Part shown: positions 1 to 64,000 of the stretch, piece after piece
How positions within the stretch are numbered: the first letter of the stretch is position 1
How the letters are laid out: each line of letters opens with the position of its first letter
NCBI RefSeq assembly: GCF_963676685.1
Contig: NC_092344.1
Coordinates: 113,460,001 to 113,524,000 of the forward strand
Length of the DNA stretch: 64,000 nucleotides
Reading direction: 5' to 3'
From: Mytilus edulis
Lineage: Eukaryota
Notes under the pieces: model-generated
Told to the model about the DNA's origin: nothing
Database searches by the model: none
What the model saw: only the letters and a program-made list of their open reading frames with translations
Made by a program: the position numbers and the translations under genes

Positions 1-398
1 ATGTTCATCGCCAAATGTTCCAGAAAAATGCCCAACAAAATGCTCATCAGAAAATGAAGGTATTTTTCAAACACATCGATACGTCACTCTACTTTTCTCG
101 GATGACACTGACGATTGAATTAGAGAGATCTGATATGATTGATATTAATTAGTTTTGATAAGAATTTATCAAACTGAGTTTAGATCAAACTATAAGCAAT
201 TGTATGTCACTATAAAGCTTTCAACAATGAGCAAATCTCACACCGTATAGTCAACCATTAAAAAGTATTGAGATGTGAAACAGTTCGAATGATAAATCTC
301 ACGGCATGATCTATAACAACAACAACAAAAACAAAACACGACTGAAAAACAAAAATAGGTAACAGATGTAGAGATGAATCAACTGTTAAAACGTAAAT

Positions 399-2247
399 AA
401 CTAGAGGCTCTCAAGAGCCTGTGTCGCTCACCTTGGTCTTTGTGCATATTAAACAATGGACACAGATAAATTCATGACAAAATTGAGTTTTGGCGATGGT
501 GATGTGTTTGTAGATCTAACTTTACTGAACATTTTGATGCTACAACTATCTCTATCTATAATGAACTTGGCCCAGTCATTACAGTGGATATTATTTTCTA
601 AAAATTTACAAAAATTTATGAAAATTGTTATAAAATTGACTACAAAGGGCAATAACTCCTTAAGGGGTCAGTTGACAATTTTGGTCATGTTGACTTACTT
701 GTAGATCTTATTTTGCTGAACATTTGGCTGCTTACAGTTTGTCTCTATCTATAATAATATTCAAGATAATAACCAAAAACTGCAAAATTGTATTTAAAAT
801 TACTAATTTGGGGGCAGCAACCCAACAAGGGGTTGTCTGAATTGTCTGAAAATTTCCGGGCAGATAGATCTTGACCTGATAAACACTTTTACCCCATGTC
901 AGATTTGCTCTAAATGCTTTGGTTTTTGAGTTATAAGCCAAACACTGAATTTTACCCCTATGTTCTATTTTAAGCTGTGGTGGCCATCTTGGTTGGTTGA
1001 CCGGGTCAAGCCACACATTTTTTAAACTAAATACCCCAATGATGATTGTGGCCAAGTTTGGTTTAATTTGGCCCAGTGGTTTCAGAGTAGAAGATTTTTG
1101 TAATAGATTACTAAGATTTACGAAAAATGGTTAAAAATTGACTATAAAGGGCAATAACTCCTAAAGGGGTCAACTGACCATTTCAGTCATGTTGACTTAT
1201 TTGTAAATCTTACTTTGCTGAACATTATTGCTGTTTACAGTTTATCTCTATCTATAATAATATTCAAAATAAATAACCAAAAACAGCAAAATTTCCTTAA
1301 AAATACCAATTCAGTGGCAGCAACCCACTAACAGGTTGTCCGATTCATCTGTAAATTTCAGGGCAGATAGATCTTGACCTGATAATCAATTATACTTCAT
1401 GTCAGATTTGCTCTAAATGCTTTGGTTTTTGAGTTATAAGCCAAAACCTGAATTTTACCCCTATGTTCTATTTTTAGCTATGGCGGCCATCTTGGTTGGT
1501 TGGCCGGGTCACGCCACACTTTTTTTAAACTAGATACCCCAATTGTGATTATGGCCAAGTTTGGTTTAATTTGGCACAGTAGTTTCAGAGAAGAAGATTT
1601 TTGTAAAAGATTACTAAGATTTACGAAAAATGGTTAAAAATTGACTATAAAGGGCAATAACTCCTAAAGGGGTCAACTGACCTTTTCGGTCATGTTGACT
1701 TATTTGTAAATCTTACTTTACTGAACATTATTGCTGTTTACAGTTTATCTCTATCTATAATAATATTCAAGATAATAACCAAAAACAGCAAAATTTCCTT
1801 AAAATTACCAATTTAGGGGCAGTAACCCAACAACGGGTTGTCCGATTCATCTGAAAATTGCAGGGCAGATAGATCTTGACCTGATAAACAATTTTACCCC
1901 TGTCAGATTCGTCTAAATGCTTTGGTTTTTGAGTTATAAGCCAAAAACTGCATTTTACCCCTATGTTCTATTTTTAGCCATGGCGGCCATCTTGGTTGGT
2001 TGGCCGGGTCACGTCACACATTTTTTAAACTAGATAGCCCAATGATGATTGTGGCCAAGTTTGGTTTAATTTGGCCCAGTAGTTTCAGAGGAGAAGATTT
2101 TTGTAAAAGTTAACGACGACGGACGACGGACGACGACGGACGACGGACGACGACGGACGACGGACGACGACGGACGACGGACGCCGGACGACGGACGCAA
2201 AGTGATGGGAAAAGCTCACTTGGCCCTTCGGGCCAGGTGAGCTAAAA
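399..2247 (-). mobile_element. Non-autonomous Helentron-associated (HINE/DINE-1-like) element with three ~503-bp internal tandem repeats
   Basis: Subterminal inverted motifs GCTCACCT/AGGTGAGC at both ends. Hairpin GCTCACTTGGCCC-TTC-GGGCCAGGTGAGC at ~2214-2242 and (GACG/GAC)n microsatellite at ~2113-2197. Palindrome AGGCTCT-CA-AGAGCCT then CTAG terminus (minus strand) at ~401-420. Repeat units start near 633, 1135 and 1637. Confidence 0.8.
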
Positions 2248-5200
2248 ATGGAAATTGTTGGGACAGACACAGGAACATGTGAAAGGCACAACTAGCAGCA
2301 ATTCATTTAAGATATCTACCTTCCAAATTGTATTCACAACCACTAAAAAAGAGCCACAATAAAAAGACTGACCTCTATATATATTGACAAATTATTTTTC
2401 ACTCTTTTTTGCAGGTTGATGTAAATGAATGATACGGTTTTGTCCCAGTTTTGACGCTAATGCATAATTTATGGTTACTCTGTTATCCTTGTATATATGT
2501 ACAAAATATGTATCTCTATTTATGTACAATCTAGATAATACAATAAATATGATATATATTTCGTTTTGTTTCGTGTAAGCAATGACCAAGTTCTTGATAT
2601 GACAGATATATGTTTAGTTATACTCGATGTATATATAGTTTTTATATCACATGCTATCTCTGTGATTTAAAAAGAATCCCCCATCCAAGATTATATATTT
2701 ATTCACAATATTTCAGGCACAAAGGTTTTTTTTTTAAAGATTTCATAGTAATTCTCTAACACACACTAGCATTGAATTTGAATTATTCCAAATACTTGCG
2801 ATCGAAATGAGGGCATATTTCAATCAATCTATGCCGCTCAAGATGGCTGTTTAACTGTCAGACCGAGAACATGATAATACGAAATGAATATTAACCCTAA
2901 TTTGTTTTAGATGGACAAGCTGTGCTGGATTTTAATGTGTTTAATCACAAAGATGATAGTCCGCAACAATACATGTCACCTTACCCGTACACATTAATAC
3001 GCTTCCGAGGCGACCAGCCTGTTCTCTTACTCCTAAATTTCTCTTTTTTCAAAACAAGTATACTTAATATATTACCTTCTATATTCATCAACTGCTTCTT
3101 CAAACAAACATTTGGAATCACGATGGGCACCATTTGTTCGTCAAACGCTTTTAATTTTTCAAAAATTGTATGGTACTGATAAATATTTATTGAACGGTTG
3201 CAACTATAAATGAATCAAAGACTGTATTCAAATGACAGTATACATATTTTATGACCACTTTGCATCATTGTTTAACGCATTTGATTTATTATTGATATTT
3301 CCTCTCCCAGTAAAAGAGACAAGAGATGAAAGTAGTCAACACACATCTTTTTCCCCCTCTGAACAACTGAATTGATAAATTTACATAATGCTTAATAATA
3401 TGTAACATTGTGTCACCATTGCTACACAGAGTTCAACACCATATACCACTCGTCCAACTAGGTTTTAAACAAGTATAGCTTTTGTAATTTGGGTAACGCC
3501 ATAGAAAATTGAGTATGTATGAACACAAATATATTTGAAATAAAATAAACATCAAAATAAATAATGAAAGTAGTTTAATGGTAATAAAATTTGTAATGGT
3601 GACATGAAACAAAAGTAACAATAGTAAAATATAATTTATTATGATGATATTTCTTCATTGTACATACTGTAAAGTGTCGGAATGTTGGTTTTTCTAAAGG
3701 TAATTATAAAGTAGGAATGATAAGAAACCAAATGATTATTGATAAAGTCCGAGCTGTAAAGGTATTGTATCTATTACGTGTAAAATGGTTAGAACGCTCC
3801 ATTCCGTCTCATACATTGAGTTTTTATTAATAATTTTTTTTTTAGATAAATGAATCCTACGCCTCGCGAACATATTGAGTTGAATAAGGAAGTATTGGAA
3901 ACAGAATTATGTTTCAGTTACATCGTGTAATAATAACAATTAATTAGACAGGGTTTTAAACAAAATTCAGAAATTTGAATGATTTGATTTTGACAGTTTT
4001 TTTATCAGTTTATTTTATTTATTTCGAATCAATATGATTTAAGTACTGTAAACTATTTAATTTCATCTGACGAAAAACTTTCCACATTCCTATGAAATGG
4101 CTCAAACGGATTGATGAAATAATATCAAGGTATTGTTTTTATGAACCAATTCGTTTCGTGAATAAAATTTTGTAAATATTTAAGACTTTTACTTTTTTGT
4201 AGATATTGTAAAAAAAAATATCATTAAAACACAACAGTTAAATTTTATTTAAATGAGAGAAAAACTGAAATAACCATACAAAAATTGTATGTTAGAGAAT
4301 AGATTCAATAAATAATGGCGTAAATATTCAGAAAAAAAAACCTCCCTCTTTTTATAGTATGGTTTCCACAAAAATCGGAACAATAACGTTTAAGCTCCCT
4401 TTTATATGCAAAATCATCATCATCATAATTCGACAACATCTGTTACGAAAATTCATATCACAACCGGGTTTACCGGCTAAAATATTAAATCATTTGTCGT
4501 TATGTTACATTAAAGATACATGTGTTTATTACAATGCATATCAACATATATACAAACAAGTAACGATACGACTTATAGATTACTTAGATAAAAAATAGAA
4601 TTGCTAATATACGCTTCGACATCTTGTAGAATCTAAAGGTATTGAAAATAATCATTATGATTATCCAAAGAGCACTTAATTTGCTGAATTTTATTCAGTG
4701 CATAGTAAAATTATCTCGTTCATAAAAACTCCGCGAAGGTTTAAGAACGTTCATACCACCGGTTTGAACGGAATTCCTACCTTGTTTTATCATAGAAAAG
4801 GCACGTTAATATTTTAAATAAATTACAATTTTCTGTACAAAAAGTGCACCACATACACCGGATTTCTATTTCATCAGATCATAAAATTACCAAAAAAACG
4901 TAGATTATAAAGGCCATTGTATTGAGCAAACATATTTTATACTTCAAACTATACGACTGACCCTAAGCAGAAAATGGATTGGACGTTTTTTCTTCAAAGT
5001 GTCGATAAAGAAAGAAATAAAACAATCAGGAATTAAAGATTTTTACAATAAATTTTGAACTCTATTCTGTAAATCTCGTTTTGTCACAATTATGGATAAT
5101 ATATACTCGTAATTGTCTATAGATGGATTTCGTGAAAAAAGAAAACATTTGACTAGTTAAGATTATTGCATCGAACAATTTTCGAAAATGGAATGCAGTT

Positions 5201-5649
5201 ATGATTGTCTTATTAAATTTGATCACAATTTTGACAACAAAAACTAGCAAGAAATAGTACATTTACAATACTAAATGAAATACAAAATAAATATGTCACT
5301 TTTTAATGAATACATGCTTGTATGAAAAAAACCCAACTGGAAGGCTTAAAAATCGTGCCTTAGTCTTCAACGAATTCATAAAGCTAAATTTTCAAAACAG
5401 TTTAAGACTCAATGCTTCTTAATATGTTCATCATACCTTTCTGGTGTACTACACGACCAATAAGATCTGGTTTTATATACATTACACTTCACTTTATAAG
5501 TTTGTCTTACATACATGTATAAGTATATTCTAATGAAGGCACACAACCGATCACAATTATTTCTATGATTCACCAAAAATGCTACGTCTATATCTAATTG
5601 TTAAAATATTATTCTGCATCTATCACTATTAGTTTGAAATAATTATCAT

Positions 5650-6770
5650 ACCATCACATTACCTCACATACTACCAGATATCATCACATACTAATAAAGA
5701 TATAAAGATATATACCAGATTTAATCAAATACTATCAGATATCTGTTCAGGCAATCATATATTATCATATACTATTAGATATCATCACATACTATCAGAT
5801 ATCATCACTTACTATCAGATATCATCACATACTATCAAACACCACCATATACTATCAGATATCATTACATACTATCAGATATCATCACATACTCTCAAAC
5901 ACCATCACATACTATCAAACACCATCACATACAATCAGATATCATCATATACTATCAGATATAATCACATACTATCAAACACCATCACATACTATCAAAC
6001 ACCATCACATACTATCAAACAACATAACATACTATCAAATATCATAACATACAATCAGATATCATCACATACTATACAAATATAGCCTTTGTATGAGGTC
6101 GATACAAGGATATATTGATCCGAAAGAAGTATACTGACTGAATACGAAGTCCGAGGTCGATATACTTCTTTGGGTCGATAAATCCTGTATTGACCTCATA
6201 CATGGGTTTTGTAACGACTTGCGTTAACCAACCAAAATCCTAGATATATACTCAGCCGGGGATAACATCATATACTACCAGATATTATAACATACTATCA
6301 GATATCATCACATACTATCATATATCAACACATACTATCAGATATCATCACATACTACAAGATATCATCACATACTAAAAGATATCATCACATACTATCT
6401 TTATCCTCACATACTATCATATATCATCACATACTATCAGATACCCGTTCATGCATTCCTATATCTTAACATACTATCAGATGCTAAAACATACTATCAT
6501 ATAACTTAACATACAATGAGATCATCAGATACTTTCAGATACCATCATATTACATAACATTCTATCATATAATACACTTCCTCGCATACTTTTAGATATC
6601 ATCTAATTGCATCCCATACTATCATATAGCTTCACATTACCACATATTACACTATATTAAATACTATCAGCTTAAATCACATCCAATCATGTTACATCAC
6701 ATAGCATCACATACTATTAGATTACGTCATACATCACATACTATCAATATACATCACACACTATCAGATT
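5650..6770. repeat. ~20-bp minisatellite (ATACTATCAGATATCATCAC) in the 3' UTR of the GPCR, contiguous with the stop codon
   Basis: Dozens of degenerate copies are visible. The array is interrupted at ~6080-6265. Confidence 0.9.
6090..6202. mobile_element. Palindromic MITE-like remnant inserted in the minisatellite
   Basis: Imperfect inverted arms TGTATGAGGTCGATACAAGGATATATTGATCCGAAAGAAGTATA ... TATACTTCTTTGGGTCGATAAATCCTGTATTGACCTCATACA. Confidence 0.6.
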
Positions 6771-7334
6771 CATTTTCTTCGCTTTTATCATCTGGTTTCT
6801 TTTCTTGAATTAACAAAGTTGTAGATTCACCAGATTCCGAAATAACTTTATTCGCTTTGGGGTCTATGTAATAACTATATTTTGGACGAACAATTCCATT
6901 AGATGGTGTCGATGATTGAATAAATACATCTTTACAAGCCCGTCGTTGAATAAGTTCTGGAAAAGGTTCCAAGCTTTCTGTCATAAAGGATCCATTTTGT
7001 AAAATAGGCGAATGAACATCTGCTACTGTAATGGCTATTTTACTAAACGATGACCTTTGACTGAATTGTTCAAGATCGCTATTTAAAAACCTTTCAGTTT
7101 CAGACCCAAAGATACCACTATCAGCAGCACCATTGTCTTGTGGCAAACTTCTGTTAGAACGTCGGTCTTGATTATAAGCAACTAAATTTACCCCAGTCTG
7201 AGAACTCCCTAAAAGGTCTGAAAGCTGTCTTTTGCGTTCATGGGTAAATTTCATACGATTTACTTGATCATAATGCATATTCGACTCATGTCTCTCAGGT
7301 ATGAATTGTTCTGGGAGCTCGGGTTTCATATAAC
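6754..7334 (-). CDS. aGPCR exon 29: intracellular C-terminal tail ending ...ENESDSV*
   Basis: 191-aa ORF. Acceptor ttgtag gives G|GT TAT ATG, in phase with exon 28. Confidence 0.85.
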
Positions 7335-10300
7335 CTACAATTAAGATATATATATATATACAGTAAATTTGTTTTGCAGTAGTTTACTGATGTATCGGTT
7401 AATCGGAAAAATCATGGTAACAAAAAGTAGTTGCGGGAATTATATGTACTCCAAGAGATCGGGAATTATATGTACTCCAAGAGATCGGAAATTATATGTA
7501 CTCCAAGAGATCGAAACCTGGTTCGCTAAACAGTATAAAAGTCTCGTGTAAATAAAAGTGATGTAACTGTAGAATTGTTACTTCTCTTAAATTTAATAAT
7601 TATTATTGGAAGGAAATAACATACTGCTGTCGTTGTAAAGAACACTCCATTTTATTATTTGGACCATAGTAAACCTATCAAGCTATCAAGCATATAGAAG
7701 TTGATAATATTATAAACTAAACTGTATAAGAAATTATTGCATAGCAATATAATAATTCCCACAAAAAGTAACCAAAAGTTAGCGTGCAATAAATTCCAAT
7801 ATTGCACTAGTGCAATAAATCTTTAAAATTAATGACGTTATCAACGACAAAATCTTAGTTTAAACCAATTCTTACTTTTAAATATTATATTGCTATACAA
7901 TAAAAGGGTTATTGCTTGAATATTGGGGAATATTGTCCCTCGTAAAACATATATTGCACTCGCAAGCTCGTGCAATATAAAATTCTACTCTGGACAATAT
8001 TCCCCAATATTCATGCAATAACCCTATATTACTCAAATTATAGGCTACACGGAAGAGCAAAAACGTACAATAGCACATGCGAAGATACTAAAAGTATATC
8101 TTTAATATTGCATGGTTTAATACAAATAAAAAGTACATCTTTTCGAAAAATGGTAAATTTCACGTATTTTCTATTTCTATATGTTATATCGAATTATTAT
8201 TGCTTTTGTCTGACTTATCGAATAATTAATTCTTTTGTCTGACTTATCGAATTATTATTGCTTTTGTCTGACTTATCGAATTATTATTTCTTTTGTCTGA
8301 CCTTTCGAATTATAAATTACCTTTAAATGAGCTGCTGCTTTGGTTACGATTCTGAAAATCAAATAAAAACACTTTTGAATTTAATGTAAATACACTTATA
8401 TTTCTTCAATGCTCGAGTATGTTTCTTGAGTCTGTTATATATACCATTTTATTTTTACCTTCCTCTGTTTATCGAAATTGAAATACAGACCATCCAAAAT
8501 GTTTTTTTCTTATTCGGTATTAGTGTGCGTGGCGTGATCTACATCTAAAGAAGAATGCACACGGCTGACATATTAAATTGCACTCATATTGAGAGTTCGG
8601 TTCGATTTCATGGCTGTTACTTTTGAGATGAAAACTTAATTGCATACATATTTCTAACACATATATTTTTCCATCAATTCGTGACAATTACACCATTTCT
8701 TTTATAAAAATAAGGGTTACCGGAAAAGAAATTTTTTAAGTCATATTCAATATCCCACATTCAATTGATTTTTAACGCTAATATCATGAAAATCTAATAT
8801 TTGAATAAAAATTGTTGTGAAACTGCCTTTTTTTCTCATTTAACCAGACAGTACCTCCCGCCTTTTGTTGTATATGGAATGTAGATCAATATCAAGTATC
8901 AGCCACACACGATACCTACCATTTGTTGCATTGGTGGTTTATTTTTAAACGGTGACAGCCTTCTCCAAAGAATTGTCATTATCTGAAGACAGATAAATAT
9001 ATTCGTTATTCAACTACTTAGTATATATTGCAATATTTTTCTTCTAAATTTTTGCAATAGACTACTTTTTATAAAAAAAAAAACTTTTGACAAGAAATAA
9101 CAAGAAAAAACTGACAAAAACTATGCAAAGAATAACGACCACAGAAACTAGGACACACGCCTCTAATGATATAATACTTCTGGAGCACCTGAGATCACCC
9201 CTAAGTTTTGGTGGGGTTCGTGTTACTAAGTCTTTAGTTTTCTATGTTGTGTCTTGTGTACTATTATTTGTCGGTTTGATTTTTGTATTTTGTGGCCATG
9301 GCGTTGTCAGTTTATTTTCGATATATGAGTTTGACTGCCCCTCTTTTGCAACTAAAAAATATGTGTTGTCTTACCAGTGCGGTGATAATAAAATAATACG
9401 TTATGGTTTAAGGTAGATCATAAGTATATGTTTTTTGAGACAGAATTTTCTTGTAATTTGACAAAATGAAGATTTTCTTATGCTGTTTTCAAAAATATAA
9501 TAAAAAGTATGGGTCACCGTGCTATTTTTCAAGCTATGAGTCATTGAAAATTGCCTAAATTTGGTTAGTTTGTTCATGAAAAAACACATAACAGTGCATA
9601 AAACAAATTCTATGAGATAGAATTTTGAAAAAAATTGTGAGAAGATAGGTTTTATAATATGTTTTAAGAAAATAAAAAGAAAACATGGTGTCTCCGAACT
9701 TGTTTTCTTGCCACAAGTAAAAATAAAAAATTTCCCTATTAGCCCAGTATAAATTTTGTGCTAAAAAAGTTATCTCCCCTTAAATGGCTCATTTGAAAAA
9801 AATGATTTTAAAAACCAAAAAGGTTGATATTTGTTAAGATATTTTGAATAATACAATAAATCAGCAAGTTTTCTTTATATAAATAAACAGTCTAACCATT
9901 AAATTGCAAATCTGTTTCCAAATTTGCTGATTTGGGCAAATAACTAGACCGATTTTGTACTGTGATTGTACAATCCAAGATGGCGGTATACCATGAATCT
10001 ACCTTAAAGGACTCTATGAATCAAGTAACTGGTTACTTATGATTTATAATAAAAACTCACTAATAGTTATACATCAGGGACAAATATATTGACAATGAAC
10101 TGTTTACACCGTTTCATAATTCGAGTAGATATGTACACTAGTTAAATATCGAAACATTTGTTTCATTAATATTAAATAACTTATTAAAGGTAGTAGTACC
10201 GTACCTCCTTATCAATAACGCATCGTGATATGAAAATAACCATCACCTACAAAGAAATTGAAAAAAAATGTTTTAAGAAACATCTCACTTATTTGTTTGA

Positions 10301-13300
10301 TGTAATATATATATTTTCTATTAACATTTTACGTATACTTCCAATTCGGTTTTATATTGAATAAGTGATGTAAATAATGTGATCTCAAAAACATTATTTT
10401 CAATATATAAACTAAGACAATGCGCCATTGACACAATTTATCTGATAACGTGCAGGAATAAACAAGCATGTACCGAGAATATAAATGTTACAGCTTCCCA
10501 TGTTGTTTAATTATTTCGAGATCGTCCAATAATGAATTTGCTAAAAAAAAATCAAATATAAGAGTATAATCTTTGTAACATTGGAATATTGATTTGAGAA
10601 GTAATTTCAATTATTGAATTAGAGTAAAGAAGAAATATGATGTATTTTTCAAGTTTTATTTATAGAAGCATATTAATTTTCCTCCTAAACTTGAATTTCT
10701 AGAGTAAGCTTAATTTATGTGCACAAAACAGTAAACATTCAAAATAGAACATACCAAACAACAACCAGAACTAAGTAATGAGATACCTAGATATACTTAC
10801 CAATAAGATCACGAGAACTGAATATATGCCAAGATAAACTTACCAATAAGATGACGAGAATTGAATATGAGATTACGTATCCATCATGGTCACCTCTACC
10901 TATACCAGTACTGAGGTAACTCACAACATTTAGTAAAAGTAAAATTGAAATGGATTTCAGGCAAGTAACACTGAAATTCAGAAAAGGTAAAATTGAAAAA
11001 AGTGGTACATACATGTATACGCTACATGTAATGTTTCATCTCAGATTACAGAAATAAAGGAATCATAAATTCACTACAAATCTCTGTATCATTGAGAAAA
11101 AATATTTTAATGTTTCTCAAAAAACACCACTCTCCGCTCTCTTACTTACTTAGTAGTTATTAAAAGAAGATTTAATGTATCCATGATCACAGAAAGATAA
11201 AAAAAAACAAAACAAAAAAAACGACAACCCCGCAGAACGATCAAAACGGATTCGTAAAAATTGAAAGATTTATTTACAATCATTGCAATTTTGCAATAAT
11301 ATAGACTATAAAACATGTTTTTCTATACACGATACTACAATTGGTCACCATTATTTTAAAGATTGGCTCAACCATATTGTTCGGCATGAAGGTAATTGAA
11401 GCTACAAATTGTTTGATTTAGGTTGCGAAAAGGAAAATACAAGGCGATTCAGGTAGCAAATACATCAAGGTGAATTGACTATCGTTCAACTACATATTTG
11501 TCAACTTCTGTAAATTGATATTTCTACGAACAGTCAGTATTCTTTTTATTGTCACTGAATGTATTCCCCACAATGTGTTTGTGTTCATTTGAAGCAGAAT
11601 TGACAAAAGATCTTTTTAAGGTCAAAACGAAATAACATTACTTCATAATTTTGCTCCTTTAAAATGACACAGCTGATTACTATTTTTTTTTATGTTACTT
11701 TCGGTTATATCGCTTATTACGCGTTCGGTACTTTGACGTTGATCGTTCCTAGTGAAGATGCATCTTGAAAAGCGCTTCGGACGATTTATCTTTATGAAGC
11801 GTTTTTTCTTCATTTATTTAATTTCTTTTTCACATTGGTAAACTGCTGCGGTCTCTTAATTAATATGAAATAATGAATAAAACATGAAAAATAATATTTC
11901 AAAAACACTTTTTGTTGAAGTATTCATCTAATCAAGTTTCCATCTTAAATCTTTCTGTACATATTTCAAATTGTTTTGAAAGTATGATTTAAAATTTTCT
12001 CACCAGAATGTTCGCTTTGACGTATATCTGGCTTCATCTTGGTGTCGTATGCATGAGTGCAAGGCAAATATCAGCATGAATAAAATGGCCTAAAATGAAG
12101 ATAAACAGCACTGTTACACTAGATTTCATTTATTATAAACTGAACAAAATGAAGATAGTCGTTAGCGCCAAGAATATCATAGATTATGATTTTTAGTAAC
12201 CCCTTATTTCTTAATATTTGTTTTTTAATTAACCTGATTGAAATACAATGTATTTTTAATGATAGAACGTCAAACATCGGTATTCAAACAAATCTCAATT
12301 ACTTATAATAAAAAAGCTCGACAAATAACAAGTTTTCAAATATTGTAAGTGTTGGTAAAACACAATTACAGTGAAAACTACAATCACTGACGTAATAAAG
12401 ATTAATTTATAAACAAACAGAACGAATTGAAAACAACTGACATATTCCTCATTTGGTACAGGAAATTTCCGAAGAGAATGTTGGGTTAGCTTAGTTTTAT
12501 AGCTAGCATAATCTCAAATTTGTATGACAATTGCTTATATGTAGTTCCGTGATATTGAAATAATAGGTAAATACATAAGGGTTTTTTGACGATTATTTTG
12601 TTTGTACATTATTAATATCAAATGACAGACCTTACACCCACGCCAAGAACAATTTACTTACAATATCTAAGGCTACAATAGGAATGATGAATCCATAAAA
12701 ATGCCACTGGTCACCTTCAATCCAGCATCTATTGAAAATATTAAACTATACAGTACATGTATAGAATAAAAGCAACATCAGTTTACGATACACTTTGTTT
12801 TTTTCTGTCTATGAATTATTATCAATATATATCTTTTTCACACTTATACTTTAAGATGGTATAAAAAATAATGTACGATTTAAAAGGTAAAAATGAAATG
12901 TTTAAAACTTTTTTTCCCAATCTAACTACCTTTAAACGTATTTTTACAGAGGAATCTTGCACTTCATAAATGCATTTTACATAATTATATGTAATCTTAC
13001 ACAAGTAAGCTGTTATCATTTGCTGGAAATATTTTTGATGCAACACCAAAGAAAATTGCCAGAATCACTGGTATCACTATAGAAAAAACAAAAACATATT
13101 CATTAGTTTAATATAAACCATGATTACAAATCCTTAATGTAGGACTGAACCCTGTCTTTGCTGATTTCAGTCTCTTTCATGGTGATGCTAGTAATGATTT
13201 TAATGTAAATAAATTCCGAAGATGAAGATCATCTATAAAAGCGAGTTTCTTTTGAACGTTGTCGGTTTTTCGCTGTGCATGTACTGTTTTATGTTATGGA

Positions 13301-16300
13301 TGGATACCTTATATCCTTTGTTTCAAAATTCCATAGCTTTCGATCTTTGGATGTTAATCTGATGATCATAAGATGCTCACTTTTGTTCAAAGGATTTTAC
13401 TCAATCGTGGTTAGTCTCTATCTGATTTTGAAAATGATGATAATTGCCGCATGTAGATCACCATACAATTTCCTTTTTTATTTTGTTTTAAAAATGTTTA
13501 GTCGTCGATATATTCTTATTTTTTTAGCGTATCTGCGTGAATCTATTTGGTTTTGTTTGTCCTTTTTATATTTGTTAACTTTTTTTTTGTTTTATCTTTT
13601 ACTCATGGAAGCTAAATATATATTTTTTAATATCTTTTCATATAAATGATTTATTTAAAAAAAAAAGAGGTGAAAGAATCCAAAGGGACATTAAACATTA
13701 GTTGAAAATAAAATGACAACGCCATGGCTAAAATAGAAAAAAGACCAACAGAACACAAAACGCAACATAGAGTGTGTCTGATACGTTGATATCTTAATAT
13801 TTGCCATTGTTGTCTAATTCAGTATATAAAATTTATGTAAATGAAAAACTACATGTAAAACAAAGAACTCACCCCAACCAATTAATAAATATTTATACCA
13901 CTGCTTGCTAATCTGCTGCTTCCTTGCAGTGGAAATATAAATGTGCATAGATTCAGCAAACAAACATGAAAATGCTGCCAGAAAACAGAAATAAACAACT
14001 ATTCTGCCCACAGAACACAATGCCTAAAACACAAATTGAAACTACTTTTTATGAACAATGTTTTTTTCTCATTAAACTAAAATGGTATTGTGTAAACTTA
14101 CTTCAAGGTACCTTTTTAATTATTTTAAACACGGAAAAGAAATTTTGTGAAGAAATACATCAATAATTTGTTTCCAATCAGTAATTTCATAAATATTCAA
14201 TATGACAATCCATTAATATGCTTTACTAACATCCAAATAATTTTGATTACTGGTAATTTTTTCTAATTTGCAATCAAAAAGTATCTTCTAATTTCATATT
14301 GAATAACCTGTAATTAACTTCAAACTAATGAATTTCATCGCGTAGTAAACAAGAATTTTGTTAACGTCTTGCATAATTTTTTTTTTTTGTAATTTATTTT
14401 TATTTCATCTGACAATACACCAAGTATATATTGTGATACATAATTATATAATTAATTCATAATACATATAATGATATTAAATTTTTCAATAACAGTCTAA
14501 AATTAAAAAGTTAGTTATGCTAATTGTTCTAAATTTTCTACTGGATCATACACATCCTTTATCACTCTGGATTAGAATATCTGAATATGCTGATAAGGTT
14601 AATGATTGCATCAGCCCTCTCCTATAGCCACATGCATCACTGCCTATACAGTGATGTAAAACATGAGAGGTACCAGGAGAGGCCACCAGAGATCATTAAC
14701 AGATAACATATTGGACAATATGTTGGACAGAGTCACATAATAAATGTCAACCTAAGTCAAGGGGAGATAATTCAAATACAATCAAACAAAAACTAGTATA
14801 TCAATATATATATATAACAATAGCAATAAACATAGATAGTACTTGTAAGATGCAAACAAATCACTGTCCAGTTGTGATGTGCATCAACATATTATTAATT
14901 CTACATGAACTATTATAAAGCCTTAAGTAAGTACATAAATAGAAAGATCTCTCCTCAAATGTGAACTAAGTTTTTAATTAATTCCTATTTACTATCAAAT
15001 TTCTCTCTTGCTCTAGGGGATCTGTAAAAGGAGGTAGATATTTTTTCTATTTGGTAGGAATTTTTAATCATAGCTATGACACCTTTAAGAGTTGGTAATG
15101 AATTATTAAAGCGACATGTATAAATATAATATTTAACCAGAATAGTGAATAAGTTTAGGGAAATATCCCAAGACTCTGACCCAAGAACAATATTTTCCAC
15201 ATTAAAAATGAAAGTTAAATTATTTTCAACTAGAAAAAGTGCTGCAATTTCTAACCACAAATTTCTAACTAGCATACATTCCCATAATTTTGTTTATGAA
15301 AGCAGCTATTGCTTTCAGTTTTTATTTTAAGCACACACAATGTATCATTTGTTGAATTTATACATACATTTGTTTTCTTAAATATTCTTATTATTTCACT
15401 AAATAGCTAATGTAACTAAACATAAATACAATTAATGTTAATTTTCAGATTTTGTTAAGGTCATACTATTTCATCTACTTCATTATTCATTGCCTGTACT
15501 CAGTCAGGAATATGGCAGTTGTTGTCCATTCGTTTGACTTTTTTGTGCTTTTGATTTTGCCGGATGATTAGGGACTTTCCGTTTTGAATTTTACTTGGAG
15601 TTCAGAATTTTTGTGATTTAACTTTTTATAAATAATATGAATTCCGGGAAATCTGTTAAAACTTTTAAGTCTGTTATATGTGTAAAAAACATTAGAAAAA
15701 AATGTTCGATCTATGTGCAGGTATTTACTTGGAACACCCAAAGAAATCCTGGCGTTTTATAATTTTACAGTAAAGACTACATAGCCGTATGGGGCTACAT
15801 AGTGTAAAAAGGCTACAAAGAAAAGTATCTACACATCAGCTGTCTGTATTCATACTATACATGTAACTTACTGTGTTGTGTACATTTTTAAGGCAAACCA
15901 GGAATGTTATACTTTGTAACAAAATTGACACCATAAAGCTGAAATGTATGGGATATTCATCACCAACCAACCATCTGCAAATACAAACAAAGAAGTGTGA
16001 ATATTCCATTGTTTGTGAAAATTAAATTCATGTAAAACTTTTGTTCAAATCAAATAAAAAAAGTAAAATGTAGTACAGATTATGTATATTTTATGTAAAA
16101 TATAAGAGGAAACAAATATATTAACAAAACGCAACATATTTTAACATTATACAATCAAAACCCCGATACACTTACTTTCTCTTCAGAATGTAAATAAAAA
16201 CACCGATTCCAAGTACGACGATGTTAATTATACAGGCTATGATAATAGGTAGAGCAGGATTAGGTTCAGTGACAACTTTTGGTATCTGAAAATCAGAACA

Positions 16301-19300
16301 AAAAATAAGTGTAAAAAGTGAAAAAATATCTTTAAAATAGACAGGCAAATTGAAGAATAAAAACATTGTATAAGCTAAAACACAAAGTGTATTTGACGGT
16401 GAAAATATATATGAAATAAAGAAGTACTATTCTGACCTGTCAAAACTGCAGATTGATAAATATGGAAATAATTAAAAAAAAAACTGGAGTTTCAACTGCC
16501 TCACGCAATGTTGATATTCAGTTTTGTAAGAAAGCTTCTCAATTTTCAGTTTCTTTACATAGTCTTGACTTTTCTATGGGTTGGAATACGCATTCATAGT
16601 GACGGTAAACCAAGGAAAGATTTACGAACTCATGCAATTTATAAAAAGTTATTTCTTGAAACTATTGACATTTAAAAAAAAAAATGCCCATCTTAAATCT
16701 ACAAAATGAAGGATAATTTGACCTTATCACATACAATTATATTGTATTAAGATATATTATTGTATATTGTATCAAGATATGTTATTTTATATTGTATTTA
16801 GATATATTATTGTATGTTGCATTAAGATCTATTATTGTACATTGTATTAAGTAATGTATTAAGGTATAAAATCAAAATAATACACTCACTTTGATATTAG
16901 TGGATATAGATACAACCATGAAATGACCTGGAAGTGAACATTTACAAACAGTCTGACTTTCATCTGTTCTTGAAACTGTACATTGATTTTTAGTCCAACG
17001 ACCAAACTGGGGTTCTCTATAATTAAAAAGATAAGGATATATATATTTTTCTAACAAAGATGTTGATTATTTTTATTTTACAATCTGATTTATTATGTCT
17101 CAATGATTTCAAATGTATCACTCATGAGCAATAATTCATAAAAGAGCAGATTACCAATACAAAAGCAAGAGAAACAAAGCATGTTGTGTCGTCAATTGAA
17201 AAGCTGAACTATTAGACGCTTGTAAAAAAAACCAAATCTATATTACTAGTAGTAGAAAAAATGAAATATCATTTTCGAATCTTTTTTTTTATTATTCATT
17301 CTTATTATGTATTGACGTAATGCGCATCTGGTGTAGAAAATTGATACCGTTAATGTTATTACTACCACTGGGTTGATACCTCTGTTGGTGTACGATTAAT
17401 CCACGGACGTATCCCCAACACAGTAGTCAGTACATCGGTACTAGCATGAACATACGTATATTGTGTTACTAAAATTTGTAGTATCAATTTTGGAAATAAT
17501 CAGAAATTAAAGATTATGTCTTACGCCTGCACATATACTTGTTATTTTACTATTATAGTTCTGTGTTGTCGGTTCTACCAGTCTCAATGTTGGTAAAACG
17601 TTCTGGTACAAAAACAAAATAACAGCATTGCAAAGATATTAAAGCTTACCGTTGATCAAACTCCCATGAAACACAGACTGTTTGATTATATTTATTTGTG
17701 GATGACTGCAAAAAAAGAATATGGATATGTTATGAAAATAAAATGAATCACGTAAGGAAAACATCCGGAAAAATTTTTAATGTCATTTAAAGTTGACTAA
17801 CGTTATATAATAGTAATAACTTGTATGCTTGAAAAATTAAGAGCATCACAATACATGCTTTTTTTAACATTAATATCTTGCTCAAAACAATAGTAACACA
17901 CGAGGAAGACTTAATCTACCTGTCTATTTATCCAAGACTACTTACCTGAGTAGTATGTTTGATTGGAATGTAAGCGATGAGATTCTCTGGATGTAGACTG
18001 CTGCCTTGCATAAGGAATATCGAATGGACATCGGAGATAGGAGACAGGAACTTAATGCTGAAATATTTTAAAGTGATCACACTTTCAATGCTTTACAATT
18101 TAAACTTTATGTACTTGTCTAATTAAGATCAAAATAAACTATAAATTACAAAATACTTGGAGCTCGTTCGATTACCATTGCTTATAATAAAAAACTTTTT
18201 GTCGGTCTTATATCTGAGCATTGTACGTTAACTGAATATAAGTGTGCTACGATTTCCTATTATAACCAAAAGAACCACTAAGATATAAATATTGTTTTAT
18301 AATAGCAAGTATCTGCTATTATTGATATCACATTCATCATTTGAACTGGAGCAAAGGTTTTACAAAAAGTAAGAACACAAACAAATATCTTATTTTAGTA
18401 TAATATTTATGTACCTTTTGAGGCTGAATATTGTAAAAGGGTTTATTTTCGAAGCCCAATTGTAATCCAAAGCTTACAATATATATTCGGGTTCATGATT
18501 GACATGTATACTATATTTGGCACATTAATCTCATTCGGTTGGTGTCACATTTGTGTTTATATTGATATATCTATTGTGCTAAAATTTATATTGACAATAA
18601 TTGAACATCCAAATGTTCTTATTCACAATAATTTTTTTTTAATCATATGTCAAGTTCAAAAGTATTCACAAACCTTGGGTTTTGTTCTTTTGCTGATAGC
18701 ATAGACACAATAGCTTTGTTTTTAAATGAGAGAACCTGCAGTTTCTCCATGTCTGAAAACAAATTTTAATAAACTGATTATTTGTCTGCACTTTCTCAAA
18801 CCTCTGAGTTGCAGATTGTGTTTATCACTTACAAAAACTAGTTTATAAAAGATCGAATTATTTATTGAAATACACATATTTTAGACAAATAGGTATGCAC
18901 TACAAGGGTCTCGATGGTCATAGCGTAGAAAGAAAAAAAAACCTGACTATGATTATTTAGTAACAAATGCGACTTAAATAAAATAGACATTTTTTCCTAT
19001 TTTGATCACAGAGACAACATGTAGAACCTATATTGAGAAACTAACATGTCTTATGCCACTACCCCCTTACATAAATTAAAATAGGTCAAAATAACCTGCT
19101 GATGAAGTTTCCTTTTTTATAACTTTCATGAATATTTTTTTTTTCTGTAATCATTTTGGAGAGGCTTGGTCTGATGAAAAGTATAAAGGGGATTTTCTGT
19201 CGAAAAGAATCAATATGTAATAGTCTCTATGCTTTCGCTCTATATTTTTTTAAAACCAATTTTCTACATAAGAAGATACCTGCACTAAGTTCATAATACG

Positions 19301-22300
19301 ACAATTGTTATTCATTCTTTTGATGTTTTTGAGATTTTCATTTTGTCATTTGATTAGTGACTTTTCTTTTTGAATTTTCCTCTGAGTTCAGTGTTTTTGT
19401 GATTTTACTTTTTTTATTCTTATATTTGAAAAAAAACTTTGTTGGCAGAAAAAGATGTGCAGATTTCTGCCAATGTCAATTTTTACTGGTATAATATTCA
19501 AGAAGTATTGTAACAAAACTGATCAAAGATAGCAAGATTAAAAATTTTATACGCTTGACCAGTGTTTCATCGAACATTGGCTTCCAGTCAAAAAGTTACA
19601 AATTAGTAATATCAACATACAAACTACAACTTACCAGTTAAGTATTCTGGTTCTCCTGATTCTGCAGAATCAGCAATACTTGTGTTTGAATTATTTCCAG
19701 TATCGATTTGTACAGGTAATAAATCTGTTTTTACATCTGTAAATAGAACACATTTCGAACTAAACCACAAACTTATAAGAAAACATTTCTTGTTCTTAAA
19801 TATCATCGAATTTCATTAACCCTCAGATCTTCTTAAAATTCGATGGCAAATTCGTAAAACTTCTATGAAAAAAATAACATCCTTCAAATAGTTTTTGGAA
19901 ATCACCATTTTTATATTCTGTATGAGTGCACAGAAACATTTGCTTTGTTCTCAACATTGTAGGTATATATAAGGCATTTGCACTCGTTTACATACTGCAT
20001 ATATGTACAAAATATATATGTTGAAGATACACACTTGTACACACAAGTGTGAGAGGTTTAGCTAGCTATTAAACCAGGTTCTACATTTGAAAATGCCTGT
20101 ACCAAGTCAGGAATATGACAGTTCTTGTCCATTCGTTTTTGATGAGTTTTGTTTTTTGATTTTGCAATGTGATTATTGACTTTCCGAATTGATTTTCCTC
20201 TGAGTTCAGTATTTTTGTGAATTTACTTTTGAATTGTTACCCGATTTAGTTTTTCCGGATAGTTTTGTTTTAGTAAACTTGTAGTTTGTGTGGTCTCAGT
20301 TCTTTATTGGTCAAAACAATACATGATGACGTCATACTTAAACATTTGTTTTGGGTATATCATAGGAATTTTAGTCCTAATTTCGTTAGAAAAACAGATT
20401 CAGTCACATGAACTCGTGCAAAATGGTATTTATCTACATATGGCAGTTGAACATGATAAACTAATAAAAGAACGACAAGCCGCGTGTTACTAATATGAGT
20501 ATTTATCCATTTCAAGTGGAGAAATATCGTATCACACTTGATGTAGTGATGTACTTAATTTTACATCTCAAGCGAGTAGCATGATATAAAAAAATATCAC
20601 AAAAAGAGATAAAAGGAAAAATGCACAAAATAGCGATAATCTATATATATCTTACCTATCGACTCTGAAGTATACTTGGAATCAGGTTCCATGTACAGAA
20701 CACTTGAAATGCTTCTGGATATAATCTGATTTATCTTCAAGAAGTACGGTGCTGCCTTCATATCCTAATCATAACATATAATGCATATTGATCACAAAAT
20801 TATAATTGAGCATAGATTCTAATAATTGTACATCTATGTATTCATTTTCAATTTTATGTTAATGTAAATTATAGTTACGTTTTTGCTTTAGAAGTATCAG
20901 TTTTGATGAAAAGATCCTGCAAAATGCAAATAAAATAAAATGAGGTTAATAAATTAATAAGTATATTACATGATTTGGTATGCCATGGAGAAGAGAATAA
21001 TCAATAAGGAATATTACAATATGAATAATATTCGTTCTCATGTATTAGTCAAATTAATGCAGTAATATTTCGATTCGTTAAGGGATTTTCGAGAGCTTAC
21101 AGGTTCGTACGATATGAACGTAATTTGGTTCTTTTCGGCAGTGTGATGCATTTCTTTATTTCACTAATAATGATTTCGGGAAAAGTTTTGAAATATTTAA
21201 TTTCACCTGTTTTTCCTCCCATGTTGATTGGTTTGCTGCGAACAACATCACGTTCATTAGATCTATGAGTGACTGAAATAAATAATTATATAACAACATC
21301 ACGTTCATTAGATCTATGAGTGACTGAAATAAATAATTATATAACAAGTTAGTGTTTTGTTTTGTAAGACGCAGTAAACAACATCACAATGAACATATTG
21401 AAATAATGACAATATAATTGCTCTAATGTCTTTAAAGATGAAAAACGTACGACAATAATTAGGGACAATAAAAAACGTATTTAGTGATCTCGCATAAAAG
21501 CATGTTTCCTCTTGACAAAAAGATAAGTTTAATGATGATATAATTTCGCCAGAAGTGTCAAATATTAGTATGGGAAACCCTCAAGTTAAGAGTCCGTCTA
21601 AGTATACAAATGATCTAAACATATCACGTACGTATTTTACTATTCATAATTTCTTGCGACTGCTGTCAAACAGTCATAAAATAGCTGAAGTATCTAATAT
21701 TCAGTGACTGCCCGATGATCAGAATAACCTAACTAATAAGCAACCAATTTGCTTTTAACCTTTTTCAAATTGAGAGTCATCGATAAATCTATTGTAGACA
21801 ATGTCCAACGTACAAAATTATACACCCGGTATTTTTAATGAGATTGTTTTTATGTCCGAACCAGTTCTATAATATTGGGCAACAAAACACCACCAAATAA
21901 TATATATGTTTACTTAAAATTTGTTCGAAAAGTTTATCTACAGGATAAACTCCTTGCACGATAGAAAATCAAAATGTAAGATGCATATATATTGCATGGT
22001 TCTTGTTCTAGTTATTAATCTTATAACTTTAGATTTGACTATGTAAACATTTTTTTAAGAGAGATCCGATAGTTCTTACAAGTACATTGTATATGTATAT
22101 GTTAATTGTCACGCTATGGCAGATATTTTTTAAGTTAAGAATATTATAATACACAGGACTAAGTAACTACTAACCTTCAAAGTAATCTTGTCATCTCGGG
22201 CTGACAATTGTGGATATTGTTCCAAATGTCTCAGTAGCTCATGAAGAATGCTAACAGCTAACTCAACATCTCCAGAATACAAGTGGTTATTATTTCTTTT

Positions 22301-25300
22301 AATGATAAACTCACATAAACGATCATAAACGTACTTGATGGTTGTTTGCTGATAGCCAAGCCGAAGCATCTCCAGCTGGAAGATAATACAATAATATAAG
22401 TTATAGTATATCATTATATCATTAGGATGATAATAACAATAGCAGTCTAGTGCACACTGCAAGATGTTCGTTCTTTCAGATTGTCTTGTCATGATCATAA
22501 CGGATTTACAATAAATTCAAAACGCAAATTATTGCATTTTTAACATGCTGTCTTGTTAAAGCAAATATTTAGTAAAAGTTGCTATTCTGTTATATATTTA
22601 AAACAAAACTTCTTTCAGTTAAGAGAAAATAGCTAAACAATTATACCAAACTCCAATGTGAATTAAAGAAACGGGGAGTCCATCAAACCTGACAAAACAA
22701 AATACATGTCTATAATAACAAAACGAACAAATAGAAATCAGCTGTCATATTCCTGAATTGGTACATGCATCTTTCAAAAAACAATATGGTGGGTTGAACA
22801 TGGTTTTATACCTAGCTTAACCTTCATCTTGTATGACTGTTGTCCATAGTTCCAGCATTTTGACAATATCATGCGAGCAACTCGAACAAGACATTATTTG
22901 TTTACGTTTCAATGATTGGGAAATTCAGGTTAAATTAACCCAATGGAAGTGGTCCCAATGGAAAGTAGAACTAACCAGGCAGAACCACATTAGTACCTAC
23001 CTTATCATAAACCTCATAGACTAAGTAAACAGACTGACATTTTGCATAGTTTGGTTCAGCCCAGGTACAAGTCTCACCAGAGCACACACATTGTCTTGTA
23101 GCATATCCTACAAAGCAGATGTAATGTTCAGAAGAAAATATAAGAGAGTGAAAATCTTGTTGGAACACGCTGATATATCACAGGAACAAAATATCTTTAC
23201 ACATATTGTTTCGTAGTGCACTATGTTTTGGTATTAAGGCAACTTTACTGATGTACATCAATCTAATAAACTAAGCTGGGTTATCGGCCATTGTTACAAA
23301 AAAGGTGAATTATCGGTTTGTAATGATTTCATAAAGGGCGTCTTGATTTTTTTAAAACTGGAAACAATACAACTGTCATCACAGAAAAACATTTAATAAA
23401 ACCAAAGGAAAACAATATAATATTAACAACAAAGACATCTTAGTTTTTGTTAAAACTGCAGTATTGAAATTAAAACTCTATTTATATAAGTTTTTTTTTT
23501 TTTAACAAAACACAGATATCGACGGTTACTTAACCAAACGTAGCATGCAAGTTTTGAGCTTAACCTCCGAATAACTCGTGTAGCAATATGTTCACACGTA
23601 ATTCGAATTCGATTCGCATTAACTAATTCGAATTAGTTTAATTCGCATTCGAAACGTTTTACGTCCTAACGTCAATTCTAATTCGAATTGCAATGCGCGT
23701 CAAGTTCGCTTTACTGTCCAAACGACGTTAAATTTTAATTCGTATTAACAAAAACGTATTTCTAATGCGAATTGGCTAATTCGAATTAGCTAATTCGAAT
23801 CAATTCGAATTAAAAAAAGAAGAGTGTGTGAACGCGATTAGGGAATTCGATTCGCATTCGATACGAATTCAATTCGAATTAAATGTCCGTGTGAACAAGG
23901 TATTAATTGTATATCATGTAAAACAAATGATGTTACTTCGTACGGAAAAATGGTTGTTTTTTGGGTGGAATAACCTCTTCGTGCGTGAATTTTTTTTAAG
24001 AAAAGCCAAAACTATATCAACCTTTCACACCAATTAACTTTGACTAAATAACCGTTTGATAACTAGCCTTAATTGGAGTTTACTATCAATAAATCTAGCC
24101 TGAATACATGAGCCTTTGTAAACTTTGCTGAGGAAATAGTTAACAAATCAAAAATGTATTTGTGTTATCTCTAAATTCTACACGATGAGTATTTCTTTTT
24201 TTCTTTTAGTACTGACTGCTCTTTTTTCAACCCGATCCAAATAGATGTAAATATCCGTATGTTAAATATTCGTATATTAGGTTATCCCGATTTTGAATCA
24301 TTCACCTTATATACAGTGCTATGTTCCCGTTACATGGAATGTCTGGGAAATTATTTTATTAATCTTATAAAAATGAATAGACTGCCTCTGTGACTCTTAT
24401 ATGCTATTTGATTATACAAGCTAACATTTCGTACACATAATTTAACAAGCACATTAGTTAGCATTCTTACACTGTATATACTTTTGTAGTATAATTATTA
24501 CTTTAAGCTTAATTTATTAATTTCTTTAAATATATGCTAAAGCATAATTAATTTATACGAAAATATCATACATCAGCCAATATACTAAGGAACATCACGT
24601 GACAACAAACTAACAGTCTTTCTGGTGTCAACTACACAACATGAGGTTTTTCGTACCATGATTTTTTTTCACTTTTTGAACAAAAGACGTGTGTGCAAAG
24701 CTATGACATTTGTGAGACTATATTTAAACTTTAAACTCGGCACGTAACTGTTTACTCATTCAGAACACAAAAGAGTAGAACGACGAATTGTTATGAAATA
24801 AACGAACATATTTCATGTGGAACAGGATTTGTTTACTTTTCCTGATCACCAGAGATTACAATTATAGGGTTTGGTCTTTAGTTTCCTATGTTGTGATTTG
24901 GTACTGCTGTTTGTCTTTTTGTCTTTTTCTTCTTTTTTTCCATGTGTTTGTCAATTTATTTTTGACTTTCGAGTATGAATGTCTCTTTGCTATATTTCGT
25001 CTGTCTTTTTCACTACTTGTGTTTCTAATGGACATCGAAACAAAATAATCTAACTAAAACCGAACGATCTATACAATACAATCAAACAAACAAATGTTTG
25101 TTTTGAAAAGGTTTTTCACTTGAATTGTGTATACTTATATATTCATTATCGTGACATAAAACATCGATGGTGTCTTCCAACTTTTATACAATTCATTCCA
25201 TTCACAAGCAATCTACATTTCTTTTTTCTTATAAATCTTTTGTTCAGGACGCAATTTAGTTATATTGGATCAAAATAAAAACTTTACAAATATCATATAT

Positions 25301-28300
25301 TAAATATGAGCATTTAAAAGGGTTCATTATCAGATACAAAATCGTCAAGATCTAATGAAATAACTACCACAAAACTTTTCAAAGAAAATGTCGTCATACT
25401 TTGCTACACGATGTATCTCGTAATGTTGACTCTGTTAATTCATGGGAAATATATCGAAGAAACGTTTTGTCGAATCTTACCAAAATTACCCCAAAAATGG
25501 CTGGACGGGTGTTTTATTGTTTTTCATCAAAGTACAGATAAGGATAATTTCAATTAATTATAATAGTATCACTATTTCACACAAGCCAATGATAAGTCGA
25601 ATTGAACCTATCTTGAAATGAAAAGTATCTTTTTATTTTTATTTTACAAATCGATTGGTTGTTGAACAACTGAAGTTATGGTGTATTAATTGTGAGAGTC
25701 GCACCTTTACATATACATAGTCATGTTAATTTGGCTTCCACGTCACAAGACTCTACATTACATTTAATTACCAAACTGCAAGACTGTTATAATTTAAAAT
25801 AATACAGGAAGAGTTTATTTTTGTACATAATTCACTTGATTTGAATTTTCTAGCAGCGCAATTATAATTAGAGACTATATGTAAATATGTGGAATTTCCT
25901 TTCTCACTCAAATACTCGATACTCTTTAATAGAACATTGCAATAATAAACATCGCATGTAAACAGTCAAATATATTTTGAGTTATTGTCAACTTTCTCTT
26001 TGAATATACCATTAGTTTCAACATTTGACCATGCATCAGTCTACAAATACATGCAACAATATAACATTAGTTGGTTAAAACGTATCAGCTCGTAGTTAAC
26101 TGCGACTACAATACAAATGAGTGAAGACTATGAAAATAAGACTAAGTAACGAAGCCATTTCAACTGCATTTTTTTTTATCATCGTTATAATTACAAAATC
26201 ATCAAACTTGTTACTTCAGAAAATTGACTTCGCTTTATATCAAACAATTAGTTTTAAATTGATTTCACATTGAAAAAAAAACCAGCTAGTCCAAGGCAAT
26301 TTGTGAAACAGTTGTTATAGATAAGAATCATAGCTGTTTAATTGAAAAAAAAAACTAAATGAACTTTCAAATTCAAGAAAGAATTTCATAAAGAAAGGTT
26401 ATATATTCATATTCTAAAATTGGAATGATTTAAAAATGAATTATCAAAATTATTTCAAATTTCACCAGGCTTATCGATGTAGACCCTTACAAATAACACC
26501 AAAGGTTTAAACTGTCGTGTTCTACATTTGAAAATGCCTGTTCCAAGTCAGGAATGTGACAGTTGTTGTCCATTCGTTTGATACGTTTTATCATTTAATT
26601 TTGCCATTTGAAAAGGGACTTTCCGTTTTGAAATTTCCTTGTGATTTTACTTTTTAAGATAAAAATACAAAATATCAAATATCAAAATTGAATTCCAGTA
26701 TGATGTGTTCGTTTTATCAAATCAAGGTTAAATCGTATCAGAAATGGTTAACAATTAGCATAATTAAAACTTTTTCGCGAGCCAGTCCAAGAAAAGGAAA
26801 AGCCATTTCCATTTATCTCCACTCACCATATTACAGCCTTTGTGAACATTAAGGACGTGAACATAGTGGATTATTGTCTACCACTTACCATTATTAATTG
26901 GACCATAAACACTGAAATCTAAATTAAGCAATGCCTCTTCTATTATAACAAACACATTAAGGTTAACTAAAACCGAAACCGAAAATGTTACGGATAAAGG
27001 AATCATAATGTATTTGATAAGATATGAAAGAAGAAAAAACGATAATAAAAAAATGTGAATTTATATCACACTATTAGTGTACAAGGTATGTAATCTAAAT
27101 CAATGATATATCGTTATTCATTTGTTCCGAACAATTTTGAATTTTGTGCTTCTTATGTATGGAAGATACTGTGTTATATAGTATAAAGGTGTAATTGAAC
27201 TGTAAGTTGAGTGATCTCATCTATAAAACGATATAACTTAAAGAGTCACTCGATATAAGTTGCCGCATCGTAAATTTTCATCATATTTCAACGTTACAAA
27301 AAAAATCGAAATGCCAAACCAACAGCCGAATTAAGCAGAAAAAAAAGTTTGTTACATATCAGAGATACCAGGCTTATCATTTTATAAGTAAACAAATAAT
27401 AAAAAAATGTCACACTTTAGAACATGGGCAACACATAATGCACATATAGCAAACACGTACTTAACTAAAAACTGAAAAAAATATATGAGTATATACCACA
27501 ATTACGGGGACACGTTCTACTGCACTCAATCACATACAGTAACAAACCCCGCAGTCACTATAAAATTATACCTTACATGTTTTTAATTAAAATTCAAAGA
27601 GCATCATGGAGAAAATGAAATTCTTTATCTTATAATTTGTATTTGCGTTTGGAATCAACTATTTTATTATCAGTGGGAAGTATTATAAATCATTTGAAAT
27701 ATAAAAATAGTTATGTTGTATTATAAATGTATCATATTTGTTTTGTATTTGTGCAAATCGTATGGAACTTTACTGCCGTCATAATTATGTGAATGCTTAT
27801 GGTATTACACTCTTAATATTGTGTTGACATGCATGTCTATTTAATTGTAAATTGAAGGTATAAACAGAAAGTGTCAGTATCTTTCGTCAGCATAGCCTGT
27901 TACATGGAGGGCTAAGGTAATGACATATAGGTATCTTTAGAATAAAGAAATTCTACTAGTATATAAAAATATATGTTTTGTGGTATTTTAGGAAGGAAGT
28001 GAACAAAGTTGAGTCGTGCAACTAGTAAGACTGTTTTAGAAATGCCAGTAAATGCAAACAACTCTTGTTGTGTATATAACTTTACCTCCAGTTTCTGATG
28101 GACAGCGTTCTTTGTCAAAATGATTTCCTGCGGTTTTTGTCCACATAACTTGTTTATGATAACTTTTTCCACATGTCATATTAGCAGCTGAAGCTAAAAG
28201 CAAATTGTATAGACATTATGTTGAGACTTCCAGTTTCAAAAACGTCGAAGTAATAATGTCATCATGTCCAAGAAGGATATTGTCTGGCATTTTGTCGATT

Positions 28301-31300
28301 TATCGTTAGTTGACATGATAAATATTGTTCGTCACTGTCCGACTAACAATGTTTTAGATTTTACCTTCTTTTTTTTGTGTTTTTTTTTTGTTATGCGTAT
28401 CCCTTATAGTTTATATTGACAGTAGACCAATTTAAAATCAAGAATATGTACATCCCGCCTCCGTATGAGGGATATTATGTCGATATGTTAAAAACCCATT
28501 TTTAGACTTTTGATGTTTTCTGTTCTGTAGTCGGGTTGTTGTCTATTTGACACATTTCCCGTTTCAGTTTTATATGTATTTGATTTGTTCATTTAACAGT
28601 ACTGTAATAATGTTCTAAATTTCAAAAATGCAAACTTGTTAAAAAACTAAGTATACACAACCTTACCTTTTTGTACGAAGACATGTGACGTTAGTGTAAA
28701 TGCGCCGGCTTTATTCTCAACGGTACAGGAGAAGTTTGCAGATTTATTAATTTTCCGGACAAACAGTCTCGTTCCAGTAGGAAATAAATCTTCAACAATT
28801 TGATCTGGTTGTCCCGGTGGTATGTACGTTCTCCCACTGTGCCAAGTATAAGTAAAGTTTTTGGCAGTATCCTCAGGTGACATACATATAATACTCATAC
28901 TCTCTCCCTCCACTACGGAGATAGACAAAGGGTAAAGGTCAACCAGAGGAACTGTGAGCACATTTACCGATATGGATTTGTTTTCTGCTTTTTCGCCATC
29001 TCGTGCTTCACAGGTAAAAGTTCCTGTCAGAAAATACAAAAAATATATAAAACTAAAGCCGTATTAACAAGTAGGTTTCAAAAGTCGTGAAATAAAATTT
29101 TGAAGAATCTTTATATCAAAATTATTGTTGACTAGGTAATCAGGTGGTTGAAGATGACGATGTGCAATTTCAAAGAGATTAAAAAGTTAACAACGATATC
29201 TAGACTCTTATATTATTATTTATTTTTCTTTCAATGTGCTTTTAAAGTAGGTTTAATAAAATTGAAAGCATTAAACGACATTTATAGTAGGTTTAGGTTA
29301 GGATAAAAATATTTAAGAATACTGATATGGTTTATATTTTAACATTAAGATACATTACATATCGCCGCCCCTCAGATAATTTCTTACAACTTGCCTCTAT
29401 CTAATGGACTAACATGGTCAAATGTTATAACAGATCTCAGAATACCATCTCTGCTTGCTGGAATTAACGTTTCTTGTGCACGTTTACGAAATAAGCTTAC
29501 GTCAAAGCGTAAGTCAAGTAAATATCCATCCTTGAACCATTTGAAGGTTATACTTGGTCGACCTCTAGCCACACAAGATAGTGTCATACTTTTGTCTTCT
29601 AATGCTGCTAATCCCGATCCTGTGTCTACTCTCATTGTAACACTCAGTAGATACAATTCTAAAGTTTAAAAAATAAATTGATCAGACAAAACGAATTTCA
29701 CACTCACTTTACACCTTTAAACGACAAAGAATGAAAAATAGTATCATATCTGAATAATCAACATATACCACACATATATGCAAAAGGGCATTATACCCAA
29801 ACAGATAATAAAAATATTCTTTATGAAACTTATAGAAAAAGAAGTTACATCTAACAAAATGAACAAAAAGGCAAATTATGTTTAGCAACATCGAATGGCT
29901 CATCAAAATTACTCAGACGACCGCTACTGTAATAAAAGCAAATGCGATCTTGTGAAATCATAGGTTTTTTTAATTAAACATTTCATGGTGTAATAATTTT
30001 TTATTAAAAGTAACTTTAATTTTGTACACCATTAGTTTGAAAAGTTTTCAACTGCTATTTTAAAAGGCACAGTTGTGTGCTAGCCCAGAGGATATATGAT
30101 TGCCAATGAGACAACTCTCTGCAAGAGACCAAAATGACACAGAAATTAACAACTATAGGTCATCGTACGGCCTTAAACAATGAGCAAAGCCCATACCGCA
30201 TAGTCCACTATAAAGGCCCCGAAATTATCATGTAAAACAATTTAAACGAGAAAACTAACAGCCTCATTTATTTACCAAAAAAATGAACGAAAAACAAAAA
30301 TGTAACACATAAACAAACGACAACCACTGAATTACAGGCTCCTGACTTGTTTTGTCTGCATTAAATAGCATATCAACGGCGTGTTGCAGTTCATAAAATT
30401 GTTAAAACTATTAGAAACAGATGTTTTTATCTCCATGCATAAATTGCATTAGCAGATTTGCTAAGGCAATTTAATTTTTATTTTTTGGGGTTTTCAGTAT
30501 TTCATTTTGAATATTGATTTAAACTGCCAATGTTTTTGTTTAAATTATACTGATGATTTTTTTTTTGAACACTCGGTTGTCATACATAGTTTTAAACCTT
30601 GTATCTTTGATGATCTTTTATTACAATAGAGCGGTCGCTACCACGTTACGTTCTCGTGCGTATTATTAACTCAATGTCCCATTGGTCAGCACTTATTTGC
30701 TAACATCATATACAATTGGTATGGGCAATTTCTGTACTTTTACTATTCTTAAAATGTTTAAAAGCATTGGAAACACAATGGTTTCTATACTTTCAGGCAT
30801 AGATGTTCTTTTTTGTTGTATTTTTCAATTTTAAATGCTCATTTGTATCTTCATTTTTAATTTGACATTTTTTTTATTTTTATTGAACTACTTAAAGCGA
30901 TCCTTTATAAGACACTATCATTCACGAACTGGTTGACCGATACGAAGTGTTGTGTCTTAACTCGCTATAGACATGTTTCAGTGATCTTATATCTGTACAG
31001 CTCTTTTTGGTATCTTGATGTGTATCTCATACTAAATTTATTGACATTTGAACATTGGTCAACAACTGTTGCCTCTAACGAATTTGAGTTTGCTGCATCT
31101 AAAGGATTCGTGTGTCACTGACGAAACGAGTGTCCGGTTTCCTAAATGATAAGACCGGCATATTTGACGTTCAATACCACTTTTGGTGGCTGTTTCGTTT
31201 TAGAAGTATCGCCAGTCAAGTTATGTATGGCATAGCATCGTTTGATCTGTCAATCAATAATATATTATAGATCAGACTTCGAAAACTATTAAGGTCTTGT

Positions 31301-34300
31301 ATATAAACATCGACGTCGACATAAATTCTTTCTTCCATCTGTAACGGTAACATATAATAGTTTGTTTTGTACAACATATATACAATGCACAGTGAGTTAA
31401 AGGCATTCTTAATGTACTTCTGACATTTAAATATTCTGTTGTTCTCATATAGCAATTTATTGGTGTAATTGTAAACAGAGACAATAATGTTAATTTACTC
31501 CACCACAAAAACATTCAACATAACGTACAGATATTAAAACACCATTACGTAGACATATAAAATATATAATGTAAAATTGCATTGTTTGATTAAGCAAATG
31601 ATAATATATTAACAAGTATGCTTTACTGTCAAAATTTATGTATATTTTCACAGATATATTGAACGATTTCCATTAATCATAATATTAATATAACTTTAGG
31701 TATTCTGAAAGCGACGATATATCTGAAGCTACTCAAATAAGATTGCTTAATCTGACTGTTCTTTTTATTTGGCGACTTTATCAATTAGGTGTAAGTAACC
31801 ATAGTATGTAGCTTCAACATATTGGTATGTAAGACAATGACAAAAATGTGCACGTAATTAATCGTTTTAATTGAGAATTATCAATTTACTTCTTAAAAAG
31901 TCAGAAAAAAGGAAAAGACGAATATTTATTGATGTTAATGATAGCCCTTTAGAGTTTGAAATCAAGTAAGCCCTTTATTATAATAAAGTTTGAAATAAAG
32001 CAGTACAAGACACCAATGATTTGTTTTATTAGTATAACTTTATTTTCATAGAGCATTTGTTTTGCACTGTATGACCACACCAAAGTCTTAAAATTACTTC
32101 AATGTTGATCTAAAAGAACAGCAGATTCTCAGTACTTCTATGAATCTAAAAATAGTAGAGGCTACCTGAGGATAAGGAATTAATGTTCTCTCGGTTTTGG
32201 TTTGTAACCCAGATTTGTTTTCTCTCAATCGATTTAGGACTTTTGAATGCCGGTATACTACTGTTGCCTTTATTATTATTATAATCCTATTTATTTTAAG
32301 TTTTCTCCATGTATTTCAATGATATGCTGGTTTCAAAGTTTAATTTTGGTTACTAATGAACAATTAATACCCTTTTAGGACATTGTACCGGTTATGAAGG
32401 TAAAGTAACATGTATTCTTTTTACGTTTCCGAAAGCAAACTGAAAAGAGAATCTTCGAGGACAAACGTTCCTGTGTCAGGTTATAGGAATTTAACAAATA
32501 TTGTTGGTTTCGAAATTCGTGTGTACTATGCACCATACACTTGCATGCGTCTATAAAACAACAAATTACCAGACAATCTAGTTATACATGAAAACATTTT
32601 TTCCTTTAATAATAGTTTGTTCATGCTAGTAATTAAAATTTATCAATCATTTAAAAAAAATGTGTTTAATTTATCTTAATTCAAAATTGAAAGCAATTTC
32701 TTCGTTAAGTGTTATATAAGTATTGTGGATATATTTTAATGAGTGCAATGCAATATTTCACTTTAACTCGAGTGAGATACGCAACTCATACATCTTTAAA
32801 ACAACACAATTCTTGTTAGTCACATGCAAGCAAGTATACTTACTCTCTAGTCGGTCTACAATAGTTTGGTTTTAATTACATATAGTTTTTATCTGCTTAT
32901 AAAACAGACAGCAACTCAATCTTGTGTCAAAGTTGCTGAATATTTACCTCAAAATGCCTTATAGTAATTCATTTAAAAGTTATTACATCTGGTAAAGGAA
33001 GTCGAATTGTAAAAACATATTGCCCAAAGTATTATAAGACACTAAATAAATGCTTAACTTCATAAACCCATCTTTCGAGAATGATCTTACATCTTCCGGA
33101 CTGGAAAGCAGTGTATACATGTGTATGAAATCCTCTGTAATTAACTACAGTTCTAGGAATATGAACGTACTGTTTTAAAAATCCTCGTTGCGATTTACTT
33201 ATAAACATGTTTGTAATAAAAATTCATTTGTTCTTAAATTCGAATAGTTTGGGAAATTTGGAAACTGGCTCTTTTATAAGTTGCATTTCGAAAGTTTTGT
33301 GAATCGGCATACATAAAGAAAATTAGTTCCTTCTTTAAGGAGAAAGATTTTTTTTTAATCTATAAGACATCTATTGGAAATAACTGCTGTAAGAATATCA
33401 ATCGTTAGATTACAATAATTTGAGAGTGACAATATTAGGGACGCAAAACTTTGGCATGGCTTTTAGAGCTTTAAATAAACTTTGGCTCATTTTTGCCCAT
33501 CTTAGAATTTATGTTATTAACGTCTATAATATAAACTGGGTTTGAAAATATCATTAGCTGAAACCAAGCCAAAGAATAAGAGACAATTATTCAGAATGTT
33601 ACTGTCTTATCATGCTTCACTCAGTAATCTTATGTGTTGCACCCAGATAAATAATTTCATACAAGATGCATTGTCCATTCAAATGAATCAATAAAATTTG
33701 TTAAGTCCATTCGGCACATTCTTTATCTTTATTGAATACCTTACCTGGTACTGACGTTATTTGAAGTGTTTCCATATCCAAGTTAACTCCCTCTAATCTC
33801 CGTAACACTTCTGGTAAGTTGCTGTCTAATATTGATCTTTCAATTGATTCTATGTATAGTCTTATGTCAATGTAGTCTTCTGAATCTTGTCTGTTGATTG
33901 AAATTTAATATGAAAAACAAATAAACAAATAATTTTGGAAACTTGAATTTACGCTTTTCAAAACGGAGAGCGTGAGAAAAATGAATCTACAATCGGTCAT
34001 GTCGATTTTTATTCTTGTATTGAAACCTTTTCAAGTTTTCATCTAAATGTATTCTAAAGAATCATTCTCTCAACATTCTTACGGAGAAACTAAGTTTAAT
34101 TGTCATACGAATGTTAACAAGGTCATCTGCTCAATCATGAAGGGGTAGAAATAATTGTTGGTGTTTTCAGTCCTATTTACCATTGTCTTTTTGCTCAACG
34201 TTTTTGCGGCTAACTGAAGAGTTCAAATCTGATGAGAAAAAAGCTTGATCTGTGCTGTAAATCAAATTTATACAAAATTTCAGTCCTAGTATCTATGGTG

Positions 34301-37300
34301 AGTTTATTTACAACCACTGGATCGATGCCACTGTTGGTGGAGTTTTTATTCCCCGAGGATATCACCAGCCCAATAGTCAACACTTCTGCGTTGAAATGAG
34401 TTTTGAAAAAGATTACAACGACGGGCCACTGATGACGACGCATGTAAAAGCAATAGTTCATATGACTCATTAGGCAAAGTGAGCTTAAAAAAGTTCAATC
34501 TGTAAATTCCCCTTTCCCTTTAACAAATAACCAATGAACCGGAACCGATTCATCAGCATATTTTAAGAGTAGTAACCTGGATGGTGTCACAACTATAGCA
34601 GGAATCCTGACCCTTCTAAAGTATGTGAGTTCACGCCTGAATAAAACAACACGTTAAAAGATGAGATAATTCTATCCAGTTTATATACATAAAGTTATGC
34701 AATACTATCTGTCAATTGTAAATTGTATGTGGCAATGGTTTCATTACTTACCTTATGGTTACGTTTTCTACTGAAAATACTCCTCTCTGTTGTAACATGA
34801 TGTTTATCTACAACAACAAAATCAAAAATTATTGTAAAAGGATATTACTGTTTAATAATAACAATTGATTTAAAAATCAAAAAGAAAAAATCACAAAATA
34901 TATCAAAACTCCGATGAAAATTCAAAACGAAAAGTCCCTAATCAAAGGGCAAAATCAAAAGCTCAAACACATCAAACGAATTGATAACAACTGTTACATC
35001 CCTATTTTGGTACAGACATTAAGAACATGTTCACTTTGATTGTTATGTCCTGTTGGATGACTGTCTTATATTGAATATGATAATCCACTTACTTGTTCCT
35101 TTTCTGATTTCACGCAGTGAACTTCTTTTTATTGTACAAATGTCTCTCAAAGCAATTTCAATACAAAAATGTCAATAATTTTCAGGGTCAATAAAAGAAT
35201 AGACTTACTTTCTGTTGAATAGCATTACGTTCTCCTGAAGTCAGCAATGTTGAACTGTTTTGCAAATCACATCTGATGTCATATTTGTGACGATCTGAAA
35301 ACGCACGAATATAAATATGATAAATTTAATAAACTCGGGCAATATCTCGGTTGATGTTTTTTTTTCATGTTCCGTTTTTTGCGTTTTTGTAAATCAGTTT
35401 GTGACATTTAAGGTTGATCCAGAAATGTGCATTACACAATACACTTTACTTTAAAATACTGAGATGCTTTACCTTTAATATGAACACACGTTCTTTTATC
35501 TATGTTAAGTCTGAAATCATGGTTACAGCTACTTACCAATATGAACACATGTTCTTTTATCTCTGTTAAGTCTTAATCCATGGTTATAGCTACTTACCAA
35601 TATGAACACACGTCCTTTTATCTCTGTTAAGTCTAAATCCATGGTTACAGCTACTTACCAATATGAACACACGTTCTTTTATCTCTGTTAAGTCTAAATC
35701 CATTGGTTACAGCTACTTACCAATATGAACACATGTTCTTTTATTTCTGTTAAGTCTAAATCCATGGTTACAGCTACTTACCAATATGAACACATGTTCT
35801 TTTATCTCTGTTAAGTCTGAATCCATGGCTACAGCTACTCATCAATATGAACACATGTTCTTTTATTTCTGTTATGTCTAAATCCATGGTTACAGCTACT
35901 TACCAATATGAACACACGTTCTTTTATCTCTGTTAAGTCTGAATCCATGGTTACAGCTACTCATCAATATGAACACATGTTCTTTTATTTCTGTTAAGTC
36001 TAAATCCATGGTTACAGCTACTTACCAATATGAACACATGTTCTTTTATTTCTGTTATGTATAAATCCATGGTTACAGCTACTTACCAATATGAACACAC
36101 GTTCTTTTATCTCTGTTAAGTCTAAATCCATGGCTACAGCTACTTACCAATATGAACACACGTTCTTTTATTTCTGTTAAGTCTGAATCCATGGTTACAG
36201 CTACTCACCAATATGAACACATGTTCTTTTATTTCTGTTAAGTCTAAATCCATGGTTACAGCTACTTACCAATATGAACACATGTTCTTTTATCTCTGTT
36301 AAGTCTGAATCCATGGCTACAGCTACTCATCAATATGAACACATGTTCTTTTATTTCTGTTATGTCTAAATCCATGGTTACAGCTACTTACCAATATGAA
36401 CACACGTTCTTTTATCTCTGTTAAGTCTGAATCCATGGTTACAGCTACTCATCAATATGAACACATGTTCTTTTATTTCTGTTAAGTCTAAATCCATGGT
36501 TACAGCTACTTACCAATATGAACACATGTTCTTTTATTTCTGGTATGTATAAATCCATGGTTACAGCTACTTACCAATATGAACACACGTTCTTTTATCT
36601 CTGTTAAGTCTAAATCCATGGCTACAGCTACTTACCAATATGAACACACGTTCTTTTATTTCTGTTAAGTCTGAATCCATGGTTACAGCTACTCACCAAT
36701 ATGAACACACGTTCTTTTATCTCTGTTAAGTCTAAATCCATGGTTACAGCCACAAGAAGCAGTAGAAATCTTGCTTGTTATACAGGTCTGTTCACAGTCT
36801 AATACTGCGCATGCTATAAATAAAATATTATGATTAGATACGACCATAAAACAAAAGGAGATAAGTGGCAAGGTTAGACAAGGCACCCACCAAAACAGCA
36901 AATGTTTGCAAATTGCGGCATGAAACTATTCAAAACTTTGAATGAAAGTTTAATAGGTTTCACAGTTTCATTGACAAATAATATTTTGAGTATTACAGCA
37001 TATTTTTTCTTCAAACACATCCTGAAATAGGCAAACAGCCTTTTAAAAGTCTGAATATTATACACATCTAAAAAATTTATATCATTAACATTATAAACAA
37101 TTCATAGTTGTTTAACCAATAAATATTGAGAGCAATATTTTAATATCTGATAAAAACACTTGTACTATTACATTTTAGTGGTATCTAAAAAAATGTCCAT
37201 GAACTCGCAAGTATCTAAAGATGAGTTTTCGTTTCAAAGTTCAGCTTAATGTAGCAGTGAAAATTACAGTATTTTTATTAATTACTTTTTCAACTCAATA

Positions 37301-40300
37301 AACATGATCAAAATTATCTCAGTAATTTCTTAGAAACCGCATCATAGCTTTGCATTCCGTGGTTACTGCGACTCTAGATAGAGGTTAACAATGGGGTTTC
37401 TCTAGAAATCAATACATATTTATCTATATATGCCTTTTGTTGACAATCGTTTAAACTGTTTAACATTTTGTGGTGAATTGTATGATAAATATAGAACTAT
37501 AAGAACCATCATTTGTTTTCTTTATGAACACTGTCATTCTTACTTAAAAACTCTTCATTTTGTTACCAGCTGCACTAAAATGATGATGTTTTGAAGCAGT
37601 TTTATAATATTTAAATTATTATGCGTTGGATGAATGTTAGAAAAATTTCAGTAAACATGTACTACATTTATGTATATGTATTTCCTAAGCCAGTTAATTT
37701 ATATTGCAAACGTACCCAACAGATCTCAAAGAGAAGATTAAATTGAGTTAATGAGTACCGCATGTACAATGATGTATGATGAAAAGTCAAATATTGTACA
37801 AGTTAATAGCATTTATTCACCTAGTATTTTGAAAGTAGTGTATCTAGTTTACAAATAGTGCACAGCCATTAGACTGCTTATGAAACTTCTCAATAGTCAG
37901 GTATTCATTTGTCTACATAAAGATTCTTCGTCAAATAATTACATTAAAACATGAATTTTAAAAGAATAAGAAGGACCAAAGTACGTTCAACAACAGGCCA
38001 ACAAACAAACACTCCCTATTTCAAAATAAAACGAAAAGACAAACAGATACAAAATATACGGACACATGTTCTAAGTTAATATAAAACCTCATTCAAATAT
38101 CTCTTCCTTTTGTTTTTTTCTTGCTAAAATAGGTTCCAATAGTGAATTCTATAAAATCAAAGCCTTGGTATTCATTCATTGTCCCCGTGTCATCTTCAAA
38201 AACATTTTAACCAATGAAATGATAAAAAATCAGATATTGGCGTCTCTGTTTCGCCCTATCGAAAGTCACAATTTCGAAGCACCTGCCTACTATAGTGTTG
38301 TTTCCGTTTAATCTTAACTTCATAGACATGATTTTTTAACAACAAGAAAGAACACACCCGCGATATCGCGGGTCCGTGACTGAAGTTAAAATGTATTGTC
38401 AACCCTGTGGTTATGACCCGTGTATACAACAAATCCCAAATACACCGTTTGCGGTACATACAGATAAGGTAATACATGTAGGTAACATGTGGCATATGAA
38501 TACAAGGAAATCGCATCAGATAGTTCTGGAACTTATTAATTTGTCTTATTGCTTATCGTTTGAAATAGTAATCGATATAAAAGGGTAAAATTTTCAGTAT
38601 ACCCTATCAAGTATAGATATCCTTATATAAGTTTGACTTGAAGCTTTCTTCGGTTATACGTTTATCAGGTGAAAAAAAAAACGCTCTTTAGATTAAGCAG
38701 TACAGATTTATACCAATACAACAGTTTAAGCCTGGATACATATTCATGGCCAGAACGAAATAGTATTTAGCTAACCGCCAACTCACATCCATACAATACC
38801 AATAAACCAATTGAAGTGACTATCAGAATGATTAAACGACAAAAAATAAACCTTATACAGATCAAAAAGTAAAACAATGCAGCATAATACTGATCAATAT
38901 AATCGCTCGATGTGGCTGATAGAGAAAAGGATAAATTGCCTTTTATACAAGATGCAATTAATGAATAATTAAACTTTAATTCTACAATGTAATACCAATC
39001 AGTAAAAATGACTTATTTTGCATATAAAACGCTGATAGTGAAACTTTAACGTTTGTGATCATTAGTAAACAGTGATGACAGACGTTTTTACACTGAAAGT
39101 GACATGAATCTTTATTATAATCACCAAATGCATACGTAGTGTTCTGAGATGTTAGAAGTGAGGCAGTTGATTAGCTATAATTATATTGTTAAAATAGTGG
39201 CAGTCGACTTTAATTGCATTATTAACTTGTACTTACCGTAGTAATCTAATTCTATCAAATACAAAACATATAGTGAGGATAGAATTAAAGAAGTCCATTG
39301 AACTGGGTTTTTTTGGGGGGCTGTGCTTTGTATATAATATTTCAAATATTTTTGCCAGCTTTATTAACTGCAATTAATCTAATTAAGAGATGGGTATATA
39401 CACTGAAATATTTTAAATCATAAAGTGGAAGCATGGTGGAAATATAAACCTTACATTCTCCTGATCATGACGCTATAGACGTAAATATAATCATTAAATG
39501 GTGACGCTTCTACCTGTATATGTAGATGTTTCTTAATAGAGTTTCATATGCAATTTTGAATGACAGATAAATCTAGAATTTACCACTTGGATGAATCCCG
39601 TTTATCTTCTGTTCGCACATTGAACCAAGGTAGCCAGGAACACACTGGCATATATTCACGTAGTCACCATACAGGTATCTAGAAGAAAACAGGTTGATTC
39701 GTATGTTAAAAAGTATCAATACAAAGTTAAATGGCAATTGAAAGATTTCTTTTCTGATTTCTTGCATGTGTAAGTCATTTATTGCTAAGTACAATAATAT
39801 TTAACGCCGATCGATTTCCCAAGATTTTTCTTGTAATCTTGAAATACAGATAAAAGCCAAACAGGCTGATGTTGAATTCAATTTTCTTGAAAAAAAATGT
39901 GGGCTAATATCGATTTTAAAGTGTGAATTGTGTGATCAATAGGAGATACTTGGTATAAATTGGAATGTAAAACTTTCCTAATAAGATCGTTTATCAGGAA
40001 GAGAAAGCTATTAGATTTGGAATATAACAAAATGCAGTTATTTGCCTTCTTCTCGAATACGTCAAAAATAATAACCATTCTTGAGAAAAATGAGAAGTTG
40101 TGGTATGATTGAAAATGAGAAAACTCTCCACCAGAGTTCCAATGACGTAGAAAGTTATCAAATATAGGTAACCGTGCCTCCTTTAACAATGAGAAAATTC
40201 CATACTGCACGACAAACTTTGAATGGTACCGACACGACGAATGTAAAACAATTCAAAGCGAAAACTAACGGCTTGATTTAATTACTTCTACATATATTAT

Positions 40301-41292
40301 CATATGCAATCTGTAAATTGAACCAATTGCTAACACAATGGTGGTCTACAAAACGGAATATTGGTTGAAAGAAGTAAGAGCCAAACATTAGGAATAACAC
40401 TATATGTATAGTATGATGAATAAATAAAGACAGGGTTTTGAAAAGGATGTGTATGTCTCCTAGTATACAATTGCATTTAACAATTATATAATATACATTA
40501 CATCTTTTCAGTTATGAATTACAATTACTTGTGAATACCCGATTAAGATTTATGGTTTTTAAAACTTGTCAGATGTGTAACTTGAATATAACATTTATGT
40601 GATTTGTACACGACTTGTTACATGACTTACCTACAGCTGCCATTGTTTTGACACATATTCTTCTCAATCATAGGGTTACAATGTGGACCATACTGACACT
40701 CCTCCCCAGAGAAGTTCGGAAAGCAATGACATTTATATTCGGAGTAGTCCGCACTAGCATAACAGTTACCAAGGTATGAACAATCAAAAGCCGAGCAAGT
40801 CCATTTACTGTCCACTTCATGTTTACTGACCATTTCATAGGTAATGTTAAATCCATAAACATCAATTAAATGGTCCAACACACGAAGGTGAATATTGCCC
40901 ATCTCTTGAACGGCGAATCGTAATACCATGAACGGTTTGTGGGCGACGATTGACCAGATTTCATCTTCACAGTTGACCGTGGCTAGTTTGCGTTCTCCTA
41001 TCCACTCATCTTTGTTAGTATAGTGATCGAATTCATAAACATGGAAAAATCCTTTAAGGTAATACTGTGTCAAATATAAAACAATTTTGAGTTTTGGTGG
41101 AGCTTGTATAACCCATTCACAAAACACGGGTGTCTCGAAAGGTCCAGGATAATTAGGTGACTGTATTACTCCTTGTTTCTGTGTTAACCGACCACCACAT
41201 CGATTATATTGACCACTACACACCGATATCAAAACATATATCATCAATATCAACGTCACTAGCTTAACGATGGTCATGGTACACGATGTCAT
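6754..41292 (-). CDS. Adhesion G protein-coupled receptor (SP-CUB-EGFx3-SEA-like-Igx2-HormR-GAIN/GPS-7TM), 29 coding exons, ~1428 aa
   Basis: The 29 exons listed separately have AG acceptors and GT donors (one GC) with matching phases. They sum to 4287 nt with no internal stop. Diagnostic CUB, EGF, Ig, HormR, GPS and class B2 7TM motifs occur in the expected order. Confidence 0.92.
7905..8026. mobile_element. Palindromic MITE-like hairpin
   Basis: AGGGTTATTGCTTGAATATTGGGGAATATTGTCC ... GGACAATATTCCCCAATATTCATGCAATAACCCT inverted arms. Confidence 0.7.
8185..8315. repeat. ~28-bp tandem repeat (x4-5) abutting the exon 28 donor
   Basis: TTATTGCTTTTGTCTGACTTATCGAATTA-like units. Confidence 0.8.
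8321..8351 (-). CDS. aGPCR exon 28 (NRNQSSSSFKG)
   Basis: ttttcag/gtaatt, 31 nt, phase 0 to 1. Confidence 0.7.
8920..8982 (-). CDS. aGPCR exon 27 (IMTILWRRLSPFKNKPPMQQM; helix 8 region)
   Basis: cttcag/gtaggt, 63 nt, phase 0 to 0. Confidence 0.7.
9412..10003. mobile_element. Non-autonomous DNA transposon with TTAA TSD (Kolobok-like termini)
   Basis: TTAA|GGTAGATCATAAGTATA ... TATACCATGAATCTACC|TTAA imperfect TIRs. Confidence 0.7.
10205..10246 (-). CDS. aGPCR exon 26 (VMVIFISRCVIDKE; end of TM7)
   Basis: Resembles the aGPCR TM7 motif FIFIFHC...KE. ttgtag/gtacgg, phase 0 to 0. Confidence 0.8.
10844..10970 (-). CDS. aGPCR exon 25 (TM6-TM7)
   Basis: VTCLKSISILLLLNVVSYLSTG...YVISYSILVILL. tttcag/gtaagt, phase 2 to 0. 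Confidence 0.8.
12004..12089 (-). CDS. aGPCR exon 24 (TM5-ICL3)
   Basis: AILFMLIFALHSCIRHQDEARYTSKRTF. ttttag/gtgaga, phase 0 to 2. Confidence 0.8.
12662..12728 (-). CDS. aGPCR exon 23 (ECL2-TM5)
   Basis: CWIEGDQWHFYGFIIPIVALDI contains the class B CW..F..P motif. Phase 2 to 0. Confidence 0.9.
13001..13076 (-). CDS. aGPCR exon 22 (TM4)
   Basis: (V)IPVILAIFFGVASKIFPANDNSLL completes the GWxxP motif. Phase 1 to 2. Confidence 0.85.
13873..14023 (-). CDS. aGPCR exon 21 (TM3-ICL2)
   Basis: ALCSVGRIVVYFCFLAAFSCLFAESMHIY...YLLIGW. Phase 0 to 1. Confidence 0.9.
15872..15974 (-). CDS. aGPCR exon 20 (TM2)
   Basis: WLVGDEYPIHFSFMVSILLQSITFLVCLKNVHNT. Phase 2 to 0. Confidence 0.85.
16176..16285 (-). 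CDS. aGPCR exon 19 (TM1)
   Basis: IPKVVTEPNPALPIIIACIINIVVLGIGVFIYILKR. Phase 0 to 2. Confidence 0.88.
16890..17016 (-). CDS. aGPCR exon 18 (GPS motif)
   Basis: GRWTKNQCTV...TVCKCSLPGHFMVV. Phase 2 to 0. Confidence 0.9.
17650..17705 (-). CDS. aGPCR exon 17 (GAIN, CVSW start of GPS)
   Basis: SSTNKYNQTVCVSWEFDQ. Phase 0 to 2. Confidence 0.88.
17946..18057 (-). CDS. aGPCR exon 16 (GAIN)
   Basis: IKFLSPISDVHSIF...IPIKHTTQ. Phase 2 to 0. Confidence 0.8.
18674..18752 (-). CDS. aGPCR exon 15 (GAIN)
   Basis: MEKLQVLSFKNKAIVSMLSAKEQNP. Phase 1 to 2. Confidence 0.75.
19635..19736 (-). CDS. aGPCR exon 14 (GAIN)
   Basis: VKTDLLPVQIDTGNN...EPEYLT. Phase 1 to 1. Confidence 0.78.
20656..20764 (-). CDS. 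aGPCR exon 13 (GAIN)
   Basis: DMKAAPYFLKINQIISRSISSVLYMEPDSKYTSESI. Phase 0 to 1. Confidence 0.78.
21207..21272 (-). CDS. aGPCR exon 12 (GAIN helices); duplicate in-frame acceptor at 21323
   Basis: SLIDLMNVMLFAANQSTWEEKQ. Phase 0 to 0. Confidence 0.82.
22175..22375 (-). CDS. aGPCR exon 11 (GAIN subdomain A, LYSGDV motif)
   Basis: LEMLRLGYQQTT...LYSGDVELAVSILHELL...ITLK. Phase 0 to 0. Confidence 0.88.
23001..23107 (-). CDS. aGPCR exon 10 (HormR, second half)
   Basis: GYATRQC...WAEPNYAKCQS. Phase 1 to 0. Confidence 0.9.
23589..23900. mobile_element. MITE-like element with TGTTCACACG/CGTGTGAACA ends and internal AATTCGAATT repeats
   Basis: Inverted termini and many palindromic AATTCGAATT motifs. 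Confidence 0.65.
28086..28193 (-). CDS. aGPCR exon 9 (HormR, first half)
   Basis: TCGKSYHKQVMWTKTAGNHFDKERCPSETG. Phase 1 to 1. An alternative in-frame acceptor lies at 28187. Confidence 0.88.
28667..29023 (-). CDS. aGPCR exon 8 (end of Ig1 and Ig2)
   Basis: GTFTCEA...EGESMSIICMS...YTW...ANFSCTVENKAG. Phase 1 to 1. Confidence 0.92.
29395..29658 (-). CDS. aGPCR exon 7 (Ig1), followed by a GC-AG intron
   Basis: MTLSCVARGRPSITFKWFKDG...LDR. Donor AG|GCAAGT joins D-R-G to T-F-T-C. Confidence 0.9.
30090..30349 (+). repeat. Dispersed repeat family (GCCAATGAGACAACTCT... type); related copies at ~47787-48080, ~48490-48590 and ~40110-40280
   Basis: Several similar copies occur within the window. 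Confidence 0.65.
33745..33890 (-). CDS. aGPCR exon 6 (SEA-like spacer)
   Basis: QDSEDYIDIRLYIES...LQITSVP. Phase 2 to 1. Confidence 0.8.
34752..34807 (-). CDS. aGPCR exon 5
   Basis: INIMLQQRGVFSVENVTI. Phase 0 to 2. Confidence 0.78.
35209..35294 (-). CDS. aGPCR exon 4
   Basis: RHKYDIRCDLQNSSTLLTSGERNAIQQK. Phase 1 to 0. Confidence 0.78.
35470..36750 (-). repeat. 61-bp tandem array (~21 copies) made of the last 53 nt of exon 3 plus the 5' splice site
   Basis: Unit on the minus strand: CTGTAACCATGGATTTAGACTTAACAGAGATAAAAGAACGTGTGTTCATATTG-GTAAGTAG. An 8-unit (488-bp) higher-order duplication is present. Confidence 0.95.
36697..36813 (-). CDS. aGPCR exon 3 (EGF3)
   Basis: CAVLDCEQTC...SCGCNHGFRLNRDKRTCVHI. 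Phase 1 to 1. Confidence 0.9.
39584..39678 (-). CDS. aGPCR exon 2 (second half of EGF2)
   Basis: YLYGDYVNICQCVPGYLGSMCEQ. Phase 2 to 1. Confidence 0.9.
40631..41292 (-). CDS. aGPCR first coding exon (signal peptide, CUB, EGF1, start of EGF2)
   Basis: Hydrophobic leader, then CGGRLT...IQSPNYPGPF...CEWVI and CHCFPNFSGEEC. Probable acceptor at 41397, with an in-frame stop upstream of the ATG. Confidence 0.93.
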
Positions 41293-41969
41293 GTCGTCCT
41301 GGTCGCTCAGACATTTCTATATAGTGTCATTTTGAATGTTCATGGTTGGATGGGAAGCGATCAGCTGTCGTTAGTTCTTGTTGTCTGTCTAAATATTCTG
41401 TAACAGATGAAACAATAAGATTCATGATATCTAACGTTATCAAGCATATAATCAACTTCATATTTCCGTTTGTGAGGTGCAATACTATTAATAATAAATT
41501 GTTTTGACAATTAGTTAAGTGTTAACATTCACTGTTCATAACAATATTGTTAATTTCCTATAAGTTATAAGCTACATATGCATAAAACACAGAGATCGTA
41601 CATCTACTATTAAAAAAAAAAGAGGATATAACCACATTCACCCGAATTCAGGCATTCTGATTCCAATTCTAACGACTAATTTAAAAATCCATTGCATGTA
41701 TCCTAACATTTAAAACAGAGTAGAAAAAGGCTAATCCTAGTAGAATGAATTGTTTCTCTATACGACCATCTTTGATATGGCAACGTCAGCTGTGAACTTT
41801 TAATTTTTCCAAATGTATTTCAATTACTTAATTAGAAGAAATGTAATGACTATATATATCGAATTTCTTTTCACTATAATGAAGTTTAGTAGCTGTAAAA
41901 TACACAATTTAAAATTGACTGTAAATGTGCCAATAAATATTTTCTGTTTATTTCAATGATTCGATTTAA

Positions 41970-42885
41970 GCAGTAGACATGTGTCTATATACTATGTCAA
42001 CAGACATGTGTCTATGCAATATGTCAACAGACATGTGTCGATACAATATTTCATTAGACATGTGTCTATTTACTATGTCAACATACATGTGTCTAATTAC
42101 TATGTCAACAGTAATGTGTCAATACAGTATGTCAACAGACATGTGTCGATATAATATGTGAACAGACATGTGTCTATATATTTTCTCAACAGACAGGTGT
42201 CTATATACTATTTCAACAGACATGTGCCGATAAAATATTTCAACAGACATGTGTCTATATATTATGTCAACAGACATGTGTCGATACAATATTTCAACAG
42301 ACATGTGTCTATATACTATGTCAACAGACACGTGTCTATGCAATATGTCAATAGACATGTGTCGATACAATATTTCAACAGACATGTGTCTATATATTAT
42401 GTCAACAGACATATGTAGATACAATATTTCAACAGACATGTGTCTATATACTATGTCAACATACATGTGTTTATGCAATATGTCAACAGACATGTGTCTA
42501 TATAATGTCACCAGACAGGTGTCGATACAATATTTCAACAGACATGTGTCTATATACTATGTCAACAGACATGTGTCTTTGGAATATTTTGACAGACATG
42601 TGTTGATATATACTATATACTATGTCAACAGACATGTGTCGATACAATATGTCAACATACATGTGTCTATGCAATATTTGAACAGACATGTGTCTATATA
42701 TACTATATCAACAGACTTGTGTCTATGTAATATGTCAACAGACATGTGTCGATACAATACTTCAACAGACATGTGTCTATATACTATGTCAACAGACATG
42801 TGTCTATGCAATATTTGAACAGCCATGTGTCGATATATATTATGTCAACAGACATATGTGTTTATGCAATGACAAAAGACAGGTT
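41970..42885. repeat. 27-bp minisatellite (ATGTCAACAGACATGTGTCTATATACT), roughly 33 copies
   Basis: Directly visible. The period is divisible by 3, which explains the repetitive ORFs in the track. Confidence 0.93.
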
Positions 42886-44326
42886 ATTATACAAGATGTC
42901 AACTTGAAACTTTTAATATAACGAGACTATAATATTTTCGAGTAAATCAAACAGCTCATAAAAGATATCGAGAATAGTTCTGTTATTTGCAAATTGCTCA
43001 GATATTCATTGAAAAGGAATCTATTTAAATAAACTGGCACATGGTGAAACAGGCGAGAATACATTGTCATGTGAAATCCCGTCAACGGTTATGTAATTGA
43101 AAAATGTCTTGCTATGAACAAATATTTCGGCCACTTAGACAAAATATCCTAGTAGTGGTACATTTCGGCCACTTAGACAAACATATTTTGCTAAAGATAC
43201 ATATTTCGGTCATTGAGATAAAAACAATTTATTTTCAGTAAATGCATTCATAAAGCTTAGAATATTCAACTATTGATATATCTTATCGAATGGATGTGCT
43301 GAAATTGCAATAAAAAACGTATTATCGGGTTAATTATGCAATATTAACCTCATTGTGACCAGAGTTAGGTAACATGAAATATAGGCTTGGCATGTCAATT
43401 ATACAACTGCCTACAATTCATAAAAAATATGTCATTGTAGTCACTGTCATGTCATGTACATTAGACAATCTGAAAATCTGCCAATACACACGCACTCATA
43501 CTATGATACTGTGTATTCATTCCCTTCCTCGTCATAGAATGTGAGGGTGACCATATGCCTAACCTATGTCAACTCTTTTGGTTAATTGTTATTTATACTA
43601 CACATTGTATATTTCAATATGTTTCCTGTAACACGTCAGATCGACTATAACAGCTTACCTATCTATATACAGTTTCTCGACGTTTTAATGAAAGCACTAT
43701 CAACTTTTTGCACTCGAGACGAGTACAAGCGTATAATTAGTATATAAGAATAAGAATGCATTGATAAATCAAAATATGTTTAACTAGTTGATTTACTGTG
43801 TAAATCACCATAATATATGCATGGTTTAATGTAGTAAATTATTATTTTCTACACAAAGGCGTTAAGATTTAAAACATGGTTCACGAAATACATCACATAC
43901 ATAGCATCAATGAGCATGCGAATGCAAATGTAAATACATGTATATATCAACTTTGCATCGGAACTTTGCATCTTTGCATCGGAACTAAACACATTAATTC
44001 AAAAACCAGTTATTGGCATGACACGGGTTATGTTCTTCTCATATATGTTATGATGGTATGATACTAAACCCCTGACGGGATTAAGGATTGTGCCTGATAT
44101 TCATATGATGAAATCATAATCTTTCAATCAGTTTAATGGCATGTCAGTTAACTGCTAGTAGTCTGTTGTTAAAATTTATGTATTATTGCCATTTTGTTTA
44201 TTTTCTTTGGTTACATCTTCTGAAATCAGACTCGGACTTCTCTTGAATTGAATTTTAAATGTGCTTATTGTTATGCGTTTACTTTTCTACATTGGCTAGA
44301 TGTATAGGGGAGGGTTGAGATTTCAT

Positions 44327-44643
44327 AATAAAATTGAGAATAGAATTTTTAAACATGTTTAACCCCGCCGCATTTTTGCGCCTGTCCCAAGTCAGGAGCC
44401 TCTGGCCTTTGTTTGTCTTGTATTATTTCAATTTTAGTTTCTTGTGTACAATTTGGAAATTAGTATGGCGTTCATTATCACTGAACTTGTATATATTTGT
44501 TATGGGGCCAGCTGAGGGACGCCTCCGAGTTCGGGAATTTCTCGCTACATTGAAGACCTGTTGGTGACCTTCTGCTGTTGTTTTTTCTATGGTCGGGTTG
44601 TTGTCTCTTTGACACATTCCCCATTTCCATTCTCAATTTTATT
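44327..44643 (-). mobile_element. ~300-bp dispersed element (MITE-like); second copy in opposite orientation at ~50429-50725
   Basis: 15-bp inverted ends AATAAAATTGAGAAT/ATTCTCAATTTTATT. High similarity to the 50.4-kb copy. Confidence 0.75.
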
Positions 44644-44735
44644 CTAATTCAAATTATAATTTTTATCAACTTTGTCAAAAAAAAAAAATATTCTGACATA
44701 ATTGACATATAAATGTTTTATAAAAGTCCTATTCA

Positions 44736-45130
44736 ATAGACCACTTTCGAGTTCATCCGTCACCGGAAAAAACTCGTCAATTATACGCGCTTTTATCACC
44801 GTCATTTGTGCGTTTAGGGGCGTCACCACTTCCCTCCCAATGTTGAGCGAGTGGTTGGAAAACTATAATTCTATATTATACGAATTATTCGGCAAATTGA
44901 ATTCTCAAAATTGACAATCAACACTGCTGTCATTAGGGAATTGTCAGTAAGTACCTACAGAGCAACCATTATTTCTAGTTTATCCTGCACAAAGACGATC
45001 ACTAAGACGCTTGATGAACGTAAATAGTGCAGGGATACAGGCGACCCCCTCTATCTGGTAAATGACGTCATAAAGGCGTTCATAATTGACGAGTTTTTGC
45101 CGGTGACGGATGAACTCGAAAGTGGTCTAT
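44736..45130. mobile_element. MITE with ~50-bp TIRs, possible TA TSD
   Basis: ATAGACCACTTTCGAGTTCATCCGTCACCGGAAAAAACTCGTCAATTAT ... ATAATTGACGAGTTTTTGCCGGTGACGGATGAACTCGAAAGTGGTCTAT. Confidence 0.88.
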
Positions 45131-48100
45131 AGGAGTGAAATTGAAAATCGCAGTTGCAGTACAATTCATTTTCATATTGAACATAAATCACTATTTATAT
45201 AAAAGTGCACAAAAAGAAACGCATATAGGTCCCATTCATTTATTTTAATTGAACAATTGAATATTTAAGCAATATATAGTTTATTTTAGGTTGTTACAGT
45301 ATTTTAAATATACAATGTCGGTATTCATGAGCAATTTTGAAATTGTACCCGGATTTAAAACCCTGCCCTCAATCATTTTACCATCTCAAGCCATCGTTGC
45401 AACATAAACATCAAATGTTAATAAAGGTCTGAATACACATGGTAAAAAGATGGAGAACAGCCGTACAAGTTCGTCAAAATAAAGACTGAATTTTAAATTT
45501 GTCATGTCTTTATACTAAACGAATTTATTAATTCCCAACAAAAAAAAGCTCCAAAAATCTTACAGACAGTTGTTCTATACTGGTACTAGTAGACATTTAA
45601 TGAATAAACCTTATTGTGAAGATTGTAAAATGTTTATATGTTTCCTTTATTAATTTAATGACGCTACAATGCACCATCGTCATATTAGATTATTGGAATA
45701 AACAGCAAAGTGGTCTTCGAAATCAATGACTTAAAATCGACTCTTGGGTCATGTACATGACACCACCTTAATATATGTGTACGACGATATCAAGTTATAT
45801 ATGTATATAAATAAAGAGATTTGGTATGATCGTCAAAGAAACAACTAACCACTACAGCATACAATACGTGGGTTTAGACTGTTACTGTAAATACTGTGTA
45901 AAATAGAACTTAAAAGGAACGTGATGTACATGTTTAGCCTAAAATTGCATTGATATTTTTGAAATTTTCGATAGAAAATCAATCACTGGCAAAATCGGTA
46001 CAATCATTAGTATAATAAATATTTACAATATAGAACAAATAAAAGCTCAATATAGAATTATATAATGTGATAATTATTACGTTAGGGAAAACATAATATC
46101 AAGTAGCTAAAATGTATAACAAAAATACCCAACTCAAAGCCTATTTCAAAATCAAAAAGTCCATAAAAACTGACACAATTAAACGCTATATTAACCAACA
46201 GAACAAGTGAAAAACAACTACAATATTCCTAAAATTGGAAGAACTTTATAAATGAACTACTTAAATCTATTAAAAAGCTTTCTTACCTTTTTGGCAATGA
46301 GGGTTTAATAAAATAAATTAAACGACTGTTTAATATCAATGAGTTTTATTTGAAATCAATATGGATTCCGAAGAAACCTATCTGTTAAAGCCAAAAATCA
46401 AAACGAGTTGTCTTTAATTTCCAAAGAATATCGGATATCTTTGATGTAAGGGGATTCTGTGTCGACCTAGAAACAATTATAGATACTATAGGTGTGATTT
46501 ATATCTCTGGTGTCACCAAATGCAATCTGTGCTGATTTAAATTGTTCTTTTTCTATTACATTCATGAAATTTTATCCTCATAGTAAAAAAAAAATCACCA
46601 ATCAATGTACGATACACAAAGTTTACACTGTACTTTTTGAGGATAGATGAAAAAAGTTTGTCTGTGTCCCACTTATATATTTTAAGTTCACAGATTCAGA
46701 TTCAATATTTTATTACAATAGCACATCTCAATTTCAATTTTAAGATGTCAATTTCGGTCGTGTACTGATCAATTTACAGTATAGGTAATTAATAACAGGA
46801 ATATATATTAAGTACATCGTACATCTGTATTATATATCGTATACAGATACTGTATAAATGGTAAGTGTTTTCACTGACGTGGGTTAATACTGAAACTTAT
46901 ATCCTACATTTTGGGTAAAATATCCCCTTATCAGACGAATTATTTCAAAGGTTTATAACCTTCGGACGTATTCATCAATTCAGATGTAGGTGAATTCAAA
47001 ACATACATGTTTGTATCACACAAGTCTAGATAATTCAATTGCTTTTTACACATGGTTACAAAATCTTTACCTACAATATCTATATGTTAAGGGTTTACTT
47101 ACCTCAAAGACAGTCAGAACACAACCTAAACGGGTATCACTAAAAACCAAATCGTTTTGTACCGGATAGTAACAATAGGCTAAACGCATTAAGACAAAGG
47201 CTAAACCCACTAAATCAATGGGCTAAAGCAAACAATGCGCACATATGTATTCTGTAAAAGCAAAGACAGGTTTGTAAAACTATCATATTAATATAGGCAG
47301 CATTTTACGTAATTTAGATTTTATCATATTATATACTTAAATTTGCAATTGAATTTAGATATTTTTGTGAGTTAAAATTCAAAATTTCCAATATAAACCA
47401 AGTACGTAGTTTAACCCATTAATAGAGACCGAAGTTTTCGACCAGGAACAAAAATTGCAGAGATAATTCATAGTCAGGAAACCAATAGTCAGGTAACCAA
47501 CATGACATGACTCCAGAATTTTGTAAAATTAATGCGAGATGACCCCAGGGTGACATAGGTTGCTGGGTTGCGTCTTAAGTACCTGTGTTTAATTGCTCTC
47601 TTCTTTGTCAGTTGATAAGCTCAATCCTTGATAATAATTCATTGGCTTCCTCGATACAATAGATTATCGTCAGTGGACTCATTTATTCATAGGTTAGAAC
47701 CTTGGTATTGATAAATGATGTCCAGAGTAGAATCATTTATCTCAATAGTTTATACGTAATATTTACAACTATTTGTGCAATAAATAGATATAAGAAAATG
47801 TGGCGTGAGTGCCAATGAGACAACTCTTCATCTAAATAACAATTTATAAAAGTAAACCATTAAAGGTCAATATACGGCCTTCAACACGGAGCCTTGGCTC
47901 ACACCGAAAATCAAGCTATAACGGGCCCCAAAATTACAAGTGTAAAACCATTCAAACGAGAAAACCAACGGTCTAATCTATATAAAAAAAAACGAGAAAC
48001 GAGAAACACGTATAAATTACATAAACAAACGACAACTACCGTACATCAGATTCCTTACTTAGGACAGGTGCAAACATTTGAAAAGTTTACTTTCATCTGC

Positions 48101-50044
48101 TGAGCAAAACTGAATTGAATAAAAGGACAAGGCACATCTATGCTTAGTAGGTACACAAATCTGCATAGGTAACTTATAAACCCGCGCGAACAAACGAGCG
48201 CCTCTTATAGTCTAATAACACACGTCCGAATCATCATGTTTCTAGATCGAGTTAAAATTTTATTTCTTTTATAAGAGCAAATATTAAAAAGACAAAACCC
48301 TTGTGATATTATAAAGAAAGCATTCCTGTGTTATTCAATGACAAATATAGGTTTACATTCGAATGTAACTGAATAATTTATGAAGACTTTAACAGAAGAT
48401 CTTCATCAACGGATATAATTTAAAACATGAATTTATAAAATATCTCTTTCTCAGTCTCTTTCAAAACAAAAGACTTCGTATATAGAAATAAGAAGATGTG
48501 GTATGAGTGTCAATGAGACAACTCTCCATCCAAGTCAAAATTTATAAAAGTAAACTACTATAGGTCAAATTATGTTCTTCAACGCCGGAATATGTATATA
48601 TATATAAGTGCATGTGTAAGATGTCAATTGTTAAATTCAATTATTCTGATCAATTACGACAGACCTTAACATATTCATCTAACTTTAGAAATAACATGAT
48701 TAAGAAGTCTGTAAAGATCGTTAGTAAACATGTTTATTTTCTTGTAATAATCTGGAAAGCAACACTCAGCTTGCTCTAAACTAAACAAAGAAGGTGAATT
48801 ATATTTTGCTGGTTCATGGTCACGAAGGACAAAAAACACTTGAAGTCACACAACCTGCACATGTATTTGTCTGTAAGTCGATAAGTTTCTCAATCAATTC
48901 TACTAAAACATGTTCGAAACATACGTATTTTATCCGTTTTACCGAAAATCAAAGAACTGACTTACAGTTAACTCGGATTGTCCAAAGATATGTTGACAGA
49001 CGAGTTAATAATAGGGACTGCAATCTCACTGAATACGATAAGCAGCAACTGAGTTAGTGGTGTTTAATTGAAGTGCAGTGTTAAAAAAAAAAGCGAAAGA
49101 TACCAGAGGGACATTCAAACGCATAAGTTGAATATTATTAGTAACATAGTGTGTTAGTGACCTAATATGATATATACAGGGTCAGTAAATTCCATATGGG
49201 GTGAGAGCAAATTCACATCGTATACTCACTAAACATTAGATCAATCAGTAGTTTTATAGTAAAATTTTAAGTTTCAGCATCTAGTTTTAAAAGTACATGT
49301 AGCCGCACTAGCCGGTTGGTGTTTAACCACATGTGTTTAGTCAGATGGTTTCCAGTAAAACATAGGATTTTAAGTCCACAGGTACCTAAAGTACTTAATT
49401 ATGCTTAATAGATCGTTAACATAATATGAAATCATTTTGGTCATAAAATTACTTGCTAACTTGCTAATTTGCTGCGTATCAAATCTCGATATATAACACT
49501 CAGAGCAAATATGACCCGACATAATAACATATAATCGATTCTCGAATATCAAAAAAATGTATTTAGATGCGTATAATCAGTCACACTTAAAAGCATGTGG
49601 GAAGTTTAATTGTGTAGCAGTTGGTAGCATGACGATAACCCTGTCAGAATGATTACCGATCTATTTGGAACCCGGCCTTCATCTTCCAAAAAACGCCACA
49701 ATAAAAATAAACCAACTATTCGCGCATGGTTCATAATCGTTCCGTACGTGCTCTGTAATACTCCAGTTATATTTAGTGATGGGGAAAACGATAGTACTCA
49801 CTACCACCATAAGAGACAATACTATCATTTTACATGTTTTATGAATTTACTTCTTCATAAAATAAAAAATCCAAGAAAAACAAGATAGTTATGTGTGGTA
49901 GTCGTGCTCTTTATCATTCTGTTTAAAAAAAATTGAAATAGAACGACCGTATTCTTTTTGAATTGTTTCCATAGCAACCTTTATTTAAGAAGCATATTTG
50001 AAGACGAAAAAATCCTACTACCACATTCAATCCCAGCGTACCAA

Positions 50045-50215
50045 AATTGACTGCCTTCACACAAGTGGGTACGCAAAAAGGCAAGATAACGCGAGGGACC
50101 AAAGTTGACCTTCTTCACACGAGTGGGTACGCAAAAGGGCAAGATAACGCAAGGAACCAAAGTTGACCTCCTTTTCACGAGTGGGTACGCAAAGGGGCAA
50201 GATAACGCCAGGAAA
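50045..50215. repeat. ~59-bp tandem repeat x3
   Basis: GAGTGGGTACGCAAAAGGGCAAGATAACGC-like core repeated three times. Confidence 0.8.
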
Positions 50216-50428
50216 ATTCAAAACTACTATTTTCCTTGAACTGTTACGTGGTATAAGCGAAACGGATTTGAGTTTTGAGTCTGAGATTGAAATAAAACTA
50301 CTACGAGATTTATGGAAGGAGTTAAAATAGGATAGCAAAACTTCGAATACCGTGAAGGTTATTTTCGTAAAGATGCTGTTACGAACAACGCGAACAACCA
50401 GAATTAAGAATTTCAACTTACAATATAA

Positions 50429-50725
50429 AATAAAATTGAGAATGGAAATGGGGAATGTGCCAAAGAGACAACAAGCCGACCATAGAGCAGACAACAGCAG
50501 AAGGTCACCAACAGGTCTTCAATGCAACGAGAAATTCTCGCACCCGGAGACGTCCTTCAGCAGGCCCCTAAACAAATATATACTGGTTCAGTGATAATGA
50601 ACCCCATACTAAACTCCAAATTGTACACAAGAAACTAAAAGTTAAAATAATACAAGACTAACAAAGGCCAGAGGCTCCTGACTTGGGACAGGCACAGAAA
50701 AGCGGCGGGGTTAAACATGTTTGTG
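50429..50725 (+). mobile_element. Second copy of the ~300-bp dispersed element
   Basis: Reverse-complement match to 44349-44643. Confidence 0.72.
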
Positions 50726-50837
50726 AAATACTCATTTGTCTTACATTCGTTTAAATAACAACAGCGGAAAGTGGTCCAGTAGCGAAGGAAACGATATTGG
50801 CAGTGATTATTTGTATTTTATTTTCCTGTCGAGATAT

Positions 50838-52443
50838 CGTCGTGTGAATATTATAATGTTATAAGTCCATTTTACAGTGGAAATGAGTTATGGGTGTCAA
50901 TAGTTTCGTGCTGCAATGTTTTATCTCCCTATATATTTAACCAGGCTTAATTATCTTCAAATTTGCCTAAAACAGTAGTATTAAAATGATATATCTCCAA
51001 ATACAATGTTGTATTCAGAATTATAGTGATCTAAGTACAAACCAATGAAATTGACGGATTCTGGGTCACATGACAAAAGTTTACCAATGGAGATAATATG
51101 AAATGAGGGCATTATAATTTAATAGGACTTTATGGCACTTTCATACATAAATATAGTCTTTACATGTTGTTAATATTATTGACAAAATATAGAAATTTTC
51201 AAATGGTCCAAGTGACAGCTTTTTAATGAATAATAGCAAAAAATATACATTTTGTTTAGCTGAAACATATACAGATCCCTTTCATATCATGTCATGAACT
51301 TAATGTCCAACTGTTATGATGATGTGCTAATTATGATTTGTTTATAAATCATCATCCTATAAGGAGTAAAGGTGCCATTTTTGTAATTCTTTAGTTTTAT
51401 ATTCATAAAGTCATTGTCTAATTATTATGTGTCATTTTATTACTGTCCTTTTAGAAAAAGAATGTCCAATGACACTACATGCCCGCCAATGATCTGTATT
51501 TAAAATGACTAACAGTTTGTTCAGACACAGACCCATTACAGACTTAACCTTAAGATCATATCAAATTGATTTTTACATTCTTATCCCCATCCGTTCCAAC
51601 CAATTAGGTTTTTTATGTATTTTTACAAAGTTCTTTTGAATCTGTAATAAAAATACGTAAAAATAAAATATAAGAGTCCAACTCAACCCAATATTTTCAA
51701 TTTAGGTGGATGAGAATCTATCAATTAACTTGATCTGGCCTTACCCTAACTTTGGGTCTTTAGCATTGACTTTTTATTACAAAAGACAAAGTCAATAAGT
51801 CTTGACTTATTACGACCCAAGCATCAACTTTGCATCAAACAGTCCACATCATAAGCTATCTATGTACAAAGCTGCTTGATGATATCATAACTCTTATATC
51901 AAAAACTTAAACCTGAAACTTAACCTGGTTTTTTAATATTGAAATTCTATTAAGAAAGACAAAGTCAACGTGTACCTTAACCTTGCAAGGACAGACGCAT
52001 AGACAGAAGAACTATACGTCCAGTTTGCCTTGCAGGCATAGCTTTATAGTTCAAAGAAAACATAAGACACTATTTTAACCAACAAGATTGTGTATGGCCT
52101 TTGTTTCTACTGCCGATTTTATTCAATTTTAATGGCATATACATTGCCCAGTAATAATATTATAATGTTTTATGTCCAATACCATTTTAATTCTTTCAAC
52201 TTTACTTATCACAAGATTAAAATGTACTATCTCCAAACTTGAAATATGAAATTGCCGAAATAATATATACTTGATCAGATTTCTGAAAAGGACAATTTAA
52301 TCAGATGTGTTGGAACTAGTATTACGCATACTTTTTGCATAGCTCTTGTTTTATATGACTGGATATCAGACTGTCCAACTTTAAATGCCATTTTCTCAGT
52401 TTTAGAAAAAGGGGACATAAAACATTATAATATTCACACGACG
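50838..52443. mobile_element. 1.6-kb non-autonomous DNA transposon, Sola1-like (ATAT TSD, ~31-bp TIRs)
   Basis: ATAT|CGTCGTGTGAATATTATAATGTTATAAGTCC ... GGACATAAAACATTATAATATTCACACGACG|ATAT. Confidence 0.75.
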
Positions 52444-52842
52444 ATATGTTTATTTTCCACTCCATGTTGTTTGACTTTTGACTGTTTTCAGTGTCAATGG
52501 AGGTATCAATAATGCTTTCGTACGTGCATATAGATTCCTATTGACCACACGTTTATATGGAATGTGGGATCAACAAACGGTCAACAAAAATAATAATAGA
52601 CGATTTCACGATCAATTATGCAATAGTTCTAGTGATATAAGTGTTCGCCAGAGAACTCTTGTTTCATTAATTACATTATCGATAACATTGTCCACGTCAA
52701 ACTTAAACTGACCTTCAACTCTGGGTTGTAAACATAAGACGATAAGCAGGAGCTAATCTAAGTAATAAAAACCACAGGTGCCACAGGTGAAATAAATTTA
52801 TATTTCCAAAACTTTTCAAATCGTGATTTTGTTATATCAACA

Positions 52843-55213
52843 CAAGGATTTGTATTGTTGAAGACCTTATATTGTTCCTGTTTAGTGTAGGCCGTATGAG
52901 ATAAGTTTTGTAGTTGGATTGCAGCTAAATTTTCTTTCAGTTACTTTGGTTGTTGGTTTGCTGTCTTTAATATTGACATGTTTAGACCTCACATCTCCTG
53001 TATAACATATTTTTAAAGGTCAATTGAAATATTTTAGAGTGACAGTAGTAGTTGTAAAGCAGTGTTATGAAAGACAATAAATAAAAAGACATTTACACAT
53101 TTCACTTTTTTTTAAATATTCATACAACAGTTACATCAAGATCATGTGGAAACAATTTAAATAATTATATTTCATGTATGAACAGAACAAAACTAAATGT
53201 CACAGTGTCAACAGTTTAAAGATTTCTCCTTTAAGGCTTGTCTTAGACTGGATGAGGGTTGAGATTTTGCTTTCTTGGTCAGTTTATTGCGTTCTATACG
53301 AGTAACAGCAAAGCCACGGATGGTTAAAAACAAATGAATGATGTCTTCAGTTATAGCTGACACAATATCTGCAGTTTCACCTTGCATAAGAATGTCACAA
53401 TAATGTTTTACCATGAACCCTTCCATCATAGCTTCTTTTAAAGGATCAATAAGAAGCGAACTAGCACTATATGAAGGTTCAACTGTTTTGCGAATAATTG
53501 TCTCTAATTCACGGATTAATAAGAACAGGGAATCTGATGGTTTCTGAAGGCCACCACGGTCTTGTGTCTTATACCACTTGTCATATTGTTTCACAAAGTT
53601 AACACCTGAAGAATTGTCTGTAAATTTATTTATGACGGACAACTTCTTAGTAGAGTACCTGGTGTATCTCTTCTGTAGAGCACGAATGGTGTAACCAGCA
53701 ATATAATACAGAATGCTTTGGTCATTTTCTGTTAACTTTTCCTGATTTGATGTTGATTTCTGAACAGCTGTCATTGTTTGAACTTTAAAAATTTCACCAA
53801 CAATATCCTCATGTACCATCTGTAGGAATAAGTTGGTATGGTTCAATGAGTGAGATGGACAATGCGAGTGAAAAGTGTTTGTCAATTCTGGCTTTACTCT
53901 ACTTATGTGTAAACGGCGAAACATTTGCTCTTTGTCACATGAGGAAGATATGTTGCTTGTAGTTTCAACAAATATCGGCTGAAAATATTTCAACAAAATG
54001 TCTTGCACTACTGCTGAATTGCTCACAAATTTGCAAATGTCTGTTATGCTGTCATTGATGGTAAATGGATCATTAGCAATGTTGGACAAACTGGACTGCA
54101 AAGCTGTAGGGAATATTTCAGCAAATGAACTTTCATTTAAGGCGTCACGGACTGTGCTAGGTAGTTTACTATCTGCATGTGTGCGATGGTCTGTTGCTCT
54201 CAAATTCTGTCCATGTTGTTTCTGGACATGACCACGGAAGCCTGAAATTGTTTTCAGAGTCTTTTTGCAAACAGGACAAGTGTATGAAGGTTTAATACAT
54301 GTATCTGGTACAGGTTCAGACTTTTTCTTTTTGGCAATGTAACATTCTTCATCACTGTCACTGGGTTCTGGATCATACTCAGTATATTCACCTAACAAAA
54401 GATCAAGGTCAATATCTTGGTCCCAGGATAAAAAATCTGACATGGTTGTAACATTGAATAATAATTTGTACTGAAAGTTGATTACTAAATATTCCATTTT
54501 ATAATATATCTAAGCTTGTTCTGATACTGAGATCAAAGACTTCATTTAATTAATCATCTTGATTTTTTTTAAATTAAATGTTATGTTTTGAGATTAAAGG
54601 TTGTAATTTATTTAATTATATATATTCTTCACTAATTAATCTAATCACCACAAAAGTATATTTCAATTACAAACAGTTCCTTGCATAATTAATAAAAAAA
54701 CAAAGAACTATTAAAAAAAACAGAAAGTCAAACAACAAGCTGTGACAATCAAATAATTATTTCATCTTCCTCTTTGAGTAAATGATTATTATGAAGATAA
54801 TAAATGACTACCAAAACTGCGGTCACATGAGGGGGAAAACTCAATATTTTTTATCTTTTTCCGGGATGAATATCAAATTTACAAACTTAATTTAATTTTA
54901 ATACGAAAATTTCACAAATAAACTTTATAAACGCCAACTTTTCCTTTTGGTCTATTTAGGTAATTATCACTTTGTAATTTAAGAGAAATAAGAATTGTTT
55001 TATCGGTAAGTCTACACAAAACTAATATCGTAAAAAGATCGTAAGATCGTAGCTTACCATGTGTATTTTCATAACGTTGTTAACCAAGCGATAAAACCGG
55101 ATATTTACAATACAAGCGAGTATCATGGTATAAGTGGCGAGTTTACGACTTCTCACGATACGCGAGAACTAATGAGATACCGCGAGATTCCAATCCTTCT
55201 ATACAAATCCTTG
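52843..55213 (-). mobile_element. 2.37-kb P-superfamily-like DNA transposon derivative
   Basis: Perfect 13-bp TIRs CAAGGATTTGTAT (52843-52855 and 55201-55213). 7-bp direct repeat ATCAACA at 52836-52842 and 55214-55220. Confidence 0.8.
53208..54470 (-). CDS. C2H2 zinc-finger protein with a P-element/THAP9 transposase C-terminal-like region (~410-420 aa)
   Basis: Long intact ORF with CPVC...HVQKQH and LYYIAGY...W...DRGGLQKPS motifs. Probable upstream exon ending ATG|GTAAGC at 55058-55060, spliced to a tttcag acceptor at 54470. An alternative start is the internal ATG (MSDFLSW). Confidence 0.8.
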   Translation of the reverse strand, partial: YKLLFNVTTMSDFLSWDQDIDLDLLLGEYTEYDPEPSDSDEECYIAKKKKSEPVPDTCIKPSYTCPVCKKTLKTISGFRGHVQKQHGQNLRATDHRTHADSKLPSTVRDALNESSFAEIFPTALQSSLSNIANDPFTINDSITDICKFVSNSAVVQDILLKYFQPIFVETTSNISSSCDKEQMFRRLHISRVKPELTNTFHSHCPSHSLNHTNLFLQMVHEDIVGEIFKVQTMTAVQKSTSNQEKLTENDQSILYYIAGYTIRALQKRYTRYSTKKLSVINKFTDNSSGVNFVKQYDKWYKTQDRGGLQKPSDSLFLLIRELETIIRKTVEPSYSASSLLIDPLKEAMMEGFMVKHYCDILMQGETADIVSAITEDIIHLFLTIRGFAVTRIERNKLTKKAKSQPSSSLRQALKEKSLNC

Positions 55214-56414
55214 ATCAACATGATAAACCATGATTTTCGAATTCAGTAATAATTGTTCAGAGAAAACTTAACGATGTTACCCTATAATATTATATACGCT
55301 TCAGATTTAAAGACTTATAAATAATGCCGAAATATATCCAAGTTCAAACAATCAGCTCACTAATTTCAAAACTATCAATCCCATCATTAATATTCATGTA
55401 CAGTAAATGCTATATGAATTATTATAAAGTAATTTCAAGCTTATAATACAGAAACGATTTTCTGTGAAAAATTGACAACCACTGACTATCATATCTATAG
55501 GCCTTTAATAGACCTGTAATTATGTTAATGGTGTCCAGCTGAATGCTGACATTTGAAATAATAACGGACACATAGACAACTGCCTTCTGTGTTAAAATAT
55601 CTAATTTGTATCTCACTTTTGACCTTTAAGATGCTTATGGAGAATAACTGATTTAATTTCAAATTCAATAATTTATAAAGTATACTAGGTATCCAGCAAT
55701 GCTGGTAATGTTTTTTTTTAACTAATAATCGTATGAAAGCTAAGATAAATGTCAGTTTTATATTTATTCCAGTTCAAACTGACATCAATGCGGATAGCGA
55801 CACAAACATTGAGATATATTACATGAGCATGATCTTAAACATTACTTTTGGTTACATTACTTCTGCCCGTGACAATCATAAGAAAGACTCCGTGAATGGG
55901 GCATTAGTCTTTAAAAGTACGATTCAGGGCAACACCATAGAACAGTTCCTTTAAGTCAAACTAATTTGACGAAAATTTACTTGAATCGAAACAATGCTTA
56001 ACAAAAATTATGATTAATATTCAAAATTTGCAGGTTTCATCTCTTTTAAAAAAAAATCTTCTGACGAGAAAAAGCAAGCAACAATTCCGCTACAAGACCA
56101 AGTTACGACCTTACCTTTATTTATTTCAGCCCCTGTCTGTGTACGGAGGCATTTGTCTTACCCATTATCACGTGTATCAGGAATGATCATGAATCATTTA
56201 TAGAAAAAAAATTGGAATTTTTATGGTTTGAGTTGCGGCCCCTGACTAAGGTAACGGGTCTGTGAGTAGCTCTGCAAAAAATAGACTTTTAGTATCAATT
56301 CTCGGTGAATATCGAATGCAGATTATTTAAAATCGTAAAGAATACAAGTAATGATAAACATTCACTCGTAAAATTGCATTTGCAATTTAAAACTACCAAG
56401 ATATTTCAGTGAAC

Positions 56415-57698
56415 ATGACCAAATCAAACACGCAAGAAGAATCCAATATGGCGTCGTATGCCGAAGCATTTAAAAGAGGTCCTAAATCAGAAACAACTGA
56501 CTCTCTGTCCTCTGTTAAACCAGTGTTTGTTGAAGAATCAGACGTCTTTAGTCATATCCCCAAAGAAGCCACTAGAGGCTTATTTTTAACCATATCTGAA
56601 ATGTACAAGGCTGTAGGTGCAGTCGTGCCAGACAGATCAGTTATGGGCCTTCAGAGAATTAAAGGTCTGTGGAGGATATATCTCGACACATTAAAAGGAA
56701 AAGAATTTCTCCTTTCAGAAGGTCTTGAAATTCGAGGCAAATCTATCTCTATATACTCTATCAATCCTAGAGTTCGCATACAAGAAAATTCAACAGATGT
56801 GAAAATTCGCATTAAAGATGTACCACTCTCGGCTGACGATGGACAGATTTTGAGAGCCTTAGAGGGGTACAATTGTGTAATTTTGAAGCACTTAAGAGAA
56901 AGGTTACGTTACAATGATATGATAACAAACTGTCAAACTGGTGACAGAATAGTTTATTGTGAAGGTCCATTGATCTCTGCTATTCCAAAGTCCATTCCAA
57001 TTGGGAAATATAGAGCAACGGTTATATACAGAGGTCAACAAAATGACAACATTAAATGCAACAAGTGCATGGAGCTCGGACACACAACCAAAAATTGTGA
57101 AAATGATTGGAAGTGTAGAATCTGTGGTGAATCAGGCCACAGGCAAAATGAATGCACCAGTGAAATGCCTTCTGAACAGGAGCAAGAAGGTGCCACAAGC
57201 ACACATCATGAAAATCATTATGACCCGAGTGATGTAAACACACAACAACCAACAAACAACAATGAAAACATTGAAGCTATGCAACCAACTGAACATGAAG
57301 CTCATGCAGAAAATGATTCTGCCTCAGATACAAACAATCACGATGATTTTATAAGATCACAATCAATCTTCTTCGATGACCAGATCTCTAGTCCTATATG
57401 TGATCAACAAAATCAACCTCTGTCAGCAAGACCGAAAATAAAACCAGGTAGAAGGGAAACGAACAAATCCTCACATACATCCAGTGAGGCTACCAGCAGA
57501 AATTCCCGTGGTCAATCACAAATCACCAGTTTTATTAACGGTCCAAACCAGTCTACACGTAGAAACCAACATCAAGATACTCCGGTCAAAACTTCAAACA
57601 GAAGTGGTTTAGAGAAGTCTCCAGTGACGCCCACAGAGAAACTACATGATGGTGCCAGTAACAACAAAAGTAAAAAATCGAAAACAACGAAAACCTAG
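56415..57698 (+). CDS. ORF1p: RRM-like region, two CCHC zinc knuckles, disordered basic tail
   Basis: CNKCMELGHTTKNC and CRICGESGHRQNEC, with an N-terminal SYAEA motif. First ATG at 56415, second at 56448. Confidence 0.92.
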   Translation: MTKSNTQEESNMASYAEAFKRGPKSETTDSLSSVKPVFVEESDVFSHIPKEATRGLFLTISEMYKAVGAVVPDRSVMGLQRIKGLWRIYLDTLKGKEFLLSEGLEIRGKSISIYSINPRVRIQENSTDVKIRIKDVPLSADDGQILRALEGYNCVILKHLRERLRYNDMITNCQTGDRIVYCEGPLISAIPKSIPIGKYRATVIYRGQQNDNIKCNKCMELGHTTKNCENDWKCRICGESGHRQNECTSEMPSEQEQEGATSTHHENHYDPSDVNTQQPTNNNENIEAMQPTEHEAHAENDSASDTNNHDDFIRSQSIFFDDQISSPICDQQNQPLSARPKIKPGRRETNKSSHTSSEATSRNSRGQSQITSFINGPNQSTRRNQHQDTPVKTSNRSGLEKSPVTPTEKLHDGASNNKSKKSKTTKT

Positions 57699-57798
57699 AG
57701 TGATCATTATATTGAACATTGAAATTAACACTTAATCTATTTCAATCTAGTTGATATTATATGTAATTTTTATCATATAAAAAAAAATATATAAAAAA

Positions 57799-58782
57799 AT
57801 GTCACTGTATATAACACTTTTCACTTTTTCTTTTCTCATTATTGGTATATATTTAGAATGTAGTCCGCTGTATTCTAATTTTCTGATTTTGGCAAGTGAT
57901 ACCTATCACAGATTAAAAAGTAAAGAAACTGTAAAATACAAAACATTTAATTGGTATCAAACTACTTATTTTTTACAATCATTATTATCAAACACACTGT
58001 TAAATGTTTCCAGTAATGCTACATTGGAAAAAATCCAATTTTTATTAATCTGTTCATGTTTCTTCATTCAAATTCAGTCAGAGAGGTCTTCTTATCCTAC
58101 AAATAAAAATAAATATTTTTTACCATGTATGTATATAAAAATTGTTCTTTTTTTTAAAATTGATTTGCATATGTATTTCAATATGAAACACATAAATAAT
58201 TGTACTTGTATTTGTTTAACAAACATTGAGTGTGCTAAAATTAAGAGGCACATGTCAATGTCTGTTTTTGAAGTCACATGGATGACCCAAATAATGACCC
58301 ATGGGGTATATGTAAAAGAAAACAATAGATTGTATTTATTTACGAATGTAACTTGTTGTATGTTTTTAATAGAAACAAATTGTGTTAACACTTTACTTGT
58401 GAATACATGTAAAAACATTCAAATGAAATACGCTTTTCTTCCTTTTTGCAAAAGGATTGTAAAGACAAATACAGGTAAAAATTTTACCCTATTTATAAAC
58501 ATTATTTACAAAGATAACAATCATGACAATCAGAACATTGTCAAAAGTAAAAATTGTATAAACTTTAAAATAAACAATTTAAGTTTCAAATGTAGAAGAA
58601 AAAACAGTAGCTTATGCTTATTCATTAGACAAATCGTAGATAAATGTCCTAGAACAGACAAAAGTAATAAAAATAAAACAACTGAAAAGATGTCTATTTA
58701 TAGTCTCGTGCTCTGTGAAGGTCAACTTCAGTGTGACCCAATTGTATCACTAAACGGGAATTTACCTATGTTAATTTTTTAA
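57799..58782 (+). CDS. Unassigned 327-aa ORF between ORF1 and ORF2 (hydrophobic N-terminus, Cys/Asn-rich)
   Basis: ATG-initiated, sense-strand, stop-free for 327 codons in very AT-rich DNA. It fills nearly the whole spacer. No recognisable domain. Confidence 0.55.
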   Translation: MSLYITLFTFSFLIIGIYLECSPLYSNFLILASDTYHRLKSKETVKYKTFNWYQTTYFLQSLLSNTLLNVSSNATLEKIQFLLICSCFFIQIQSERSSYPTNKNKYFLPCMYIKIVLFFKIDLHMYFNMKHINNCTCICLTNIECAKIKRHMSMSVFEVTWMTQIMTHGVYVKENNRLYLFTNVTCCMFLIETNCVNTLLVNTCKNIQMKYAFLPFCKRIVKTNTGKNFTLFINIIYKDNNHDNQNIVKSKNCINFKINNLSFKCRRKNSSLCLFIRQIVDKCPRTDKSNKNKTTEKMSIYSLVLCEGQLQCDPIVSLNGNLPMLIF

Positions 58783-58834
58783 AATACACATAACACAGTA
58801 AGAGACTACAAATAAAATTAACTACTCACCAACC

Positions 58835-61800
58835 ATGGTATTTAACAAACATCTTCATATCTGTACAGTTAATTGTAAAGGTCTGCAACAATCTGATAAA
58901 AGAAAAAGATTAATTGAATGGTCTAAATCCCAAAAATGTGACATTCTTCTAATGCAAGAAACACACTTTACAGATAGTTTAATAAATAATTTAAATACTG
59001 AATTTGAAGGTAAACTTTTACTGAGTAATGGTTCTAGCAATTCAAGAGGTATTGCCATATGGCTGAATAAAAATTTAAACTTTAAAATAATTGATGACTT
59101 TAAAGATAAAGAAGGAAGACTTTTACTTGTTAATATTGAAATAAATGATACTATAATAACAATAGTTAATATTTATGCACCAAACAATCCTAAAAGCAGA
59201 AATACTTTTTTCAAAACTGTCCATACATTAATAGAAGAAAAAAGTTTAGGTCAACTTATTCTAGGAGGAGATCATAATGAAATTTTATCACAAATTGATT
59301 CAAAAAGTAAAACTAAACAACAAAAAAATAGGAAAAAAGTTCACAATTTAAATAAACTTATAAAGTCATTAAAACTCAATGATGTATGGAGAACAAAAAA
59401 TCCAAATAAAGTTCAATTTACATGGAGCAGAAAAGATAGGTCAGAGTCAACAAGAATAGATTATTTTTTAATAACTCCAGAAGTATTCAAAAACTGTGTT
59501 TCATGTGACATTAGACCAATAGTATTACAATACACAGACCACAACTGTGTTTCTTTAAAAATAAATCTTAACAGAGGCCAAAAAGGAAAAGGATACTGGA
59601 AATTAAACAGCAGTGTACTTCAAAATGAAGACTTTACTGAAATAATTAGGAAATTAATTAAAAAATTTAAAAACAAAGCTAAAACAAGAACAGATCTTGA
59701 CATACTGTGGGACAATTTCAAAATAGAAGTTAGAGACCAGACAATAAGCTATTGCAAAACAAAAGCTAAGAATAAAAAAAACCTTATCAGCAAATTGGAA
59801 AAAAATTTAACACAATTAAATGATATTATTGATACATGTAACAATAAAAACAATAATAATATATTAAAAGAAATAGATAATATAGAAAATGAAATAGGAA
59901 AACTCTATAACGAAAAAATAAAAGGGAATCAAATAAGAGCAAGGGTAAAATGGGTTGAAGAAGGAGAAAAAAATTCTGCATATTTTCTAGGGATGGAAAA
60001 ATCAAGACAGAGTAGAAAAACAATAACCCAATTATATGATGATAAAGGTCAAATTACAAGGGATCAAGACAAAATATTACAATTAGAAGCAAATTATTAT
60101 AAAAAATTATATTCTACAAAAAACCCTGAAATAGAAGCAACTAAAAAGTATTTAGATTCTCTCAAGGAATATAAAAAATTAAATGATTGTGAAAGTAATT
60201 CTTGCGAAGGGGAAATAACTGTTGATGAATGTACTGATGCAATTTTTAAAATGAAACTTAATAAAGCGCCTGGGCTTGACGGACTTAATGTGGAATTTTA
60301 TAGAACATTCTGGGATGAACTTAAATCTTTTATAGTCTCCACATTCAATTACTGCTATGAAAAAAGAGAACTATCTAACACTCAGAAAGTTGGCTTAATA
60401 TCTCTAATTTATAAAAAGAATGACCCCTTTTCACTTGACAATTATAGACCTATTACTCTTTTAAACTATGATGCTAAATTACTTGCTTATGCCTTAGCAC
60501 AAAGATTAAAACCCCTGCTACCAAAGATAATAAATACAGATCAAAAAGGATATGTCAAAAATAGATATATTGGTTTCAACATTAGACAAATACAAGATGT
60601 CATCGACTATTCTGAAACTTTCAAAATTGATGGGGCAATTTTATTTCTGGATTTTACAAAAGCATTCGACTCATTAGAATGGGACTTCATGTTTGAGACT
60701 TTAAAAAAATTTGGATTTAAAGATAATTTTATAAGGTGGGTTCAGACAATGTACTCTGATATTAAAGGATGCATTATTAATAATGGATGGGTTTCCTCTC
60801 GCTTTAGGGCATCTCGCGGGATCCGACAAGGATGTCCGTTATCATCATTACTATTTGTTCTAGCTGTAGAAGTTATGGCAATAAAGATAAGGGAAAATAA
60901 AAACTTAAAAGGCATAGAAATAAAATTAGATGGTAAGAGTAACACCCTGAAAATCTGCCAATTAGCTGACGACACTACTCTATTTCTTCAATCAAAAAAA
61001 GATGTATCTCTAGCAATTAATCTAATAGAAACATTTGGTACTCTCTCCGGTTTGAAATTGAATAAAACAAAAACTGAAGGAATATGGCTTGGTCAATTAA
61101 AACACAGTCGGGAAAAATTTGAAAATATAAATTGGTGTACTGCACCAATCAAAAGCCTCGGAATTTACTTTGGTTACAATAAACAAGAATGTCAAAAACT
61201 TAACTTTGAAAAACAACTGTTAAAAAGTAAAAAAATAATATCTGATTGGAATAGAAGAAACCTTACTATCATAGGAAAAATAGTTGTCATCAAATCTTTA
61301 GTTTTACCAAACCTAACATATGTTGCATCAAACACTATTATTCCTAAGGAAATGTTGCAAGACTTTAAAACTATAATATACAATTTTATTTGGAAAGGCA
61401 AAAGAGATAGAATAAAAAGATCAACACTTTCAAACAATTTTCTAGAAGGTGGACTTAAAATGACGGACATTGATGCTTATATAAAATCATTACATATCAA
61501 CTGGATTCTTAAATTAAGTGAAAATAAAAATGACAACTGGACAATAATTCCCAAATTTTACTTCAACAAATTAGGAAAAAATCTTCTTGTATTTAAAATG
61601 AATTTAAAGAATATAAACGACATTGATAAAAGTAAGTTACAGTATTTACCGGAATTCTATAAACAACTACTTAAAGATTGGATAAGTGTAAAGGGAGGTA
61701 ATACAAAATATCCTAAAAATTTTCTTGAAATTAGAAAACAAGTTTTGTGGGGAAATGATAATATCCGGTTTAATGGAAAATGTTTAAACTTTGATGATTG

Positions 61801-62665
61801 GATAAAAAGTGACATTATCAATATAAATGATGTAATTGATGAACAAGGCAATATCTCTGAAACAACCATTTTAAAGAAACTAAAATATAAGCAAAATTGG
61901 ATAAGGCAAATATATATGTTAAAAAAAGCAATACCAATTGATTGGAAAACAGATCTTTGCACTGAAGATTCATTCAAAACTAAAGTTAAATTTATAAACG
62001 ACTTAAAAATTATGCACAGGACAATTACTCCCTTGATGAGTACAAAAGAACTGTATAAAATATTCACACTGAAAAATAGTTGTGATAAACCAAATGGTTT
62101 TCTTATGTGGGAAAAAATATTTGAGAAAAACTTGAATTCTAAATTGAAAAATACTTTTGCTTTCATTTTTCAATATCTAACTGATAATAGATTGAAAATA
62201 TTTAGATGGAAACTTATTCACTACATACTGCCAAGTAATGAACTCTTAAAAAAGTGGAAAATAACTGAAGACAACTTATGTAAGCATTGTAAAAAAAAGG
62301 AAGACTATGAACATTTTTTTATCAATTGCTGTTATAATAATGATTTTCTAAAAATAATAATGACATTAATGAAATCCCTAGGTATTGAAAAAGATATTAT
62401 AAACCTTGAAAATTTGGTAACAGGGTACAAAATTGATGATTTAGCATACTTTGATATTAATTACATATTGACTATAATATCCTTCTCAATATACAAATCA
62501 CATTTTGTCTCAGAAAAGAAGACAAAAAAAATAAACATTTTAAAAATTTTCCAGAAAGAAATTTCAGAAATTATTGAAATAAACAAATTTAATAACAAAA
62601 AAACTAATCAGATAATTCTAAAAACAAATAGATTCATTGCAAAGATTCAATTGAATCAGGACTAA
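58835..62665 (+). CDS. ORF2p: APE endonuclease, reverse transcriptase and C-terminal CCHC
   Basis: NCKGL, LMQETH, NIYAPN, GGDHN, RIDY and TDH (endonuclease). KAPGLDG, NYRPITLLN, LDFTKAFD, GIRQGCPLS and LADD (RT). CKHC...EHFFINC at the C-terminus. Start context ACCATGG. Confidence 0.97.
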   Translation: MVFNKHLHICTVNCKGLQQSDKRKRLIEWSKSQKCDILLMQETHFTDSLINNLNTEFEGKLLLSNGSSNSRGIAIWLNKNLNFKIIDDFKDKEGRLLLVNIEINDTIITIVNIYAPNNPKSRNTFFKTVHTLIEEKSLGQLILGGDHNEILSQIDSKSKTKQQKNRKKVHNLNKLIKSLKLNDVWRTKNPNKVQFTWSRKDRSESTRIDYFLITPEVFKNCVSCDIRPIVLQYTDHNCVSLKINLNRGQKGKGYWKLNSSVLQNEDFTEIIRKLIKKFKNKAKTRTDLDILWDNFKIEVRDQTISYCKTKAKNKKNLISKLEKNLTQLNDIIDTCNNKNNNNILKEIDNIENEIGKLYNEKIKGNQIRARVKWVEEGEKNSAYFLGMEKSRQSRKTITQLYDDKGQITRDQDKILQLEANYYKKLYSTKNPEIEATKKYLDSLKEYKKLNDCESNSCEGEITVDECTDAIFKMKLNKAPGLDGLNVEFYRTFWDELKSFIVSTFNYCYEKRELSNTQKVGLISLIYKKNDPFSLDNYRPITLLNYDAKLLAYALAQRLKPLLPKIINTDQKGYVKNRYIGFNIRQIQDVIDYSETFKIDGAILFLDFTKAFDSLEWDFMFETLKKFGFKDNFIRWVQTMYSDIKGCIINNGWVSSRFRASRGIRQGCPLSSLLFVLAVEVMAIKIRENKNLKGIEIKLDGKSNTLKICQLADDTTLFLQSKKDVSLAINLIETFGTLSGLKLNKTKTEGIWLGQLKHSREKFENINWCTAPIKSLGIYFGYNKQECQKLNFEKQLLKSKKIISDWNRRNLTIIGKIVVIKSLVLPNLTYVASNTIIPKEMLQDFKTIIYNFIWKGKRDRIKRSTLSNNFLEGGLKMTDIDAYIKSLHINWILKLSENKNDNWTIIPKFYFNKLGKNLLVFKMNLKNINDIDKSKLQYLPEFYKQLLKDWISVKGGNTKYPKNFLEIRKQVLWGNDNIRFNGKCLNFDDWIKSDIININDVIDEQGNISETTILKKLKYKQNWIRQIYMLKKAIPIDWKTDLCTEDSFKTKVKFINDLKIMHRTITPLMSTKELYKIFTLKNSCDKPNGFLMWEKIFEKNLNSKLKNTFAFIFQYLTDNRLKIFRWKLIHYILPSNELLKKWKITEDNLCKHCKKKEDYEHFFINCCYNNDFLKIIMTLMKSLGIEKDIINLENLVTGYKIDDLAYFDINYILTIISFSIYKSHFVSEKKTKKINILKIFQKEISEIIEINKFNNKKTNQIILKTNRFIAKIQLNQD

Positions 62666-64000
62666 TCTTTTTGCGAAAAACAAAACATTGTTTGTACACA
62701 AGCCAAATATGGTAATATTTATGATCAAGTTCAACCATGCATGTTCAATGTTTGTAAGCATGTTCAGCCATGCATGAGTCACCACATGTAAATTATACAA
62801 CATTTTTTTTTAAATTTTAAAATGTGTATTTACAATGATTAAAAAAAGTTATAGTATAAATGTATCCGTTCGTTTATTAATATATGTGGAAAAGTAATGT
62901 ATCATTTCGGATGTCGAGTGTTTCAACTTGTTACACTTAAATTACCTATTTGTGAATTACACACATACATTTCGACAAAAACATCAGTAGATAACTTAAG
63001 AAAACTTAAATAGTAAACTCACCATATATAATCGTTAAATCCAGTGGATAATTTTTATATAATTTAGACACACATCCTAACTATACCCGATAACGCACAT
63101 GCGAAAAACAACACATACTGTGCCCAATACTAATGGAAACACGGATCATACCGATAACGGAGTTGATTCCGGAAAAAATAAATACTATGAAAAAGAGAAA
63201 CAAAATGTAATGTATGTGTATAATCACATTAATTTATAGTATATATTTTGTGAAAATTTTATGTTATGAATACTAATATTATGAATAAATAATACCTTGC
63301 CAAATAGTGCTTCCCTTAACTATTTGGTAAGCTAACATGAGGGATACTAAGTTAAAGCTGTAAACTTAGTAATTTGTTACAGCAAGATTGCAATAAAGAT
63401 ATTGTTACGTTAAAAAAAAAAAAAAAAGAATTTTTATGGTCAAGTTCTTATATAAAGCACTTTAATGTGCAAATCGAGATAAATACATGTATAGACATAT
63501 TGAACAGCAAATATTTTTGAAACTTCATTGTGTTAACAGGTTAATGTAAACAATTCTTGCATCTTAAAATTAGTTCACAACGAGTGATATGTTCACAACT
63601 TTGCATAACATAGAGGCGTAGGCATCATCCGTATTTTCTATAATGGATAGTGGCATTTTCACAACTTGGTGTGGAACAGGTGTATGCCATCACCCGTGTT
63701 TCCTTTAAAATCCAATGTAGGGTGGTATTTAATTAAAATTCGGTGATACATGATGACCTTAAAGTCTTGGTTAATAAATATTAACTGCTTTTAATTATGG
63801 CGTGCAAAACTGCGATGTTACATATATGGAAATAGATATATGGCACATATTCTGCCTGTTACAATTTGGTGCGTGTTTAAAATCAGTTTACTACGAAATA
63901 GACAAAGCTGTGTAAAGCAACTAGTTATATTTACCTTAAGAGGTATCTCTCTCTAAATTAAACAAGTACGCAATTTTCATAATAAAAGATTGAGAATGTA

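Follow-up and report, generated by a model that had tools for sequence, protein, structure and literature searches.

The third intron of an adhesion-GPCR-like receptor gene of Mytilus edulis is largely made up of a minisatellite whose first unit is the end of the preceding exon together with its 5' splice site. By its anatomy, this array belongs to the exon-intron boundary minisatellites, a kind of repeat that has already been described. It is probably removed whole with the intron, with the authentic donor dominating over those repeated downstream. The array was studied within a window of 64,000 nt (contig NC_092344.1, 113,460,001 to 113,524,000), in whose coordinates all positions are given.

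Anatomy of the host gene and its array

The host gene spans 6754-41292 (-) and comprises 30 exons that encode a CUB domain, three EGF-like modules, two Ig domains, a GAIN/GPS region and a 7tm_2 domain. When joined, the exons translate without a stop into 1438 aa, 1437 of which are identical to the 1442-aa protein P0002 (labelled Mytilus edulis), and the first coding exon is a 100% match to this protein. The remaining P0002 residues are provided by a 12-nt AG/GT micro-exon at 32855-32844 (-), the inclusion of which suggests that P0002 is a transcript-based gene model. This micro-exon (32844-32855) inserts four residues ahead of the first Ig domain and is lacking in P0003 (Mytilus coruscus) and P0004 (Mytilus galloprovincialis). 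A 33-nt exon at 26918-26889 (-) likewise occurs in P0002 but not in P0003, and the first Ig exon ends in a GC donor, GAG/GCAAGT, at 29394 (-) (here and below, the slash marks the exon-intron boundary).

When P0002 was compared with Pfam, the secretin-family 7TM domain (PF00002) scored 53.6 bits over residues 978-1181 against a cut-off of 20.6, and the GPS (PF01825) scored 25.1 bits, over its cut-off of 22.5. CUB and Ig also exceeded their cut-offs, while GAIN (PF16489) scored 21.2 bits, below the 26.5 cut-off; the EGF-like modules fell below theirs, yet their cysteine pattern is present. Judged by this domain content, the host gene is an adhesion-GPCR-like receptor. Relatives of P0002 were found in other molluscs, nemerteans and arthropods (51 matches), and the family, mostly unnamed, reaches insects and crustaceans. 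The consensus for GPS cleavage includes a Thr or Ser; the GPS motif of P0002 (residues 913-954) reads GHFMV, without Thr/Ser, and the receptor may not self-cleave.

The array occupies 35466-36750 (-) and consists of 21 head-to-tail units of 61 bp, as established by unit-by-unit reading and by Tandem Repeats Finder (period 61, 20.9 copies, 92% matches and a score of 2166 over 35477-36750). Only unit 18 (62 bp) and unit 21 (64 bp) depart from the standard length. Each unit contains 54 nt from the end of exon 3, the third EGF exon (CNHGFRLNRDKRTCVHI plus one base), followed by 7 nt of intron. Exon 3 itself (117 nt, 36697-36813 [-]) encodes the third EGF-like module and matches P0002 residues 253-291 at 100%. 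Its last 54 nt belong to unit 1 (36750-36690), which straddles the authentic exon-intron boundary and carries the true exon end, TTG/GTGAGT, with 36696 as the first intron base. Copies take up 1224 nt (87%) of the 1402-nt intron.

Using a matrix built from the gene's 28 other donors, we obtained a score of 9.26 for the authentic donor (36691-36699 [-]), above those of 12 of the 28; donor 1 is thus a site of ordinary strength for the host gene. The GT is kept in 16 of the 20 downstream units: 14 have TTG/GTAAGT, unit 9 has TTG/GTGAGT, and unit 21 has AAG/GTAAAG. The other four carry a dead TTG/ATGAGT, with first intron bases at 36452, 36330, 35964 and 35842. Among the pseudo-donors of units 2 to 20 (35531-36638 [-]), the common GTAAGT copies score 10.44, so that donor 1 is only 1.2 bits below them. 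The motif G/GTRAGT occurs 16 times in the 1285-nt array, compared with 10 times in the remaining 33,251 nt of the gene span. Local folding prediction made no donor of the array stand out, and predicted accessibility (0.013 for donor 1, 0.003-0.083 for the copies) gave donor 1 no advantage. Mini-exons within the array were also considered, as an AG follows each donor, but were set aside because the preceding sequence is purine rich and lacks a pyrimidine tract.

AATAAA is present in 10 of the 21 units (units 2, 4, 5, 7, 9, 10, 12, 13, 15 and 17), including all four with dead donors, and reaches a density of 7.8 per kb in the array versus 1.8 per kb in the rest of the gene. The last unit (unit 21, 35466-35529 [-]) is divergent, with substitutions of its own and a 3-nt insertion, and passes into unique intron at a boundary crossed by an independent DNA contig. 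The unique remainder of intron 3 (35295-35465 [-]) ends in the acceptor TTTTCAG, the last intron base of which, 35295, lies 178 nt from the unit-21 donor. Exon 4 follows (35209-35294 [-], DRHKY...), spliced to exon 5 in one RNA-like contig.

A sequence-only reading of this DNA had described the intron after the EGF3 exon as mostly a 61-bp array, with the real exon end as its first unit, amplified ~21-fold. This description was correct in each detail checked: its approximately 15 downstream GT donors, mainly GTAAGT, number 16 by our count, the four ATGAGT units lie within one base of where it had placed them, and the last unit reads AAG/GTAAAG, as it had reported. The full seven-pass receptor, the occurrence of AATAAA in 10 of 21 units and an 8-unit higher-order duplicate, described below, go beyond it.

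The array in other animals and its origin

To follow the array in other animals, we used its 560 distinct 31-letter words, 24 of which come from the exon alone, giving an expected share of 0.04 for a sample that contains only the exon. Sixteen of the 24 listed runs, from 9 studies with five organism labels and a gill metagenome, contained 0.23 to 0.40 of the sampled array words; no listed run contained half of them, and one may be the window's own source. The share was below 0.2 in four further runs (X17 to X20), with X18 and X19 being left out of evidence, and four others had none. Contigs from 4 of the 24 runs were aligned to 33700-35600, which covers the last two units (20 and 21) and the three exons that follow; these are exclusively short-read contigs, for which missing cover proves nothing (for example, no exon was covered by contigs in X13). 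A 562-nt contig of the DNA run X1 (34967-35547) ran from the unique intron through unit 21 and reached unit 20; it differs by 3 substitutions and 19 gap letters and is another haplotype crossing the distal end of the array. Contigs continued into further units in three of the four aligned runs, and summed contig depth was 82 to 121 over the units versus 4 to 8 over the unique flank, a ratio that is not a copy number.

These contigs also carried the unit variants of the window in similar shares: A at position 30 in 63/127 of the summed depth versus 10/21 window units, G at position 41 in 57/124 versus 10/21, and G at position 57 in 51/192 versus 6/20. The array is therefore real and common to other animals, and its presence is not the assembly artefact that the sequence-only reading had named as one way in which its proposal might fail, given the array words in 16 of 24 runs and the X1 contig over the distal boundary. 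The exact 8-unit duplicate could come from over-expansion during assembly, and a read spanning the whole array was not seen among the contigs. Nevertheless, with array words far above the exon-only expectation in 9 studies, contigs extending into the units and agreement in unit-variant shares, there is next to no chance that the array is an artefact or much shorter than assembled.

The higher-order structure consists of an 8-unit (488-bp) block present twice, as units 1 to 8 and 9 to 16 (35775-36750 [-]), with lag-8 differences of 2, 0, 0, 1, 0, 0, 0 and 0. The mean number of differences was 1.08 at lag 8 versus 3.3 to 4.2 at ten other lags, and a weaker 2- and 4-unit pattern was also observed; judged by this near-identity, the block duplication is recent. 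Units 1 to 20 contain only 12 distinct substitutions, several of which change residues and one of which kills the GT. The four dead donors correspond to a single change (G55A), as do the ten AATAAA (G30A), each amplified. One GT-killing change per 12 over 61 positions is at chance level, and the substitutions thus appear to carry no sign of selection. Since the GT-killing rate equals chance and several changes alter residues, both the donors and the coding frame look unconserved.

The two ends of the array suggest how it may have arisen. The exon sequence upstream of unit 1 ends in GTG, as opposed to GTA in the copies, and unit 21 reads GTAA-AG where the copies read GTAA-GT. Given that 3 + 54 + 4 = 61, we infer that the duplicated segment spanned from the GT in the exon to the GTAA of the old intron. 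A tandem duplication of this 61-nt segment, which joins the final 57 bases of the exon to the first four of the intron (GTAA), would have founded the array, and unequal crossing-over would then have amplified the units, lengthening the intron from ~180 nt to 1402 nt. Since the segment begins with GT, each joint reads GTAA+GT, and the duplication joint itself therefore seems to have created the consensus donor of the copies. The old intron start, GTAAAG, would survive in unit 21, which is probably its remnant. The presumed old donor, TTG/GTAAAG, scores 5.53 (above 1 of the 28 other donors), compared with the 9.26 of unit 1 and the 10.44 of the common copy. In the search for an array-free orthologous intron, the unit-joint pattern gave 0 matches in JGI metagenome contigs, and scanning proteins with the exon-3 frame produced 486 pattern matches, none of which was confirmed; neither approach yielded such an intron.

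Near-copies of splice sites were found at 3 of the 58 sites of the gene versus 5 of 300 random places (P = 0.12, Fisher test) and are not rare in the host gene. The donor at 10843 (-) is followed 43 nt into the intron by a second exon end and donor, TTG/GTAAGT, at 10800; P0002 uses the first. An acceptor and exon start of the same gene are duplicated as an exact 51-bp copy at 21241-21347 (-), where use of the upstream AG (21324 [-]) would insert 17 in-frame residues into the GAIN region. P0002 shows the single form and hence uses the downstream AG, at 21273.

Elsewhere in the window, other minisatellites lie at 41975-42859 (27 bp), 5664-6547 (20 bp), 8187-8313 (29 bp), 16738-16851 (25 bp) and 50040-50214 (58 bp). 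None of these five overlaps a splice site of the host gene; the one at 8187-8313 starts a few bases past the donor at 8320. Intron 5 contains two dispersed repeats of very high copy number (34290-34400 and 34907-34995), which matched thousands of contigs in all four aligned runs. A LINE-like element at 56391-62662 (+) appears intact: a 435-codon frame bears a CCHC knuckle, and endonuclease, reverse transcriptase and zinc-binding domains are encoded in a second frame of 1287 codons. An intronless 433-codon frame at 53211-54509 (-), with a C2H2 finger and a weak match to the P-element transposase C terminus, all below cut-off, is probably transposon derived.

The read-through product and donor choice

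An in-frame TAG lies two codons beyond the end of exon 3 (36689-36691 [-]). Translation past donor 1 gives a product of 293 aa that ends CVHIGE-stop, matching the earlier prediction of Gly-Glu-stop after ~293 aa. Use of donors 2, 3 and 4 would extend exon 3 to 178, 239 and 300 nt, respectively, and use of the last donor would extend it to 1341 nt; every downstream donor retains the in-frame TAG at 36691-36689. A stop upstream of later exon junctions is expected to lead to nonsense-mediated decay. Since the TAG precedes all later junctions (there are 26 later introns), the products of downstream donors should be decayed. It had been proposed that these donors yield either a decay target or a secreted fragment; the retained stop fits this logic, and decay rather than a stable secreted protein is to be expected. 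A stable 293-aa form would need intronic polyadenylation or cleavage inside the array, the first AATAAA of which, at 36660, lies 28 nt beyond the in-frame stop.

All three Mytilus models (P0002, P0003 and P0004) read CVHI-D-RHKY, the register produced by donor 1, and this register is shared with 13 of 13 other aligned homologues, although protein models are blind to decayed isoforms. Among 157 proteins, a count that leaves P0002's 19 cluster members outside, none was truncated just past the CVHI motif, and 0 of 105 short homologues ended just after EGF3. Short homologues of 260 to 370 aa were considered as a conserved soluble form and rejected, as they do not end at the EGF3 boundary.

Contigs from RNA-like runs bear on the same question. 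In X17, which is RNA by guess, a 166-nt contig (depth, 3.5) joined exon 4 to exon 5 over a GT-AG intron and departed from the reference at 35295, the acceptor at which it is spliced, with 9 letters beyond this point; over these letters, donors 1 to 20 are indistinguishable. In this one contig, the match stops at a base that would fit a donor preceded by TTG; with the AAG of unit 21, it would be expected to continue for one more base. No joint of unit 20/21 to exon 4 was present among the joints listed in the four runs. Two further contigs of X17 have a depth of 2 each, one lying in the array and the other, 151 nt long and unspliced, covering unit 21 and the intron. X20, which is RNA on record, had an array-word share of 0.04 and an array contig, but its contigs covered no exon. 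DNA or pre-mRNA, pooled over 21 copies, would account for these contigs of both runs, as might intron retention. Telling the donors apart takes at least 62 nt upstream of the junction, where GGTAAGTA identifies a copy and unique exon-3 sequence identifies donor 1; unit 2 is marked by G30A, 24 nt before the junction.

Precedents, alternative explanations and significance

The 37-bp VNTR of human F7 intron 7 has a first unit that spans the exon-intron boundary (Borensztajn et al. 2006, PMC1557585), and like the mussel array, it repeats the donor along the intron; its normal product comes from the first donor, the one that the Mytilus models also use. In the available portion of that paper, F7 pseudo-sites function once the preceding sites are mutated, with only the most upstream one being used, and minigenes kept to the upstream site unless a perfect site faced a weak one; pseudo-sites with values up to CV 91 did not compete with the authentic site of CV 74, while perfect sites took 70 to 90%. 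The mussel array differs in having 21 units of 61 bp with 54 of 61 nt exonic, versus 4 of 37 nt in F7, and in having copies slightly stronger than the real donor, whereas the F7 copies are identical; their silence has been shown in F7 and would extend to the mussel by analogy. CBS intron 13, IFI6 (6-16) intron 2, LMNB2 and PDGF intron 4 likewise carry 10 to 25 copies of a boundary unit. As far as the same source goes, two pseudo-sites are used besides the real one in CBS and IFI6, and only the real site is used in LMNB2 and PDGF (PMC1557585). The CBS unit, an exon end plus 7 intron bases in 16 to 21 copies (PMC2630376, in part), has the same plan as the mussel unit.

In an invertebrate, the amphioxus "mirages" of the Adh3 and globin genes are minisatellite-like duplications across 5' or 3' boundaries that differ in length between haplotypes and leave splicing undisturbed, according to the portion of PMC3087553 available. 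As in the mussel array, where unit 21 stands apart, their boundary units lie outside homogenization. Amphioxus is a cephalochordate in which haplotype length variation has been shown, while the mussel is a mollusc. We found no earlier mussel case of a boundary minisatellite in the open-licence literature, and the part of PMC10078293 available holds nothing on donor-repeating arrays.

The explanation that we consider probable is that the mussel array is a boundary-spanning minisatellite (a "mirage" of the F7-IVS7 type) that is removed whole with the intron while donor 1 dominates. Going by these precedents, the 117-nt exon would be defined with the most upstream donor, and the copies would be competent and nearly unused. 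Rare slips to the copies would carry the stop and be degraded, and copy number would have little or no effect on the receptor. The three Mytilus models in the donor-1 register, the 13 of 13 homologues, the lack of a truncated form among the proteins surveyed and the F7 and amphioxus precedents all count for this explanation. So do the unbroken frame of the window's exons, the one X17 contig whose stopping base fits a TTG donor, the ordinary strength of donor 1, the lack of signs of selection on the copies and the frequency of splice-site near-copies in the host gene. Counting against it are the copies that outscore the real donor (10.44 versus 9.26), the use of two pseudo-sites in CBS and IFI6 in the part of PMC1557585 available, the fact that the F7 work was done in mammalian cells rather than in molluscs, and the array sequence in two RNA or RNA-like runs (X17 and X20).

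The same scores could mean that the donors leak, with the nearest copies (units 2 to 4, giving exons of 178 to 300 nt) taking a real share of splicing and decay slightly lowering receptor mRNA, perhaps by allele. The copies are 1.2 bits above a real donor that gains nothing from accessibility, CBS and IFI6 use two pseudo-sites each (PMC1557585, in part), and a cited title ties the CBS repeat to reduced enzyme activity. No such junction was present among the contigs listed, a comparison of weak power, and F7 pseudo-sites up to CV 91 failed to compete in the portion of PMC1557585 at hand; if the leak were confined to the first few copies, total copy number would hardly matter. We regard leakage on this scale as unlikely. 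An effect of the array on exon definition, or its action as a sink for U1, would cause in-frame skipping of exon 3, with the loss of one EGF module, or slow removal of the intron. Exon 3 is 39 codons long with equal phase at both ends, and F7 exon skipping increased as upstream sites were inactivated; that skipping, however, required a mutated authentic donor (PMC1557585, in part), exon 3 is kept in all three Mytilus models, and 16 extra sites per pre-mRNA would be trivial relative to cellular U1. Such an effect is exceedingly unlikely.

A regulated soluble ectodomain would instead require cleavage at one of the ten AATAAA, yielding a short polyadenylated mRNA, not subject to decay, for the 293-aa CUB-EGF-EGF-EGF protein, with U1 sites gating the choice and the mix of units setting the ratio. 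The placement of the first AATAAA 28 nt past the stop, the density of this signal, its presence in all four dead-donor units and the share of the AATAAA variant in another animal, roughly half the summed unit depth (63/127), are consistent with this proposal. In the parts of the sources available, 51.5% of the tabulated adhesion GPCRs are predicted to have soluble N termini produced by premature stops (PMC11039983), and a functional truncated Cirl isoform (1TM) occurs in flies (bioRxiv 2023.01.11.521585); the intronic stop of the mussel gene could likewise give an ectodomain-only product. Those forms come from transcript data and are presented there with no mention of a repeat, whereas for the mussel array no such transcript was seen among the contigs and no such protein among the 157 surveyed. 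Dense U1 sites should suppress cleavage. The ten signals are G30A amplified and the four dead donors one change more, so they are not independent; 0 of 157 proteins end at the stop, and none of the 105 short homologues stops right after EGF3. The array contigs of the RNA runs (depth, 2 to 4.5), without exon cover in X20 and beside unspliced intron in X17, look as if they came from DNA or pre-mRNA. Tuning of a soluble ectodomain by the array is thus unsupported, and we hold it to be very unlikely. Its fullest form is equally improbable: each unit would act as a switch, with a U1 site and, in half, a poly(A) signal at least 28 nt past the stop, and how many live-donor, dead-donor and AATAAA units there are, and in which order, would set a heritable dial between the full receptor and a secreted 293-aa CUB-EGF3 decoy, kept because the joint replaced a weak ancestral donor (5.5 bits) with a consensus one.

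If polyadenylation within the array were true, a minisatellite would be connected with a soluble form of a receptor, which would be of real interest. By its anatomy, the array extends to a mollusc a kind of repeat previously described in human and amphioxus genes. It also offers a naturally occurring system for testing how 5' splice sites are chosen outside mammals, with 16 competent donors 61 nt apart, 14 of them slightly stronger than the authentic one and private substitutions serving as marks. The last donor is only 178 nt away from the acceptor, so that a first-come scanning model and a model of cross-intron pairing would favour donors at opposite ends of the array.

Follow-up and report, generated by a model that had tools for sequence, protein, structure and literature searches.

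Towards the end of the 64,000-nt stretch of DNA analysed here (the window) lies a retrotransposon that spans approximately 56228-63427, is bounded by 13-bp target-site duplications (TSDs) and carries three ORFs on the same (+) strand, each in a different frame. The middle one, termed ORFX, occupies the spacer between ORF1 and ORF2. The element consists of the following parts:

56215..56227, + strand: 5' TSD GAATTTTTATGGT (13 bp); sister copies have their own TSDs of 13-16 bp
56228..56414, + strand: 5'UTR of about 187 nt; alignments of sister copies start at 56227-56230
56415..57698, + strand: ORF1, 427 aa, with CCHC zinc knuckles (Pfam PF00098); dN/dS 0.12-0.15 against the L035-type subfamily
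57699..57798, + strand: A-rich gap of 100 nt from the ORF1 stop to the ORFX ATG, putative first reinitiation site; 19-155 nt in other families
57799..58782, + strand: ORFX, 327 aa in the window and 339-341 aa in sister copies; frame conserved, sequence near neutral
57805..57855, + strand: hydrophobic, T-rich N-terminal segment of ORFX (residues 3-19); selection at the protein level suggestive only
58783..58834, + strand: gap of 52 nt (34 nt in sister copies) from ORFX to the ORF2 ATG, putative second reinitiation site; an antisense splice donor also lies inside
58835..62665, + strand: ORF2, 1276 aa, with AP endonuclease (PF03372), reverse transcriptase (PF00078) and zf-RVT (PF13966) domains
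62666..63411, + strand: 3'UTR, with AATAAA at 63392-63397
63412..63440, + strand: poly(A) tail (63412-63427) followed by the 3' TSD (63428-63440), again GAATTTTTATGGT

The coordinates and counts assigned to this element in a first-pass annotation (ORF positions, gaps of 100 and 52 nt, frames, TSD, poly(A), cysteines and sequons) all proved correct. The spacer, described there as about 1.14 kb long with 70-75% AT, measures 1136 nt and 74.6% AT. ORFX of the window has 19 Cys, eight sequons and, by hydropathy, the hydrophobic signal- or TM-like N-terminus that had been noticed (KD19 1.97). Compared with sister copies it contains one extra T near 58775, a single-base difference that is also found in a public contig, and it therefore ends six codons early. 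Between the window copy and the L035 subfamily the 3'UTR (62666-63411) differs by 4%, as compared with 10% for ORFX and 13% for the C-terminal part of ORF1; this low divergence of the 3'UTR would point to either constraint or recombination.

Four further features of the window lie outside the element. An intact 429-aa ORF on the minus strand (53208-54497) has a weak C2H2 zinc finger and a very weak match to the C-terminus of P-element transposases (E 0.003-0.05), and possibly derives from a DNA transposon. An open stretch at 40627-41316 (minus strand), with a signal-like start and a partial CUB domain (E 3e-9), is likely an exon of a host gene. Positions 42119-42818 are tandem-repeat-like and open on both strands (145 and 194 codons), and a 209-codon open stretch at 6754-7383 (minus strand) has no Pfam match.

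On sequence grounds the element is shown to belong to the L1 clade of non-LTR retrotransposons. The best solved-structure match of its ORF2 is human L1 ORF2p (E 5e-101; 342 bits, versus 82 bits for R2), and the hallmarks of the clade are present, namely a poly(A) tail, a variable TSD and an ORF2 combining AP endonuclease, reverse transcriptase (RT) and C-terminal zinc finger. The usual layout of L1 and Tx1 elements comprises two sense ORFs, from which the three sense ORFs found here depart. Many Tx1 families insert into a specific repeated target, and no such target was evident in the 3' flanks of 12 copies, which showed a loose A-rich or GAATT-like preference only. The C/H pattern of the ORF1 zinc knuckles is invariant across 16 families, and a CCHC-type ORF1 has been linked to Tx1 in the accessible text of a previous report (PMC5203782). 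Of the initial designation 'Tx1-like', L1-clade membership and the CCHC ORF1 were borne out and a specific repeated target was not; the Tx1 grouping itself is putative. No named Tx1 reference was among the 120 matches listed for the RT comparison, and our ORF2 tree takes in only families found here. ORF1 is 99% identical to annotated proteins of Mytilus edulis and M. galloprovincialis and has relatives in M. coruscus and Pinctada, which makes a Mytilus mussel the likely host. Many ORF1 proteins of the clade are annotated as host genes in public Mytilus proteomes ('CNBP', CCHC-domain protein; P0002-P0121).

The openness of ORFX had been judged very unlikely to arise by chance, and this judgement was confirmed. 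The longest open stretch in the spacer comprises 333 codons, compared with at most 136 in 5000 base shuffles and 149-183 in Markov simulations of orders 1-3 (3000 each); the 3'UTR, which is of similar composition (750 nt), has a longest open stretch of 52. A chance or copy-specific ORF is ruled out by these simulations together with the open frame in sister copies. A search of the genome assembly with the spacer yielded 34 matches, and 20 stretches were fetched. In five copies (L035, L036, L037, L039 and L040) all three ORFs are open, with an ORFX of 339-341 aa that stops 34 nt upstream of the ORF2 ATG and an ORF2 of 1232-1276 aa. A family that is about 68% identical has a 342-aa ORFX in L046 and a 359-aa version in an independent assembly.

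The survey was extended with ORF1 as query (148 genome matches of 38-100% identity, of which 100 were fetched with preference for uninterrupted ORF1 matches). ORF2 lay in range at 91 of these 100 loci. Spacers of undamaged elements measure 0.6-1.8 kb and have 72-77% AT, and the single locus among the 91 with a spacer shorter than 600 nt, L162, has an internal deletion reaching into ORF2. When spacer DNA was clustered, 26 of 29 clusters contained at least one intact, ATG-started ORF of 187-549 aa that fills the spacer, 'intact' including a junction within ±60 nt of the ORF2 ATG; one of the 26 has a split ORFX of which the second part alone reaches ORF2. The other three clusters comprise a copy of the window family with an insertion and an intact 339-aa ORFX, frameshifted copies and a decayed one. 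Among 84 loci with spacers of 0.5-2 kb, ORFX spans the spacer in 22 of 31 with both ORF1 and ORF2 intact, in 19 of 34 with a broken ORF2, in 2 of 17 with both broken and in both loci in which only ORF1 is broken. Three of the nine undamaged copies without a spanning ORFX belong to a stop-restart family described below, and several others are explained by single-base changes in homopolymer runs. L109 and L115 were considered as a lineage spreading with a broken ORFX on account of a shared A-run frameshift, and were rejected as the two are not mutually closest.

L031 and L033 (C10, at about 4.75 and 4.78 Mb) belong to the window family, are nearly identical and lie 30 kb apart. Each is broken near window position 58970 by some 2.5 kb with another 510-aa ORF, which is a nested insertion that was duplicated later.

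The layout extends to metagenomic sequences: a contig with 37% ORF1 identity (L189) has ORFs of 417, 313 and 1268 aa in the same arrangement, and 13 of the 17 metagenome loci stop short of ORF2. In three metagenome contigs from more distant relatives (L192, L193 and L194) ORFs begin at or just after the ORF1 stop, and a series of shorter ORFs leads on to ORF2, which may represent either relay chains or decay. A query with a distant ORF1 returned mostly the same families and no outgroup with a short spacer. The ORFX families are old because their ORF2s are more than one substitution per site apart.

In an entire clade of L1-type retrotransposons, the spacer between ORF1 and ORF2 is occupied by a third sense frame. 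The frame stays open in other copies and families, as had been proposed for verification, and the stops or frameshifts across the spacer that were to speak against it do not characterize the sister copies, which keep the frame. A frameshifted N-terminal extension of ORF2 is likewise out, as ORF2 has a conserved ATG of its own and an in-frame stop at 58799. Our literature search, made mostly at the level of titles and abstracts, returned no description of a sense middle ORF in L1 or Tx1 elements; third-ORF annotations in Repbase are possible. The ORFX layout is a real, clade-wide structural variant of L1-type elements.

As judged from substitution and indel patterns, selection is shown to act on the frame of ORFX and hardly on its protein. 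Between the window copy and the L035 subfamily dN/dS is 0.12-0.15 for ORF1 and 0.13-0.14 for ORF2, as against 0.54-0.66 for ORFX, in which 22, 32 and 36 changes fall on the three codon positions. In unsaturated pairs ω of ORF1 and ORF2 is 0.06-0.21. For ORFX, a codon model allowing transition bias gave values of 0.6-1.0 for single pairs and 0.87 for eight pooled pairs, which does not differ from 1 (p 0.11); shifted frames gave 1.01. In the dN/dS check that had been called for, the frame was kept and ω was not significantly below 1. Weak constraint on the protein is suggested because ω is below 1 in six of seven pairs and ORFX changes more slowly than synonymous sites of ORF2 in most pairs. By contrast, codons one step from a stop never face a stop in the ORFX frame (0/2103), whereas they do so at about 5% in the shifted frames (91/2022 and 98/1962), and 70 of 78 indels in ORFX are multiples of three, compared with 12 of 37 in 3'UTRs (two saturated pairs and one redundant pair excluded). 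Since the pairs were chosen as intact, the stop and indel counts are partly circular and describe open lineages, and the family census is for this reason the non-circular support for selection on the frame. Indels of 6 nt of the ATACATGT type are common in ORFX DNA and by nature neutral to the frame.

Young copies commonly differ from one another by insertions of the same 6-nt ATACATGT type. In the window the palindrome TACATGTA is found 13 times, where base composition predicts about 2.5, and 62 kb of ORFX DNA contain it 44 times. Together, these observations suggest a genome-wide insertion process.

The amino-acid composition of ORFX equals that of its shifted frames, in agreement with the early remark that it looks like translated AT-rich DNA. 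ORFX length varies almost threefold among families, the ORFX proteins of distant families do not align, and no similarity is left between those of L097 and L098, though their ORF2s are only about 0.2 substitutions per site apart. Apparent conservation of cysteines and amino-acid identity (z-scores of about 3) was discarded, as the null model ignored rate clustering and the signal vanished against shifted-frame controls.

These data bear on the idea that ORFX is an accessory membrane or secreted protein, env-like or resembling FAST/sORF2, that serves cell-to-cell or horizontal spread. The hydrophobic N-terminus, often followed by basic residues, and an ω slightly below 1 would fit such a function, and apparent neutrality could then reflect diversifying selection. 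However, neither the cysteines (4.2% versus 4.0% in shifted frames; TGY codons retained at 0.82 versus 0.83-0.84) nor the sequons (91 versus 102 expected) stand out, none of 18 ORFX proteins has a Pfam match, and a profile search of 1.84 billion proteins retrieved two proteins only, both from sister families. Moreover, none of 29 N-termini has an MG start, one family has spread with a stop at codon 54, and the predicted structure has a pLDDT of 28, which is too low for a fold search and, given the shallow alignment, weak evidence. ESM Atlas contained no usable ORFX match, which is uninformative either way, and hydropathy revealed no consistent C-terminal hydrophobic peak. We therefore consider an accessory protein, including the env-analogous glycoprotein of the first-pass annotation, very improbable.

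The geometry of the junctions points in another direction. The ORFX ATG lies 19-155 nt after the ORF1 stop, mostly behind an A-rich run, and in about half of the families one or more other ATGs precede it. At the downstream end the ORFX stop falls within a range of -38 to +54 nt relative to the ORF2 ATG. The two overlap in 35 of 48 copies, and in 17 of these 35 the overlap is at -4 (ATGA) or -8 (ATGnnTRA). In the L119 family all six copies have an in-frame TAA at codon 54, and 30 nt later an in-frame ATG continues toward ORF2. This shared pair indicates that the family spread without a full-length ORFX protein and with an unbroken stop-start chain.

We propose, with somewhat better than even confidence, that ORFX is a translated bridge which relays ribosomes from ORF1 to ORF2 by double termination-reinitiation. 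Ribosomes terminating on ORF1 would restart at the ORFX ATG, read through 0.6-1.8 kb of AT-rich spacer as ORFX, stop on or beside the ORF2 ATG and restart there. ORF2 output would depend on translation of ORFX, and the ORFX polypeptide would be mostly a by-product. This model is the most economical one because it accounts for selection confined to the frame, free length, stop-start overlaps and the tolerated stop-restart variant. Of the two roles initially offered for ORFX, a frame kept open to carry ribosomes is consistent with the evidence (selected frame, near-neutral amino acids, a stop that appears coupled to the ORF2 ATG), in contrast to the glycoprotein. Termination-reinitiation has been reported for ORF2 of SART1 and L1 (PMC5972666), and a long spacer was found to inhibit L1, with activity lowered further by AUG removal (PMC4072516), according to the accessible portions of these papers. 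No TGGGA (UGGGA) core of a calicivirus-type TURBS was present within 110 nt upstream of any ORFX stop examined, Rfam gave 0 matches, and no conserved RNA structure was found around either start (folding z-scores averaging -0.8 to +0.1).

Selection on the frame alone is explained equally well if ORFX is kept open for RNA surveillance or dosage, with translation shielding the long RNA from decay or setting the ORF1p:ORF2p ratio, and ORF2 is started internally (IRES-like) or from another RNA. The IRESs predicted in long vertebrate L1 spacers (PMC5381506, in the portion available) would be in line with this. Yet the ATGA and ATGnnTRA overlaps are not predicted by it, internal initiation found no counterpart in Rfam or in conserved structure before the ORF2 ATG, and none of six runs guessed to be RNA contained a sense-strand splice joint, although rare forms drop from contigs. 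On balance we regard this explanation as quite unlikely.

The ribosome relay does not explain why the spacer persists, since a pure relay would be better deleted. Two candidates for its retention, both compatible with the relay, are the hydrophobic N-terminal peptide and a conserved spliced antisense RNA.

The first candidate adds to the relay a peptide that acts as a tow-rope: the N-terminal hydrophobic segment, as the only functional part of the ORFX protein, would engage SRP as a nascent chain and thereby draw the element RNA, while under translation, to the ER or nuclear envelope, and the long neutral remainder would give docking time before ORF2p is made in cis. A precedent is the SRP-dependent localization of Ty1 RNA (PMC3945221, as given in its accessible text). 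The N-terminal window exceeds the median hydrophobicity of its own ORF in 23 of 25 families. With a KD13 of 2.36 in the ORF frame, the segment also outscores the +1 (2.07, p 0.008) and +2 frames (1.72, p 5e-5). It begins at residue 1-11 in most families and is followed by a positive net charge in 17 of 25 (at least +3 in 8 of the 25), whereas the window copy has -1. Changes accumulate in the N-terminus about half as fast as in the remainder of ORFX, a CD-x-I-x-D(Y/C)I-x-S-like motif recurs in several distant families, the stop-restart (L119) family retains a 53-aa N-terminal peptide, and spacers do not fall below about 600 nt. Nevertheless, the families are not independent, two of the 25 miss the early segment, and T-rich DNA raises hydrophobicity there in all three frames; relative to the own-frame median, the excess is not significant against the +2 frame (p 0.18). 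The low ω of codons 1-25 (0.41, p 0.023) came from one of five windows tested and was not replicated in seven new pairs (0.73, p 0.37; pooled 0.65, p 0.12). Alternatively, the T-richness could mark an antisense poly(A) signal: across 24 families, the first 60 nt of ORFX contain 11 copies of TTTATT, versus 1-5 in later bins. A functional role of the ORFX N-terminus is possible in view of these patterns, and the specific scenario of RNA towing we put forward tentatively and regard as unlikely.

With regard to the second candidate, public contigs from runs that are guessed, not recorded, to be RNA, and from which strand and level cannot be read, show a twice-spliced, non-coding antisense transcript that comes from the 3'UTR and covers the starts of ORF2 and ORFX. 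Its parts are as follows:

63023..63411, - strand: antisense exon 1, in the 3'UTR; donor at 63022, transcription start unmapped; joint 58892/63023 in X5
58893..63022, - strand: antisense intron 1, 4130 nt, GTGAGT...TTTATCAG; skip identical in X5 and X9
58830..58892, - strand: antisense exon 2, 63 nt, over the ORF2 start codon; splice sites kept in one clade
58097..58829, - strand: antisense intron 2, 733 nt, GTGAGT...TTTGTAG, inside ORFX; joint in X2, X3, X7 and X9
57780..58096, - strand: antisense exon 3, 5' third of ORFX; end unmapped, contigs stopping near 57777-57864

Intron 2 is skipped in X2, X3, X7, X9 and, with variant letters, X1, i.e. in five of six RNA-guessed runs from different studies, and intron 1 in X5 and X9, two of the three RNA-guessed runs compared over that part. 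Both introns read GTGAGT...AG on the minus strand. Neither joint is present in X15, a run of unspecified kind with even coverage, and the joined form was absent from all 197 fetched genomic loci. A coding antisense RNA was dismissed, as the longest ATG-started ORF in the spliced product has 33 aa. No contig spans all three ORFs, and a tricistronic sense RNA is therefore a prediction. A strong minus-strand donor (G/GTRAGT) occurs in 9 of 18 3'UTRs, eight of the nine at 354-467 nt from the poly(A). The plus strand has no such donor, and shuffling 16 of the 3'UTRs gave an expectation of 0.64. Both donor and acceptor around the ORF2 start are present in the window family, L044-46, L141, L084, L090, L097 and L098, of which those included in the ORF2 tree form one clade with 100/100 support. 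The transcript may be driven by the element's own promoter or by host read-through, and by analogy a repressive or small-RNA role may be considered. HeT-A and TART produce spliced antisense RNAs from the 3'UTR that have no long ORF, according to the available text (PMC2615633, PMC1636488).

The spacer might thus be kept for the antisense RNA, the open sense frame being a repair that lets ORF2 be translated across it, which is compatible with the relay and would answer why the spacer is not deleted. Intron 2 and the last exon are located in ORFX, families about 68% identical share the acceptor, and the strand bias of the 3'UTR donors agrees with such a role. However, a single clade has the exon that overlies the ORF2 start whereas ORFX is found in all, exon 3 is not conserved beyond its first 135 nt (29/163 differences), and splicing was seen only in the window's family and close relatives. 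We give this explanation of the spacer very little credence.

Taken together, these elements might be tricistronic LINEs in which the long frame is a cis-acting device that conveys ribosomes, tows the RNA to the ER or nuclear envelope by its N-terminus and is subject to an antisense off-switch at both restart sites. As a whole this combination is speculative and unlikely. If it were true, ORF2p would be made at a membrane and the element's own spliced antisense RNA, by pairing with the restart sites, would switch the relay off.

Many L1 elements have long spacers, and the way in which ORF2 is translated across them awaits explanation; predicted IRESs have been favoured, with reinitiation over long spacers called inefficient, in the accessible text of PMC5381506. 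The clade described here offers a testable answer, i.e. that the spacer itself is translated. It also illustrates, as a clear natural example, how a frame can be selected to stay open for hundreds of codons in about 26 families while its protein is under little selection, and the stop-restart variant provides a natural internal control. A candidate self-regulatory layer is added by the conserved spliced antisense RNA that overlies the ORF2 start. More generally, an ORF in an AT-rich repeat may be long, Cys-rich and TM-looking without encoding an envelope.

The element shares with human L1 and bivalve L1-Tx1 elements an ORF2 of AP endonuclease, RT and zinc finger (1276 aa here), a CCHC ORF1, TSDs of 13-16 bp and a poly(A) tail. 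The additional ORFs of L1 known from the accessible text of PMC5203782 (ORF0, reverse ORFs) are antisense, whereas the third ORF reported here is sense and fills the spacer. Like retrotransposon Env and the sORF2/FAST proteins of LTR retrotransposons without env, ORFX is an extra ORF with a hydrophobic stretch that is often followed by basic residues. By contrast, sORF2 as described in the available part of PMC11952523 has about 70 aa, of which some 30 form the ectodomain, and frequently carries an MG myristoylation motif, while ORFX is 3-8 times longer (187-549 aa), nearly neutral, and has almost no ectodomain and no MG (MGxxxS/T) start. The antisense transcript resembles those of Drosophila HeT-A and TART in that it is spliced, arises from the 3'UTR and lacks a long ORF (PMC2615633, PMC1636488). 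As far as the accessible text goes, however, HeT-A and TART are telomeric, belong to another clade and have mostly small introns, whereas in the present transcript almost the whole of ORF2 is lost with a single intron and the exons lie over both putative reinitiation sites. With human L1 and silkworm SART1 (UAAUG) the elements have in common an upstream stop on or near the ORF2 start (PMC5972666, in its accessible portion). They differ by two successive restarts via a dedicated, near-neutral ORF of 200-550 codons and, from termination-reinitiation systems, by the lack of a detectable TURBS core or conserved downstream structure. The long intergenic regions of fish, frog, lizard, megabat and afrotherian L1 elements are treated as non-coding, with predicted IRESs, in the text available on them; here, spacers of 0.6-1.8 kb are one maintained reading frame.
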